A DNA stretch of 64,000 nucleotides, from positions 2,852,001-2,916,000 of the forward strand of contig JBLDXI010000054.1 in the NCBI GenBank assembly GCA_047495785.1, in the 5' to 3' direction. This DNA is from Lepidodermella squamata (Eukaryota > Animalia > Gastrotricha). The translations under genes were made by a program, and so were the position numbers. The notes below the pieces were generated by a model. It ran no database searches, was not told where the DNA came from, and saw nothing but the letters and a program-made list of their open reading frames with translations. Positions 1-64,000 of the stretch are shown here, one piece after another (the first letter of the stretch is position 1; the number at the start of each line of letters is the position of its first letter).

Positions 1-454
1 ATTTGGTACCTTTGGGTCTTTAGAGACATTCTCATTGATGGCTTTCCAGACTTCGGATATCGGAAAATCACTGATTTTTGAAATCGATATTCGAAATCGA
101 TATCGCCTCTCTAGACAGAGATATTGCTCATAAATTGATCGACGATAGCATAAAATATTCGAAAAAATTAGAGATTTTAAGGAGGACTCAACTCGGAAAA
201 CCATGCCAAGGTGAAATCTTGTGTCGGGGCGTTTTCACTTTGAAATACCATTTTAAAATTCAGATTTCCATGTAATTTAATTTTTTCAAAAATTCCCTTT
301 TCAATTCTATTTTTTTCAAATTTTAATTTTTTTCAAATTCCCGGTAAAAATTATATTATAATTACTTATTTTTTTATTGATTAGTTGCAATTAATTATAT
401 CATAATTGCTTTATTATTTAAATATTTAATTAATTTTTAATTTTTATTCTTTAG

Positions 455-1999
455 AATACATCCAGTGTTGACTGCGCCCCGGAAATTGCCGATGTCCTCG
501 ATCTCAGTGCCAAGCCGCCAAGCCTGGCGCACATCAGCAACCCGACGCCCCCGCTGCGGTCACCCGAGCCCGTCCCCGAACACCCGCCCAAGGCGCACTG
601 GCGCCTGCAGCCTGACGCAGCCAAGTTGTGCCGAGTCTGCAGTCGCGAAATCGAACCCACCGCCGGTTCTACAAGCAAAGTCTGCCTGGGCTGCCAGCGC
701 CGTTTCTCCGCACCAGACCCTGTTTCGCCGGCACTATCTGGCTTGAACACCCTGGTACCCGGGCTGCTCCCGCTCGACGTCGCCCTCGCAATCGCAACCC
801 GTCATCAGCTGCCGATGAAAACCGATAAATCAACCGAACCAGCCGGCAATGCCAACACATCACCAGCTTCAAGTACCGAAAAATCGGAAGCGACATCGAA
901 ATTTCACTGCGCCAAGTGTAGCATCAGTTTCCGGAGCGCGAAATCCCTCGAGGCGCACCTGGTCGACTACTGCCAACAAACCGGTCACGTGGCGAAAAAA
1001 CCAGGTGCTAAGCGCCGCGCGACCGTCGACAGCGCTATCCCGGGCCAGCAGCAGCAGCAGCAAGACCTTGTTTGCCAACTCTGCGGATACCACGGGCATT
1101 CGGAACGCGGAATTCGAGTTCATTTCAACGCCATGCATTCGATTGGGTCGGAGATTCAGTTGGAACAGTACCTAACTACGATGATCGTCCGGGCTGATCC
1201 GAGCTCGGAGCCGGTTGCTGAGAAGACTGCTGAATCAGCGACGCCGTCGACAAAACGCCGCCGCCTTAATAAACCGTCATCGAAAAAGGACATCGACCTG
1301 GCGCCGCTGAATCTGCTGGAACTCGCCGGGTTCAAGTTGGAACCGGTTCAGCAACAGGTGATGAAGAAAAAATCGAGCCCGAAATTGCCGGTTGAGCCCG
1401 TTTTACCAGCCCCGGTGGTGCCTGCCCAGGTGTCGAATTTGAACAGCAACGGCTCGCTACGGCGCCAACCGCCCTTCGAATGCCGGCTGTGTTCGAAAAC
1501 ATTTCCAGACACGGCTAAACTACGGCTTCACATGCGATCGCACGAAAAGGACGAGACGATAATGTACTCGTGTAAACGGTGTAATAATTTCACGACTCAG
1601 GTCAAATCTGACCTAGTTCGGCATGTCAAGTTGGAACACGAGGGCGTCAACATGCGCCTGTCGACGTGGACCATCCCGCGCCGCGACGACAAGCCTAACG
1701 CTGGCGAGTCGGCCAGCGAAGGTTCGGACGACAACAGCGGGCCGATTTTTTGCGACGTCTGTCAAATTTCGTTCAAATTTCGCCACTCTTACGACGCCCA
1801 TCGCCGGTACTACTGCATGGCCAAGTGGAACGAGGGCAGTGATGAGGACGAGGCGGCGTCGTCGCCTCGGGACGATGAAGTCGATAGTGAGGAGAAAATG
1901 CTGCTGATTGATGAGGATGAAAATGCCGACATCGAGGCGGCGCCGAAATCATCACACGAAGAAGATGAAAATTCGATAAATGTCGATGTTACCTCATGA
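455..1999 (+). CDS. ZFPM: FOG/ZFPM (U-shaped)-like multi zinc-finger transcription cofactor, terminal exon (5' exons lie outside the window)
   Basis: Frame opens after the acceptor ttctttag at 454, upstream of the ORF-track start. Two FOG-type CCHC fingers (CAKCSISF...AHLVDYC; CDVCQISF...AHRRYYC), several C2H2 fingers and a VLDLS CtBP-binding-like motif. Confidence 0.75.
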   Translation, partial: NTSSVDCAPEIADVLDLSAKPPSLAHISNPTPPLRSPEPVPEHPPKAHWRLQPDAAKLCRVCSREIEPTAGSTSKVCLGCQRRFSAPDPVSPALSGLNTLVPGLLPLDVALAIATRHQLPMKTDKSTEPAGNANTSPASSTEKSEATSKFHCAKCSISFRSAKSLEAHLVDYCQQTGHVAKKPGAKRRATVDSAIPGQQQQQQDLVCQLCGYHGHSERGIRVHFNAMHSIGSEIQLEQYLTTMIVRADPSSEPVAEKTAESATPSTKRRRLNKPSSKKDIDLAPLNLLELAGFKLEPVQQQVMKKKSSPKLPVEPVLPAPVVPAQVSNLNSNGSLRRQPPFECRLCSKTFPDTAKLRLHMRSHEKDETIMYSCKRCNNFTTQVKSDLVRHVKLEHEGVNMRLSTWTIPRRDDKPNAGESASEGSDDNSGPIFCDVCQISFKFRHSYDAHRRYYCMAKWNEGSDEDEAASSPRDDEVDSEEKMLLIDEDENADIEAAPKSSHEEDENSINVDVTS

Positions 2000-2149
2000 T
2001 TTTTTTCGTTTCCTTCGACCGCATGCCTATATTCCTGCTTCTAATTCATATTATTATTAATAAATGCCACCGATTTTTTTCGCTCTTGCTACAACAGAAT
2101 TTTTTGAGAAATAAAAAATACCAATGAAATCAAACTGTTGTGTCTCGTT

Positions 2150-4774
2150 TTATTGATGGTTAATTTCATTGAGCATGCTGTTGAGGTAGTAATAGACTAA
2201 TAGGGTGAATAATGCGCTGGAAATGTGGCTTTTATCCACCCTGGCTCGGTTGCAGTAGTCGTGGGAGCAGCATGACACTTCGGTAACAGTTGAGTCGGCT
2301 TTGTAACGACTGCAAAATCGATCGGCCTGATAGAAAATTTTCGAACTCCGCCAAATGACTCGTTTCTGAATTACAAAAAGATGCTATCACTTCTATCACT
2401 GCTATCTTTTGAAGTTATTTTCAGAATAAAAAAATAAAAAAAAGAGACTGAAATGTACGGAAATTATGTGATTTTTTTTTATAAATTTTGAATCGGTCTT
2501 ATTAATACAGAAAATTATGCGGAATTGATTTCAATTCTGGGGGATTACTGGATCGAAATTTGTAAAAAAATTCATTGTAATTAAGTATTCAAAATTATTC
2601 AAATTAAATATTCAAAAAAATCTGTTTCCGCTAGAAGTGCGTCCCAGAAGATGCGCCACTATTTTCATGAAATTCATGAAATTTTATAAAGTTAATCCCA
2701 CTGAGAGAATATTCTATCTTTTATGCGCGACTTAACCGAAGAAGTAACAAAATTTATGTAACAAAACCGAAAAAACCCGATGGTAACGGGTTCGGTAATT
2801 TTCGGTATTTTACCCGGCTGCACAAAATTTATCCGGAATTTAATAAACCCATAACCAAGTGGCATACATGATTACTATTCTCGTGATTTTTTTTTTAATT
2901 TTTCTAAAATTTTTCTGGCCATGAGATGTGACTTCGTCCCTAATTTTCTTTGCTTGCGTTACTTATGGGACACGCTGTATTTTCGGCTTGAATTTCCAGT
3001 TTTGTTCACCAAGATTTCACCAATTAAGAAATTATGATTCGAAAAAAATTATTTCCCGTTTCGCGGGAATGATGCGTTTTTAAGTGAGCTCGTGTCCCAC
3101 TTTTTAAACTTACGCAACAGTAGTGTTCACCAGGTAAACATCTTTGGGCAGGACCGACTCCGTATAGCGGACAGTTAGTTTTGTTGCAAACGAAGCAGTA
3201 TCGCCAATAATTATCTTGAAATTAATGAAAAAATCTCAATGATAATTTTATGAAATAATTTGCGAGAGCTCACCGTCTTTTGGAACAACAGTCACGTTGA
3301 AAAAAACGTGAAGCAAGGCCGGTTGGATCCAGGTGTCTCGGAAGGTGACTTGAAGCATGTAAGACCTTGCATCGTCCCTAACGCTGAAAATAGCACCGGC
3401 TCTAGTGTTGATATCTATATTAAAACAAAAAATCCAAAAATCATGCACACAATTATTCTAAAATTCTGAAAAAACCTATGCAAAACTGAGTTGTATTCGG
3501 AGTTGTTGCATTCGCACAACTCGCGTTGAATAGCGCTACAAATTTATCTGACGGGTCGTTGAAGGTCACAAAATCTCGGTACAACAGCGATTTGCACATA
3601 TAAGTAACATCCAAATTGTTATCGTCATCCCTGGCGCAAACTGTCACGATTGTTTTCGAAAATTCCGTATCCTCACTGATGTATAGAGGCATCGGGTAAG
3701 TTGACGGCGACTGAAATGCAACTCAATTAATTCGGAAAATTCCAGATTTTAATGAGGTGTTAATTTACGACTAAATACGGCCGCCGATTCAAATAAGGCC
3801 AAAGCTGGACTTGAAATCGTTGAGAAACTTCAATGGTACCAGGGGCTCGAGCCATTACCGTCAGCGTAAAATTTGTCACGGTATTATTGTACAAAATACC
3901 GTTAAGATCGGTACCAGCCTCAATGTAAACTTCTGAGGGCGAAAAAATAAGCAAATAAATTAGGGTTAATTTTCTTTTAATTTTTTACGCACTCGCGGTA
4001 TTTATCGCAGCTCCTGGGGCGATTGCAAAAAGGTTGTTAGCGACATCAGGTGACACAAGCGGAGCCTCAACAGATACGATCGAGAATGTCACCTTGACCC
4101 CAGGTTGCGAGTAGTTGGTCCAAATATCCAGAACATAATATCGGCTCCTTAAATGATTCAACAAAATTTTTCCAATTTTTTTCGGAAAATCTTATTTATA
4201 CTCTCTTGTATAATCGACATATACTACAACGGGTTGAGTTGCATTGATGCTGATTGGGTACGTCTCAACGTTTGTGAGATTAACGGCTGAAAAAATTCAA
4301 TATATATAAAATTCTAAGAAAATTTGTTTATATCTCACGGCATCGAACTGTTGAGAATGACGAATCGCAATTGCATCGATTTCCTGTCGAACAACACTGA
4401 TAGCCAAGAGGGCACGATCGTTGGGTGATACAACCGAAAATGCGGCTATTAGTGGCTGGCCAGTCGTTAACGAAGCAGAGGCCGGTTGCGGCCGGTACTT
4501 GGCACGTTGGGTTCGGGTAATACGGAACGGGTGGGGATACGTTGCATGAAGTTATGTTTCCGTAGTAGGTGGTACAGTTGTTATAGTAACAGGTTATCAA
4601 CTCAGTAGATTGCGCTGTTAAAAAATATTAAAAAAAATAAATATTGGTACCTAGGGAAATTCGTGTGAATGTTAAAATAAATTTACCTGATGATTGCCCA
4701 AATATGCAAATTAAGCTAATAATTCCGGCGACGAAAATACTTGGTATAATCGATGAGTATCTGTTTTCGATCAT
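2150..4774 (-). CDS. Secreted, probably GPI-anchored mosaic protein: signal peptide, Cys-rich WAP-like region, cadherin-like repeats, C-terminal Ly6/uPAR (LU) domain
   Basis: Multi-exon model with GT-AG introns. MIENRYSSIIPSIFVAGIISLICIFG signal; SCPLGYQCCSTGNRC; YISEDTEFSKTIVTVCARDDD (cadherin-like); last two exons join to YCFVCNKTNC...CLPGEHYCC...CCSHDYCN followed by a hydrophobic tail. Confidence 0.65.
2770..2880 (+). repeat. Interspersed intronic repeat, related to the repeat in the VPS33 intron
   Basis: gtaacgggttcggtaattttcggtattttacc...ccgga...caagtggcat aligns by eye with 38724-38820 and 38905-38970. Confidence 0.6.
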
Positions 4775-5014
4775 TTTATATTTAAATTTGGATCAATATG
4801 CGAAAATGATTTTTTTAAACTAGGTGACTGTGTATTAAATTAGCTTTACGCTGTAGCTGAGCAGCGTGATTAGTATCATGAACATTAAACAGTTCACGCG
4901 GCGGTGCTTTAGACGCCATTGAGACGTCTCGGCAAAATCTGATACAGCGCTAAATGTTTCCACACTTGTGTAGAAAATAACTCAAAAGACTATATGCAAC
5001 CATGTTTTTCACGT

Positions 5015-5086
5015 GGTCCCATGGTGTAGCGGTTAGCACTCAGGACTCTGAATCCTGCGACTCGAGTTCAAATCTCGATGGGACCT
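5015..5086 (+). tRNA. trnQ-CTG: tRNA-Gln(CUG), copy 1
   Basis: 72-nt cloverleaf GGTCCCA...TGGGACCT, anticodon arm CAGGA-CTCTGAA-TCCTG, T-loop TTCAAAT, followed by an oligo-T Pol III terminator. Confidence 0.97.
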
Positions 5087-5133
5087 TAATTTTTTTTTCG
5101 GCCTCCTTTTTCGACATTTTTTTTTACTTCGCC

Positions 5134-5184
5134 GCATATACAAATAATTACACTTGATGTCTTGCCCTTTATCATAGATCGGCT
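5134..5184 (+). promoter_or_regulatory. Putative bipartite snRNA promoter (PSE-like) upstream of U4
   Basis: CATATACAAA at about -75 to -66 and AGA[AT]CGG[CT]T at about -34 to -26 are kept in all five otherwise divergent tRNA-U4 spacers. The proximal element also precedes the truncated U4 at 11211. Confidence 0.55.
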
Positions 5185-5209
5185 TCAGCTCATATTTTCG
5201 TTGATCTTT

Positions 5210-5347
5210 AGCTTTGCGCAGTGGCAGTTCCGTACTCAGTGAGGTGCAAACCGAGAGGCGGAAATTGCTAATTGAAAACTACCCCAATTACCCGCTCTGA
5301 GGACCTACGGGTCCGCTGTAGCACTTTCTGGAGCCCCACAAGGGGCT
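5210..5347 (+). ncRNA. RNU4: U4 spliceosomal snRNA, copy 1
   Basis: Starts AGCTTTGCGCAGTGGCAG (U4/U6 stem II); k-turn stem-loop CTC-AGT-GA-GGT-GCAA-ACC-GA-GAG; TTGCTAATTGAAAAC (stem I); Sm-site region ACTTTCTGG; 3' hairpin AGCCCC-ACAA-GGGGCT. Confidence 0.95.
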
Positions 5348-5604
5348 TTTGAACATCAAAAACAAAAATCAAGTCTGGCTTTAATTCAAATTTTGCCACA
5401 AGTTTAACGAAGCGTTAAGTCAGCCGTATATCTTATTTTTTTCTAAAAATCTCCTGTACCAAAAATAATTGAATTAATCAATAACTTGATATCAGCCCCT
5501 GAAACTAAATTTTCCGCTTCGTTTAATAATTATTTTGGCTCTGATAATAATGTCTGTCTCCAGGTTCAACCATTTATTTCCCGGTGACTAGCATTTTGGG
5601 AAAA

Positions 5605-8237
5605 ATGAGCTCAAATAAACTTTTTAGAGATTTGTCCCTCACGTTAGCGTTAATTGCGGTTTTGGTCTCCTGTAAAGTTCGGTCGCATAAAACCGATGAA
5701 ACTTTCTACGACGAACCGAATGGAGCTAATGAAAGTGAGTTGTACATCAACAGCGAACAAGTGGAGGATTACGACCCGAAACCATCGACACCGGCTCCAA
5801 CTGTCAAGCCCGTGCTGGCCAATCTGATGAAGCGGGGACACAACGTCGTGAATCTCCTGTTAAAGAAAATTTTCTGGAATTATAACAAGGAAAGCATCCC
5901 TAGCAGGTGAAATCGCTGCTATTAATTAAAAAACAATTACAATTTCTTTTTGAATTTTCAGTCCCGTTGAGGTCCACATGGATGTATTGCTGCTCAAGGT
6001 CAAATACACTGTGGAAAAGGAGGGAATTTTCGAATGCGTTATCGCATTGATGATGGTAAAATAGCCCGATTCTATCTCCATCATAAAATTTCTATTTCAA
6101 ACAGGAATGGAGCGATCTTCGGATGTCTTGGTACGAAATATTTCAACTGTGCTTTTAAATGACTAAAATATGGCTAATCAGGGATCCTAAGGAGTACGGC
6201 AATGTTTCTGTTTTAGCTTTTGATTCCGATCGGGTTTGGCTCCCGGATATAGCGGTATTTCTTAATTTTAAAAGTTTGATACAAATAATTATTGTTATTT
6301 TTATTGAAGATGACCAACTCAGGTGACAAGGCTCGCTTATACTTTATTTCAAAGTATCATCGCCAATTTTGTTACAGCCGATCACATCTATTCGATTTCG
6401 AGAGATTCGCGGTTCATAGTGCGCGTAACCAATAATGGAGTATTCAAGTTCGTCCCTACAGGTCAAATATTTCAAAAAAATTCACGAATTTTAACTAATA
6501 TTTTTTTATCAACCAAAGGAACTGCTCGAACTTGGTGCGGTAAGGAACTTTCGTTTTTTGAGTCATTTTTTGAACGTTGGTCTTTTAGATCTGAAATTGT
6601 TGACTTTTCCCTTCGATTATCAAGAGGTGAGTTTATTCTTACTTTACCCTGCAGCGAATTTGATGACTTTTTTGTAGTGCTCGTTGGAGTTTGAAAGGTA
6701 ACTGGATGTTACTAAGATTGATCTCAGTTCAATAGCTGATTTCCGCTGGTCTCTCGACATGACAGCCCTGACATTTGATAACAAAAGCAATTTGCTAGTC
6801 GACGATTCTTTCGCGTCTAATCAGTTTTTCCTGTGCGAAAAGAATGTTTCGGTAAGTTTCATCGATTGTATAAATTTCGACTTGAGACTAATTTTGAACA
6901 ATTTCCCAGCGATATTACCATACTTACGAATTTACTGGAGAGACATTTTCGAGGCTGAGATTTGACTTCAAAGTTTGTTTCATTTATATAAGAGACCACC
7001 TTAATTGGGAAATGATTCAAACAGGTTCGCCGGAAGAGCACTTTTTACATTATCAACTTGATTTTTCCAGTAAGGTGGATTTTTTATTTTCAATATTTTA
7101 TTGATTTTTTGCTTTTTTAGTGTGCCACCCTATCTGCCATTCAATTGCTTGTTTTCTTGATCTCGAGTACCGATACTACAGCCGATAGGATAGGTTTCGG
7201 AACTACCAACCTGCTTACTCTAGTCGTGTTCCAGGTTAGGATAATTCCTCAGAATTTTCTTTCTAATTTCCTTTCCTTTTCAAGACCATTGTGACAGAGG
7301 AAATGCCGAGAACTTCGAACGCAGTTACAACGCTGTCCAAGTACATAATCGCCCTGATAGTCATAGCAGCCATCGGAATTTTCGAATCAGTCATCGTCGA
7401 ACGCATGTACTGCGAAACATCGCAATACCCACCTCCGAAATTCATCCTAACCATACTGAAGCACGTACCAATTCTGGGCTACGGGAAGCATCACATGACG
7501 CTGAAGAAGATGCACAAGCATAAGGTAAACAAATGAAGTGAATCCGATACTTATAGAGAGTAATCTTACTTTCTTCATTTCAGAAGCATCTTAAGAAATC
7601 TACTGCAAAACTTATGAAGAAGGCGATAACGTTCGACAGTGGGTTGTGTGAAAACAGTCCATCTAAAGGGAGTATGGAGAAGGAACGGAATGGTCTGAGT
7701 AATCACCCAGTTGGTATCAATGAACTAGAGTGCGACATCAACTCCATGAGCCAAAGAAGGAATTCCTATCATTACGCAGTTACGACTGGACTAGATCCTT
7801 GTTCCCAACAAACTATCCCGATTATTCAATCCCAAAATGGAGTTTCTGTAAGTTTGGCTAATAATTCTGACACTGGTACGGTCATCAAACACGGAGAACT
7901 GACAATCCACCTAAATTTCATCATCTCAAAATCTGCGGAGACCATCGGCGCAAGAAACGAGGAGGGTGATTCTGGGCCGAAAAGCATGAGTAGAGCTTCT
8001 GCATACGAAGACTGTGACGATACTGAATTCCTGAGAATCTGCCGTCACAACGCCCGTCTCTGGACGAGCTTCGCGTTGAAAATCGATTTTCTCACCTTCG
8101 TCGGATGTCTGACGGCGGCTATTATGGCCCCGCTTATGGCTTTCTTCCCGCTATTGGACTTCCAGGAAGGCTGCTACGACGAGGCTGGAAAACTTGCGGG
8201 ATTCGCAAACGAAACCCGACACGTTGATTCAGGATGA
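5605..8237 (+). CDS. Cys-loop ligand-gated ion channel subunit (nAChR/5-HT3-like, no vicinal loop-C cysteines)
   Basis: Signal peptide; WLPDI; spliced Cys-loop C-DLKLLTFPFDYQE-C; RRKSTFYIINLIFP before M1; M2 ADRIGFGTTNLLTLVVFQ; MPRTS; long M3-M4 loop; IDFLTF M4. Many short exons. Confidence 0.9.
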
Positions 8238-8377
8238 CATTTTATTTTTTTCTTGCATAACAAATTAACGATTTGCATGTGTTAGTTTCAAGCGTAAAGA
8301 GTTTTGTAGAACGTGATTAGCATCATCCTATAGAAATGTGAATAAATTATCATCGAATCATCTCTAACATCTAAAGC

Positions 8378-9296
8378 TTACTTTGCCAAACAGGAGCTAC
8401 CAGAAGCTCGCACTGCCTCCAGGAAGCCCAGCCAGTTTTGAGGCGTTTTCATGAGTTCTTCTCTTAGAGCGGCCATTCTGTCTTCTGAAGTCTGTTTAAA
8501 GGGATCTTATATTATCAACAATCTATTCCTCAAGGTCGGTTCCAAACCTTTCTATCGAAAATCTTAGCAATCTCTTCACTAGAGAACACGCTTTGATCTG
8601 TCAACTTTCCTCTCAGCGGACCATTGCGAGACAAAATCTCTAACAGCAAAGTGTCAGCATCGTCTAAAGCAGCGTTCAAAGCAGTTGAGAAGTGCTCCTT
8701 TCTGTCACCAGCCAAAATTCGATCAATTTCAGTTTTTTGACACGCTTGATACCACTTGATGTAGGGAGAATCTTCCATCATAGCGGCCTGGAAGTAGGCT
8801 AACCTTTCACCCAGATGCATGCAATGGAAAATTGCCAACAATGAGCTGTAAACTGCAAGTTTAACTTCTGATTCATCGTCGCCTTTTGACCGGCGTCGAC
8901 AAGTGCTTAGAATAGCTTCTTCAATCATTTTGCCCAAACTCTCCAAACCGCCACACCGAGCAGCTCTAGCCAGACCGACAAGCATAACATCATCCATGTT
9001 TCGAATGAACTCGCAAAGGACAGACTGGGCATTCTGACAGCCGTAGGTTTCGAAAATCAGTTCGATACTCTCAACATGGAAAGAATTATCATCGAGATGC
9101 GAGAGGGCCTTGACGAGTTGTATAGGATTGTACACGGCCTCGTCAAATTTGGCCAGAACACCACTTTGAAAGCAACCGTGCATTGTTTTGTTAAAACCAA
9201 GAATTTTCGTCAGAAACAAGTTTTTATTCTAAACAGCAACCCGAGTTTGATAAGAACTCTCTTATCTCTTGCGCTGCGTCTTGCACGTGCGATGTA
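8378..9296 (-). CDS. Hypothetical helical protein with possible C-terminal CARD/death-fold domain (5' end unresolved)
   Basis: 229-aa ORF bounded by GT-AG introns. Splicing out 8492-8547 adds a 38-codon last exon giving LTDQSVFSSEEIAKIFDRKTSEDRMAALREELMKTPQNWLGFLEAVRASG. Confidence 0.55.
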
Positions 9297-9562
9297 CTGG
9301 AAAGATTAGCGGTTGAAAAATCACGGCGTTCACAAAATTGTAAAAATTCAGACCGTGAAAGGTCGACTTAATGTTTGGTTGATGTGATACGTTTAAGCGG
9401 GAATGTTTATCTAGTACAGCCTCATCATTGAAGTTTGCCTCTCATCGTACCAACTGCAAATATTTACCTGCCTAAGCCAGTTGAGACCAAAATTTTGGCT
9501 AGTATTTTTTTGTGCTGGTAATACCTATTATTATGATGAGATTTTGTTAATCTTTCGCAACG

Positions 9563-10468
9563 ATGTTGGCAGTTTTTCTGCTTGTGATTAGCGTTCAGCT
9601 TACTGTAGGGCAAGAGTGCAGCGCGAAATCGGTACTGGACTTGACCAAAAATAAGTATCCGCCCGGGACAACACTTTCCGTTTCCTGCCCTTCATCTTCA
9701 ACCCCGGCGGTTACTGTGTCCACGTGCAATGCAAACGGAAGGTGGTCACCATCAAGACCATTTAGAGCTTGCAAAGGTATCTAGTATTCCCTAAATATTA
9801 TGATCACATTGATTTTTTTCAGTTTTTGAACCGGCAATAAACCGCAAGCCTACGAGGAATAACTATGATTACGATGTAGACTACGACCGCTGGGCAAGAC
9901 CGCCTGCTTCTCTACCTTACTCTTCCCAACCACTCTCGTGCAGCTGGCCTACTATAGCTCCTTCCTACGCCAGAGGCGTGAAAATCTCAATTGACTGCCC
10001 TTTCGGCTACATCGCCGGGAACAACACTGTCAACAAAACAACAACATTATCCTCTACAACTTGCACTAGTTACGGAAATTGGACAATCGAATTGGCTAAG
10101 TGCACAAGTCGGTCATGCCTAAATATATATCACTTAAACATTCAGTCCTTTTCATATTCCATACAGGCTATCGAAATCAGCCCTGTGTAATGCCCGAGAC
10201 TCCTAAGAATGGCTTGGTTTATTCGCATTCTCCGACCCTGGGAGGCAGTCCGAAAGGCGTCATTCAGTTCAGCAAGGGAAGCTTCATTAGGTAAGGAAGC
10301 GATAAATCGATCCCTCCTCCTTGCATTATTTTACGGAATTTGCTTCCCAGATACGAATGCATCGATGGGTATTTTCTGTATGGACCGAGGAGAATTAATT
10401 GCTTGGCTGACGGGGAATGGTCAACTGACCCTCCGCGCTGCGAACGCCATACGAGATCGGGGAAATAG
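9563..10468 (+). CDS. Small secreted Sushi/CCP-domain protein (three CCP modules)
   Basis: Signal peptide MLAVFLLVISVQLTVG; TCNANGRWSPSRPFRAC, TCTSYGNWTIELAKC and YECIDGYFLYGPRRINCLADGEWSTDPPRC; four exons. Confidence 0.85.
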
Positions 10469-10564
10469 ATCTTAACAAAGAAAATCATAGAGGATAAACT
10501 CAACGATTAAAAATAGCAATAAACGGCAAATACAGGAATTGCAACTTTGTTTTAGGTATTCACA

Positions 10565-10702
10565 AGCCCCTTGTGGGGCTCCAGAAAGTGCTACAGCGGA
10601 CCCGTGGGTCCTCAGAGCGGGTAATTGGGGTAGTTTTCAATTAGCAATTTCCGCCTCTCGGTTTGCACCTCACTGAGTACGGAACTGCCACTGCGCAAAG
10701 CT
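10565..10702 (-). ncRNA. RNU4: U4 snRNA, copy 2
   Basis: Reverse complement of copy 1 apart from one T/C in the GGACC[T/C]ACGGGTCC hairpin. Confidence 0.95.
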
Positions 10703-10822
10703 AAAGATTATCTAACATCGAAGCAGGAGCCGTTCTATGACGAAGGGCAAGACATTAAGTGAAATAATTTGTATATGCTGTGAAAGTAAAGAAATGTCTA
10801 AGAGGAGGCCGAAAAAAAGTGA

Positions 10823-10894
10823 AGGTCCCATCGAGATTTGAACTCGAGTCGCAGGATTCAGAGTCCTGAGTGCTAACCGCTACACCATGGGACC
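10823..10894 (-). tRNA. trnQ-CTG: tRNA-Gln(CUG), copy 2
   Basis: Identical 72-nt sequence on the minus strand, followed by a T-run. Confidence 0.97.
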
Positions 10895-11008
10895 GCTTGA
10901 AAAACTTGGTTGCATATACAGTTTTGATATCTCTATAACGCAATTCGTGGAATAATGTCTCGCTCATCAGTTTATTCCCGTCAGATCAAATTGTGACTAG
11001 CATTATTC

Positions 11009-11187
11009 TTATGTGAACAAGATCAGTGGAGTTATTGCTATAAGAGCTTTGTGCCGATTTCTTATCGAATTGTGGAACGCTGGATGTTCAACATCCTTAG
11101 GAATATTGGGGAATTTTAAACGAGCAGGTGAACATCTTGGGGAACGAACCTCTCCTGGAAGTATTTCGCTGATCCGTTTCTCGTTCA
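11009..11187 (-). pseudogene. 3' fragment of a glycosyltransferase gene (copy of the end of 18336-19334)
   Basis: Reverse complement closely matches about 19156-19334, including the intron and the DVEHPAFHNSIRNRHK exon. Similarity continues through the 3' flank to the tRNA. Confidence 0.85.
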
Positions 11188-11211
11188 CTGCGCCTGCCTC
11201 TGCGGAAAGCT
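11188..11211 (-). pseudogene. Truncated, degenerate U4 5' fragment
   Basis: AGCTTTCCGCAGAGGCAG (2 mismatches to the U4 5' end), preceded by AGAACGGCTCCAGCTTCGATATTAG, which matches the proximal upstream sequence of intact U4 copies. Confidence 0.7.
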
Positions 11212-11257
11212 AAGGGTCTACTAATATCGAAGCTGGAGCCGTTCTTTAACGCCTCTA

Positions 11258-11740
11258 AGAGTGAAATTCACTTTGACACGTGCAGCTCTCGTGGAAGCCC
11301 CACATGGACCGCACCCTGAGCCGCACCCTGAGCCGCACCAAAATCTCTCTTGGTACCATCGTTTGGCGCCCTGGGCTCACTTTCTGCTGGCGTCATGCCA
11401 GATACCTCGCTCACATCCGCTCGATGGCGACTTTCGGCTGCGCTGTACAATTTTCGTCCGCTATTAAGCAAAAAGCAACACCTGCGCCGCCTCGTCGTCC
11501 TCAAAAACAATTTCCTGCGTGCTATGCTTAAAGTTCGCCTCGCTGACCGCGTTCGCATCACCGAACTCGAGCGGCGATGTCGCCTGCCCGGCCTTTCCGA
11601 GTTTTTCTCCCTGGTTCTAAGCCGCACGCCTGCCGCCATGTCCTATCTCTCCGATTTCTGTTTCTGTTTACTCTCTGTCTTCACCGCTGTTCTAGCACTT
11701 GCGTTCCCCTTCTCATTCACCTACACCCGATAAAACGTTT
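11258..11740 (+). mobile_element. 5'-truncated non-LTR retrotransposon (LINE) ORF2 3' remnant
   Basis: Frameshifted reading LSWKPHMDRT...YLAHIRSMATFGCAV / LRRLVVLKNNFLRAMLKVRLADRVRITELERRCRLP matches the post-RT region pattern of LINE ORF2. Confidence 0.65.
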
Positions 11741-11963
11741 AGCTGGTAAAAATTCCATCCTTTTGCCTCCCCACCAGCGTCGAACTGTGTCAGACAATCG
11801 CGCGTGCTCGCGTTGTGCCGGCGCCTTCTTGTTTTTTGTCTGCTTTTGAATTTATTTAATTTGTATGTCAAATGAGGACAGCAAAAAAAGATTTTCGTTA
11901 CGCTCAACGAAAATCTGCAATTCTCTAGTTTGCTCAAATGATGAGCGCAGAGAAATTTTCCCT

Positions 11964-12979
11964 TCAACTGAATAAGATTAAGGGCGAGACCATAATTCGC
12001 GCCTTATTGCGCTTTTTGATCGAATAATGGAAGGAAGGATGCTCGACGTCCTGAAAGAAAGCAATCAAATCTTCACTTGTATTTTTATATAAAATTTTAG
12101 CCTCACCTCCCGCATTTCGAAGTCACTGAGCTTCTTTTCAGGCAGATACGCATTATAGTATCCGCCAAAGGTTACATTCATCTTGTAGATCGCAAATCCA
12201 TTGAAAGCTGAATCGACTTCGAAAAACCCACTTGGGCCAATTGAATTCAATGTACCATTAATGTTTCCCATGAATACAGAGTTCATGGGATCGCCATTGC
12301 CCCAATCATTGCTATTCCAGCCGTTGTAACGCAGTGCCCATAAGTCGTAGTAGTACGGCCTGTTGAAACTCACCACGTCCCATTTATCAGAATTTTTCAT
12401 GACAAAATCTAATTTTGTTAGATTGGCACGACTGTGTGCCGTAGTGTCATCCATGTCGATGGTTGCCATGTAATCGAAATCAGCGAAATGGCGATGGACG
12501 AATTGGAGCAATGTATTGCGCCCGATTGCTATGCGCCAACACCGGACCGGAAAGCACTCATGAAGATGGTCGACAATGATCAAGCTAAAACGAGGGGACA
12601 ACCTCTTCTTATGAAGCTTTAACTTGGCGAGAGTGCCATCCTCTGAATCGCTCACGAAAATAACGAAATGACAGTCCGCGAAAGCGCTGCATACTCTTTC
12701 CATTTGCACTATTGTCCTGTCGACATATTTTACAATATTTTTCGCCATGCCGGTAATAACAAGGCGGGGCGAGTTATTCTTCCGGTGACGCATTTCAGAT
12801 AAACCTGATTTGCCTGTTTCCGCCAATAATTCAAGCGAAGCCTGCTCAACCGCCGGCTGCGTTTTGTAGTGACACTGTAACCACGAGAAACAGCGAGTGG
12901 TAGCATTCAATATGTATTTTGATCCCGCTATAAGGAGGAACAATTTAACGATATAAACGAGAAGCGAATTTGAGCGCAT
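11964..12979 (-). CDS. GT-A fold glycosyltransferase with N-terminal membrane anchor (GT-1)
   Basis: ITGMAKN, SDSEDGT, RIAIGRN, DxD motif IDMDD, YYDLWALR, VDSAFNGFAIYK; intron 12051-12106, then DVEHPSFH...LILFS*. Confidence 0.85.
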
Positions 12980-13240
12980 GACGTTTTTGTATTTGGTTCA
13001 TAGGTATTCAGTTTGGTCATAACAGTGTTTCAGGGAGGCTTGGTTAAAATGAAATAAACACTTTGATATTCAGATACTAACCGTTATAAGGTGCAGCACG
13101 ATTGCGATGCGATTGTATTTAGTAGCTAACGACATTCTTAACATCTCGCGCAGCGAAGAGAAATGCTTATTTTCAGACGTTGCGAAATTGTTAGCAACAT
13201 GCTATTCCAATGGATTGTCGCAGATTATTTGTTATTCAAA

Positions 13241-13378
13241 AGCCCCTTGTGGGGCTCCAGAAAGTGCTACAGCGGACCCGTGGGTCCTCAGAGCGGGTAA
13301 TTGGGGTAGTTTTCAATTAGCAATTTCCGCCTCTCGGTTTGCACCTCACTGAGTACGGAACTGCCACTGCGCAAAGCT
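13241..13378 (-). ncRNA. RNU4: U4 snRNA, copy 3
   Basis: Same sequence as copy 2. Confidence 0.95.
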
Positions 13379-13497
13379 AAAGATCAACTAATATTTATGC
13401 TGAAGCCGTTCTATTCTGAAGGGCAAGACACCAAGTGAAATAATTTGTATATGCGGCGAAGTAACAAAAAATGTCTAAAAAGAGGCTGAAAAAATTA

Positions 13498-13569
13498 AGG
13501 TCCCATCGAGATTTGAACTCGAGTCGCAGGATTCAGAGTCCTGAGTGCTAACCGCTACACCATGGGACC
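13498..13569 (-). tRNA. trnQ-CTG: tRNA-Gln(CUG), copy 3
   Basis: Identical 72-nt sequence followed by a T-run. Confidence 0.97.
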
Positions 13570-14154
13570 AGATATGGATTGCAATTCGTTGGGCTTATCT
13601 GTATTGAATCTGATTATCAACCGACAAAACGTTCACGATCGGCTATTAATACGTAATATTAAATGCCCTTTAGTTATCGGAATATTTTACACCTCATATT
13701 TGATGTGGTTGAATTTGAGACGTTAGCTGATTGCTTTCCGATTAGACTTAATGGATATACTAGGGGTATTATTTTACAGAACAGATTGCGACATTTTGAT
13801 ATTAAATAAGTGTTACCTTTCCTAGCATGAGTAAAATTTCCAGCAAAGGAACGTCCATAAATTTAGTTCAACATTGTGTTCAAGGTAAAAAGCGCAAAAC
13901 GGATGTTTTTAGCGCATATACCCCTAGGCCAAATATATGTTAGGGCTATATGTAATTATATGTTTACATAATTTTACATAATGGACAGTTGATTTTCACA
14001 TATTGGACAGTTGATTTTTTAAGGAGGAGCACATATTGGACAGTTGTCTATTGTTCAGACCCATGAAACTCAAGAAACCCAAGAAACCCGTGGAAACCAA
14101 AATAGCTTTATTATTCAAAGTCAATTGAGCCCTTCACAAAGTTGTCGCAGCCCG

Positions 14155-14420
14155 AAAACCGAGCAGCATTCAGTCCAAATTTTGACAAATCGAGCAGCAA
14201 TCGGCCCCAATGTCGTGAATATCAAACAGCATTCAGCCCCAATTTCAACAAAATCGAGCAGCATTCCGTCCAATTTTCGACAAAATCGAGCAGCATTCCG
14301 TCCAATTTTCGACAAAATCGAGCAGCATTCCGTCCAATTTTCGACAAAATCGAGCAGCATTCCGTCCAATTTTCGACAAAATCGAGCAGCAATCGCCAAC
14401 ATTTCGTGAGATTGAGCAGC
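14155..14420. repeat. 32-bp minisatellite, about 8 units
   Basis: Unit AAAATCGAGCAGCATTCCGTCCAATTTTCGAC; CGAGCA recurs at 14255, 14287, 14319, 14351, 14383; outer units degenerate. Confidence 0.92.
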
Positions 14421-15093
14421 ACTCAGCGGCAATCTTCCAGCACCCAGAACTCCACCGGGACAATCGAGGCATCCAAGCAGCAGTCGTCATCAATGTTGAG
14501 AAAATCGCGCAGCATTCCCCCTCGAAATTGCCAAAACAGCGCCGTATTCGTCTTGTTTTCCGTGCCATTCCATCAGCCTTTGTTCCTGGCTCCAACTGGT
14601 TCAACGGCACTCTTCCTCGAACGGGATCGATACCATGATTGAGCTTGAGATCGACAATGACCAGATCGGCGACTAGTTGCCATGAGTCGAATTCACTCGC
14701 CAGGTTGATTTGATGAGCCGACAGTTCAAATAGCTCGAGCCATTGTGCGATTCTTCATCGTAGCAGCGTGCCAGTTTGACGCGAAGATCCGGCGGCAAAA
14801 AAGCGAGTGAAAATCAAAACGAAAATCGACCGAATGAGCGTTTGATTTAAAAATGGCGAAAAGCTCAGTTTTTGATGAAAAATTAAGTTGGATGTTTTAT
14901 TTTCCCATTTTCCATGATAACCTCACAAATAATGTCCTCGCCTGCGGCTCGGCCATTATATGTTCGGTTTTTCAACATATTTCCTCCTCTATGTCCAATA
15001 TATACACATAAATACCACTGATAAGATCAGCCTGCTATCATTTCAAGATTTAAGGGGCTTCGTCGCTAAAAAATTATTTTGAAGTACAATTCC

Positions 15094-18077
15094 ATGTTAT
15101 TCAATTGTCTTCACTTGCTAATCTTAAAGTATGCGTAATATTTTTTTTGCATCGCCTTTTTTCAATAACTTTTCAACCATGAGGAATGTTTTAAAGTGGT
15201 TTTCACCAGTCGATAGATCTAGTCTGCGGTAAACTTTCCTCAAATTTTCATTTGAATTGGGTGCGAGAGAAAAAATTGGTGACGAAAATTCTGTCCGCGA
15301 TTTTTATTGAAAATTCTCATTTTTGAAAAATGGCATTTCACAGGATTTGAGGTTGGAAGACATCCTCCTGTTGAAAGGCTTTATCGGAATTTTTTTTAGC
15401 AGGAAATTAGGTCAATAACGCACCGTCAACAAGGAAATTCGACTTAGCGACCACAAAGAAGGTCTTATCCACCAAACGCGATCCGAAATGAATTTTCGGA
15501 ATTTTTTGAGTGATTTGTGTCAATTTTATGAAGCCTTCAGTTTTGGATAGTTGTACAATGTTCTTTCAGGAATCAGTGACGTAGATCCATTACGGACCAT
15601 CCTCTCAAAAAAACTCGAAGCCTCTGGCAAGAGAGACAATCAATTCAGACCAAATAAGATGCAAAAATAGCATTTTTCAAAAATGAGAATTTTCAATAAA
15701 AATCGCGGACAGAATTTTCGTCACCAATTTTTTCTCTCGCACCCAATTCAAATGAAAATTTGAGGAAAGTTTACCGCAGACTAGATCTATCGACTGGTGA
15801 AAACCACTTTAAAACATTCCTCATGGTTGAAAAGTTATTGAAAAAAGGCGATGCAAAAAAAATATTACGCATACTTTACTTCTTCGCGTTTGTATTGCAA
15901 CAAGCGTGAAAGAGAAAGTTTTACAAATGATTGCACTGGTACCAATGACTGGCTACCAGCCGCGTGATGGAAAAATGTGTATGACGGCGATGCAGGTGGC
16001 TGTCAACGAGGCAAACGCAAAATCCGATTTTCTGCCCGAATACCGCGTAGAAATTGCATTCAGAGATGAAGGCCCTGGAGGAGCCTTTAGCCCACGGCAT
16101 CTTATCAACTTCCTTAATACTCCTAGAAACATAACTACTGCTATGTCTCCTATAATTTTGGGCAGTTTCTTTCAGTGCCAAACTGCACACGATATTGCTC
16201 GTGAAAACTACATGGCCATGATAAGTCCCGGCTGTTCAGGCTATCTTCTACTCGATCGCAGCAGGTATCAGAACCTTTACCGAACAATGGTCCCTAGCGA
16301 CTTAACCAACGAAGTCCTGATTCAAATAATTAAAAAAGTTGGGAAGTGGCGTCAAATCGGCCTCGTTCTTAATGCTGTGAACCTCAACATTTTCGCCCTT
16401 GGCAAATCTTTTTATGACAGAGCTGTTAGCAAGGGTATCGAAATTGTCCAATTTACAATTGTAACCGATATAACAGATGAGACTATCGATTCGATTATTC
16501 AAAGCAAAGCTCGAATTATCAAACTGCTGATTGTTGAAATTCCTCTGGTCGTCAAATTTATCTGCCTAGCCTATGCGAGAGGACTTCGAGCACCAAAGTA
16601 TGTCATCATGACCCCGTATACAAACTACGTTGATCCGCTAGCTGCTAGCCTGCAACTTCCTGCTGGATGCAATCGGAGAATGATTGCAGACCAAATCAGG
16701 ATCACGCTGTATCATGGCGCTGCTACAATGCCTATTCGTAATTTTGGTCAAACAGATCTGGGCTACGACCTCAGCGGCTATACGACACGTTTTGATTCGC
16801 TGACGAGCGGATCTCGCCTCCCCGACTATGAGATCAGTCCTTACTGCCACGACTCAGCGGTACAAGCTCTTGTAGCCCTTCACAACGCTGAAATGAGACT
16901 CAGTGCGAGAAATTTGACGCTAATGCATTTTCGCGATAACCCGGCAGAAGTCTTTCGGGTAGTCAACCAAACAATAGCCGAGTCGGATTTCATTGGCATC
17001 CGGGCAGGTCGTCTGAAGTACTCGTCTCGCCTCGAGTTCGAATACGAAGAAATGTATTTAATACAACGCACGGCAGGTGACAACCCAAGAATAGTTGGGA
17101 CAATCGTTAAGAATGAATCGTCCACCGATTTTTCATTCGTCAAAAATTCAAAAGCTGTTTGGGTAACTGCAACTGGTAAATCGCCAAAAGATCTCTCGCA
17201 GGTGCTTCAAATAGAAGTCCGTATAAATCCAAGTATACCTCCTGCAATCCTAAGCTCAAGTTTGCTGGTAATAATCACTCAGTTATTCATAACCGTGTGG
17301 AAAATCCGTGAAAGGCCGACTGTGGTAAAATATTTGGATGTAAGCTTTTCTTGTGGCTGTTCCATGCTGAACGTTGCTGCTGTACTTCAGACATTAGAGT
17401 TGACCTCCAATGTGATTTGCGTAGCTCGGGAATCTCTCCTGCTGTTGGGGTTATCATTACTCGTATCAGTAATGCTAGTTCAAGTTTTGCAGCTGAAGAT
17501 TGCACAGCGTGAACGGTCGGCTTCAAGCACACTAAGCCGCTACAATTCGATTGGTCGGAAAGCAAAAAATCGCTGCTACATTGAGGTTAGGCCACAAACA
17601 GTACCTAAAGGAGTCGTCACTTCTTCCGTTTGCTTTATCTTTTTCAACATTGCAATGTATGCAGTTCGGTCCTTTTCGGATCCAATCGCAGTTATGATGG
17701 ACCAAAGTGCAATCGAGTTTAACCAGGAAGTGGATAACTACATCCAGCTTAACGTCAAAACATGTTCTTCTGAGCATCTTAGCCTTTGGTTGGCCACATT
17801 TGCCTGTCTACATGTTTTGTTGCTAATTACAATAAGCTCGCTTCATTTTCAGATGTCTCAGCTGAAATTTATCACAGAAAATGGAGCGATATACAGTGAA
17901 GCTAGATGCCATCGCTTAGCCTCTTGGAATTTGACTATTCTTCTTACCTTCGGTGCGTTTCTAGCGGTAGTCGTGCCTAGTGACGCGTCATTTCAAGCCG
18001 CGCTATTTAGCTCTGTGCTACTGGTTGTATCTGCATCTTCGAGTTCCATATATTTTAGTTGGAAATTGACGAGCTAA
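15094..18077 (+). CDS. Class C GPCR, GABA-B-receptor-like (Venus flytrap domain + 7TM), signal peptide interrupted by a MITE
   Basis: 723-aa ORF with AVNEAN..DFLPEY, LLDRSRYQNLYRTMVP, SPKD before TM1, no Cys-rich domain and seven hydrophobic segments. ATG 15094 joins in frame once the element at 15127-15876 and one TA are removed. Confidence 0.85.
15125..15878. mobile_element. MITE / non-autonomous DNA transposon with long perfect terminal inverted repeats and TA target duplication
   Basis: 15125-15332 is the reverse complement of 15671-15878 (208 bp including the flanking TA); 338-bp non-coding core. Confidence 0.93.
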
Positions 18078-18335
18078 AACCATTTTTAGGTGGAATGAAG
18101 ACAAATATCGGAAATTGCCCGAATAATCTAGTGAAGTAAACTTGAGATTTAATATGGGAATATGTGAAAGATAAGCACCTTTCTCGCGGATTAGGTAACG
18201 CAGGTAAAGCCACGTGACAATAAAGGCTCACTTTTCAGTTGCGCAACATGCTTAACAACCAAGCCTTGGTGTAACAGCGCGTGAGAGCGCCATCTATGGA
18301 ACATTGAACTGTTACAGTTAAAAGAGACTGAGCAG

Positions 18336-19334
18336 ATGTACATTATCGGCTGTTTTGCATTTTTCAAATTTCTGCCCTTCATCGCAGCCTCTGTGCCCCT
18401 TTTTAATTTGATACGCTGGGTATTACTTCTGAAATGCCACTATGAATCGCAGGTGGCCTTGGAGATGGCATCGTTTGAACTTCTTTCTAATCGTAATGAT
18501 TATAAAGAGGCTAAAGCCGTCGAGAACGCACCTCGTATAGTAATTACTGGCATGGCCAGAAACATTGCTAAGCACGTGGACGGCACATTCGCTCAAATCG
18601 AAAAAATATGCAGCGTATTCCGAGATTGTCACATCGTCATTTTCGAGAGCGACTCAAAAGATGGCACCCTCGAAAAATTGAGACAGCAACAGGCGAAGTT
18701 TGCTAATCGGGTGAATGTAATCTCAGTCAGTGGACTCGACTATTGCCTATGGGCCCGAACGTTTCGTTTAGCTAAAGGTCGAAATACGCTTCTTCAATTT
18801 GTGCATCGCCATTTCACAGATTTTGATTACATGGCTATGATCGACATGGATGAAACGACAGCGGCTAGAGATGTGAATATTACTGTTTTAAATTTCACCC
18901 TCAACAATTCTGATCGGTGGGACGTTATAACCTTTAACAGAGCTTCTTACTACGACATCTGGGCGTTGCGTTATCGCGGTTGGGATAGCAACGATTGGGG
19001 CAACAGCGATCCTCGAAATTCTGAACTTCAGGCCAATATATCCCATACGTTGGAATCGATAGGACCGCATGAATTTCTATACGTCGATTCGGCATTTAAT
19101 GGGTTTGCGATCTACAAGATGAATTTCACATTTGGAGGGCATTATGCTGGCTATTTGAACGAGAAACAGATTAGTGAAATACTTCCAGGAGAGGTTCGTT
19201 TCCCAAAATGTTCACCTGCTCGTTTAAAATTTTCCAATATTTCGAAGGATGTCGAACATCCAGCGTTCCACAATTCGATAAGAAATCGGCACAAAGCTCG
19301 AATAGCAATAACTCCACTGATCCTGTTCACATAA
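18336..19334 (+). CDS. GT-A fold glycosyltransferase (GT-2)
   Basis: Same motifs as GT-1 (FESDSKDGT, RLAKGRN, IDMDE, YYDIWALR, VDSAFNG, DVEH). A 54-nt in-frame GT-AG intron at 19194-19247 sits at the paralogous position. Confidence 0.85.
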   Translation: MYIIGCFAFFKFLPFIAASVPLFNLIRWVLLLKCHYESQVALEMASFELLSNRNDYKEAKAVENAPRIVITGMARNIAKHVDGTFAQIEKICSVFRDCHIVIFESDSKDGTLEKLRQQQAKFANRVNVISVSGLDYCLWARTFRLAKGRNTLLQFVHRHFTDFDYMAMIDMDETTAARDVNITVLNFTLNNSDRWDVITFNRASYYDIWALRYRGWDSNDWGNSDPRNSELQANISHTLESIGPHEFLYVDSAFNGFAIYKMNFTFGGHYAGYLNEKQISEILPGEVRFPKCSPARLKFSNISKDVEHPAFHNSIRNRHKARIAITPLILFT

Positions 19335-19439
19335 GAATAATGCTAGTCACAATTTGATCTGACGGGAATAAACTGACATTATTCCACGAATCGCGTTATA
19401 GAGATATCAAAACTGTATATGCAACCATGTTTTTCAAGC

Positions 19440-19511
19440 GGTCCCATGGTGTAGCGGTTAGCACTCAGGACTCTGAATCCTGCGACTCGAGTTCAAATCT
19501 CGATGGGACCT
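19440..19511 (+). tRNA. trnQ-CTG: tRNA-Gln(CUG), copy 4
   Basis: Identical 72-nt sequence followed by a T-run. Confidence 0.97.
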
Positions 19512-19627
19512 TCATTTTTTCGGCCTCATTTTAGAGATTTTTTACCTCGCCGCATATACAAATGATTTCATTGGCGGTGGGTCCCATCATTACAGAACGG
19601 CTCCTGCTTCGACTTTTGTTGATCTTT

Positions 19628-19765
19628 AGCTTTGCGCAGTGGCAGTTCCGTACTCAGTGAGGTGCAAACCGAGAGGCGGAAATTGCTAATTGAAAACTAC
19701 CCCAATTACCCGCTCTGAGGACCTACGGGTCCGCTGTAGCACTTTCTGGAGCCCCACAAGGGGCT
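19628..19765 (+). ncRNA. RNU4: U4 snRNA, copy 4
   Basis: Same sequence as copy 1. Confidence 0.95.
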
Positions 19766-20512
19766 TGTGAATCCGATACAAATTTTCAAGACATTGGGAA
19801 TCTTCAAATTCATTTGCGGTCATTTGCTGTGATAAGACAACGCGGCTCTAAAACTCCAAATGATTTTTATTTTCAATTTGTACTTAAATTTGTTGGAACA
19901 GAATTAAAAGAAAAGATTTAGTCTTAATATCGGGGAAGTGAGGCGCTTACTTAGTTTGGCATTAGGAACCAGACTGCTAAGGCAAAATAACAAAACAAAT
20001 CATCCTATATAAAAATCACTGTGAGAGCGCCCTGCTCTATTTTGCAGGAAAATTCCCACAAAAAAATTATCAATAAAAACAATGAACTTTCGCTATCACG
20101 CGTTTCTTTCGCCATAACGCTGTGCAACCAGCTACATATTCCATTATCCGTCATAAGATTGCAAGAAAAATCAAAATCTTGCTAATCACGTGATTGCACA
20201 GGAAACAAGATTTTCCCCCAAAAATCATCCAAGCCACAGCAGACGACAATCAGTCAATAATGAGGCATATACCCCATAACGCTATTGGCCTTCAAGGTGC
20301 CCTTGCCATTGCAAAATAAGATAGCAAACCGTTGGAATAATATTTGGCAAATTCGACTTACTAAGCGGCATTAATAGAGGTTTCAGCTTCCAAATAATCT
20401 GTCTGTGTCGCAGACAACTGCACCCTAACGATTGTCTGACGATCGTCTCATTTTAACCAAGCCTTCCCACAGCACGTTTACTAGTCCTTTGACCAAACAT
20501 TGCAAAAACATA

Positions 20513-21537
20513 ATGCGCTTGACTTGGCGTCTAATTAAATTTTTTAAATTGTTTCTTGTCATAGTGGGATCTAAGTACGTCTTAAGTGCCAGCTTTCGCT
20601 GCTTTTTATGGATACATTGCCACTACAATACGCAGATGGCAATTGAGAATGCATCGCATGAATTATTGGACCATCGCAATGCAATTAAAACAATCATAGA
20701 TGATACATCTAACGTGGACAACCAGAGGAAATACTTGCCCAGTCTTGTTATTACCGGCATGGCAAAAAATATTGTAACGGAAGTAGACAGGACAATAGCG
20801 CAAATGGAGAGAATATGCAGCTTATTCCATGATTGCCACATCGTAATTTTCGTGAGCGATTCAGCTGATGGCACGATCGCCAAGTTGCAGTATCATAAAA
20901 AGAGATTGTCCCCTCGTTTTAGTTTGATAATGGTTGACCAACTTCGTTACTGCTTACCGATTCGATGTTGGCGCATAGCAAAAGGGCGCAACACCCTGCT
21001 CCAATTCGTCCATCGCCACTTCGCTGATTACGATTACATGGCAACCATCGACATGGATGACACTACGGCACACAGTCGTGCCAATCTAACAAAACTAGAT
21101 TTTGTCATGAAAAATTCTGACAAATGGGACGTTGTGAGTTTCAACAGGCCGTACTACTACGACTTATGGGCACTGCGTTACAACGGCTGGAATAGCAATG
21201 ATTGGGGCAATGGCGATCCCATGAACTCTGAATTCATGGGAAACATTTCTGGTACATTGCATTCATTGGGCCCGAGTGGGTTTCTGGAAGTCGATTCAGC
21301 TTTTAATGGATTTGCGATCTACAAGATGAATTTCACATTTGGCGGGTATTATAATGCGTTTCTGAGTGAAAAGCGACTAAGTGACTTGGAAATGCGGGAG
21401 GTAAGTTGATATTATATAGAAATGCTGAGATGATCATTTTGTTTTAGGACGTCGAACATCCTTCCTTCCATTATTCTATTACAAAGCGCAATAAGGCGCG
21501 AATTATGGTCTCACCCTTAATCCTATTCGACAGCTAA
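20513..21537 (+). CDS. GT-A fold glycosyltransferase (GT-3)
   Basis: ATG 20513 (MRLTWRLIKFFKLFLVIVG); same motifs; intron 21401-21447; last exon DVEHPSFHYSITKRNKARIMVSPLILFDS*. Confidence 0.85.
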
Positions 21538-22152
21538 TGGTATCGGGAGTTGATGATTTTTTACTCCGGACAGCAATCATATCCGGATCTCGATTGATCG
21601 TCCTTCAGCTCGCATATAGCTAGCCTTCAGGCCGAAATCCACCGTTGTGATATCCTCCAATGATACACATATTGCATAATATAATTATTTCAAGCCTTCA
21701 ACTCTCTCATTTTGCCCTATGGGATCTATTAGCACTGCTCAAATACACTTCGAAAAATATGGCATCCACGTAAAAAGGAATGAGTGTCGATCGCTCTTGG
21801 TTGTTTTGTGAGAAAGATAGTCTCAGCCATGTCTCAACACTCCTTTAAAGCTCCAACAATTCAACATCAAACTCCAACATCAAAAAGGATCTAAGAAATA
21901 AATTGTTGGTTTATTGTTATACCTTTGCAGCGATGTGCTTTACGAATAGTTCCGTTATATGGCTAAGCAAGCAATTTCATGAATGCGAAAAAAAGAAATA
22001 TAATGCAAGTCATTTGTTGTTCAAGACGGAAGAATAAATTGAGGTAAAATGAGTTGGAGCTTTAAACCGCGCCGGTCCCATGATTTAGAAGATGGCCGAG
22101 GAATTATTACATCTGAAAGTTGTATTCTAACTCCAGGTCATGTTTTTCAAGC

Positions 22153-22224
22153 GGTCCCATGGTGTAGCGGTTAGCACTCAGGACTCTGAATCCTGCGACT
22201 CGAGTTCAAATCTCGATGGGACCT
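22153..22224 (+). tRNA. trnQ-CTG: tRNA-Gln(CUG), copy 5
   Basis: Identical 72-nt sequence followed by a T-run. Confidence 0.97.
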
Positions 22225-22346
22225 TCATTTTTTTTTCGGCCTCCTTTTTATACATTTTTTTTACTTCGCCACATATACAAATTATTTTACTTGATGCCTT
22301 GTCCTTCAGAATAGAACGGTTTCCGCTTCGATCTTAGATAATATTT

Positions 22347-22484
22347 AGCTTTGCGCAGTGGCAGTTCCGTACTCAGTGAGGTGCAAACCGAGAGGCGGAA
22401 ATTGCTAATTGAAAACTACCCCAATTACCCGCTCTGAGGACCCACGGGTCCGCTGTAGCACTTTCTGGAGCCCCACAAGGGGCT
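22347..22484 (+). ncRNA. RNU4: U4 snRNA, copy 5
   Basis: Same sequence as copies 2 and 3. Confidence 0.95.
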
Positions 22485-22958
22485 TATGAATATCAAAAAC
22501 AAGAACTTGTAGTCGAGTCCATTCGTTCGAAGTTTGAGCTTGATGTGCGGTGACCGGCAGCTGGTTTCATCAGTCCAACACACTCAGTCGCTACGGCACG
22601 CTTGAAGCCCCCATTCTTTCTGTTACACTGGTTTCTGTGAAATGTGTTTGATCCCAGTATAGCAGACCTTCATTGCCGAAGAATCTGCAATCTGCGCAAC
22701 TTCCCGGCAGCAAATCTTGAGTTTCCCGTTTTAGTCATATTTGAAGGATACAAATATCACTAAATTCTATAAAATGGTCCAAAGTTTTTCTCTAAATTTT
22801 TGCGATGGTGGCGGATGGCGATACCAATACAAACATGTCCATCATTAATAGGTAACTTTTCTAGTCCGAAAATGTCTGATAAAAGAATAATCGGTGATTT
22901 ATTCATTGGCCTGAAGAATGTTTTGTGAAAAGAAGTTATAAACAAGCATATCAACATA

Positions 22959-24930
22959 TCAGAAAGACAAGTTGTTCATCGCCGCAGCGCTCGGCAGTGC
23001 CTTCTGATTTGTGATTCTCGAATTTTTCAATAAAGTGCTCGACAACAATGGCCGCTCCGCAACACTAAGATCGCCCTTCCGCAAAGGTGTCGCACCAATG
23101 AACTGTGACGGAGCCTCGTAGAACAGCTCACGAGACAGCATAACCTGCTCCATGCCAAGATTCTTCGCTGTTTTCTCAGCCAGCTTATTGAAATCGACAA
23201 AATGAACAATGTCACGTTGAACCGCTCGGCCAGAACTGTCGATCAGGGGATGATCGTCGGCGTCCAGCTTAACCATCTCGTCGAACGGGCCACGACCGAC
23301 GCCGACGATAATGATCGAAATCGGCAGGGAACTTGCATGAACGATAGCTTCAATTGTGGACTTCATATCAGTGATGTATCCATCCGTGAAAATTAGCAAA
23401 ATGAAATAATGCTTGTCGTCATTGTGTTCATGAGCTAGACTGTAGAAAATGGCAAAATAGTTAACAAAAATCGGTATAAGCGCTAAATTACTTGGCCACT
23501 AGGTTTATCATTGGGGATAGTTCGGCAGGTTCTTGCGGTATAATTTTCTTTGTTGCAGCTCGGTACGTCGACAGAACCTCTTCGACCCCAAAACAAGCCG
23601 GATTTTCTTGGTCTCCTGACTGAAAAAACACAAGACTAAATTGCCCAGAATGAGACTTTTCGAGAATTATACCAAAGCGAAATCGTGACGAAGTTCCATA
23701 GAAGGCGGAGCTTGAGCACCGAATCCATAGACAGGTAGGACTAATTCCGTCGAATCGTCGAGGGATTGGGCCGACTCAAGAACTGTTTTTATGGCGTCGT
23801 AATAAGGACCCTTTGTGTTCCTTCCGCTCCCCTCGATCTTGTGCAACCACATAAGGGTATCCGAAGAGCCATTGGACGCCGAAAAATCAATAGCAACAAA
23901 GTAATGCAAAGACGTTCCCCTGAAACAACGAAAAGCACGATCATCAGAAGAGGTCCATAGACCCTCCCAGGAGGATCACAAAGGTCCCCTAAAAAAATTA
24001 CCGGAGAAGAACGAAGTCCAGGAAAAATTCGTGGATTTCTTTTGAGATGCCGACAAGTCGCATCGTCATGCCATTGATCGACATGGGATAGATGTTGTCG
24101 GCACTGTTATCCGAGGCCAGTCTTCGCAGGTTGGTTTCCCGGCTGCAAATCAGCTTATGACTACCATTCGATTTAGCCTTCCATAGCGATAAATGCAAAG
24201 TTTTATCCTCATCGTCGGAGCAAAGCGAGAATCTTGTAATGTTAAACGAGTTCCAAAGTTGGTTCAACGACGTTTTAGCGTCATTTTTCACCGATATCTG
24301 CTCGCTTCGATAGACAAGCTGCTGCCGCCCCTCCATAGATTTTCTCAATTCGAAAAAGTAAGAAGCTGGTTGGAGTAACTTTGGCGGTGGTAAATTGTCG
24401 ATTCCGAAGCGAATGATCAACGAATCCCTCCGATTTTCAAGAACTTCAGCTGCGATAACTAGCAAACCTCGCGGCTTCGAATTGCCCTTCACAAAAATCT
24501 TCTCTTCATGAATTAGGAAAGAATTGAATTCGACAAGAGCGCTGAGGGCTAGTTTCGCCTTCCCGACCAAATTCTCCTTTTTGAAAATCGCTTTCTTGAT
24601 TGGGATAGTTGGCTTCCAGTCATCAACGTCCCAGACACGGAATTTAATCCTTTGCCGCTCGCCTGGGATGTAGCACACGCAGACTTTGGTCGAAAACTCC
24701 GGGTTCAGGTTGTCCCAAATGACCTCGGTACGGCCGATTTCTTTCCAGCGATCGGTTTTACACGTAGCACCCATATTTTCGATGTAAGCAACAATGCAGG
24801 CGTCGGTTTTCGAGAAAGTGTCCATGTTTTTGAGCTCGCGACAACTCAGCGTCATTTCAATGATGCATTTGTCGAGGCAGCTTTTCGGCATGCCGAAAGA
24901 ACTTTTCGATGGCACTGATCGGGTTAACAT
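22959..24930 (-). CDS. CPNE: Copine (C2-C2-vWA), paralog 1, divergent
   Basis: DTFSKTD...GRTEVIWDNLNPEF (C2A); [31 protein letters not shown] (vWA); four exons. Confidence 0.92.
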
Positions 24931-25776
24931 CTTAAGCGTAGAAACAAAAGCTATAGAGCAGGTTCTATCGACATACGAGTTTTCAATTCTTGTTGTAATT
25001 TTAGATTTGGTGTCATTTGGCTTGCAATCTCATATCTTTTGCTGACCATCTGGCTCAAGCTTTACAGCATGGATCTCTCATCGAACTGAAACAAAGGCCC
25101 AAACATGTCGTAACATAACCGTACATACATGTCATAACGATGAGGGCTACTTTGGACGACACCATTATTTTCGGAGGTTGTAAATCGGATGTTGCTGGAA
25201 AAAAATCTGATTTTTCTGCAAATTTTAGGAATTTTCCAATTTTTATTAAATTTTTGGCAATTTGGAATTTTTCTGCAAATTTGGACAATTAGCAGTTAAT
25301 TTATTGACACTCATTTGCATATTCAGCGGCCTCATAAGTCTCTAAAGATTCGTCCATGATAAATAGGTCAAATTTATAATGAAAAAAAATTGAATAGAAA
25401 GGAAAATTGGAAATTTTCGAAATAATTTTCGAAAAACTCAATTTGAAAAGCCTTGAAATAAAACAATAACCTAAATAAAAAATACGTTCAATATTACGAA
25501 ATGCGTCTCGTGCTATTGTCTTACTCTCCTGTCAGCCTAGCTTTACGCCGAAAAATTAGGGTAAAATATTGGAAGAAAATCAGAGAAATCAGGCATTTCC
25601 ATTCCATAATCTTTCCAATTTTAAGCGAATTCTTAGGCTAATGAGTAATAAAAATAAAATATTTTTTTGAGACTTGAAAGATGAAATGAATTGAAACAAA
25701 AAGCACAGGTTGTATTTATTAGCTCAAAATATCAACTGAATTTAAATAGTCAATAGAGGCATTCATATAATTCAAA

Positions 25777-27933
25777 TCAAAACGAGATACTGCCGTACGC
25801 TGAACTTTCAGGGCTAGATAACTGCCCTGCCATTATATTCGTCCGATCGCAGCTTCTCAGAAGGGTACTAGACCTTAAAGGCCGGCCTAGGACAACATCA
25901 CTCTCCCGAATCGGCGACGCGCCAATAAATTGCCCGGGAGCTTCGAAGAAAAGTTCGCGCGACAGCAAAATCTGCGCCATGCCCAAATTGTGCGCCGTTT
26001 TCTCCGTCAGCTCGCTGTAGTTGACAAATTGCACGATATCACGCCGCATTCGCTCGCCTTTACTATCGACCAATGAATGTTTATCCGCATCCAGCTTAAC
26101 CATCGCGTCAAACGGACCGGGCCCAACGCCGACGATTATGATCGAAAACGGAAGGGAACTCGCGCCAACAATTGCATCTATCGTGTCTCTCAAATCGGTG
26201 ATATAACCGTCGGTGAACATCAATAAGATGAAATAATGTTCATCGTTATTGTTATCCTCAGCGAGGCTAAAAGAATGAAAAAAAGAAGAGAAATTTGTGA
26301 AAAAAAAATCTATTTTTTTATAAATTTACTTTGCAACGTAGCGAATCATCGGAGCGAAATTCGCTGGGTCTTGAGGTTTGATTTTCTTCAAAGCAGCCCG
26401 ATATAGCGCCAGAACTTCTTCAACCCCGAAACAGGTAGGATTTTCCTGATCTCCGGTCTGAAAAAACAGCTGGGAATTAAACCAATTTTTTACTTGAATT
26501 TTCTTACCAAGGCGAAATCATGGCGAAGTTCCATAGAAGGTGGAGCTTGGGCCCCGAAGCCGTAAACAGGTAGAACCAATTCGAGGGAACCTTCAAGTGC
26601 TTGGGTTGCTTCGAGAACAGTTTTGATTGCGTCATAATAAGGACCGGTCACGGATTTTCCAGTTCCTTCCACGTTATGTAGAGACATTAGGGTGTCCGTG
26701 GTGCCGTTTGAAGATGAAAAATCGATGGCCACAAAATAATGCAGGAATGTTCCTCTGAATTTGAAAATGGAATAGAAATCGAAATTTTTAGGTTTTAAAT
26801 TTTCTCGTTTTCAAATGATGAAAATTATTAAATTAAAAAAAATTGAAATTTTTTAAATTTTGAATTTTTAAATTTTAAATTTTCAAATTTATGAATTTTC
26901 AAAATTTCGAACATTTTTAATCATTTTTTTAATTTTTAACATTTCGAACATTTTCAACATTTTTTTTAATTATCCGAGCCATGAATGCTTTTAATATTCA
27001 ATAATACCTGAGGAGAACGAGGTCCAGGAAAGTTTCGTGAATTTCCTTCGAAATTTGTGTCATTTTCACCGTCAAGCCATTGATTGACATCGGGTAGATA
27101 TGATCACCTTTATCAATAGATAGAAAGCGCCGTAACGTTGTCTCCCGGCTGCATATCAGCTTGTGCTTGCCATTGCCCTTCGATTTCCACAGGGAGAGGT
27201 ACAAAATTCTGTCCTGATCATCGGAACAAAGGGAATATCTCGTGATATTAAACGATTTCCACAGTTGGGTTAACGATTTTTGACAATCGTTTTGTCTCAG
27301 TGCTAATAACGGCTCGCTTCGATAGACCAACAACTGGCGGCCTTCGATTGTTTTCCGAAGTTCGAAGAAGTAGTAAGATGGGAGTAGCATTTTAGGCGGT
27401 GGCAAATCATCGATTCCGAACTGAATTGTCACTGAATCTTTTCGGTTTTGAAGAACTTCAGCCGCGATAGATAGCAAACCTCTAGGCTTCGAATTACCCT
27501 TCACGAAAATCTTCTCCTCGTGAATCAGGAAAGAATTGAATTCGACTAAAGCACTTAGGGCTAGGGTCACTTTCCCGACCAGATTTTCCTTTTTGAAAAT
27601 CGGCTTTTTCGATATTGTTGGCTTCCAATCATCGACGTCCCATACGCAGAATTTGATTCGTTGCCGCTCGCCGGGGAAATAACACACGCAGATTTTCTTG
27701 GAAAAGTCCGGATTCAAGTTGTCGAAGATAACTTCAGTCCGGCCGAGTTCTTTCCATCGATCCCGCTTGCTTGCACCGAGTTGTTCGAGGTAGGCTACAA
27801 CGCAGGCGTCGGTTTTCGAGAAAGTGTCCATATTTTTGAGCTCGCGACAAGAGATTGTCATCTCGAAAATGCACTTGTCCAAGCAGCTTTTCGGCAGATT
27901 GAACGAGCTAGTTGTAATTGAGGATCTACTCAT
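25777..27933 (-). CDS. CPNE: Copine, paralog 2 (sister of paralog 1)
   Basis: Same motifs and same three introns as paralog 1; ATG 27933. Confidence 0.92.
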
Positions 27934-28555
27934 CGTCCTGATCTTCCTTCCGAATTGCGAAAACAATAAAATCTAACGAAAAACCAGGCAGAATTCGGAA
28001 TTAATTAGGGCATTGAACTTTCACAGTTGGTTGCAAATATTTATGCAATTGGGATGATAAATCTCGCCGCTTGTCTATTCAGCTTCGATCCAGGTGTGTA
28101 AGTCGTAAAAACTCAGAATGAAGGCATAAAAATGAAAAAAAAATGCCGGAAAGCTTGAGCAGGCACCGTAGCGAAATTTTTGAATAATTTTGTCAGCCAA
28201 TCGATGCCAAAAAGTTAGACTGTCACGCGATTCTCAGCTGCTTTTCTTAGGCACGTGTCATCATTTTTTTAATCTATATAGGATCTTCTTGGTTTTACGA
28301 TCATGCTCTTGATATTCGATATTGGAATGTAGAAAAATACGTTGTAATTGAAAATTATTCTTTATTTTCTGAAAATTTCCAATAAATTATTAATAATACA
28401 AAGACGACGAGTTTCAGAAGTATAAGATCGTGAAAAATTATTAGCAATTAATGACATATTTTTCCAGTTCAAAAACTGTACCCAACAATCAATCGCACCG
28501 GTATTTACAAGACACTCGATATAAAGCATATTTTGTTCAAAGCGAAAAACTTGAC

Positions 28556-30985
28556 TTAGTACGAACGGTTAACCATGGAGCAGTTTGGCCCGTTGGCATG
28601 AGCAGCATTCAGGAAATCGCTCGCCATTACAGGCTGACCGGAAGATTCAAGCCTCGACATATAAGACAACAGCTGGTCTGGAATTTCTCGCAATACCTCC
28701 CTGGGAAAATTAAATTAAATTCTGTAAAAATTTCTTAATTAATCTCGTAATTAATTAATCACCTTGCTAAGTCTGCCTGCACTTCATTAGCTGTACGTTC
28801 TTGATCCCGGCCAACCAAGTCGCTGAAAGGGACAAATTGAACAATGTCCCGCTCCATGACCCTGTTGTCGCTATTAACCAGCACGAAATCATCCGCATCT
28901 AACGCCCGCATCGATGAGAAATTCGCATTTCCCACGCCAATAATTATGACGGACAGCGGAAGCGGGCTCGCGTCGACTAGGGCGTTCACTGTTTCAGACA
29001 TATCGCTGATGACGCCGTCGGTTAAAATCAACAGCACGTAGTAATCATGCCCAGCTTCGGCGATATTTCGCTTGTCAGTTCTGGCCATGGATGACACGTG
29101 GCGGATGATTGATTCGAAGTTCGATGGCTCAGACATATTGACGGTTCGAACGGAACGTTCGTAGGCCATCATAACACCCTCGATTCCAAAACAATTCGGA
29201 TCGTTCGGATTTCCATTCTACATTGAAAATGACAGAATTTAGATCATTAAATTCCATTTAGGTATGACTTCTTTTTCCTATTCGTAGATTTGCGTTTTTT
29301 TGCTCAAAAATTCAGAAATTTTAAACAAAGTTAGGCAAGGTGATTCCTGGTTTTCTGCGATTTATTTAGAATTTTTCATAATTTTCCCCAATTTCCTTGG
29401 TAAAGTAGAAAATATTCTGCCAACCTTCGATTATTACCGGAATTTTGTGCTAATTAGCATATGCAGAAGCCTTGTGCGTATGCAAATTCGCACCTCAAAT
29501 GTTGGTCAAACTTAGATGAAAATTAAGATTGCTCAGCTGTCAATAATTTATTTTTTATTATATTTATTTTTCTATAATGTAAAATTTTATGGGTTTGAGC
29601 TGAAAATTGGGACATTTCACGTACCAGATTGAAGCGATTAGATGCTTCGTGGGTTTCCAAGTTCATGGCGCCGAAACCGAAAGCTGGAAACAATTTTTCC
29701 GAATCATAATCCTGCAGAATTTCCAATACAGCCCTCAACGCTGTTTGGTACTGATTCGAAAACCCGTCTCGAATGTGATGTAACGAATTCGGCGAATCTG
29801 GTCGGCCATTCGAAGCCGTAAAATCAACTGCGACAACGCAATGAAGTTGAACGGAGCTAAAAATAAAATTCAAAAAAATCAGAAATTAAGGTGGATTTGG
29901 TCAATTACTTTGCGTGGATGTAGTCAAGGAAGCTGAAACTTGTCGATTTTTCTAGATGCGTCAAACGAACGGTGCACCGCTTCTCCATTTTGTAGATATT
30001 GCGGAAACTCAGCGATCCTTCCATCAAAGTTCTAGCCGTTGTGTTGAAAAAACTGATAAGCTTAACAGGGACGCCATTGCGGCGCCGTCGCCATAGCGAA
30101 AATCGAAGCGGCTCATCGAGGCTGTTATTGCACAGCGTGACCATATTAACGCTGAACGCCTGCCAGGCCACACTTTTCCGGGCAGTTACATCCGGACTTC
30201 GGTGAACTAGAACAACCTCGCCGTTCGATTTCACGCGGTGTAATTCGTAGAAAAACGCGTGTTTCTTGAACACCTTCAACGGCAAATGTTCGGCAGTGAA
30301 CTGAAGCATGACCGTCTCCTTAAAACCGGAAACTTCCTCGGCCAAAACTTGCAACATTGGCGCATTATTCGCGTAGCGATTCGAGGCATCCGGCTTTAAA
30401 AGTCGACGCTCGAACGACCCGAAAAGGCTTGAATAAACAATTTCACCCAACGATGCCTGAAATTCGCCGATGAGCTTGGTCGTATGGCTTTCGTATAGCT
30501 CAAATTTCATCATTTGCCGCTCTTGAAATTCGTATTTCAACGAAATTTTCTTCGAGAAGAAAACCTTGCCATTGATGGCTGAGGCGGTTGGCGCGATTTC
30601 TGTCAGGCCAACCTCGACCCAGTGATCAGAACCGGGCGGTTCGAAGTACAACGCGACGTAGCAGGATTCGATGTTTAAATTCGATTCTGGATTAGCCAGA
30701 CCTCGAACTGAGAGCGACAGTTCGACAACGATTGAAGCACCCTGGACAGTAGGGAAATTTACGACATTTTGCTTTTTAATGCCATTAGCCTTCGCGGAGA
30801 TTGCTTCGCTGATCGATAGGGTGTTTGATCTCCTAGGACGAATTCCTAAGTCCTCTTCAAAATGCCTGTTAGGCTGCAAGGTGCAACGCCTTGGACTTCC
30901 AGCATCATCTAAAAGTCGCCAAATAACCAAAGAAATTGGGTGAAAGGTTCAACTTACAAGGTGCCTCGAGCCTCGAGATCGGCAT
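28556..30985 (-). CDS. CPNE: Copine, paralog 3, with N-terminal extension and degenerate C2A
   Basis: Short first exon MPISRLEAP; VELSLS...WVEVGLTE; [24 protein letters not shown]; last exon EVLREIPDQL...RSY*. Confidence 0.88.
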
Positions 30986-31752
30986 GATAACTTATGAATA
31001 AGTAGATTGCGACTAGCAATTTTTTTATGTGACTGTGAGGTGATTCGGATTTGCGTAGAAGGTGACTGAAAAAATCTATTCCTACGCTCGATTTTTTTGC
31101 CGAAAATAGCTGCTTCGTAATAGCAAATGGCCAGTAGCATCTGTTGCCTGCGAGGGATGAGTGCGGTTTCCTCATATTATTTGAACATTCTGCTAACACG
31201 CAAATGACGAAGCACGCGCCCCCGGCCTCATGTTGTGTGTATACGCGAGGCGCCGGATTATGGCGCCTCACGATTATTATTATAACGAGAACTTGCTGCG
31301 CGCGCAATCGCTTCGAATTATTGAGATTTAATTCTCGTAATTCGTAATTAATTAACTGAAATCCGGATTAAAAAAAATAAAACGGGAAACCTTGTGACAA
31401 AAAACACAGTTCACAATCTCGAAATTTATTTCATTTTTCCACGATTTGTCTTTCATTATTATTATTATTATTATTCACTCGCGTCAGAGAGATGATGAGG
31501 GCAGTTAGACTCATGTAATGAGGGCTGCTAAGTAACGAAATAATTATTCACCTGCGAGACACTTTTTTGATGGAAAAACACAAGCGATAAACCGGGTTTA
31601 ATTTGCCGCTCGCTATAATACATAATTTTCACACGCTCTTATATATGTTTTATACTATATCATTTATTGTTTTTCCTGCGAGAATTTTTGAGGAGAAAAA
31701 AGCCGAGGTTTCGTGGTTGTATTTCGTCAGCCGATAATAATTTGTTTATAGC

Positions 31753-37729
<5,977 letters not shown>

Positions 37730-37960
37730 GGTTACTCAATAAAACAAAACAATAAGAACCAAACAACCTATAGGCGAGAAATACGTAACATCAACAGGTG
37801 AAAAATGAACTTAAAATCGCTATAGTCAACGTATCAATCGTTACATTTCTTTATATGATCGCGACATAAAATTCATAAATTAACACTCAATTTGAAAGCG
37901 ATGGTAATCACAAGTTTAAAACTTCAGCAAATTGCACCAATTTTTCCATAGAAAATTCAA

Positions 37961-40469
37961 TCATTTGGTCATGTGACTGAACATACGACGCGCGTTGATC
38001 ATATCGGTTGAGCAGACGTAGTAATCAGCAGCTGAGTCTTCTGAATTCGTAAGAAGACGGAATGCAGCCACTTCAGTGTACGTCACACCGCCAACGTAAC
38101 AAACCAGCACAGTTTGCCTCGCCCCGCCCTCGCCGCCGCGGCCGAGCGAGGCGATCGATGACGTTGAACTCGATCGTTGAAGGCCGCTAGGACCAGCGCC
38201 AGACCTCGCGCCAAACGTTAGGGTTCGCTCTTCATGTGGCACGCCGGGCAGGAGGGATGAAACGTTGGAGAGTTGTGACTTCTGAACGCCTCCGGTCAGC
38301 ATTTGCACGATTCGAACGGATAACGGGGCGTAGCCATTACACACGCAGCAGATATCGCGCGGATCGGTTGGATTCTCCGGAACCGGGTCATCACTCCACA
38401 GTTTGAGCATTTTTCGCAAGCTCCTACGACATGAAAAAAATATTCGATTCAAACTCAATGAATTAATTCGGGATTTTTTATCATTGAAATATCATCAACA
38501 TAATATGTTCAAGTAAGAAGGGGAATTGGCGTAGAATGAAACTGAAAATACGCGAAATTTGCTTATAATTTGAAATCGAACGGTTCTACCGGTTCCAGCC
38601 ATTTTTGAATTTTTGAAATTAAAATTTATTGAAATTTAACTTACCGGGAGAATCTTCCATCCTTTACCCGCGAATTTACCGAAGAAATTAAAAATTACTG
38701 GAGGGAATCGGGAAACATCGAAGGTAACGGGCTCGGTAATTTTCGGGATTTTACCGGGTCGGTCCGAATTTCTCCGGATTTTTAATCCCATTGACAAGTG
38801 ACATGCTAATTTAGTATTCCACGGCATTGAAATTTTTACAGTATTTTTTGGCTTGGAAATCCCATTTTCAAGCCTCCATATTTTCACCGACTTATTTAAA
38901 ACCCGGAAAACCCGATGGTTCGGTTATTTTCGGTGTTACCCTATTGGAACGAATTTCTCCGGATTTTTTATTTCCGTTCACAAAGTCCATAGCTAATTAC
39001 CATTACGGTGGCTTTTGAAATTTCCATATAGCTATAAGCACTCATTTGAGACCCCGCGATCCCTCTCCCTAGTATTTCCTTTGAGTAAGAGCTAATGGTA
39101 CTGTTACTTACTTGAAGTCGATGAGCTGTTTATCCGTCAGTAGGCCAAGTTGATCCAAATGTAGCAACGCCAACGCACCACTCGGTCCATAGCAATCGAC
39201 GATATCCTTCCTCAACTGACCGAGAATTTTCGGCTTCAAGCCACCAGCGCAAATGCTGACAAGGCAAAGCATTCGCAGAACGTAGTCCAGCGGCTTCACC
39301 TTCGCAATCGAATCTTCAATCAAAGTCAGGCCAATTTTCGATGGATCGTCCGCACACAGCACCTCGTCGACAAATCGCCTCAAATAGTCACTATCGTCCT
39401 TAGCTAGCTCGGCGTTGATATACTCAACGATACCAACGTGAGCGCTCACGTCCTCCTTCTGCTTCATCACCGGTCGCATTTCATTTGCAACAAATTGACG
39501 CAGCGATTCCGTTGAGTCAGTGTTTCGAATTCGTTGCATCAACGCATCTATAGCACGCAATTTTTTCGTCACAATAATCGGCACCTGGCGAATGTCTACA
39601 ATTTGCAATTCAGCGTACAACTCTTGACTAGCGGCTAGGCGAATTCGGGCCTTATCATCGCCATCCGGCGGCAATTTAACCATGCCGCAGTGAATGCCGA
39701 AGAAATCATCCAGTAAAGCTTCGTATGTAATCGGAACGACAAGTGGGGTCAAAAAATCGATGGATCGATCGATTAGGACTAGCACGTCGAAGTGAAGGCG
39801 TTCGATTTTCTCCGGCCGCGGGCTCTCCTCGCATTTCAACGCGAGCATTTTCGAAATTTCACGCGATAGCTCACCCTTAGCAATCACCTTGGAGAACGCG
39901 CCGTGTTTCGACTGGATAAAATCAAGGCCTGATACAATGTTGTGCAGTAAATTGAACCGTTTTCGAAGGTATAAATCGCGAAAAGCTGCTTCTTCCTCCA
40001 TCGACAGCAGATCAGGCCGAATTGTGAAGAAAGGACACGGCAAGCTGTTGTTGTAATCCACCTTAATGCCTTTCAACGCCTTCAATTCGTCAAGTGGTTT
40101 CGCGCAGTTTTGCCGCGAATATGGCATAAAGTAGACGTAGCAATTTTTCGACTGCAAAACCCGCGAGTTGTTCAAAATCGCATCGCGAACAATTTCACAC
40201 GCTGAGGTTTCGGGTTTTACGACGAAAATGTACGATTTTGCGCTCGGCATCTCGTCCAGTGTCATCGAAGCCGAGAGCCACACCTGTTTTTCAACGCCGC
40301 GTTCTCGCATTTCAGAATCTTCAATGCCGACGAAGCCTTTCATGAGATGTGCCATCGTGTTGTTTTGAAAAATTAAAACCTTTCCAGACGGACATGACGC
40401 GAGGAATGAATACACCGCAGATCGCAAATATTTGCATAGCGGAGTGAAACTTAACTCGTCCGTCGACAT
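37961..40469 (-). CDS. VPS33: Vacuolar protein sorting 33 (Sec1/Munc18 family)
   Basis: DLLSME, LVLIDRSIDFLTPL...TYEALLDDFFGI, GGLKPK, GYAPLSVRIVQ, YVGGVTYTEVAAFR; one intron 38424-39111. Confidence 0.93.
38690..38990 (+). repeat. Two units (about 185-bp period) of an interspersed repeat in the VPS33 intron
   Basis: cggtNattttcgg...ttacc...cgaatttctccggattttt occurs twice; related to 2770-2880. Confidence 0.6.
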
Positions 40470-41200
40470 TTTTCAAAAAAAAAACTAAAAAAAAAATTGA
40501 GAAAAAAATACAATAATTTTTTGAGCGGTTCAGCGACTTGTATTATCGTTATAATAATAATTACTATCTGTCATCATAATTTTGGTTTTAGAGAATTCGC
40601 ACAACAGCAAAAAATGCACAAACACCGCAAACTTGCACTGAAAAAATATTAAGCGGCTACATTTTGAAGGTTAATACAATATTTCATTTTTCATCTGCAT
40701 ATGTTAAAATCGTGAAATTCAAAGATCGCAATAAAAACCAGAACAAAAGAAAAATATAGATAAAAAGCTCAGGAGAAATATTTTTACTTTGACATTTTGA
40801 TAGTAGTAAATTTTTTTAGAAACCTCATGAAAAAAGCAATACTACGCAAGGTGAATAAATCGAGCAAACACCATCGTCATGGTAGAAGAGAGTAAAACCT
40901 GTTAATACAACATATCTGACTTCAAGTAAAATCACAGAGAAGTACGACATACAAGAGAAGCATGTTGTATCAAGCGGAAAAGACTAGACCGAAAAATACA
41001 CGTAAAGCGAGTGATCCAAAGTCAGATTCTGTTCATTCAAAGCAGACCATATAAAAAGTATGAGGAAGTAAAAGCCTCGGATCCCTATATCAATATACGA
41101 AGAAACAGGGCTGCATTCCAGGTGAGATGAAAATCCTACCACGCAATATTAATAAGGCAAGTGAAAATTGATTAGATCAAATTTCAATTATTAGTATATT

Positions 41201-43645
<2,445 letters not shown>

Positions 43646-44233
43646 TATGCTTGGATGCGAAAAACAAACCGGGCGATGTATTGTTTTACATATTTCCTGA
43701 CCAGCAAAATGCGAAATGTAAATTCCCTATAGATAAAATGAGACAACGTTTTTAGCGTACAGAAAATATGAAAAGAACAGCCTTTTTATGTACATTGCTT
43801 AGTATAACATAGAACATCTATAAGGCATTAAATTCAATTATAATCCACGCAAAATTCGCCATTATTATTATTACTGTTATTATTATCATCAGAACAAAAT
43901 GAGCACACTCGCATTTATGAAAGGGCATCGTAAAAAATGAAAAGACGCAAAAATCGATAAAAAAAATATGATTACAAATATATTTACTTCTTGTTGCAAA
44001 GCATAAAAAATGAATGAGCAAACCGGTACCAGAACGCAATAATTTCACTCGAAATAACTTTTTGAACCAGATAACCAAGGTCATCAAACACAACGCGCAT
44101 CATAAAGGCCAAATTTGGCAGGAAATTACAATTTTTTATGCAAAATTTTTGAAGCAGGGCAAGGAATGTTTAAAAAACTAGCATCTTGTATCACAAAAAT
44201 TGATGTCATTTTTATGGGAGGTAAAAAGCGAGA

Positions 44234-46048
44234 TCATTGCGAAATTTGCGCGAGAGGAACCTCGAGCTGTGAATGTTCTTCCTGGCATTGCTCAGCCGAG
44301 GCTTTCAGCTTATCAGGTGTCGCTCCTATTTTAGCCATGTAGGACAGAAACTGGCGCGGTATTTCAGCCATTACTTCTCTGAAATTCAAGATAGTTTTTT
44401 TCAAGCTAGAAATTTGAAACTGAGTAAATATTAATATTTACCTAGCTAACTCCACCTGCGCCATCGCCCAATTATTTCCCGTTCGATGGAGAATTTTCGA
44501 AAAGGGCACAAATTGAACAATATCCCGCTCCATGCGACGGCCTTTTTCAGTTTTCAACGGATTAACATCAGCATCCAACACCTCCATATCCGTAAAATCC
44601 GCATGACCAACGCCGACAATGATAATTGAAATCGGCAGCGAGCTAGCGCTGATTATAGCTTCGGTTGTTTCTTTCATGTCAGAAATAACGCCATCGGTTA
44701 GAATTAGTAGGACAAAATACTCATGACCGTCCCTCTTCTCATTCGCGTAGTTAAACAATTGCCGGATGATCGGAGCGAAATTTGTCGGTCCGTGCAGTCT
44801 TACACGCTGCAAAGCACCCCTATAAGCCTGCATAACTCCATCAACTCCCTCGCAAAACGGATTTATCTCATCACCATTCTAAAATATTAAGGAGGGATAA
44901 ATATTTTTATGGAAAAATTCGAAAATTTACCAAGAAAAAGCAATGGCTAGGCCGCCAATTCGGTGGGACCAGGGCGCCAAAACCAAGAGCGGGGAACATT
45001 TTATCGCTATCATAGTCTTGAATAATCTCCAAAACAGCCCGCAAGGCCATTTGGTACTGATTTGGGCCATTAGGGTTGTTAAAATGAAGGGAACTAGGAT
45101 TTTCCGGCGGTCCATTCGAGGCTGTGAAATCAATCGCGGCAACACAGTTCAGTTGAACGCTTCTGTAAAAAAAATCGAAAAAAATCCTCCTTAATCATTC
45201 ACATTTTCAAAATTAACGAACCCGCGAGAGACAAAATCGAGAAAAGACATATTTGCGTCCTTATTGATGCTGACCAAATGCAGCGTAGCGCCTTCGCCCA
45301 TCGCATAGGTGTTTCTCGGGTGATTAGGGCCCATATTTAGAACTCCGACGGTTGTATTGACGGAGCCAACCATTTTATGGGCGCCATTTGTCTTCGCCTG
45401 CCATACTGCGATTCGAATCACCCGATCGATATCGCCATTGCATAGCGTGAATGAATTGACTTTACATAGTGGCCACGTGACTGTTTTATCACCCGGGACG
45501 ATGCGGCTTCGATATGCGAGTAGTTCCCCGCCTTTAGGGATGGTTTTAAAAATTTCAAGAAAATACGACCTCTCGCCGCTGAACAGCTTCTTCGGCAGAT
45601 TATTGACGCAAAATTTGATGATGAATGACTCCTTAAACGCGCCCATTTCCTCGGCAACTATTGTCATAAGGCCTACTTCGTTGTTTTCGTCCATCAATGG
45701 CTTTTCATAGACCCCCGAGCCGCTGCATCTCACAATTTCAGCCAAAGGACCATCGACCGAGCCCAGGAAGTCAACATCCTCATGCTCCTGATCAAAGTCG
45801 TAGAGCTCGAAGCGTAATAATTGCCGCTCTTCGAATAAATAAGTCGCGTCGATTTTTTGCGAGAAACAAGGCCGGAAAGTACCGCGAAGAACCTCTGTTC
45901 GACCGATTTCGCTCCAATCATCGGTAGAGCCGGGTTTTAAACTGTAAACAACGCATAGCAAATTCAATTTTTCTTCGCCGGTTTGTTCTCGAAACAGCTG
46001 GCAAGATATCGATAACTCGACAGCACTCGAAGCCGCTGGGGGTGCCAT
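44234..46048 (-). CDS. CPNE: Copine, paralog 5
   Basis: [44 protein letters not shown]; last exon EVMAEIPRQF...ISQ*. Confidence 0.94.
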
Positions 46049-46228
46049 ATTATCATCCCTTTTATCTTAACAGTCTAAAGAAAGAAGACAACATGGGTAT
46101 ATAATTGAGATCATAAAATTTGAAATCAAACGAGATAATATCACAGCCCGATAAAGTTGACCGCTATTTTGAGAGATTGAAATGGGGGGTGATGAACTCA
46201 AAAATTTAGACACAATTTTTAAGGTGGG

Positions 46229-48006
<1,778 letters not shown>

Positions 48007-48245
48007 TTTTTTAACTAAAATCTAATTAAAAAAAAATCAAAACCAGAAATTAAGCGTAATTTACGCGAAAGAATCTGTACACCATCGCATCACAATGAAG
48101 CAGAGAAGCATCAACAAGGAATTTCAAAAATGAAAAGCTAAGCGTAGACCAACTAACAGCAGTTTAACAAGCCAATGAGTAAATACATCGAATGAGCATG
48201 CATAAATAAAATCATCAAAAATGATCGAAAATAACGGTATTATGG

Positions 48246-50676
48246 TCAGTGCTGAGGGGCAGAAGCCGGCGGCGGGGCAGTTGCTTTGAGCTTCTCAGGT
48301 GTCATCCCAACCTTAGCCATATAGGACAAAAATTGCCGTGGAATTTCGGCCAAAACCTCACTGAAATGGGACAGCGATTATAAATTTAGCAAGAAAAATT
48401 AAAGAATTATATACCGAGCAAGTTCGACTTGCGCCATGCCCCAGTTATTCCCAGTTCGATTGAGAATATTGGTAAAAGGCACAAATTGAACAATGTCTCG
48501 CTCCATCCTACGCCCATTAGCCGTCATAAGCGGTCTATCATCCGCATCGAGTTTTTCCATCGCCGAAAAATCCGCATGGCCAACTCCGACGATGATGATA
48601 GAAATTGGCAGAGTGCTCGCGTGAACAATAGATTCAGTTGTTTGCGCCATGTCCGAGATAACTCCATCGGTGAGAATCAACAAAATGAAGTAAGACCGGC
48701 CGTCTGCATTGGCGTGTGCAAAACTTGTGACATGGTTTATAATTGGTGCAAAATTTGTTGGACCATTCAGTTTCACGCGTTGTATGGCAGCTGTATATGC
48801 TTGCAAAACGCCATCTACGCCGGAGCAATAAGGATTCGATGGATGGCCATTCTGAAAAAAATAGAAAATTCCACCTACAGCGATGAAATATCGAAAAATG
48901 TTTAGACCATTTAGCTATCCTCAGCTCTAAAAGCTATTATAGGAGACATTAATAATGCCGCAAAGCGTGGGGTATTTCATAAAGTTACGCCACTTCACCC
49001 GCTTGCCAACAGTGCAAAAATCGATAACTTTAAATTTTACACTCAAAAACTTGCGATGAAAACTTTCGGTTCAAAATTAAAATAGGACACCATACCAGAA
49101 AAACTTAGGGAAAGCTGCAAAGGTTGACTTCATTCAGCTCGAAAAGATCGAAGTGAAATCGCTCATTAGTTTCGTAAAATAATGAAAATTAATGGAGAAA
49201 AATGGAGTTTGTACCTTCAAATTTGAATTGTTCACTACCGATTTCGGGACTTCCACCAAAAAATCCAAAAATTTCGAAATAAATTTCGCCAACGAAACGG
49301 AAACCGCCATCAATTTAGGTACTTTTCCGTTTCGAAGAAAACTGCAAATTGATGGTGTAATTTGACTTTTCGGATTTGTTAGTGGAAGTCCCAAAATTGA
49401 AGGCTAAATCCTAATTTCATTGTAAGAAAATGTAAACCCAAATTCAATAAATTTGTATTATTTCTCAAAATCGGAAAATAATTAAAAAATCAAATTTCTT
49501 TTTCTACGAAAATCTACGAATTTGACCTATATTTTGGGGTTTCACGTACAGCCCTGGAGATGCCTTTTTGGTTTTTCCATTCAAAGTTTTACTTACGACG
49601 AAAAAGCAATGGTCCGTGTGCCAATCAGGCGGAATCTGAGCCCCGAAACCCAGAACCGGAAACATTTTATCACTATCGTAGTCCTGAATGATATCCAGCA
49701 CAGAACGTAGCGCCATTTGGTATTGGTTCGGATGGGCTGGGTTCATGGCGTAATGCAACGACTGCGGATTCGTTGGATTTCCATTCGAAGCCGTAAAGTC
49801 AACAGCGGCAAAACAATGCAGTGTAATGCCGACTTTGATAAAGTCCAAAAATGACGATGTCGAGTCTTTCGTAATGGCCTCAAGACGCAAATTCGCTCCA
49901 CCTGATAACGCATAGGTATTTTGCGGATTTTGAGGCCCTTGGGCCAAAACTCGAAGGGTGGTACTGCATTGCCCCTTCATTTTATGGCTACCCGAATCCT
50001 TACGCTTCCAAATCGAAAGGCGAATGCTTCGATCCAAGTCGCCATTACACAAGGTGTGAGCGCCGAGTTGAAACATTGGCCAATTGACGAATTTCTTCCC
50101 CTTGACAACCGGACCTCGATAGGCCAACATTTCGCCGCCATTTTCCATGCTTTTGTGAATTTCGAGGAAATAAGAACTCTCACTGCTGAAAATACCCGTT
50201 GGCAAATTTCCGGCGCTAAATCGCATGGAATAAGCCTCTTTGCATGAACCAAGTTCTTCGGCCATAATTTTGATAAAACCGCGGTCCTCCCTGCCCTTGC
50301 CATGAAGGGGCTTCTCAAAGCCGGACATGCCGCTGTAACTGACAATTTCACCCAAAGCCGCCTCGCAAGATCCGATGAAGTCATGGTCGGCTAGGTTTGT
50401 TTTCGTAGAATCAATGTCGTACATGTCAAATCGTAGCAGTTGGCGTTCTTCGAAAAAGTACGTCATGTTGATTTTTCGCGAAAAGGTCGGGTTCAAGTTG
50501 TCCTTAATGACCTCAGTACGGCCGATTTCGATCCAATCATTGCTGTTACCCGTACGACGCAGGTAGACAACGCAACACGGGTCTGATTTTGAGATTACAT
50601 CCAAATTTTTCAACTTTCGGCACGAAATTGTCAGCTCAACAGCGCTGTAAGGTGAGCTTGGGGGCAGCTGCGCCAT
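48246..50676 (-). CDS. CPNE: Copine, paralog 7
   Basis: [23 protein letters not shown] (same exon as the C2 domains), ILTDG; last exon EVLAEIPRQF...PQH*. Confidence 0.95.
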
Positions 50677-51025
50677 TTCGATGTTTAAAAAATCTAAAAA
50701 AATACGAAAAATTTCACAAAAAATAGCATTTAATGGGTTGAGAACAATTGATCCGGTTAAAACTCATATATCATGGATAGGTAAATATCACGAAGCCCGC
50801 AACAAAATAAGCAGTTTTACAAAATATACGAGTGCGCAAGAATAGAATAGACTATAAAAAGGGATTGAACTCTTGAGAGTGCAAATTCGATGTTAAAATT
50901 TCCAAAAATCTATCTTAAGAGTATATAGGGAATGCACTTTTAGTAATGCAGCACAGTTGAATATACTCGCGATTTTACATTATAAAAAAAATTAAGACAG
51001 CTAAAAATAAAGCAATTCATTCGAT

Positions 51026-52897
51026 TCAGGCCGTTTTAGGCAGTGCGGCAATTTTTTGAGGCGTCATTCCGATTTTCGACATGTAAGACAGAAATTGACC
51101 AGGAATTTCGGCTAGAACTTCACGAGCAAGTTCAATTTTAGCGACTTCGTAATTGAAATTTGCTTTTCGCATAATTTGCGTGAAGGGCACAAATTGAACA
51201 ATATCCCGCTCCATGCCACGCCCGTGCGTATCAACCAACGGATTGTCATCGGCATCCAGCCGGTCCATGGCTGAAAAATCAGCCTCACCCACGCCGACAA
51301 TAATAATCGACATGGGCAGCCCAGTAGCGGCTACAATTGCATTTGTTGTCTGAGCCAAATCGCTGATAACACCATCGGTTATAATCATGAGGATAAAATA
51401 ATTCTTGCCCTCTTTATTCGAATTCGCAAACTGCGAGACGTGATTTATGACCGGGGCGAAATTTGTCGGTCCGTGGAGTCGAACGTTAGCCAGCGCGTTC
51501 GCGTAAGCTGCCATCACGCCCTCAACACCGGCACAATACGGACTCGTGGGGTGGAAATTTAGGAAAAATTCGTGGCTGACTTGAAAATTCGGAGGAATTA
51601 AGGCGCCGAAACCGAGGCACGGGAACATGCGATCTGTGTCGTAGTCTTGAATAATCTCGAGAACTGATCTCAACGCAATTTGATATTGATTAGGATGCTG
51701 TGGGTTCATATAATGCAGTGAAGTCGCCTGTCGAGGGTCGCCATTTGATGACGTAAAATCAACCGCAATCGAGCAATGCATCTGAACTTGGCTAAAATTG
51801 CAAAAAGAGCAGTTTTAAAATATTATTTTTTCAAATTCCAAATTTTAAGGAATTTTAAATCTAATTTTTAATTTTTAAATTAATTGAAATTCAAATCTTA
51901 TTAATTTCAGATTTTTTTAATTCCACTGTTTTAAAGAAAAAAATTAAAATTCATCAATTCAAAATAGAGTAAAAATATTTGCACCACTAATTTGAAATTC
52001 CAAACCTCAAATTTGAAAATAAATTCAAAATTTGCACTTAGCGCGCCCATTTAAATCAAAAATTGAAAAATCTTACCCTATTTTAATGAAGTCGATGAAA
52101 GTAGAATGGGAGCCTCTTGAAAAGCTGATTAGACGAACGGAAGCGCCTGAGGATAGTTTGAAGCTAAACGGAAGGACGCATTCACTCATAGCTCTAACAG
52201 TCGTGTTCCAATCGCCCAAACTTCGATGCGACCCATTCGATTTTTTCTTGAATAGCGTTATTTTCAGCCCTCGATCGACATCTCCGTTACACAGGCTGTG
52301 CATACTGATTTGCGCAACTTTCCATTCGAGGCAGTTTTTACCCGTGTGTTTATCACTTCGATAGACCAGAATCATCGCACTAGTTTCTGTCGCTTTGTGA
52401 ATTTCGTAGAAAAATTGCGAGACTCCGAAAAATTTCTTCGGTAAATGATCACCGCCTAGCTTTATCGAATAAGCCTCCTTAAAACTCGACAATTCATCGG
52501 CGCAGATTCTGATTTTGCCGTTAGGGCCGCGTTTCGGGCCCTGTAGATCACGCTCGAATGCCGCCAAACCAGAGCAAGATACAATTTCGCCGAGAGTAGC
52601 CTCCGTCCGGCCGATGAAATCGTGATCTGAGAGATTATGCGAGCTAGAATCGATGTCGTATATCTCGAATTTGAGCACTTGCCGCTCTTCAAACATGTAA
52701 GTAAGGGTGAATTTTTTCGCGAATTCCGGGTTGAGGTTATTTTTAACGACCTCTGTCCGGCCGATTTCTTGCCACGAATCCGTGCGGGCTTGTTTGAGGA
52801 AAACAACACACATCGGGTCTGATTTCGATAAAATATCCGAATCACGCAGATTGCGACAAGAAATTGTCAGCTCGACAATGCTGCACGGCTCGTTCAT
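51026..52897 (-). CDS. CPNE: Copine, paralog 8
   Basis: [39 protein letters not shown]; two exons. Confidence 0.96.
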
Positions 52898-53157
52898 GAC
52901 GACGGTGACAAATAGTAATATTTAAACAGGGGTAGTGTATAAAAATAATCTACCAGAAAAATGTGAAATTCGTGCAATTAAAAGCTGAATTTATGGCATA
53001 TGTAAAATGATATATCGAAAAATCGTTGTGCAAGCAGCGTTGTATAGAAAAACTAGAACTATAAGAAAAAGAGCGATAAAAGGTCCCACTTTCGACACCT
53101 TTTACATTGCGGAAGCGTAACAAGATTTAAAAATATATGTCGGGTGTAAAAACTGGG

Positions 53158-54843
<1,686 letters not shown>

Positions 54844-55948
54844 CTAGGCAAAAAGCAAAAGACAATCAACCTAATTGAAAAAAATATTTAAATGTAACTA
54901 GTACCTTTAATCGCAACGAGAATGAAGGAAGCTCGATGTAAAACACGCCTTTTGATTGATAAAAGGCCTATAAAAGAATTGTCCATTCTGTATCAAATGA
55001 CTTTCTTGAGTAAGTTGGAAAAATATAGACAGCATAAGTGCATAGTCACCACGACATTAGTATTTGCCACTAGCGTTTTGAATCTCTCGCTATTTTTTTG
55101 GTATACTATTTCCAAATCCCACCGGATTGTATATCAAAGCTACTTATTTGCGGCAAAATTTGATTAAGACGAGTGCATGAAGAACCGGACTTAGTAACAC
55201 GCTCGAATAACAATTCAAATAATATAATAGCTATTAGCACTGCCGAACCGACGCAATAGAAATAAAAGAAAAAATCACGGAAATGAACAAACGGCGCCAG
55301 GCATTAATTGAAATTAATCCAACTTGAAAATCGCAAAGTCAATCGTCAATAGCCGAAACGAAACAAACAAAACAAAAGAGTTTTATAGTATTCATGTCAC
55401 GCAAAATCTAGTGTTTACCGAAACGCCCACGACATGGCGCAAAAAACGATGATTCACAAGCTTATTAATATTTACAAGCAAAAATCATCAATGAATTACA
55501 TATACTGGGTCATCGTTGCATCGCATCATTTGTGTTCTGTATTTATTCACACGTCGCCTTCAGCCCCATCCTTTCATCGTAATCATCCCTCGCCATATAA
55601 AAATTGCACACAGTGCTTTGCGATCAAATCAGACGAGCGAGCGAGATGAATGGAAATACAATTGTAATACACATATTATATGTAAATAAAAGCAGCAACA
55701 ATATTTGAGCATGATCGATGCGTAATATTAGGGATATCGAGCAGCCACGGCGAAAAAGCAATCAAATCCTATATATCTTTTGAAAAAAAACGTCATTCGA
55801 TTTTTGTGAGTGCGCAAATACTCAACGGGACGTTTCATCTTAGTAAAACGCCACCTTAATCTCTATCTCGCCACAAATATATGGTTAAATACATCTAACG
55901 ATAACTATAAAAACGAGAATTCATAAAGCAAAATTGATTTCGTCAAAG

Positions 55949-57784
<1,836 letters not shown>

Positions 57785-59286
57785 TTTTCTGCAGGTACGA
57801 TCCTATAGCAAATAATATATGTTTCAATAGTTATATTCAAGTGAAAGAACTTGACTACTTAAAAATGATAAAAACTGGAAGGTTTTTAAGGCTGTGGAAT
57901 CAATTTAGAAAATCGACGTGCTGGAAGACAGAATAGTCCCTGATAAAATCCAGATGCAAATGAACCTGTGGTAGTAGTAACAGATCAACGTAACAGATCA
58001 GAGAAAAAGGGTGATCTTATACGGTCACCCACGGCAAACGACCGCTGAACTATAAAACTATAAGGCACCCTTTAGTGAGTGCATCTGTGTGTAACGATTT
58101 AACGAGGCTAACGATCATCGGCTCTCCAACACTCACTTTGGCTAGCATACAGCATACTGAATCTTGAAGCTTCTATATACCGAAGATCAAAGCTCAGGTT
58201 TCTATGGCGTGACAAAATGAAGTGATGATTGACCAAGGTAGCTGGGCCGGTTATCTTGCACTATCGTAGGGCCAACTTTCAGCCAAACGCCACCCCTAGC
58301 CTCAACATTAACCTGAAACTTAAAAATGGGAACTTAAAGTAGCAATATAACCCATATCAATAGTTCATGAGTCAAGCTGGGAGGCTGGGCAAAGCTCTCG
58401 GATCGTCAAAAGTTCCAACAAAGTCATAATCGGAATGTTGTGTAAGGAAGATGACCGTGATTCGGAGGTGTGGGAGATTTCCACTCCCGAGCCTTATCTG
58501 TCAGAAACACGCAAAACCCCAATGCTACGGGTAACGCATAAGATAATTTCGACTTAGCCAACACCGTTTTCCAGTTGTAAGCGATGACTCAAACAAGATA
58601 GTAACCCGCTTGAAAACCAGCCTCCTTTGGAGCCCCGCTTTTCAGGCGAAACCATTTCGAAAAAATATAGCGCTCAAAAATGTTTTTCACGTTTAATAAA
58701 AATTAATTTTTTTAAATGTCAATGATATATTTATTTATGCTCATAAATAGGTAGCACTGAAATATTGCGGAAATTCATTCTTTATTCTGTATGTGGGGTT
58801 AGAACTGACCTGGGGAGAAATCGGAAGGGCCATGGACAAATCATCGATGAATGATGCGTGAATGTGTGAATCGTTTTCTTTATCTAATATCTCATGAATG
58901 AATCCGACCACGCAATGATTCAAGTGTCAACAGTATCAGAACGCGACATTGCAAAGGCAGTTCTTAATTAATAAGCATGGATTACCAACGTAACGGTCTG
59001 CGGCATGGCGAACGTCGCGTGTCCGCTTGAGAGCAAAGCTGAAACCTCGAACTGCCTCAACGCTTTTTCACCACGTGGTTCTTATCTGATTCTACATTAC
59101 GCGAAATAGGATGCCCCCTGCATGTTTATTGTGAAAAATATACAATGGTTGCAACATGAGGTTATTGCATATTCTCGAAGTTCTTGACTAGAACCGAGAG
59201 CAGCTTGTTCACGCAATGTATATTGTTAAAAAAGACTGTTATCATAAATTATACCTTTTAATTCATGACAGATTTTTAACCAGCAG

Positions 59287-60822
59287 ATGTTTTCCTTGTC
59301 TGAGTCAACGCATCCTGAGTTGGCTGATCTACTTGCACATTTTTTACGTACAACTTACCGCTCAACTTCGACTAATGAGTATAGTCGTGCCGTATTAAAA
59401 AATGCGACAAGTTTGCTGAATCGCGATTTTGCCTACGTCGATATAGACAATACTGGAGGGCAGTTATGCGACTCATACCCGGAGGTTATTCCGTTCCTGC
59501 TGAGTGAGTCTATAGAAATAGACTCTTCAAAGCTGTCAGATCTTCTTGGAAAATGCAAGCGGGCGAGGTGTCGTAATCGTTTCGTTGTGCCTGTTATCAA
59601 ATACGGCGAAAGATTGCTGTGCCGATCTGGAACGCTCTCCGCATCCGTTGAAATGTTTTATCGCAATAGCTGTGATTTTCTGTTTGGTTCAAAATCGGCG
59701 GCGCATCCCACCCCTACTTCATCTTCTCAAGTCGTTCCCGATCGCGATTCTTTTGACAATATTCGCGGTGCAGATATTCAACTCCTGAAATTTCTCGGTG
59801 TCAGTCACATTGTCGATTTAATGCTTGAAAACAACAAATACAAATACGGCCTCAAGTTGACATCTTCAGAGAAAGTGGATAGAGAGAATCGATATTCTGG
59901 CTTTGAACTTGTTTGCTTACCCTTCCCTGGGGTAGAACATTTCTCGGACTGGGTCGACAATGGCTACGTTGAATCCGGGCTTCGGTTTGACTGGTCCCAA
60001 AATTTCATTACTGCCGAAATGCGAATTCCTGAACAACTAATTAGGCGAGTCGAGTTTTCATCAGGAAACGTTGATTCGAATCTATCGACTTGGAATAATG
60101 TTTATCAAGACTGGGATACTGTTAAGCTAACGCAGGCGTACCTGAAACTAATTCTCAAATTGTTTCTCGAAGAATCAAATGGCCTTCTCGTCCATTGCAT
60201 ATCTGGCTGGGATAGAACCCCGCTGTTTGTGTCGCTAATACGGATAAGTCTTTGGGCTGATGGAGCTATACATAAATCACTGAATGCTGCGGAAATGTTG
60301 TACTTCACTGTTGCCTACGATTGGTTTCTATTTTCTCACGATTTGGCCGATCGAGCTAAAAATCGACAAGAGATCTTCCGCTTTTGCTTTTCGCTGTTGC
60401 GCTATATCGAAAATGATAGCTTTTCGGTTACGTCAATCCAGTCTCGTGGTAACGTGGTTACGTCTAGTCAAGAAATACTGCCAAATGGGTAATTTTTGGT
60501 AATACTTTTTGAATTCAGTGTTCAATATGATTTTATAACCAGTTCAAATGATAAATTCGATGGATTTCTGGAAAATGATGGACCCATGACCCGTCGTCGG
60601 TCTCGTTTAGGACTCATTCGAATGCTGTTCGAAAATGCTTACGCAACATGTTGCTCTGCTTCGTTCAAAAGCTCAGAAATGGCCGAAAATGCCAACAATC
60701 AAAGCGGCGCGCTGCAACAAATGTTTTTCGGCAGCCAACAGCCTTTTACTAGTTCTCTTTCATCAATATCACGGTGGCTTGGAAATTCATCGCCGGCGAA
60801 CGGAAACACTAACAATCATTGA
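59287..60822 (+). CDS. MTMR14: Myotubularin-related protein 14 (phosphoinositide 3-phosphatase)
   Basis: RARCRNRFVVPVI, CRSGTLS, TSSEKVD, catalytic LLVHCISGWDRTPLFVSL, AYDWFLFSH; one short intron near 60489-60542. Confidence 0.93.
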
Positions 60823-61019
60823 ATCCGATTCTCGGCGTCAAAATTATTCCTTTACTTATTTTGAATTGCTTTTGGTATTATTATTAATAATATTATGATA
60901 ATTGGGACGCTCGCAACTCGCAACGCATGATTTGTTGGCTAAAAATATTGATTGTTTTGTTTATTACATTTTGCTAATTAAAACCGGTTGAAAAGTTTCT
61001 AGTGTTTTTTGAAACAAAA

Positions 61020-62121
61020 ATGGGCGATCTTGAAAACTGGATGGCTAGCCTCCCTGCGAAAAGCCGCGATACGCCGCTATCTCAGCTCGCGATTCCAGGT
61101 TAAATGCGAATTATTTGTAATTGCATGAATTAAGGCGGATTTTTTGAAAATAAAGGATCTCACAATTCGTTTTCTTACGCTTTGGATATGAACGAGCCAT
61201 TCGCGCCTGATCTCGATCCGAGTATCAAAGGTGTTGTTGGAGCTCTAGGTGGATTTCTACCCATCGTCAAAAGCACTGTTTTGAAATGGTCGAAAAACCA
61301 GCATCTGAATTTGACGCAGCAATTGAAGGCTGGAGTTCGGTATTTTGACTGCAGAGTTGGCCTGCACAAGGAGACTGGTCGGATTCGGTTTTGCCACGGC
61401 TTATGGGGGCCATATGTCACCGACGAATTGACCTTGCTGAAAGATTTCCTCGACTCGCACCCAGGGGAGGTTGTACTTTTGGACTTCAATCACTTCTACG
61501 AGATGGAGGATGACGATCACGTGACGTTTACCTGCGAACTGCTAGAGTTACTCGGCGATCTGATGGTGCCTTTTAACAAATTTACAAACAATGGCTTTAT
61601 CGAATGGCACAGACTTACGTTGAATAATATGACGAAAGAGCTGCCGCGTGGTCAAGTCATGGTTTTCTACGCCAGTGAAACCGGTGTAGCACTTTCAGAT
61701 CTGGCGTTCTGGCCTGAATCGACAATTCAAGCTCCGTGGCCTCGAACTGTCGACCCGAAACAGATGATCACTTTCCACGAGGAACGCATGTGTTGCCCGT
61801 CGACTGTTGCGACAAAGGCGCAGAGATTCTACGTTTGCCAGGTGAAAAATCTCGAACTTCACTTGAATTTTGAAGATTTTTCGGTTTCTTTTTCAGGGAG
61901 TTGTGACACCTGATGGTGGGATGATAATGAAGAATCTGACGAAGAGCTTTTACGACCACATCGCTTGTAACGTGACTTCGGATTTTACAGGCTGGCTGTC
62001 GGCCAAGCGGCGCTCTTGTGGCGATGATCTCACCAATCTGAGTTCTTTTTGCAACATTTTCATAGCGGACGCAATCGAACTCGGCGGCTTCGTGCCGTCT
62101 GTCCTAGCTTTCAACGTCTGA
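61020..62121 (+). CDS. PLCXD: PI-PLC X-domain-containing protein
   Basis: NWMASLP...PLSQLAIPG|SHNSFSY, QQLKAGVRYFDCRV, HPGEVVLLDFNH, APWP, CQ|GVVTP, NIFIAD; three exons. Confidence 0.93.
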
Positions 62122-62952
62122 TACCTACCCCCTTGCAGTTATTCGCCAAGCGTGAACTGATCTAAATTATGAATAAATAATAGATTACCATAGTTTATTT
62201 GATTGCTGCAATAAAATTGCACTTCTCGTTTTAGAAAACCGGTGATGCCTATGAATAAAGAGTTTTCCGATTTTTTTCATAATTAAAGAGTGTCTCACTT
62301 TTTGGATGAAAACTGTTACTTTCCGTTTTTGAGTGGCCAAAGTCACCCCAAATTACGGTTTCTAAATTATAGCCACATAAAGTATTTTGCAGCCTTTCAC
62401 TACGTTTTCGCCACAGAAAATCCAAAAAACCCGTCGGAATGCTTTGGTTAATGTCGGAATTTAAACCGTCTTACCTATACCTATTAGCTATATTTTCATT
62501 CGGTTTCTAAGTTGAAAACAGACGCGTTTCCATGGCATTTAAAATTCTGGCAGACCAAATTGCCTCGGGTTTTTAAGAATTCATGACCTCCTTTCAAATG
62601 CCAAATTGCCTCGGGTTTTAAGACTTTTTGACCCCCTTTCAAGGTACTTTAATTTGATGCATTACTTATGGGACACCGGTGATTTTTCGCTTGTTCACAA
62701 TCTAATGCTCAATTATTTGTGTCATCTCAAGAGGTGCATGAAATTATAAGATTGATGGGCAGAAACAGAGTTCTATTTAATCTATCATGCAATATTCGCA
62801 CATGATTTTATGACTCCGCTGAGGGTCCCGGTCTATCGATTCAGCGCAGCTCTCAGGCGGTGAGTGGAAAATGCAGAGTGGATTCTTATTGAATTTAACA
62901 GGCATGGAATAGTTCACCCACAGTTAAAGCCACAATATTATTGGACATTAAG

Positions 62953-64000
62953 ATGAGCACTGTTATTTTCTTGATTATGACTTATGCCTCTTGTGCTATG
63001 GCTGATTCTACGAGCGATGGCAATGATGCGACGCCTTTGATGTTCAAGGACTGCATGCTGATGCCCAGCGCTGTTGTCCCGAATTTAGCAACACCAGACG
63101 AGCAAATACTCGCCGAGTCTTCATTTTCTCTCGACACTCTCGTTGAAGTCAGTGAATTGGAAGAAGTCGTGACGCTGATGGGAGGAATATTCATCAACTT
63201 TTATTTCGGATGTTTAGCAAAATCAGCCGCTATACATAATGAAACACACGCCATTCCAACTTACGGGGTCATTACAAATCCCAATGATTACTGGCGACCA
63301 CCGATCGTCTTCATGAACAGCCGGAATGACTATGGACTAACTCAAAACGTATATCCGGCAACGATGATCTTCCCCTTTCAGGGAGTTGTGGTTTACGCAA
63401 TATCGGGATTTTTCACTCCCAGGTGCTCTATGAACTTTCAAGCGTAATTTAAGTAGTGCATCGCTTTTTCAAGATTTTACTGTAGCTTCATTTCATTTGC
63501 CAAGGTTTCCTTTTGATCAACAGACATGCACTATCAAGATCGCGCTTTGGCTATCAAGCAGGGTATTAAAAGTTAGGCAGCATATATGCTGCCTAACTTT
63601 TAATTACTTCAGTGGCCGCAGCAATTTCATTTCACCGAATCTCGGCTGGGACCTTGTCAATGCTACCAGCGAAGTAGCAGCGCCTCCATTTATGCAAGTT
63701 GATTATTATCTCATGTTAACTTCATTCACCATCAGACGCCGGCCTGACTACTTTATTCTGAACATTATCATGCCATGCTTCTTCTTGACCGCTGCTCAAC
63801 TGGTGACATTTACCCTGCCGACTGAGTCATCGGATCGTGCAAGTTTTGCAGTTACTATTCTGTTAAGTTTCACAGTAATTCAAGCTCAAGTTCAATCGAA
63901 TATTCCGAAAACACCTGTCAACATTCTAATCAACGACGTGATACAAGCTGAGTCTATTTCGGCACTTTTGGTCACTATCTACGCCGGTGTAACATGCGCT
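62953..64000 (+). CDS. Divergent Cys-loop ligand-gated ion channel subunit (runs off the window end)
   Basis: Signal peptide, YWRPPIVFMNS, Cys-loop C-SMNFQA|FPFDQQT-C, IRRRPDYFILNIIMP, M2 SDRASFAVTILLSF, IPKT. Confidence 0.88.

Follow-up and report, generated by a model that had tools for sequence, protein, structure and literature searches.

Each of the five intact U4 snRNA genes in the 64-kb window (the whole stretch of DNA that was analysed) lies 116-123 nt downstream of a co-oriented tRNA-Gln(CUG) gene, all five pairs being copies of a single unit. We favour, at about even confidence, the interpretation that this unit is a cassette of two separate transcription units which have been inherited together, multiplied by local duplication, and kept alike by selection and conversion.

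Anatomy of the tRNA-Gln/U4 pairs

ARAGORN detected exactly five tRNA-Gln(CTG) genes in the window and Rfam exactly five full-length U4 genes. The two are paired in the same orientation in five of five cases, as the original prediction had stated, and no intact U4 in the window lacks an upstream tRNA-Gln (0/5). The pairs are referred to as modules M1 to M5 (Table 1). All tRNA copies have the cloverleaf, the CTG anticodon and the A and B boxes (65 bits against 29 in Rfam). The U4 copies match positions 1-138 of the RF00015 model at 106-107 bits, the gathering score being 46, and contain the 5' stem-loop, the U6-pairing regions, the central stem-loop, the Sm site and the 3' stem-loop. The Sm site, ACUUUCUGG, is unusual. 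The prediction of identical tRNAs and of U4 genes that are one base apart also held: tRNA identity is 100% in all five, and the U4 copies vary only at nt 97 (C or T), which is located in a loop.

A run of six to nine Ts begins 3 nt past the tRNA in all five cassettes, and additional T-runs follow downstream of it in four of them (M1, M3, M4 and M5). U4 itself contains no T-run and is not followed by a conserved one in the five copies; in M2, M4 and M5, the first 19 nt past U4 lack a T4 run. All five copies, as well as the corresponding locus of a related organism (organism B), carry the motif TGAAT..AAAAACAAA at about +5 to +21 after U4. With this 3'-box-like motif within about 20 nt, and no Pol III terminator after U4, the 3' end resembles that of Pol II-type animal snRNA genes.

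The spacers between tRNA and U4 had been described as diverging while keeping their length and two motifs. Divergence (69-80% pairwise identity) and length were borne out, but 64 of 123 columns are invariant and the conservation thus exceeds two motifs. The longest run of invariant columns is 11 (P = 0.02). The last 78 nt before U4 are free of indels across the five copies and contain conserved blocks at -76 to -65, -63 to -39 and -36 to -24, with the start of ATATACAAAT at -74 and that of AGAxCGG at -34 in every copy. From the end of the tRNA to the promoter block the distance is 42-49 nt, i. e. it has a spread of 7 nt, whereas from the block to U4 +1 it is always 74 nt. Length variation is confined to the tRNA-proximal 38-45 nt, the T-rich part, which means that the fixed geometry is that of promoter to U4 and not that of tRNA to U4. 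The non-T blocks CGGCCTC and TTTTAGACA are also kept in the tRNA-proximal spacer and have no obvious role.

As a yardstick for a PSE-driven animal snRNA gene we took an upstream element that is conserved and lies in fixed register between about -45 and -75. The U4 upstream blocks, compared among the five U4 copies, are in invariant register and may represent such an element. A motif common to the U4 promoter blocks and 73 other U4 upstream regions, in register, was not found.

Table 1. Positions of the tRNA-Gln/U4 modules, the U4 relic and neighbouring features in the window
Feature	Position	Strand	Evidence or remark
M1 tRNA-Gln(CUG)	5015..5086	+	ARAGORN; Rfam tRNA 65 bits
M1 spacer, 123 nt	5087..5209	+	T-runs beside tRNA, then 78-nt indel-free U4 upstream region 5132-5209
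M1 U4 snRNA	5210..5345	+	T at nt 97; Rfam RF00015 106.1 bits
M2 U4 snRNA	10567..10702	-	Rfam 107 bits
M2 spacer, 120 nt	10703..10822	-	U4 upstream region 10703-10780
M2 tRNA-Gln(CUG)	10823..10894	-	ARAGORN; Rfam
Recent duplication tract: glycosyltransferase 3' end, intergenic DNA and tRNA	10814..11187	-	94-98% identity to 19156-19520
Truncated sixth module (relic): U4 nt 1-18 with promoter from about -70 to -1	11194..11281	-	+1 at 11211
Glycosyltransferase GT_b', between M3 and relic	12065..12979	-	Paralogue of 20432-21409, dS 0.41
M3 U4 snRNA	13243..13378	-	Rfam 107 bits
M3 spacer, 119 nt	13379..13497	-	U4 upstream region 13379-13456
M3 tRNA-Gln(CUG)	13498..13569	-	ARAGORN; Rfam
Glycosyltransferase ORF, co-oriented with M4	18336-19334	+	Stop codon 105 nt before M4 tRNA
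M4 tRNA-Gln(CUG)	19440..19511	+	ARAGORN; Rfam
M4 spacer, 116 nt	19512..19627	+	Most divergent of the five, also in the block at -63..-39; U4 upstream region 19550-19627
M4 U4 snRNA	19628..19763	+	T at nt 97; Rfam 106.1 bits
Glycosyltransferase GT_b, between M4 and M5	20432..21409	+	
M5 tRNA-Gln(CUG)	22153..22224	+	ARAGORN; Rfam
M5 spacer, 122 nt	22225..22346	+	U4 upstream region 22269-22346
M5 U4 snRNA	22347..22482	+	Complete set of U4 elements in Rfam alignment; Sm site ACUUUCUGG
M5 post-U4 conserved motif CTTnTGAAT..AAAAACAAA	22483..22507	+	Candidate 3' box

Copy history and occurrence in other organisms

The 15 informative sites fall into seven different groupings, and 64 of the 105 site pairs are incompatible with a single tree. 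This mosaic points to gene conversion between the copies. Beyond about -60 and +30 the similarity of the flanks drops to random level, with the exception of the upstream flank shared by M2 and M4. The modules show joint repeats, homology limited to the unit and a mosaic of variants, which together define a co-amplified linked small-RNA unit under concerted evolution. Being copies of a single unit, the five pairs represent one origin followed by long retention, and not five independent coincidences.

Glycosyltransferase paralogues adjoin the modules in two inverted arms. The nearest co-oriented gene upstream is 105 nt away from M4 and 744 nt away from M5. The duplication tract shared by M2 and M4 stops 9 nt past the tRNA, and the spacers of these two modules are just 73% identical. 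At unconstrained sites, the younger duplication (dS 0.41) would be expected to show roughly 69% identity, and the overall spacer identity is near this value; the spacers of M4 and M5 are 70% identical despite the saturation (dS at least 1.9) of the adjacent glycosyltransferase genes. The exact protein encoded by the neighbouring glycosyltransferase gene is not on record, its best homologues being metagenomic GT2 proteins with at most 36% identity.

The relic of a sixth module scores under any Rfam threshold and ends where a duplicated segment of the glycosyltransferase 3' end adjoins it. In a local alignment upstream of it, a tRNA remnant was no better supported than in random DNA (P = 0.47). 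According to the original prediction, the only U4 without a tRNA is dead. The relic does exist, but an argument for a need of the tRNA cannot be built on it: it is dead because a rearrangement truncated U4 at nt 18, and it therefore carries no information on the dependence of U4 on a tRNA.

In organism B, tRNA-Gln and U4 are linked as well, about 122 nt apart. Among 71 other animal-type U4 genes there was none with a co-oriented tRNA within a few hundred bases upstream, and no match was obtained when metagenomes were scanned for a B box followed, after 118-148 nt, by a U4 5' end. The control set, obtained from a metagenome scan with the U4 5' end alone, comprised 76 loci, of which the closest was identical at 108 of 136 positions, i. 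e. no close relative was among them. Judged by the sequences compared, the linkage of tRNA-Gln and U4 is lineage-specific. An animal tRNA-U4 or tRNA-U1 cassette was not found in a literature search that covered few subscription journals, which does not prove that none has been described.

Possible relations between the tRNA and U4

In the favoured interpretation, the unit of about 0.4 kb would consist of a functional tRNA-Gln(CUG) gene, transcribed by Pol III through its internal A and B boxes and terminated at the adjoining T-runs, and of a Pol II-type U4 gene, which would have its start at a constant distance from a 78-nt upstream region of its own and end at the 3'-box-like motif, where no T-run is present. 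We infer this assignment of polymerases, and likewise that U4 has no strict need for the tRNA. The cassette would have originated before this species split from a relative. Local duplication would then have multiplied it along with the neighbouring glycosyltransferase genes, and purifying selection on both genes, together with gene conversion anchored in the identical sequences, would have kept the copies alike. The gap between tRNA and U4 is so short that almost any duplication of U4 and its promoter includes the tRNA. Counted against separate units are the presence of a tRNA at all intact U4 genes in the window, the retention of non-T blocks in the spacer, and the 70% identity of the M4 and M5 spacers.

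A functional coupling of the two genes is the alternative to be taken most seriously, although we regard it only as tentative. The tRNA, bound by TFIIIC and TFIIIB, could hold the region open and stop Pol II coming from an upstream co-oriented gene, thereby shielding the U4 promoter. In a compact, operon-rich genome the pair might then be retained by selection without any need for strict positioning. This would fit the tRNA at five of five intact U4 genes, its presence in organism B and absence from the 71 other genes, and the co-oriented genes upstream of M4 and M5; a barrier would also tolerate a distance variation of 7 nt. The enhancer or insulator role that the original prediction had offered for a TFIIIC-bound tRNA may hold on the strength of the linkage in the window and in organism B and of its absence from the 71 other genes. 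However, co-duplication of two genes 120 nt apart predicts the same pattern, tRNA genes of yeast are able to repress adjacent Pol II promoters as well, and a role that depends on position is at odds with a variable distance from tRNA to promoter block next to an invariant distance from block to U4 +1. The more specific proposition that Pol II snRNA genes of this animal lineage, here U4 with tRNA-Gln, rely on a co-oriented Pol III tRNA immediately upstream as a barrier or chromatin opener is less likely than not. If true, it would be an animal counterpart of the companion tRNAs of trypanosomatids, of separate origin and spanning two polymerases.

A closer parallel to trypanosomatids, in which U4 would be read by Pol III and would use the tRNA's A and B boxes as position-specific promoter elements, is very unlikely. 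The roughly steady distance of a tRNA upstream of every U4 does resemble the arrangement of companion tRNAs and small RNA genes in trypanosomatids (PMC2784804). Yet neither a divergent tRNA, nor strict spacing between tRNA and snRNA, nor a Pol III snRNA terminated by a T-run was found here: tRNA and U4 are co-oriented in all five modules, the 7-nt spread in the distance from tRNA to promoter block corresponds to about two thirds of a helical turn, three of the five U4 copies have no T4 run close to their 3' end, and T-runs intervene between the two genes.

The T-runs bear equally on the idea, put forward in the original prediction, that read-through from the tRNA yields a tRNA-U4 precursor, which Pol III would transcribe and which would be cut into both RNAs. 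Co-orientation and the short gap are in line with this, and dicistronic genes of a tRNA and a small RNA are known elsewhere, with plant tRNA-snoRNA and Yarrowia tRNA-5S genes as a precedent (PMC2566860). But the junction is not free of terminators in any of the five cassettes, further T-runs follow in four of them, the spacer has promoter-like blocks in fixed register to U4 +1, and a Pol III terminator after U4 is absent. The T-runs, the rigid U4 upstream region and the 3' motif thus disfavour a common precursor, and we consider it highly improbable. The same low probability applies to a SINE-like spread, in which a rare read-through RNA of tRNA, spacer and U4 would have been reverse-transcribed and inserted together with the U4 promoter to give functional copies with sharp ends. 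Homology indeed runs from close to the 5' end of the tRNA as far as an A-rich stretch located about 20-30 nt past U4, and M3 is surrounded by an 8-nt direct repeat. Consistent target-site duplications were, however, not found in a retroposition test of the five modules, being absent at M1, M2, M4 and M5, and about 15% of random flank pairs have a chance match of an 8-mer or longer. In addition, the homology of M1, M2 and M4 extends upstream to about -45 and so beyond any Pol III start, the A-rich motif has a fixed place and is 3'-box-like, and strong terminators lie in the path of such a transcript.

If the tRNA is required for U4 expression, the cassette would be the first case in animals in which a Pol II snRNA gene has a Pol III gene as a permanent component, and a natural system for studying how tRNAs shield or open adjacent promoters in compact, operon-rich genomes. 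If it is dispensable, the cassette would still be a clean example of two small-RNA genes in concerted evolution as a unit, and a useful marker for the annotation of snRNA genes in a poorly known lineage.

Comparison with known tRNA and small-RNA gene linkages

In trypanosomatids, companion tRNA genes are described for U3, U6, 7SL and U2 (Nakaar et al. 1994 cited in PMC2784804; PMC4950102); they are divergent and 93-105 bp away, with a critical spacing and with transcription of the small RNA by Pol III. Both systems have, throughout the family, a tRNA placed shortly upstream of the snRNA gene with little variation in distance. The cassette differs in the co-orientation of its tRNA, the T-runs between the two genes, the 7-nt variation in distance and the Pol II-type features of U4.

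In yeast, tRNA genes act as roadblocks: at about half of them Pol II is blocked by TFIIIB (PMC5052057), and intergenic Pol II transcription is halted by tDNAs (PMC4228148). M4 and M5 are similar in that their tRNA has a Pol II gene on its upstream side and a promoter on its downstream side. The barrier role has been shown in yeast, however, and is not known as a constant component of snRNA genes.

The dicistrons of plants (tRNA-snoRNA) and Yarrowia (tRNA-5S) are not known to have a terminator between the two genes or a separate promoter for the downstream RNA. The cassette shares with dicistronic genes the co-oriented tRNA directly upstream of another small RNA gene, but has strong T-runs and a conserved promoter-like region between tRNA and U4.

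Linked small-RNA families of animals generally form long tandem arrays with 5S rDNA as their basis. Among fish, molluscs and crustaceans, 5S rDNA is linked to U1, U2 or U5 snRNA genes or to tRNA genes (e. g. PMC3464664). Like these families, the cassette combines two small-RNA genes with their own promoters that are repeated as a unit and undergo concerted evolution. It differs from them in being a 0.4-kb pair of a specific tRNA and U4 with an almost constant gap, interspersed with protein-coding genes.

Five copies of a tRNA-U4 cassette

All five tRNA genes found with ARAGORN in the 64-kb window are tRNA-Gln(CTG), and the five U4 genes scored 106-107 bits with Rfam models. Besides these U4 genes no Rfam family was above threshold in the window, and a permissive scan of its first 30 kb revealed no additional snRNA. 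As the original prediction had stated, U4 lies 116-123 nt downstream of a co-oriented tRNA-Gln(CUG) in each of the five modules (tRNA, spacer and U4; M1-M5). The tRNAs are indeed identical and the U4s differ at one base only, nt 97, a loop position of the central stem-loop. No structural element of U4 is missing, and the Sm site of all copies is ACUUUCUGG, compared with the usual AAUUUUUGG. Being copies of one unit, the five pairs represent a single origin followed by long retention.

The homology between the modules starts 20-45 nt 5' of the tRNA (in M3 at the tRNA itself) and stops about 20-30 nt past U4. The flanks outside align at random level (15-41%), except for the upstream flank of M2 and M4, which is common at 85-97%. 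The spacers are 69-80% identical between copies, with 64 of 123 columns invariant. Within the window, the conserved spacer blocks recur outside the modules only in a relic at 11211.

Three intronless GT2-type glycosyltransferase paralogues are under purifying selection (dN/dS 0.17-0.35); their closest database relatives are metagenome proteins of at most 36% identity, one of them labelled viral metagenome, which fits a possible non-animal origin. An inverted repeat just upstream of a long ORF looks like a young MITE-like insertion, and M3 is preceded, in minus-strand direction, by a tandem array. A long series of minus-strand C2-domain and copine-type ORFs suggests a tandemly expanded copine-like gene family.

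Features of the window, with tRNA-U4 gap and base at U4 nt 97 for the modules
Feature	Position	Strand	Remarks
M1	5015-5345	+	gap 123 nt; T
M2	10567-10894	-	gap 120 nt; C
Relic, U4 +1	11211	-
Putative ORF	11268-11639	-	123 codons
GGTGCGGCTCAGG tandem copies	11282-11345	-	inside putative ORF
GT_b' (GT2-type)	12065-12979	-
M3	13243-13569	-	gap 119 nt; C
Tandem array	14155-14410		32-nt unit, at least 8 units
Inverted repeat	15125-15338 / 15665-15878		214-nt arms, 99% complementary, 326 nt apart
Long ORF	15906-18077		receptor ligand-binding domain
GT_a (GT2-type)	18336-19334	+
M4	19440-19763	+	gap 116 nt; T
GT_b (GT2-type)	20432-21409	+
M5	22153-22482	+	gap 122 nt; C; Sm site 22447-22455, equivalent place in others
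C2-domain/copine-type ORFs	23998-30930 and 42653-57784	-
Inverted arm (repeat map)		+	GT_a, M4, GT_b, M5
Inverted arm (repeat map)		-	M3, GT_b', relic, GT_a' fragment, M2

Putative transcription signals in and around the spacer

A run of T6-T9 begins 3 nt past the tRNA in all five modules, and M1, M3, M4 and M5 have two extra T-runs within the following 35 nt. The interior of U4 contains no T4 run in any copy. No conserved T-run is present 3' of U4, and M2, M4 and M5 are without any within 19 nt; the motif CTTnTGAAT..AAAAACAAA follows U4 in all copies. The 78 nt adjacent to U4 show no indels, and here ATATACAAAT and AGAxCGG start in every copy at -74 and -34, respectively, in fixed register to U4. 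Length variation is confined to the T-rich 38-45 nt adjoining the tRNA. An invariant run of 11 columns exceeds the expectation under random scatter of invariant columns (P = 0.02).

From the T-runs, the indel-free 78 nt and the 3' motif we infer two transcription units: probably a tRNA gene transcribed by Pol III, which carries its own terminators, and a U4 gene of Pol II type, equipped with a separate putative promoter in fixed register and with a 3'-box-like signal. What is rigid is the distance from promoter to start, not that from tRNA to start.

In front of an unrelated environmental U4 gene, TATACAAATTATT followed by CGGCTCC occurs at about -38..-14. These words are also found in the U4 promoter of the window, at -72 and about -30, some 40 nt wider apart, which may be chance.

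History of the copies and the relic

The dS between GT_b and GT_b' is 0.41, at which unconstrained sites should be about 69% identical; GT_a versus GT_b is saturated (dS at least 1.9). By this measure the spacer identity equals or modestly exceeds the neutral level for the younger duplication; if the modules were duplicated together with the genes, it exceeds that level by a good margin for the older one. The 15 informative module sites split the copies in seven different ways, with 64 of the 105 site pairs incompatible with one tree. Variants in common are clustered, e.g. M1/M5 at -107..-104 and M2/M5 at -9..-7. A recent M2/M4 tract of 94-98% identity terminates 9 nt beyond the tRNA, and the M2/M4 spacers are only 73% identical. 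The mosaic sites and the end of the tract are characteristic of gene conversion or recombination anchored in the identical genes.

In the relic the promoter is preserved from about -70 to -1, followed by the first 18 nt of U4, which abut a duplicated stretch from the 3' end of a glycosyltransferase. According to the order of the arms in the repeat map it stands where M5 stands in the other arm; it is a module that has decayed and been truncated. Upstream of it, the search for remains of a tRNA gave nothing better than chance (P = 0.47). This U4 had been noted as dead and without a tRNA; it died by truncation at U4 nt 18 and thus provides no evidence that U4 needs the tRNA. Tandem copies of GGTGCGGCTCAGG lie immediately upstream of the relic.

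Linkage in other organisms and its possible causes

Metagenome contigs scanned for the whole tRNA-spacer-U4 arrangement gave no match. With the U4 5' end as sole query, 77 U4 starts were found on 76 of these contigs, and the 71 with at least 200 nt upstream served as the control set. Only three of the U4 contigs contain a tRNA, none of them near and co-oriented (closest 938 nt co-oriented, 507 and 387 nt divergent). Animal-type U4 genes are therefore not generally linked to a tRNA. On two environmental contigs, L014 (six tRNA genes) and L026 (three), U4 borders a cluster of tRNA genes, divergent and 390-510 nt off. Islands of small-RNA genes thus include U4 elsewhere as well, without tight co-oriented pairing.

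No public sequencing run contained the entire stretch, nor is any recorded as RNA. Four of the runs (X1, X2, X6, X17) were compared with window positions 20400-23400. X1 covered all bins at about 95-99% identity, so it comes from the same species or one very closely related. Its contig depth summed over U4 was about 30x the single-copy level, a rough sign only of many copies. In X2 a glycosyltransferase piece is 91% identical to the window and the module flanks do not align. A 231-nt X2 contig matches U4 -20..+80 over 100 nt and the tRNA 3' end with its T-run over 38 nt, and the 93 unlike letters between the matched parts are exactly the number skipped. Provided that these 38 letters form the end of the contig, tRNA-Gln and U4 are linked in this organism as well, across a spacer of about 122 nt. 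The middle of this spacer is less than 80% like M5, and its U4 is followed by the same 3' motif as the window copies. tRNA-Gln genes without a following U4 are also present. X6 yielded one tRNA contig only and the small-RNA library X17 only tRNA fragments; both are uninformative on U4.

Given the gap of 120 nt, nearly any duplication that takes U4 with its promoter takes the tRNA too. We see an even chance that two autonomous genes are inherited as one cassette, whose copies would be kept alike by selection on both genes plus gene conversion. A read-through tRNA-U4 precursor, as originally proposed, is contradicted by the T-runs, and such a dicistron is extremely improbable. Equally improbable is SINE-like retroposition of the module, which lacks support: target-site duplications are not consistently present around the modules. 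A position-specific, Pol III-driven U4 as in trypanosomatids fails on orientation, spacing and terminators, and is only slightly less improbable.

A more serious competitor to autonomous genes in one cassette, though a tentative one, is that the tRNA gene would serve as barrier and chromatin opener, a role that requires no exact distance. In yeast, incoming Pol II is stopped by TFIIIB/TFIIIC (PMC5052057; PMC4228148), and by analogy the tRNA could shield U4 here; co-oriented genes precede M4 by 105 nt and M5 by 744 nt. That a Pol II snRNA gene genuinely depends on a Pol III gene here seems rather unlikely to us; if true, it would be much more interesting.

The literature that was searched describes the companion tRNAs of trypanosomatids, the dicistrons of plants and Yarrowia, and 5S-linked snRNA arrays, but no cassette from an animal in which a tRNA is paired with a co-oriented snRNA gene of Pol II type. 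The tRNA-Gln/U4 cassette belongs among the linked small-RNA gene units.

Follow-up and report, generated by a model that had tools for sequence, protein, structure and literature searches.

A stretch of 64,000 nucleotides on one contig of the Lepidodermella squamata assembly (JBLDXI010000054.1, positions 2,852,001 to 2,916,000; here called the window) carries glycosyltransferase (GT) genes interspersed with pairs of tRNA and U4 snRNA genes. The question that this locus raises is whether the RNA genes have made the GT copies. The original prediction held that identical tRNA/U4 sequences act as recombination anchors that expand and invert a cargo gene. In yeast, Gordon, Byrne & Wolfe (2009) found tRNA genes about 3-fold enriched at evolutionary breakpoints and where genes were gained, and all members of the family YPR071W adjoin tRNA genes; the causes proposed include ectopic recombination of tRNA copies and the stalling of forks where transcription is high (PMC2675101). 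If RNA genes drove copying here, the locus would show on a small scale, and in an animal, how small-RNA genes start the growth of enzyme and receptor families, a process that has so far been documented statistically and in yeast only. We consider it fairly probable that the present arrangement arose by ordinary segmental duplication, in a region prone to it, together with concerted evolution, and that the RNA genes are not the creators of the GT copies.

RNA modules and glycosyltransferase genes

ARAGORN reports five tRNA-Gln(CTG) genes in the window, with a cloverleaf bearing the CTG anticodon, and scores of 65 bits against Rfam RF00005 (gathering score 29) identify them as tRNAs. Five full-length matches to the U4 model RF00015 (106-107 bits, gathering score 46, model positions 1-138) were found. 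Each tRNA is paired with one U4, which gives five modules:

5015..5345, plus strand: M1, tRNA 5015-5086, 123-nt spacer, U4 5210-5345
10567..10894, minus strand: M2, tRNA 10823-10894, U4 10567-10702
13243..13569, minus strand: M3, tRNA 13498-13569, U4 13243-13378, flanks unshared on both sides
19440..19763, plus strand: M4, tRNA 19440-19511, U4 19628-19763, beginning 105 bp past the GT-2 stop codon
22153..22482, plus strand: M5, tRNA 22153-22224, U4 22347-22482

The five tRNA copies are identical at 72/72 nt and no two U4 copies differ by more than 1 nt, but the spacers between them are only 72-85% identical, so that the identity originally ascribed to the tRNA/U4 sequences is confined to their RNA-coding parts. 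Except in M2/M4, homology between modules runs from 0-33 nt before the tRNA to 8-23 nt after the U4, and with such sharp common limits the modules behave as discrete copied units. The flanks of M1, M3 and M5 are unique; M1 shares 33 nt of GT-2-type 3' flank upstream of its tRNA, and about 610 bp of genome-unique DNA separate GT-3 from M5. A search of the genome (121.2 Mb, 151 contigs) brings the modules to nine, in two clusters 150 kb apart on the same contig. Nine U4 copies lie outside the window, four of them in cluster 2 and five unlinked, and the unlinked genes have no tRNA partner.

Trypanosomatid snRNA genes have a divergent upstream tRNA gene whose A and B boxes serve as promoter, and plants possess dicistronic tRNA-snoRNA genes. 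The modules resemble these linkages in that a tRNA gene lies close to another small-RNA gene, at a constant spacing. Unlike in those cases, the tRNA is on the same strand as the U4, 116-123 nt upstream, has its own T-run behind it and is not needed as U4 promoter: U4 genes without a tRNA share an upstream ATAT(G/A)CAAAT-like element with the module U4 genes, and since this element is kept there, the tRNA is not required and the pair is not dicistronic.

The GT genes and a 10-mer upstream of them are placed as follows:

11964..12979, minus strand: GT-1, exon 1 12979-12107, 56-nt GT..AG intron 12106-12051, exon 2 12050-11964
18336..19334, plus strand: GT-2, one 332-aa ORF
20513..21537, plus strand: GT-3, exon 1 20513-21400, 47-nt intron 21401-21447, exon 2 21448-21537
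13036..13045, minus strand: AACCAAGCCT, 57 nt upstream of the GT-1 ATG
18257..18266, plus strand: AACCAAGCCT, 70 nt upstream of the GT-2 ATG
20455..20464, plus strand: AACCAAGCCT, 49 nt upstream of the GT-3 ATG

GT-1 and GT-3 are 81% identical over 1.1 kb, and GT-2 is 68-70% identical to either. With a dN/dS of 0.35 and canonical short introns, GT-1 and GT-3 are intact genes. In GT-2, 54 nt that match the intron position of the other two are read in frame. Synonymous sites between GT-2 and GT-3 are saturated, and their split is far older than the modules look. The 10-mer AACCAAGCCT, noticed earlier upstream of all three GT starts, lies 49-70 nt before the ATG; these are its only exact occurrences in the 64 kb, at a chance expectation of 0.09, and none of 100 shuffles reaches three.

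In all searches the exons of GT-1 and GT-3 were used as separate queries. Against Pfam these exons gave no match and GT-2 matches only PF13704 (E 0.001, 20 bits, below the cut-off of 27.5); in PDB and NCBIfam the GT proteins of the window found nothing useful. Database relatives at 26-35% identity mostly match PF00535, as do 16 of 24 aligned family members (best E 1.5e-9). The D-x-D motif is conserved, D170 being invariant and D172 present in 90% or more of these 24 sequences, and a family profile finds solved GT-A enzymes (GalT1 5hea, E 8.9e-5; chondroitin synthase 2z87, E 2.4e-4). Motif and kinship to solved enzymes probably place the proteins among the GT-A enzymes, and the label GT2-like glycosyltransferase is probably good at the superfamily level only. 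The likeness to GT-A fold GT2-like enzymes (PF00535/PF13704/PF11735) lies in the D-x-D and in the relatives and profile matches; unlike typical members, the window proteins add an N-terminal membrane anchor and the gene a short intron. Genome-wide there are, besides the window copies, no further GT members flanking modules, the sole relative being 27% identical and about 6 kb away from a cluster-2 module.

Two opposed arms and their remnants

The locus comprises five modules, three intact GT genes, a 3' GT remnant, a U4 stump and a LINE piece, in two opposed arms. Besides the genes given above, these contain:

10895..11187, minus strand: GT-2' remnant, GT-2-like CDS end and 3' flank, continuous with M2
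11194..11251, minus strand: M* stump, 58 bp, 40 nt of U4 upstream spacer and U4 nt 1-18
11266..11906, plus strand: LINE fragment, 3' part of a 5'-truncated non-LTR retrotransposon
13570..15905, unstranded: centre between the arms, with a 32-bp tandem repeat (14155-14410) and a 99% inverted repeat (15125-15338 / 15665-15878)
15906..18077, plus strand: class C GPCR-like ORF with ANF_receptor domain, 259 bp before GT-2, which has the same orientation

Each of the four GT copies is closely followed by a module in its own orientation, the unit being GT, tRNA, U4, and with the LINE removed the module lies about 80-105 bp past the stop codon in three of the four. This association is tighter than co-residence alone predicts and counts against the reading that we favour. 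In M2/M4 a 630-bp block of 91% identity, composed of the GT-2 3' end, tRNA and U4, continues from cargo into module; the shared flank noticed before (10895-11187 versus 19156-19439) is part of it. At least one event has copied or converted the GT 3' end together with the tRNA. The proposed co-amplification of GT and module is supported in part, by the recurring colinear unit and the 630-bp block, but not by the GT-1/GT-3 duplicate, which is gene-sized.

The opposed arms of the original prediction are real, but they are not mirror images: in gene direction the left arm has a GT-3-type copy followed by a GT-2-type copy, and the right arm GT-2 followed by GT-3. Nor do they diverge around the GPCR gene, which lies on the plus strand as part of the right arm; the actual centre lies at 13.6-15.9 kb, and no GT or module remnant was found between 13570 and 15905. 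The GT-type order of the arms fits neither one inverted duplication nor one inversion of a periodic array.

The three remnants recognised earlier in the left arm all held up. The coding part of the GT-2-like fragment comprises the last 179 nt (11009-11187) and differs from GT-2 at 13 positions. The truncated U4 in M* is joined to about codon 273 of GT-2' at a junction with GC.G microhomology, and this only breakpoint within a U4 is best read as a microhomology deletion junction. The segment 11266-11906 sits at the expected place of the M* tRNA and the remaining M* spacer. It is dispersed, with at least 52 matches genome-wide, and aligns to the 3' part of a longer copy whose 633-aa ORF matches RVT_1 (E 4e-28), which identifies it as a non-LTR retrotransposon (LINE) fragment.

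Sequence exchange between copies

U4 positions 23 and 50 are G and C in all five window copies, and A and U in the four cluster-2 and the five unlinked copies. The two positions pair in the U4 5' stem-loop, RNAfold predicts the same structure for both variants, and G23-C50 is a compensatory pair private to the window U4 genes. That such a private pair is common to five local copies indicates that the RNA genes exchange sequence. Between M2 and M4, mismatches number 15/284 nt left of the tRNA versus 28/116 nt in the spacer (Fisher 3e-7). Among the four cluster-2 modules, the sequence upstream of the tRNA groups a with d and b with c, but the spacer groups a with c (94% vs 65%, p=3e-8), and C2a and C2c are 95% identical over the module (spacer 94%) beside GPCR genes with a dS of 0.55. 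In three modules the sequence history switches exactly at the tRNA. Together with the private U4 pair this switch makes the RNA genes sites of homologous exchange.

M2/M4, C2a and C2c are mosaic modules, flank and interior having different nearest relatives, and conversion tracts seem to begin or end in identical tRNA/U4 sequence. Gene conversion explains the mosaics as well as the predicted recombination does, and none of them is tied to a GT duplication or inversion. The predicted recombination anchors are recovered as places of exchange, but an exchange that makes or inverts GT copies is unsupported.

The GT genes themselves contain the following tract:

12276..12477, minus strand: conversion tract in GT-1, versus GT-3 21030-21231, 3 differences in 200 nt

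Outside it, GT-1 and GT-3 show 217 differences in about 900 columns (about 76% identity), and the tract includes a 97-nt identical run that none of 20,000 random placements reproduces. GT-1 and GT-3 therefore convert each other directly, and the tract is recent. Derived changes found only locally, and tracts that are much more similar than the neutral sites beside them, mark the locus as one of concerted evolution, and the identity of the RNA genes is, judging from these patterns, kept by purifying selection and gene conversion among the copies. Concerted evolution of the human RNU2 tandem array was reportedly described by Liao et al. in 1997. There, too, local snRNA copies are kept identical by intrachromosomal homogenisation, but RNU2 repeats one unit uniformly, head to tail; unlike there, the U4 copies here are interspersed with protein genes in both orientations, and only the module of about 350 bp is homogenised. 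For protein genes, ectopic conversion between inverted or tandem duplicates has been reviewed in Drosophila (PMC3924832), and GT-1 and GT-3, 8 kb apart in opposite orientation with a nearly identical 200-bp tract, are an ordinary case. The locus is a worked example of gene conversion between inverted paralogues, and of concerted evolution of a tRNA-snRNA module in which a compensatory stem change was fixed locally.

Origin of the glycosyltransferase copies

GT-1 and GT-3 are the only full-length duplicate pair. Their homology is restricted to 11970-13052 versus 21528-20448; it begins about 70-73 bp upstream of the ATG, where it ends 176 and 675 bp from a U4, and stops downstream at the stop codon. 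The duplicate thus does not end inside a tRNA or U4, and breakpoints away from the RNA genes, which the original prediction had named as its own refutation, are what this pair displays. Local alignment of the flanks against shuffles gave no residual homology (z 1.2-1.5), and the intron (47-56 nt) is still recognisably alike, unlike the inter-module DNA. Transposon insertions in the flanks that hide an older module-to-module duplication were considered and rejected: the flanks are genome-unique and only 11266-11906 is a repeat. The pair also illustrates how selective constraint can mimic 'breakpoints' at gene borders. Nearby, the two genes of a copine-like tandem pair (dS 1.74) are not separated by a module, and cluster 2, 150 kb away, holds an inverted class C GPCR and module pair. 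Duplication in this region occurs both without modules (copine) and with other cargo (GPCR).

That tRNA/U4 genes serve as NAHR substrates, with direct modules duplicating GT genes, inverted modules flipping segments and the array driving GT birth and death, is unlikely in our view, though several observations speak for it: the regular [GT, tRNA, U4] unit, the 630-bp block, the history switches at the tRNA, the two lesions of the dead unit, both of which struck M*, and the one rearrangement junction inside U4, besides the yeast enrichment (PMC2675101). But that junction is non-homologous, with microhomology only, the arms lack mirror symmetry, perfect identity spans only 72 and 136 bp, the copine genes were duplicated without modules, and GT-1/GT-3 homology ends away from modules in unique, unalignable DNA although the intron is alike. 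Moreover, a saturated GT-2/GT-3 split beside spacers of 72-85% identity means that module similarity reflects later homogenisation and not co-duplication. The likeness to yeast consists in near-identical multi-copy tRNA genes beside rearrangement endpoints and gained or expanded families; the yeast association is genome-wide and statistical, often Ty-mediated (PMC2675101), whereas this is one animal locus where each tRNA is joined to a U4 and the ends of the clean GT duplicate lie away from the RNA genes. We think it quite unlikely that the tRNA-Gln/U4 pair is a recombinogenic hotspot, caused for example by a conflict of replication with the strong transcription of its two small-RNA genes, at which template switching repeatedly copies the neighbouring gene in one orientation or the other; GT here and the class C GPCR 150 kb away would then be independent captures, and the pair would locally drive the expansion of gene families.

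A mobile or independently copied module of about 350-390 bp, inserted beside existing GT genes so that the association is secondary, would explain the sharp common limits and the unique flanks of M1, M3 and M5. No terminal inverted repeats consistently flank these three, which speaks against it, and an alignment of all nine modules with flanks showed no common end sequence past the module limits and no poly-A tail. As all nine reside in two clusters on one contig, five other U4 genes lack a tRNA and M2/M4 have 293 bp of GT sequence in common upstream, we hold such an origin to be very unlikely. Least of all do we expect that the inverted arrangement is an artefact of assembly, or a chimera of amplification in case the DNA was multiple-displacement-amplified. 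MDA can form chimeras, and a published gastrotrich assembly, which may not be this genome, combined MDA DNA with HiFi reads (122 Mb, 157 contigs); for that assembly, possibly of another genome, no chimeric contig was reported (PMC11660948). Arms produced by a chimera or by haplotig duplication would be nearly identical, and the divergence seen (GT-1/GT-3 81%, the 630-bp block 91%, spacers 72-85%) argues against this, as do a LINE insertion and a deletion that are private to one arm, and unique flanks that differ.

Under segmental duplication with concerted evolution, the modules would be co-residents and exchange sites and not the engine behind the GT copies; the locus helps to annotate the genome but is no new mechanism. 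No unique order of events can be reconstructed from this assembly: the GT order of the arms fits no single inversion step, and the recent similarity of GT-2' to GT-2 may stem from conversion that erased the original type of the remnant. In the proposed course, the GT2-like, class C GPCR and copine-like families and the tRNA-Gln/U4 pair would have undergone many local copyings in both orientations. An old tandem pair of [GT, tRNA, U4] units may have given rise to GT-2 and GT-3, followed later by an array in opposite orientation (M3, GT-1, M*, GT-2', M2). This opposite array would then have decayed, with a LINE fragment replacing the M* tRNA and a deletion, estimated at 1.3-1.6 kb, joining U4 nt 18 to about codon 273 of GT-2'.

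The arms and their modules

The window (2852001-2916000 of contig C54) carries five tRNA-Gln(CTG) genes, each followed on its own strand, 116-123 nt downstream, by a full-length U4 snRNA gene (ARAGORN, Rfam). We call these pairs modules M1 to M5. Three paralogous genes of ~300-330 codons each, GT-1 to GT-3, are situated between modules, and the 10-mer AACCAAGCCT lies upstream of the ATG of each.

Modules (ARAGORN, Rfam) and glycosyltransferase (GT) genes of the window
5015-5345, plus strand, module M1
10567-10894, minus strand, module M2
11964-12979, minus strand, GT-1, between modules; 10-mer at 13036-13045
13243-13569, minus strand, module M3
18336-19334, plus strand, GT-2, between modules; 10-mer at 18257-18266
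19440-19763, plus strand, module M4
20513-21537, plus strand, GT-3, between modules; 10-mer at 20455-20464
22153-22482, plus strand, module M5 (U4 part 22347-22482)

The left arm (minus strand) consists of M3, GT-1, the stump of a further module (M*), the 3' remnant of a GT-2-like gene (GT-2') and M2; the right arm (plus strand) consists of a GPCR gene, GT-2, M4, GT-3 and M5. RNA-gene searches and self-comparison confirmed the anatomy of the original prediction, that is the modules, the GT genes, the truncated U4, the LINE and the shared flanks. The latter (10895-11187 and ~19156-19439) lie inside a 630-bp block, 91% identical between 10558-11187 (minus) and 19156-19772 (plus), which takes in the final 179 nt of a GT-2-like coding sequence together with its 3' flank, as well as tRNA and U4. 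The stump M* (11194-11251, 58 bp) is made of 40 nt of U4 upstream spacer and U4 nt 1-18, and is fused to codon ~273 of GT-2' at a junction showing only GC.G microhomology. Next to it lies a piece of a dispersed repeat (11266-11906), for which at least 52 matches were found and of which a longer copy encodes a reverse transcriptase (LINE). The left arm is probably a decaying array, in which the LINE took the place of the tRNA of M*, and U4 and GT-2' were for the most part lost by a non-homologous deletion. Between the arms, 14155-14410 is a 32-bp tandem repeat of ~8 copies, and the GPCR ORF is closely preceded by a 214-bp inverted repeat whose halves (15125-15338 and 15665-15878) are 99% complementary.

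Every GT copy, four in all, is followed on its own strand by a module, at 105 bp both for GT-2 to M4 and for GT-2' to M2, at ~82 bp for GT-1 to M* after removal of the LINE, and at ~610 bp for GT-3 to M5. The predicted co-amplification of GT and module holds as far as this colinearity goes, but only in the GT-2'/GT-2 pair does the homology of the cargo continue into the module. Likewise, the two arms are inverted in that they occupy opposite strands, but they are not mirror images: in gene direction the left arm reads GT-3-type, GT-2-type and the right arm GT-2, GT-3.

Ends and ages of the duplications

GT-1 and GT-3 are the only full-length pair. Their homology (11970-13052 versus 21528-20448) extends from the upstream 10-mer to the stop codon. 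Non-homologous DNA separates them from the modules, 176 and 675 bp upstream and ~610 bp downstream. These flanks are unique in the genome, and local alignment of the GT-1 and GT-3 flanks revealed no residual homology, scoring no better than shuffled sequences (z 1.2-1.5). The short intron within the pair is still recognisably alike. The idea that breakpoints lie in the RNA genes therefore fails for this pair, whose ends are away from tRNA and U4; no GT duplication or inversion with ends in RNA genes was found. The two arms do exchange sequence via the cargo itself. GT-1 12276-12477 and GT-3 21030-21231 differ at 3 positions in 200 bp, against 217 differences in ~900 aligned columns outside this stretch, and the observed 97-nt identical run was reached by none of 20,000 random placements. 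Exchange between the arms through the cargo, without RNA genes, therefore follows from this near-identical stretch.

A second cluster of modules, cluster 2 (within C54:2678001-2718000, on the same contig as the window), contains four modules, C2a to C2d, one of them preceded at 160 nt by an additional tRNA copy. Beside them lie duplicated class C GPCR genes, an inverted pair (81% identical, dS 0.55), and the adjoining modules are 95% alike. In the window, a tandem pair of copine-like genes (22959-27966, minus strand), with a C2 domain and a C-terminal exon, shows 69-75% nucleotide identity and a dS of 1.74; the pair abuts M5, and no module lies between its two copies. From the GPCR and copine pairs it follows that the cargo is not GT-specific and that duplication here needs no modules. 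Cluster 2 further holds a third GPCR gene, a remote GT-like gene and a copine-like gene, the last of which is related to the copine pair of the window.

The copies differ widely in age. GT-2 is synonymously saturated against GT-1 or GT-3, GT-1 and GT-3 are at dS 0.41 (dN/dS 0.35), and the GT-2' remnant differs from GT-2 by 7% in its coding part and by 2% in its 3' flank. A single event cannot be the source of all these ages of GT genes, remnant and spacers. The inverted layout is unlikely to stem from misassembly or from amplification, since the arms have diverged from each other and carry private lesions. The best fit is ordinary segmental duplication, acting locally in a region prone to it. 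In yeast, tRNA genes are established as marks of breakpoints and gene-gain sites (PMC2675101). In the window, the one full-length GT pair does not end at such genes.

Exchange at the RNA genes

In the 121-Mb assembly (151 contigs) we found nine modules, five in the window and four in cluster 2 (C54:2689823-2711652), ~150 kb away. Five further U4 genes, on contigs C17 and C45 and at C54:3.11 Mb, lack a tRNA next to them; upstream of the C45 copy, a tRNA-Gln nevertheless lies ~380 bp away. All nine modules carry the same tRNA sequence, and spacer identity is 72-85% among window modules and 64-80% between the two clusters. A tRNA-Gln array with a period of ~6.05 kb at C1:5089631-5166370 is also two-armed, with six copies on the plus strand followed by four on the minus strand.

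Clustered snRNA genes are a classical case of concerted evolution (Liao et al. 1997, cited in PMC2582628). The window is alike in this respect, as its U4 copies share a local change: all five carry G23 and C50, which pair in the predicted 5' stem-loop, while the nine other copies (four of cluster 2, five unlinked) have A23 and U50. This locally fixed compensatory change is a textbook sign of concerted evolution. Between M2 and M4, 15 of 284 sites differ left of the tRNA, whereas the spacer differs at 28 of 116 (Fisher 3e-7). As the left side is a fragment of a dead gene, constraint would predict the reverse contrast. Judged by the 40 nt that precede the tRNA, the cluster 2 modules group as C2a with C2d and C2b with C2c; judged by the spacers, C2a groups instead with C2c (94% versus 65%, p=3e-8). 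Module relationships thus switch at the tRNA. The RNA genes are sites of exchange, so the proposal of identical tRNA/U4 sequences as recombination anchors is partly supported by the switches and by G23-C50, but not for the ends of GT duplications or inversions. Purifying selection together with gene conversion maintains the identity of the small-RNA genes, and conversion tracts end within the identical tRNA/U4 sequences.

Besides other motifs, the 3' half of the module spacer contains an ATAT(G/A)CAAAT-like element. The octamer-like element lies ~75 nt upstream of U4, at equal distance in unlinked and tRNA-linked copies; of the five unlinked genes, three have ATATGCAAAT and the remaining two deviate from it by one or two bases, and the modules have ATATACAAAT or (A/G)TATTCAAAT. 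The presence of the same motifs upstream of unlinked U4 genes indicates that U4 has its own promoter and that the tRNA does not serve as one.

The glycosyltransferase family

GT-1 and GT-3 contain a GT..AG intron of 56 and 47 nt, respectively, followed by a last exon of 28-29 codons, and their exons were treated one by one in searches. Such canonical introns mark the genes as residents of the animal genome. GT-2 has a counterpart of 54 nt, in frame, which could reflect intron loss, exonisation or optional splicing. This stretch (19189-19242), corresponding to the introns at 12051-12106 (GT-1) and 21401-21447 (GT-3), likewise has GT at its start and AG at its end.

Against Pfam, the GT-2 protein matched solely PF13704 (E 0.001, short of the cut-off). 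A database search returned 122 relatives, with identities reaching 36%; most are metagenomic proteins ~260 aa long with PF00535, and no animal homologue was among them; the closest metagenomic relatives lack the N-terminal anchor. PF00535 is matched by 16 of 24 aligned family members, the family profile matches solved GT2 enzymes (5hea, E 9e-5; 2z87, E 2.4e-4), and a D-x-D is conserved. Judged from sequence, the window genes appear to be glycosyltransferases, at the superfamily level only. Genome-wide, the family comprises the window genes, the GT-2' remnant and a single relative elsewhere, 27% identical, at C54:2683230 in the cluster 2 region, ~6 kb from a module.

The predicted sharing of AACCAAGCCT was borne out for all three GT genes. 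It occurs three times in 64 kb (chance expectation 0.09), each copy preceding a GT start codon by 49-70 nt, and might serve as an element specific to the family, in a promoter, in a 5'-UTR or at a trans-splice site. The 10-mer is kept even amid surroundings too diverged to align.

Follow-up and report, generated by a model that had tools for sequence, protein, structure and literature searches.

A TA-targeting MITE divides the signal-peptide coding sequence of a GABA-B-like receptor paralogue in the gastrotrich Lepidodermella squamata

We analyzed a 64,000-nucleotide stretch of the Lepidodermella squamata genome (assembly GCA_047495785.1, contig JBLDXI010000054.1, positions 2,852,001 to 2,916,000 of the forward strand), which we call the window and whose numbering is used throughout. 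It contains a receptor gene whose leader-encoding stretch is interrupted by a transposable element, and an unrelated repeat lies a short distance upstream. The features of the locus are as follows.

13914–15010, no strand assigned: unrelated 1.1-kb repeat with internal tandem repeats, present in many genomic copies and ending 84 bp 5′ of the ATG
15094–15126 (33 nt), plus strand: ATG and first 11 codons of the leader, MLFNCLHLLIL, with an in-frame stop 9 codons 5′ of the ATG
15125–15126, no strand assigned: left TSD copy, TA (TA on both sides in 19/19 full-length copies)
15127–15876, no strand assigned: MITE, a 750-bp non-autonomous TA-targeting DNA transposon, called from its inverted repeat, a copy search and its TA flanks
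15127–15338, no strand assigned: left TIR, 212 nt, beginning AAGTATGCGTAATATT, with donor-like GTATGC (15129) and GTAATA (15135)
15339–15664, no strand assigned: central loop, 326 nt, with strong acceptor-like sites ending at 15399 (T8-AG) and 15569 (TTCTTTCAG)
15665–15876, no strand assigned: right TIR, 212 nt, its outer end without an AG
15877–15878, no strand assigned: right TSD copy, TA (TA on both sides in 19/19 full-length copies)
15879–18077, plus strand: rest of the receptor gene (LLRVCIATS, ANF_receptor-type domain, seven hydrophobic segments, stop codon), with no internal stops
15903–15904, plus strand: AG, candidate 3′ splice site and first AG past the element, in the context GCAACAAG followed by C
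Predicted empty site, with the element and one TA absent: ATCTTACTTC

Frame and stop checks were made by scripts on the joined strings, and the upstream and downstream pieces were translated and searched separately. From 15879 the frame reads LLRVCIATSVKEK... / LLRVCIATSVKEKVLQM... and is continuous with a 723-aa ORF at 15906–18077. The insertion point is the TA of codon 11, a TTA (Leu). When the element and one TA were removed, the ATG-led hydrophobic 11-mer joined the 723-codon ORF in frame, and 748 codons were open; the restoration of the frame proposed in the initial annotation was thus reproduced. With the element retained, reading from 15094 ends after 14 codons. At the DNA level, therefore, the element leaves the receptor body without a start codon or leader.

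The receptor ORF matched ANF_receptor (PF01094) with E = 3.8e-16 over residues 25–237, and seven hydrophobic segments could be read in the translation, for which Pfam gave no 7tm_3 match. We classified the receptor as GABA-B-like class C, encoded by an intronless gene. It resembles other members of GABA-B-like class C expansions, which are intronless, ~720–850 aa long, and composed of an N-terminal leader, an ANF_receptor domain and seven hydrophobic segments. Such expansions form tandem arrays with occasional pseudogenes, whereas the gene in the window is a singleton at its locus; moreover, it was broken by a transposon, whereas the GABA-B-like pseudogenes were broken by point mutations.

At least 60 intronless paralogues were scored from 1,370 first-look candidates in the same genome. 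The closest paralogue is 46% identical to the receptor in the window, and one of its neighbors has 10 stops. We compared nine paralogues, and in all of them a Met-initiated hydrophobic leader of 17–30 residues precedes the conserved K..L.MLALVP.TG; one of the nine has an earlier Met, giving a leader of up to ~50 residues. The LLRVCIATS of the window aligns with the second half of these leaders, and the reconstructed leader, at 21 residues to the conserved Lys, is within the paralogue range. The leader-encoding stretch is therefore split at a place where nine paralogues carry a leader, in agreement with the earlier suggestion that a signal peptide had been disrupted. We concluded that the MITE insertion divides the signal-peptide coding sequence of an intact-looking receptor paralogue.

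The flanks of the insertion were searched for a copy of the locus lacking the element. The downstream flank is single-copy in the assembly, and no empty-site allele or paralogue was found with it; the upstream flank matched only another repeat family in the assembly. A protein collection searched with the full ORF and with its N-terminal 200 residues gave no matches, and none of the metagenome contigs scanned contained an exact match to a 26-mer adjoining the insertion. The 1.1-kb repeat upstream of the gene is 99–100% identical to a copy on contig C1, and the copy in the window lacks ~117 bp that are present in the other copies; the missing stretch would lie where 14918 meets 14919. Because this repeat ends 84 bp from the ATG and the MITE lies in the leader, the 5′ region of the receptor gene has been struck twice.

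The element is bounded by an inverted repeat whose arms (15125–15338 and 15665–15878) are 214 nt each with the flanking TA included and are 99% complementary. The arms differ by two mismatches (15333/15670 and 15334/15669), and the TIRs are thus near-perfect. Perfect TIRs of 208 bp had been described initially; their great length was confirmed, but they contain the two mismatches and measure 212 nt without the TA. No ORF of at least 60 aa lies inside the 750-bp element, and Rfam gave no match for it. A copy search covering the window’s own 121-Mb assembly yielded 114 matches to the element out of 184 first-look candidates. These comprised a young group of ~10 full-length copies with 94–98% identity, plus several nested or truncated copies, and an older subfamily with ~77% identity. 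The 19 full-length copies, all of them TA-flanked on both sides, have the same ends and mutually non-matching 3-bp flanks. The element is a member of a real multi-copy family, and its flanks, long TIRs and lack of an ORF of this size bear out the original call of a MITE.

In its TA TSD, long TIRs, length below 800 bp, noncoding sequence, and a copy number in the tens to hundreds with subfamilies, the element is like Stowaway-like or Tc1-mariner-derived MITEs. Its ends (AAGTATG...) look unlike the usual ends of Tc1 or mariner. The sole composite copy examined for an autonomous partner, L011, contained no transposase-sized ORF. Because no DDE-transposase partner was found, the superfamily assignment of the element stands on the TA duplication alone.

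We compared the window copy with the consensus of the young subfamily and found 15 differing positions, 11 of which were private. The loop (326 nt) accounts for thirteen of the 15 and the arms (424 nt) for only two, and the two arm differences (15156 C and 15847 G) form a compensatory pair. Older copies showed the same pattern; for example, one whose arms departed from the consensus at 8 + 8 positions had just 10 arm-to-arm mismatches. The TIR arms evolve in concert, or are selected for pairing. Concerted evolution of the arms means that TIR identity is no clock, and it was therefore unsafe to read a recent insertion from the matching TIRs, as had been done initially. Dating the insertion by divergence was likewise rejected, because a cut-and-paste element brings its earlier mutations along, so that private changes give no insertion date, and because the arms are concerted. 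The sole hint of age was that the 748-codon frame is intact, whereas the dead paralogue has 10 stops: either the insertion is young or the receptor gene is still selected.

The initial annotation had further proposed that the insertion was an intron birth in progress. The in-frame GT...AG pair on which this proposal was built does exist: the donor-like GTATGC starting at 15129 and the AG at 15903–15904 keep the frame and leave no stops, and the donor at 15135 (GTAATA) with the same AG is in frame and stop-free as well. The 56 nt before this AG contain no other AG and are in part rich in pyrimidines. Taking the first AG past the element as acceptor gave a prior chance of one in three that a pair would be in frame.

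To judge these sites against the genome’s own, we used a small sample of introns from the window and fetched loci (the copine gene array in the window, taken by eye, and filtered ORF-supported candidates), which should be read qualitatively. The sampled introns were ~46–63 nt long and AT-rich. Their donors were loose (GTAAAT, GTAAGA, GTGAAA, GTATCT, GTTCGT, GTAATT), and their acceptors consisted of a T-run followed by YAG (CAG/TAG); the acceptor filter on candidate introns was partly circular, and the unfiltered set gave the same T-run acceptors. Two candidate introns had an AAG acceptor, each with a T-rich stretch close upstream. Unfiltered ORF-only intron finding was too noisy for a consensus. 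By this measure, the donors GTATGC and GTAATA are acceptable for the genome. The acceptor, GCAACAAG followed by C, is an AAG with no T-run and fits the genome’s acceptors poorly. The internal acceptor-like sites ending at 15399 and 15569 are much better than the host AG at 15903–15904, and joining the 15129 donor to them leads to stops within 2–5 more codons.

In the predicted RNA fold, the stem reached −456 kcal/mol (shuffles −190 ± 6; z = −42), and the GUAUGC donor was paired within it. The hairpin had been thought to join the splice sites; it may indeed bring the ends of the element together, but it may equally hide the paired donor. The splicing machinery could bind the donor co-transcriptionally, ahead of synthesis of the second arm. 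The proposed intron, at 776 nt, is more than 10 times the genome’s usual length, and nine leader residues would be missing from the spliced product, among them the small-residue end (C-I-A before T-S); it is at small residues that the leaders of the paralogues end.

We then removed the element and one TA from all 19 full-length copies in turn, and a long ORF was restored in the window copy only. The other 18 copies gave spans of 39–162 codons with no gene-like continuity, a test that is weak for very short exons. Examination of other MITE copies, which had been recommended as a check on intron birth, thus gave 0/18 restored ORFs, and on this basis the family is not introner-like.

Introners are transposon families that create introns, recognized as many near-identical copies annotated as introns in unrelated genes (Gozashti et al. 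2022, PMC9860276; review PMC11282704). Some introner families bring their own 5′ site and take the 3′ site from the host (PMC9860276; PMC11282704). The element in the window is like them in being a short non-autonomous DNA element with TIRs, a TSD, and a donor-like motif at its end. It differs in that removal restores an ORF for only 1/19 full-length copies, the acceptor taken from the host is weak, and nine codons would go with the intron.

Another route by which an exonic element can leave RNA is known from nematodes. Rushforth and Anderson are said to have described in 1996 the removal of Tc1 from mutant pre-mRNAs. SOS splicing in C. elegans excises exonic Tc1, Tc3 and Tc4 from 90–100% of host mRNAs (Zhao et al., Nature 2025, PMC12779559), and it also acts there on the remnants of non-autonomous elements (PMC12779559). 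The trigger is ITR base-pairing, which is both necessary and sufficient, and the process is independent of the spliceosome (PMC12779559). It needs AKAP17A, CAAP1 and the ligase RTCB, and it operates in human cells too (PMC12779559). SOS junctions are mostly non-GU-AG, with several cut sites near the repeat ends, and the products are in frame only in part (2% for Tc3::unc-22); function is rescued only where small indels are tolerated, in poorly conserved regions (PMC12779559).

The insertion in the window has much in common with these cases. Like SOS-spliced Tc1, Tc3 and Tc4, it is a TA-flanked cut-and-paste element whose inverted ends can pair, and it occupies a coding exon in an animal. Like other SOS substrates, which include non-autonomous derivatives, its outcome would be set by the frame and by how well the site tolerates small indels. 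Its inverted repeats are predicted to pair, with the fold energy given above, within the coding sequence of a predicted exon. In this genome we found RtcB (PF01139; 425 + 85 bits, C54:2216172-2217519) and the CAAP1 domain (PF15335; 30.5 bits, just over the curated cut-off of 25). An exon-by-exon six-frame search for the AKAP17A RNA-binding domain (PF25015), which had no positive control and can miss a domain, gave no match at E = 10. The present case differs from the C. elegans elements in being known from DNA alone and in having repeats of 212 nt versus 54 nt, four times longer; it also differs from the SOS system in its short-intron host, where 2/3 core factors were detected.

What happened at this locus can be read in several ways. 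A TA-targeting 750-bp MITE with 212-bp inverted ends jumped into the TTA of codon 11 of the receptor gene and split its signal-peptide coding sequence, so that at the DNA level the frame runs for 14 codons to a stop and the receptor body is leaderless. In the reading that we favor, this would be an ordinary insertional loss of function, presumably young enough for the ORF not yet to have decayed. The insertion has probably left a dispensable paralogue with a null or strongly weakened allele, and not with a nascent spliceosomal intron, with loss of function inferred from the continuity of the frame on removal of the element, the leaders of the paralogues and the premature stop when the element is retained. 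The large size of the family (at least 60 paralogues), some of whose members are already pseudogenes (one with 10 stops), and the second transposon 84 bp 5′ of the ATG point the same way. Two observations count against this reading: the 748-codon frame is fully intact, which fits a very young insertion or selection on a working gene, and the removal of 90–100% of exonic Tc elements in C. elegans (PMC12779559) suggests that partial rescue could be common. Under the main alternative, the paired 212-bp ends would form a hairpin that is cut near its base without GT-AG sites and rejoined by RTCB, and some working receptor would be made; a share of the products may keep the frame and gain or lose a few leader residues, a change that the hydrophobic core may tolerate. 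We regard buffering of this SOS type as a tentative possibility. Published ITR-driven excision in worm and human cells (PMC12779559), the near-perfect 214-bp stem in a coding exon and inside the leader peptide, the RtcB (425 bits) and CAAP1 (30.5 bits) matches, and the intact receptor ORF all argue for it. It is weakened by the absence of a PF25015 match, in a search that could miss it, by the imprecision of the process, which often leaves most products out of frame, and by the second transposon upstream of the ATG, given that transcription of the receptor gene is only presumed. The stronger claim that the insertion is tolerated, with SOS-type excision from most transcripts and a leader that is slightly altered but working, seems to us unlikely.

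Removal by the spliceosome of 15129–15904 (or 15135–15904), 770–776 nt, as a nascent introner-like intron that leaves a shortened leader in frame would place the gene in a well-documented class, that of transposon-derived introns (PMC9860276, PMC11282704). Each of the two donor/acceptor pairs keeps the frame and avoids stops, GTATGC and GTAATA are inside the local donor range (GTAAAT, GTATCT, GTAATT), and the AG is the first available after an AG-free stretch. Nonetheless, the AAG acceptor lacks the genome’s typical T-run, splicing to either of two better internal sites runs into stops, the donor lies base-paired within the stem, the length of 776 nt compares with a typical 46–63 nt, 0/18 other full-length copies restore an ORF on removal, an in-frame pair had a chance of one in three, and the product is short of nine leader residues. 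We therefore consider this reading highly unlikely, and the idea of an intron being born here was not upheld. If the element leaves the RNA at all, SOS-type excision would be likelier than GT-AG splicing. It is more improbable still that ATG 15094 is not the true start, so that the element would sit in a 5′ leader or outron, translation would begin at 15927 or trans-splicing would bypass the element, and the insertion would be harmless. The AG at 15903–15904 just 5′ of the ORF is what such an arrangement could use. However, the counterpart of Met 15927 in the paralogues is a conserved residue inside the protein (L.MLALVP), 9/9 compared paralogues begin 17–30 residues (one up to ~50) further 5′ with a hydrophobic leader, and the reconstructed leader of 21 residues is inside their range. 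Moreover, a protein starting at 15927 would lack a signal peptide for its ~430-residue extracellular domain.

A null or strongly weakened allele thus remains our preferred explanation. As such, the insertion is a known kind of event, a textbook transposon insertion in a coding exon within a large, fast-turnover receptor family. It is also a ready-made natural test case for the RNA-level fate of an exonic MITE, and because a signal peptide may tolerate small indels, rescue would be easy to read out. If buffering of the SOS type does occur here, the locus would be an example of natural transposon buffering in the wild, outside nematodes and cultured human cells. Such buffering could be the first step that lets exonic MITEs persist until they are converted to true introns.

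Copies of the MITE elsewhere in the assembly included two pairs, one on contig C66 (L007 and L008, 79 kb between them) and one on contig C3 (L016 and L017, 17 kb between them). Separate insertions were rejected for both pairs, because sequence and flanks were identical within each. The two pairs are segmental duplications. Another copy, L011, was composite (coordinates prefixed G000 are those of the window's own assembly):

G000:C54:87825-89449, composite MITE copy: a single inverted-repeat arm, followed after ~870 bp of foreign sequence by a 542-bp stretch of the MITE

This copy lacked a transposase-sized ORF; therefore, it reflects either nested insertion or rearrangement of an element.

Upstream of the receptor gene lay a repeat of a family other than the MITE's:

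window 13914-15010, 1.1-kb repeat with internal tandem repeats at 14044-14642

A copy of this repeat on contig C1 was 99-100% identical, and numerous further copies were 82-93% identical. At its 14918/14919 junction the window copy was missing ~117 bp that were present in the other copies; those copies also had a palindromic end, in that their final ~92 bp matched in reverse too. According to an Rfam scan, the receptor locus was also surrounded by five U4 snRNA genes, all of which had a tRNA gene as partner (window 5015-22484). The receptor family itself included a dead member, L041, flanked by the window receptor's two closest paralogues (46% and 44% identical to the window gene):

G000:C54:1782001-1783743, dead receptor-family member with 10 in-frame stops

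Real splice sites for comparison were drawn from the window's copine genes:

window 42600-57800, minus strand, tandem array of ~5-6 copine genes (C2-C2-copine), whose introns are short (52-63 nt)

Among the published SOS-splicing factors RtcB, CAAP1 and AKAP17A (PMC12779559), we located an RtcB ligase gene (G000:C54:2216172-2217519) and a short CAAP1-domain match (G000:C33:1858094-1858198). An assembly-wide, exon-by-exon six-frame search, which can miss such a domain, did not detect the RNA-binding domain of AKAP17A.

Compared with the consensus, the window's MITE had 13 differences in the loop and two in the arms, the latter forming a compensatory pair (window 15156 and 15847, mirror positions 30 and 721 of the element). 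Within older copies, arm changes were common to both arms. These sequence comparisons, which took in the window copy and loci L001-L010, indicate concerted evolution of the MITE's arms.
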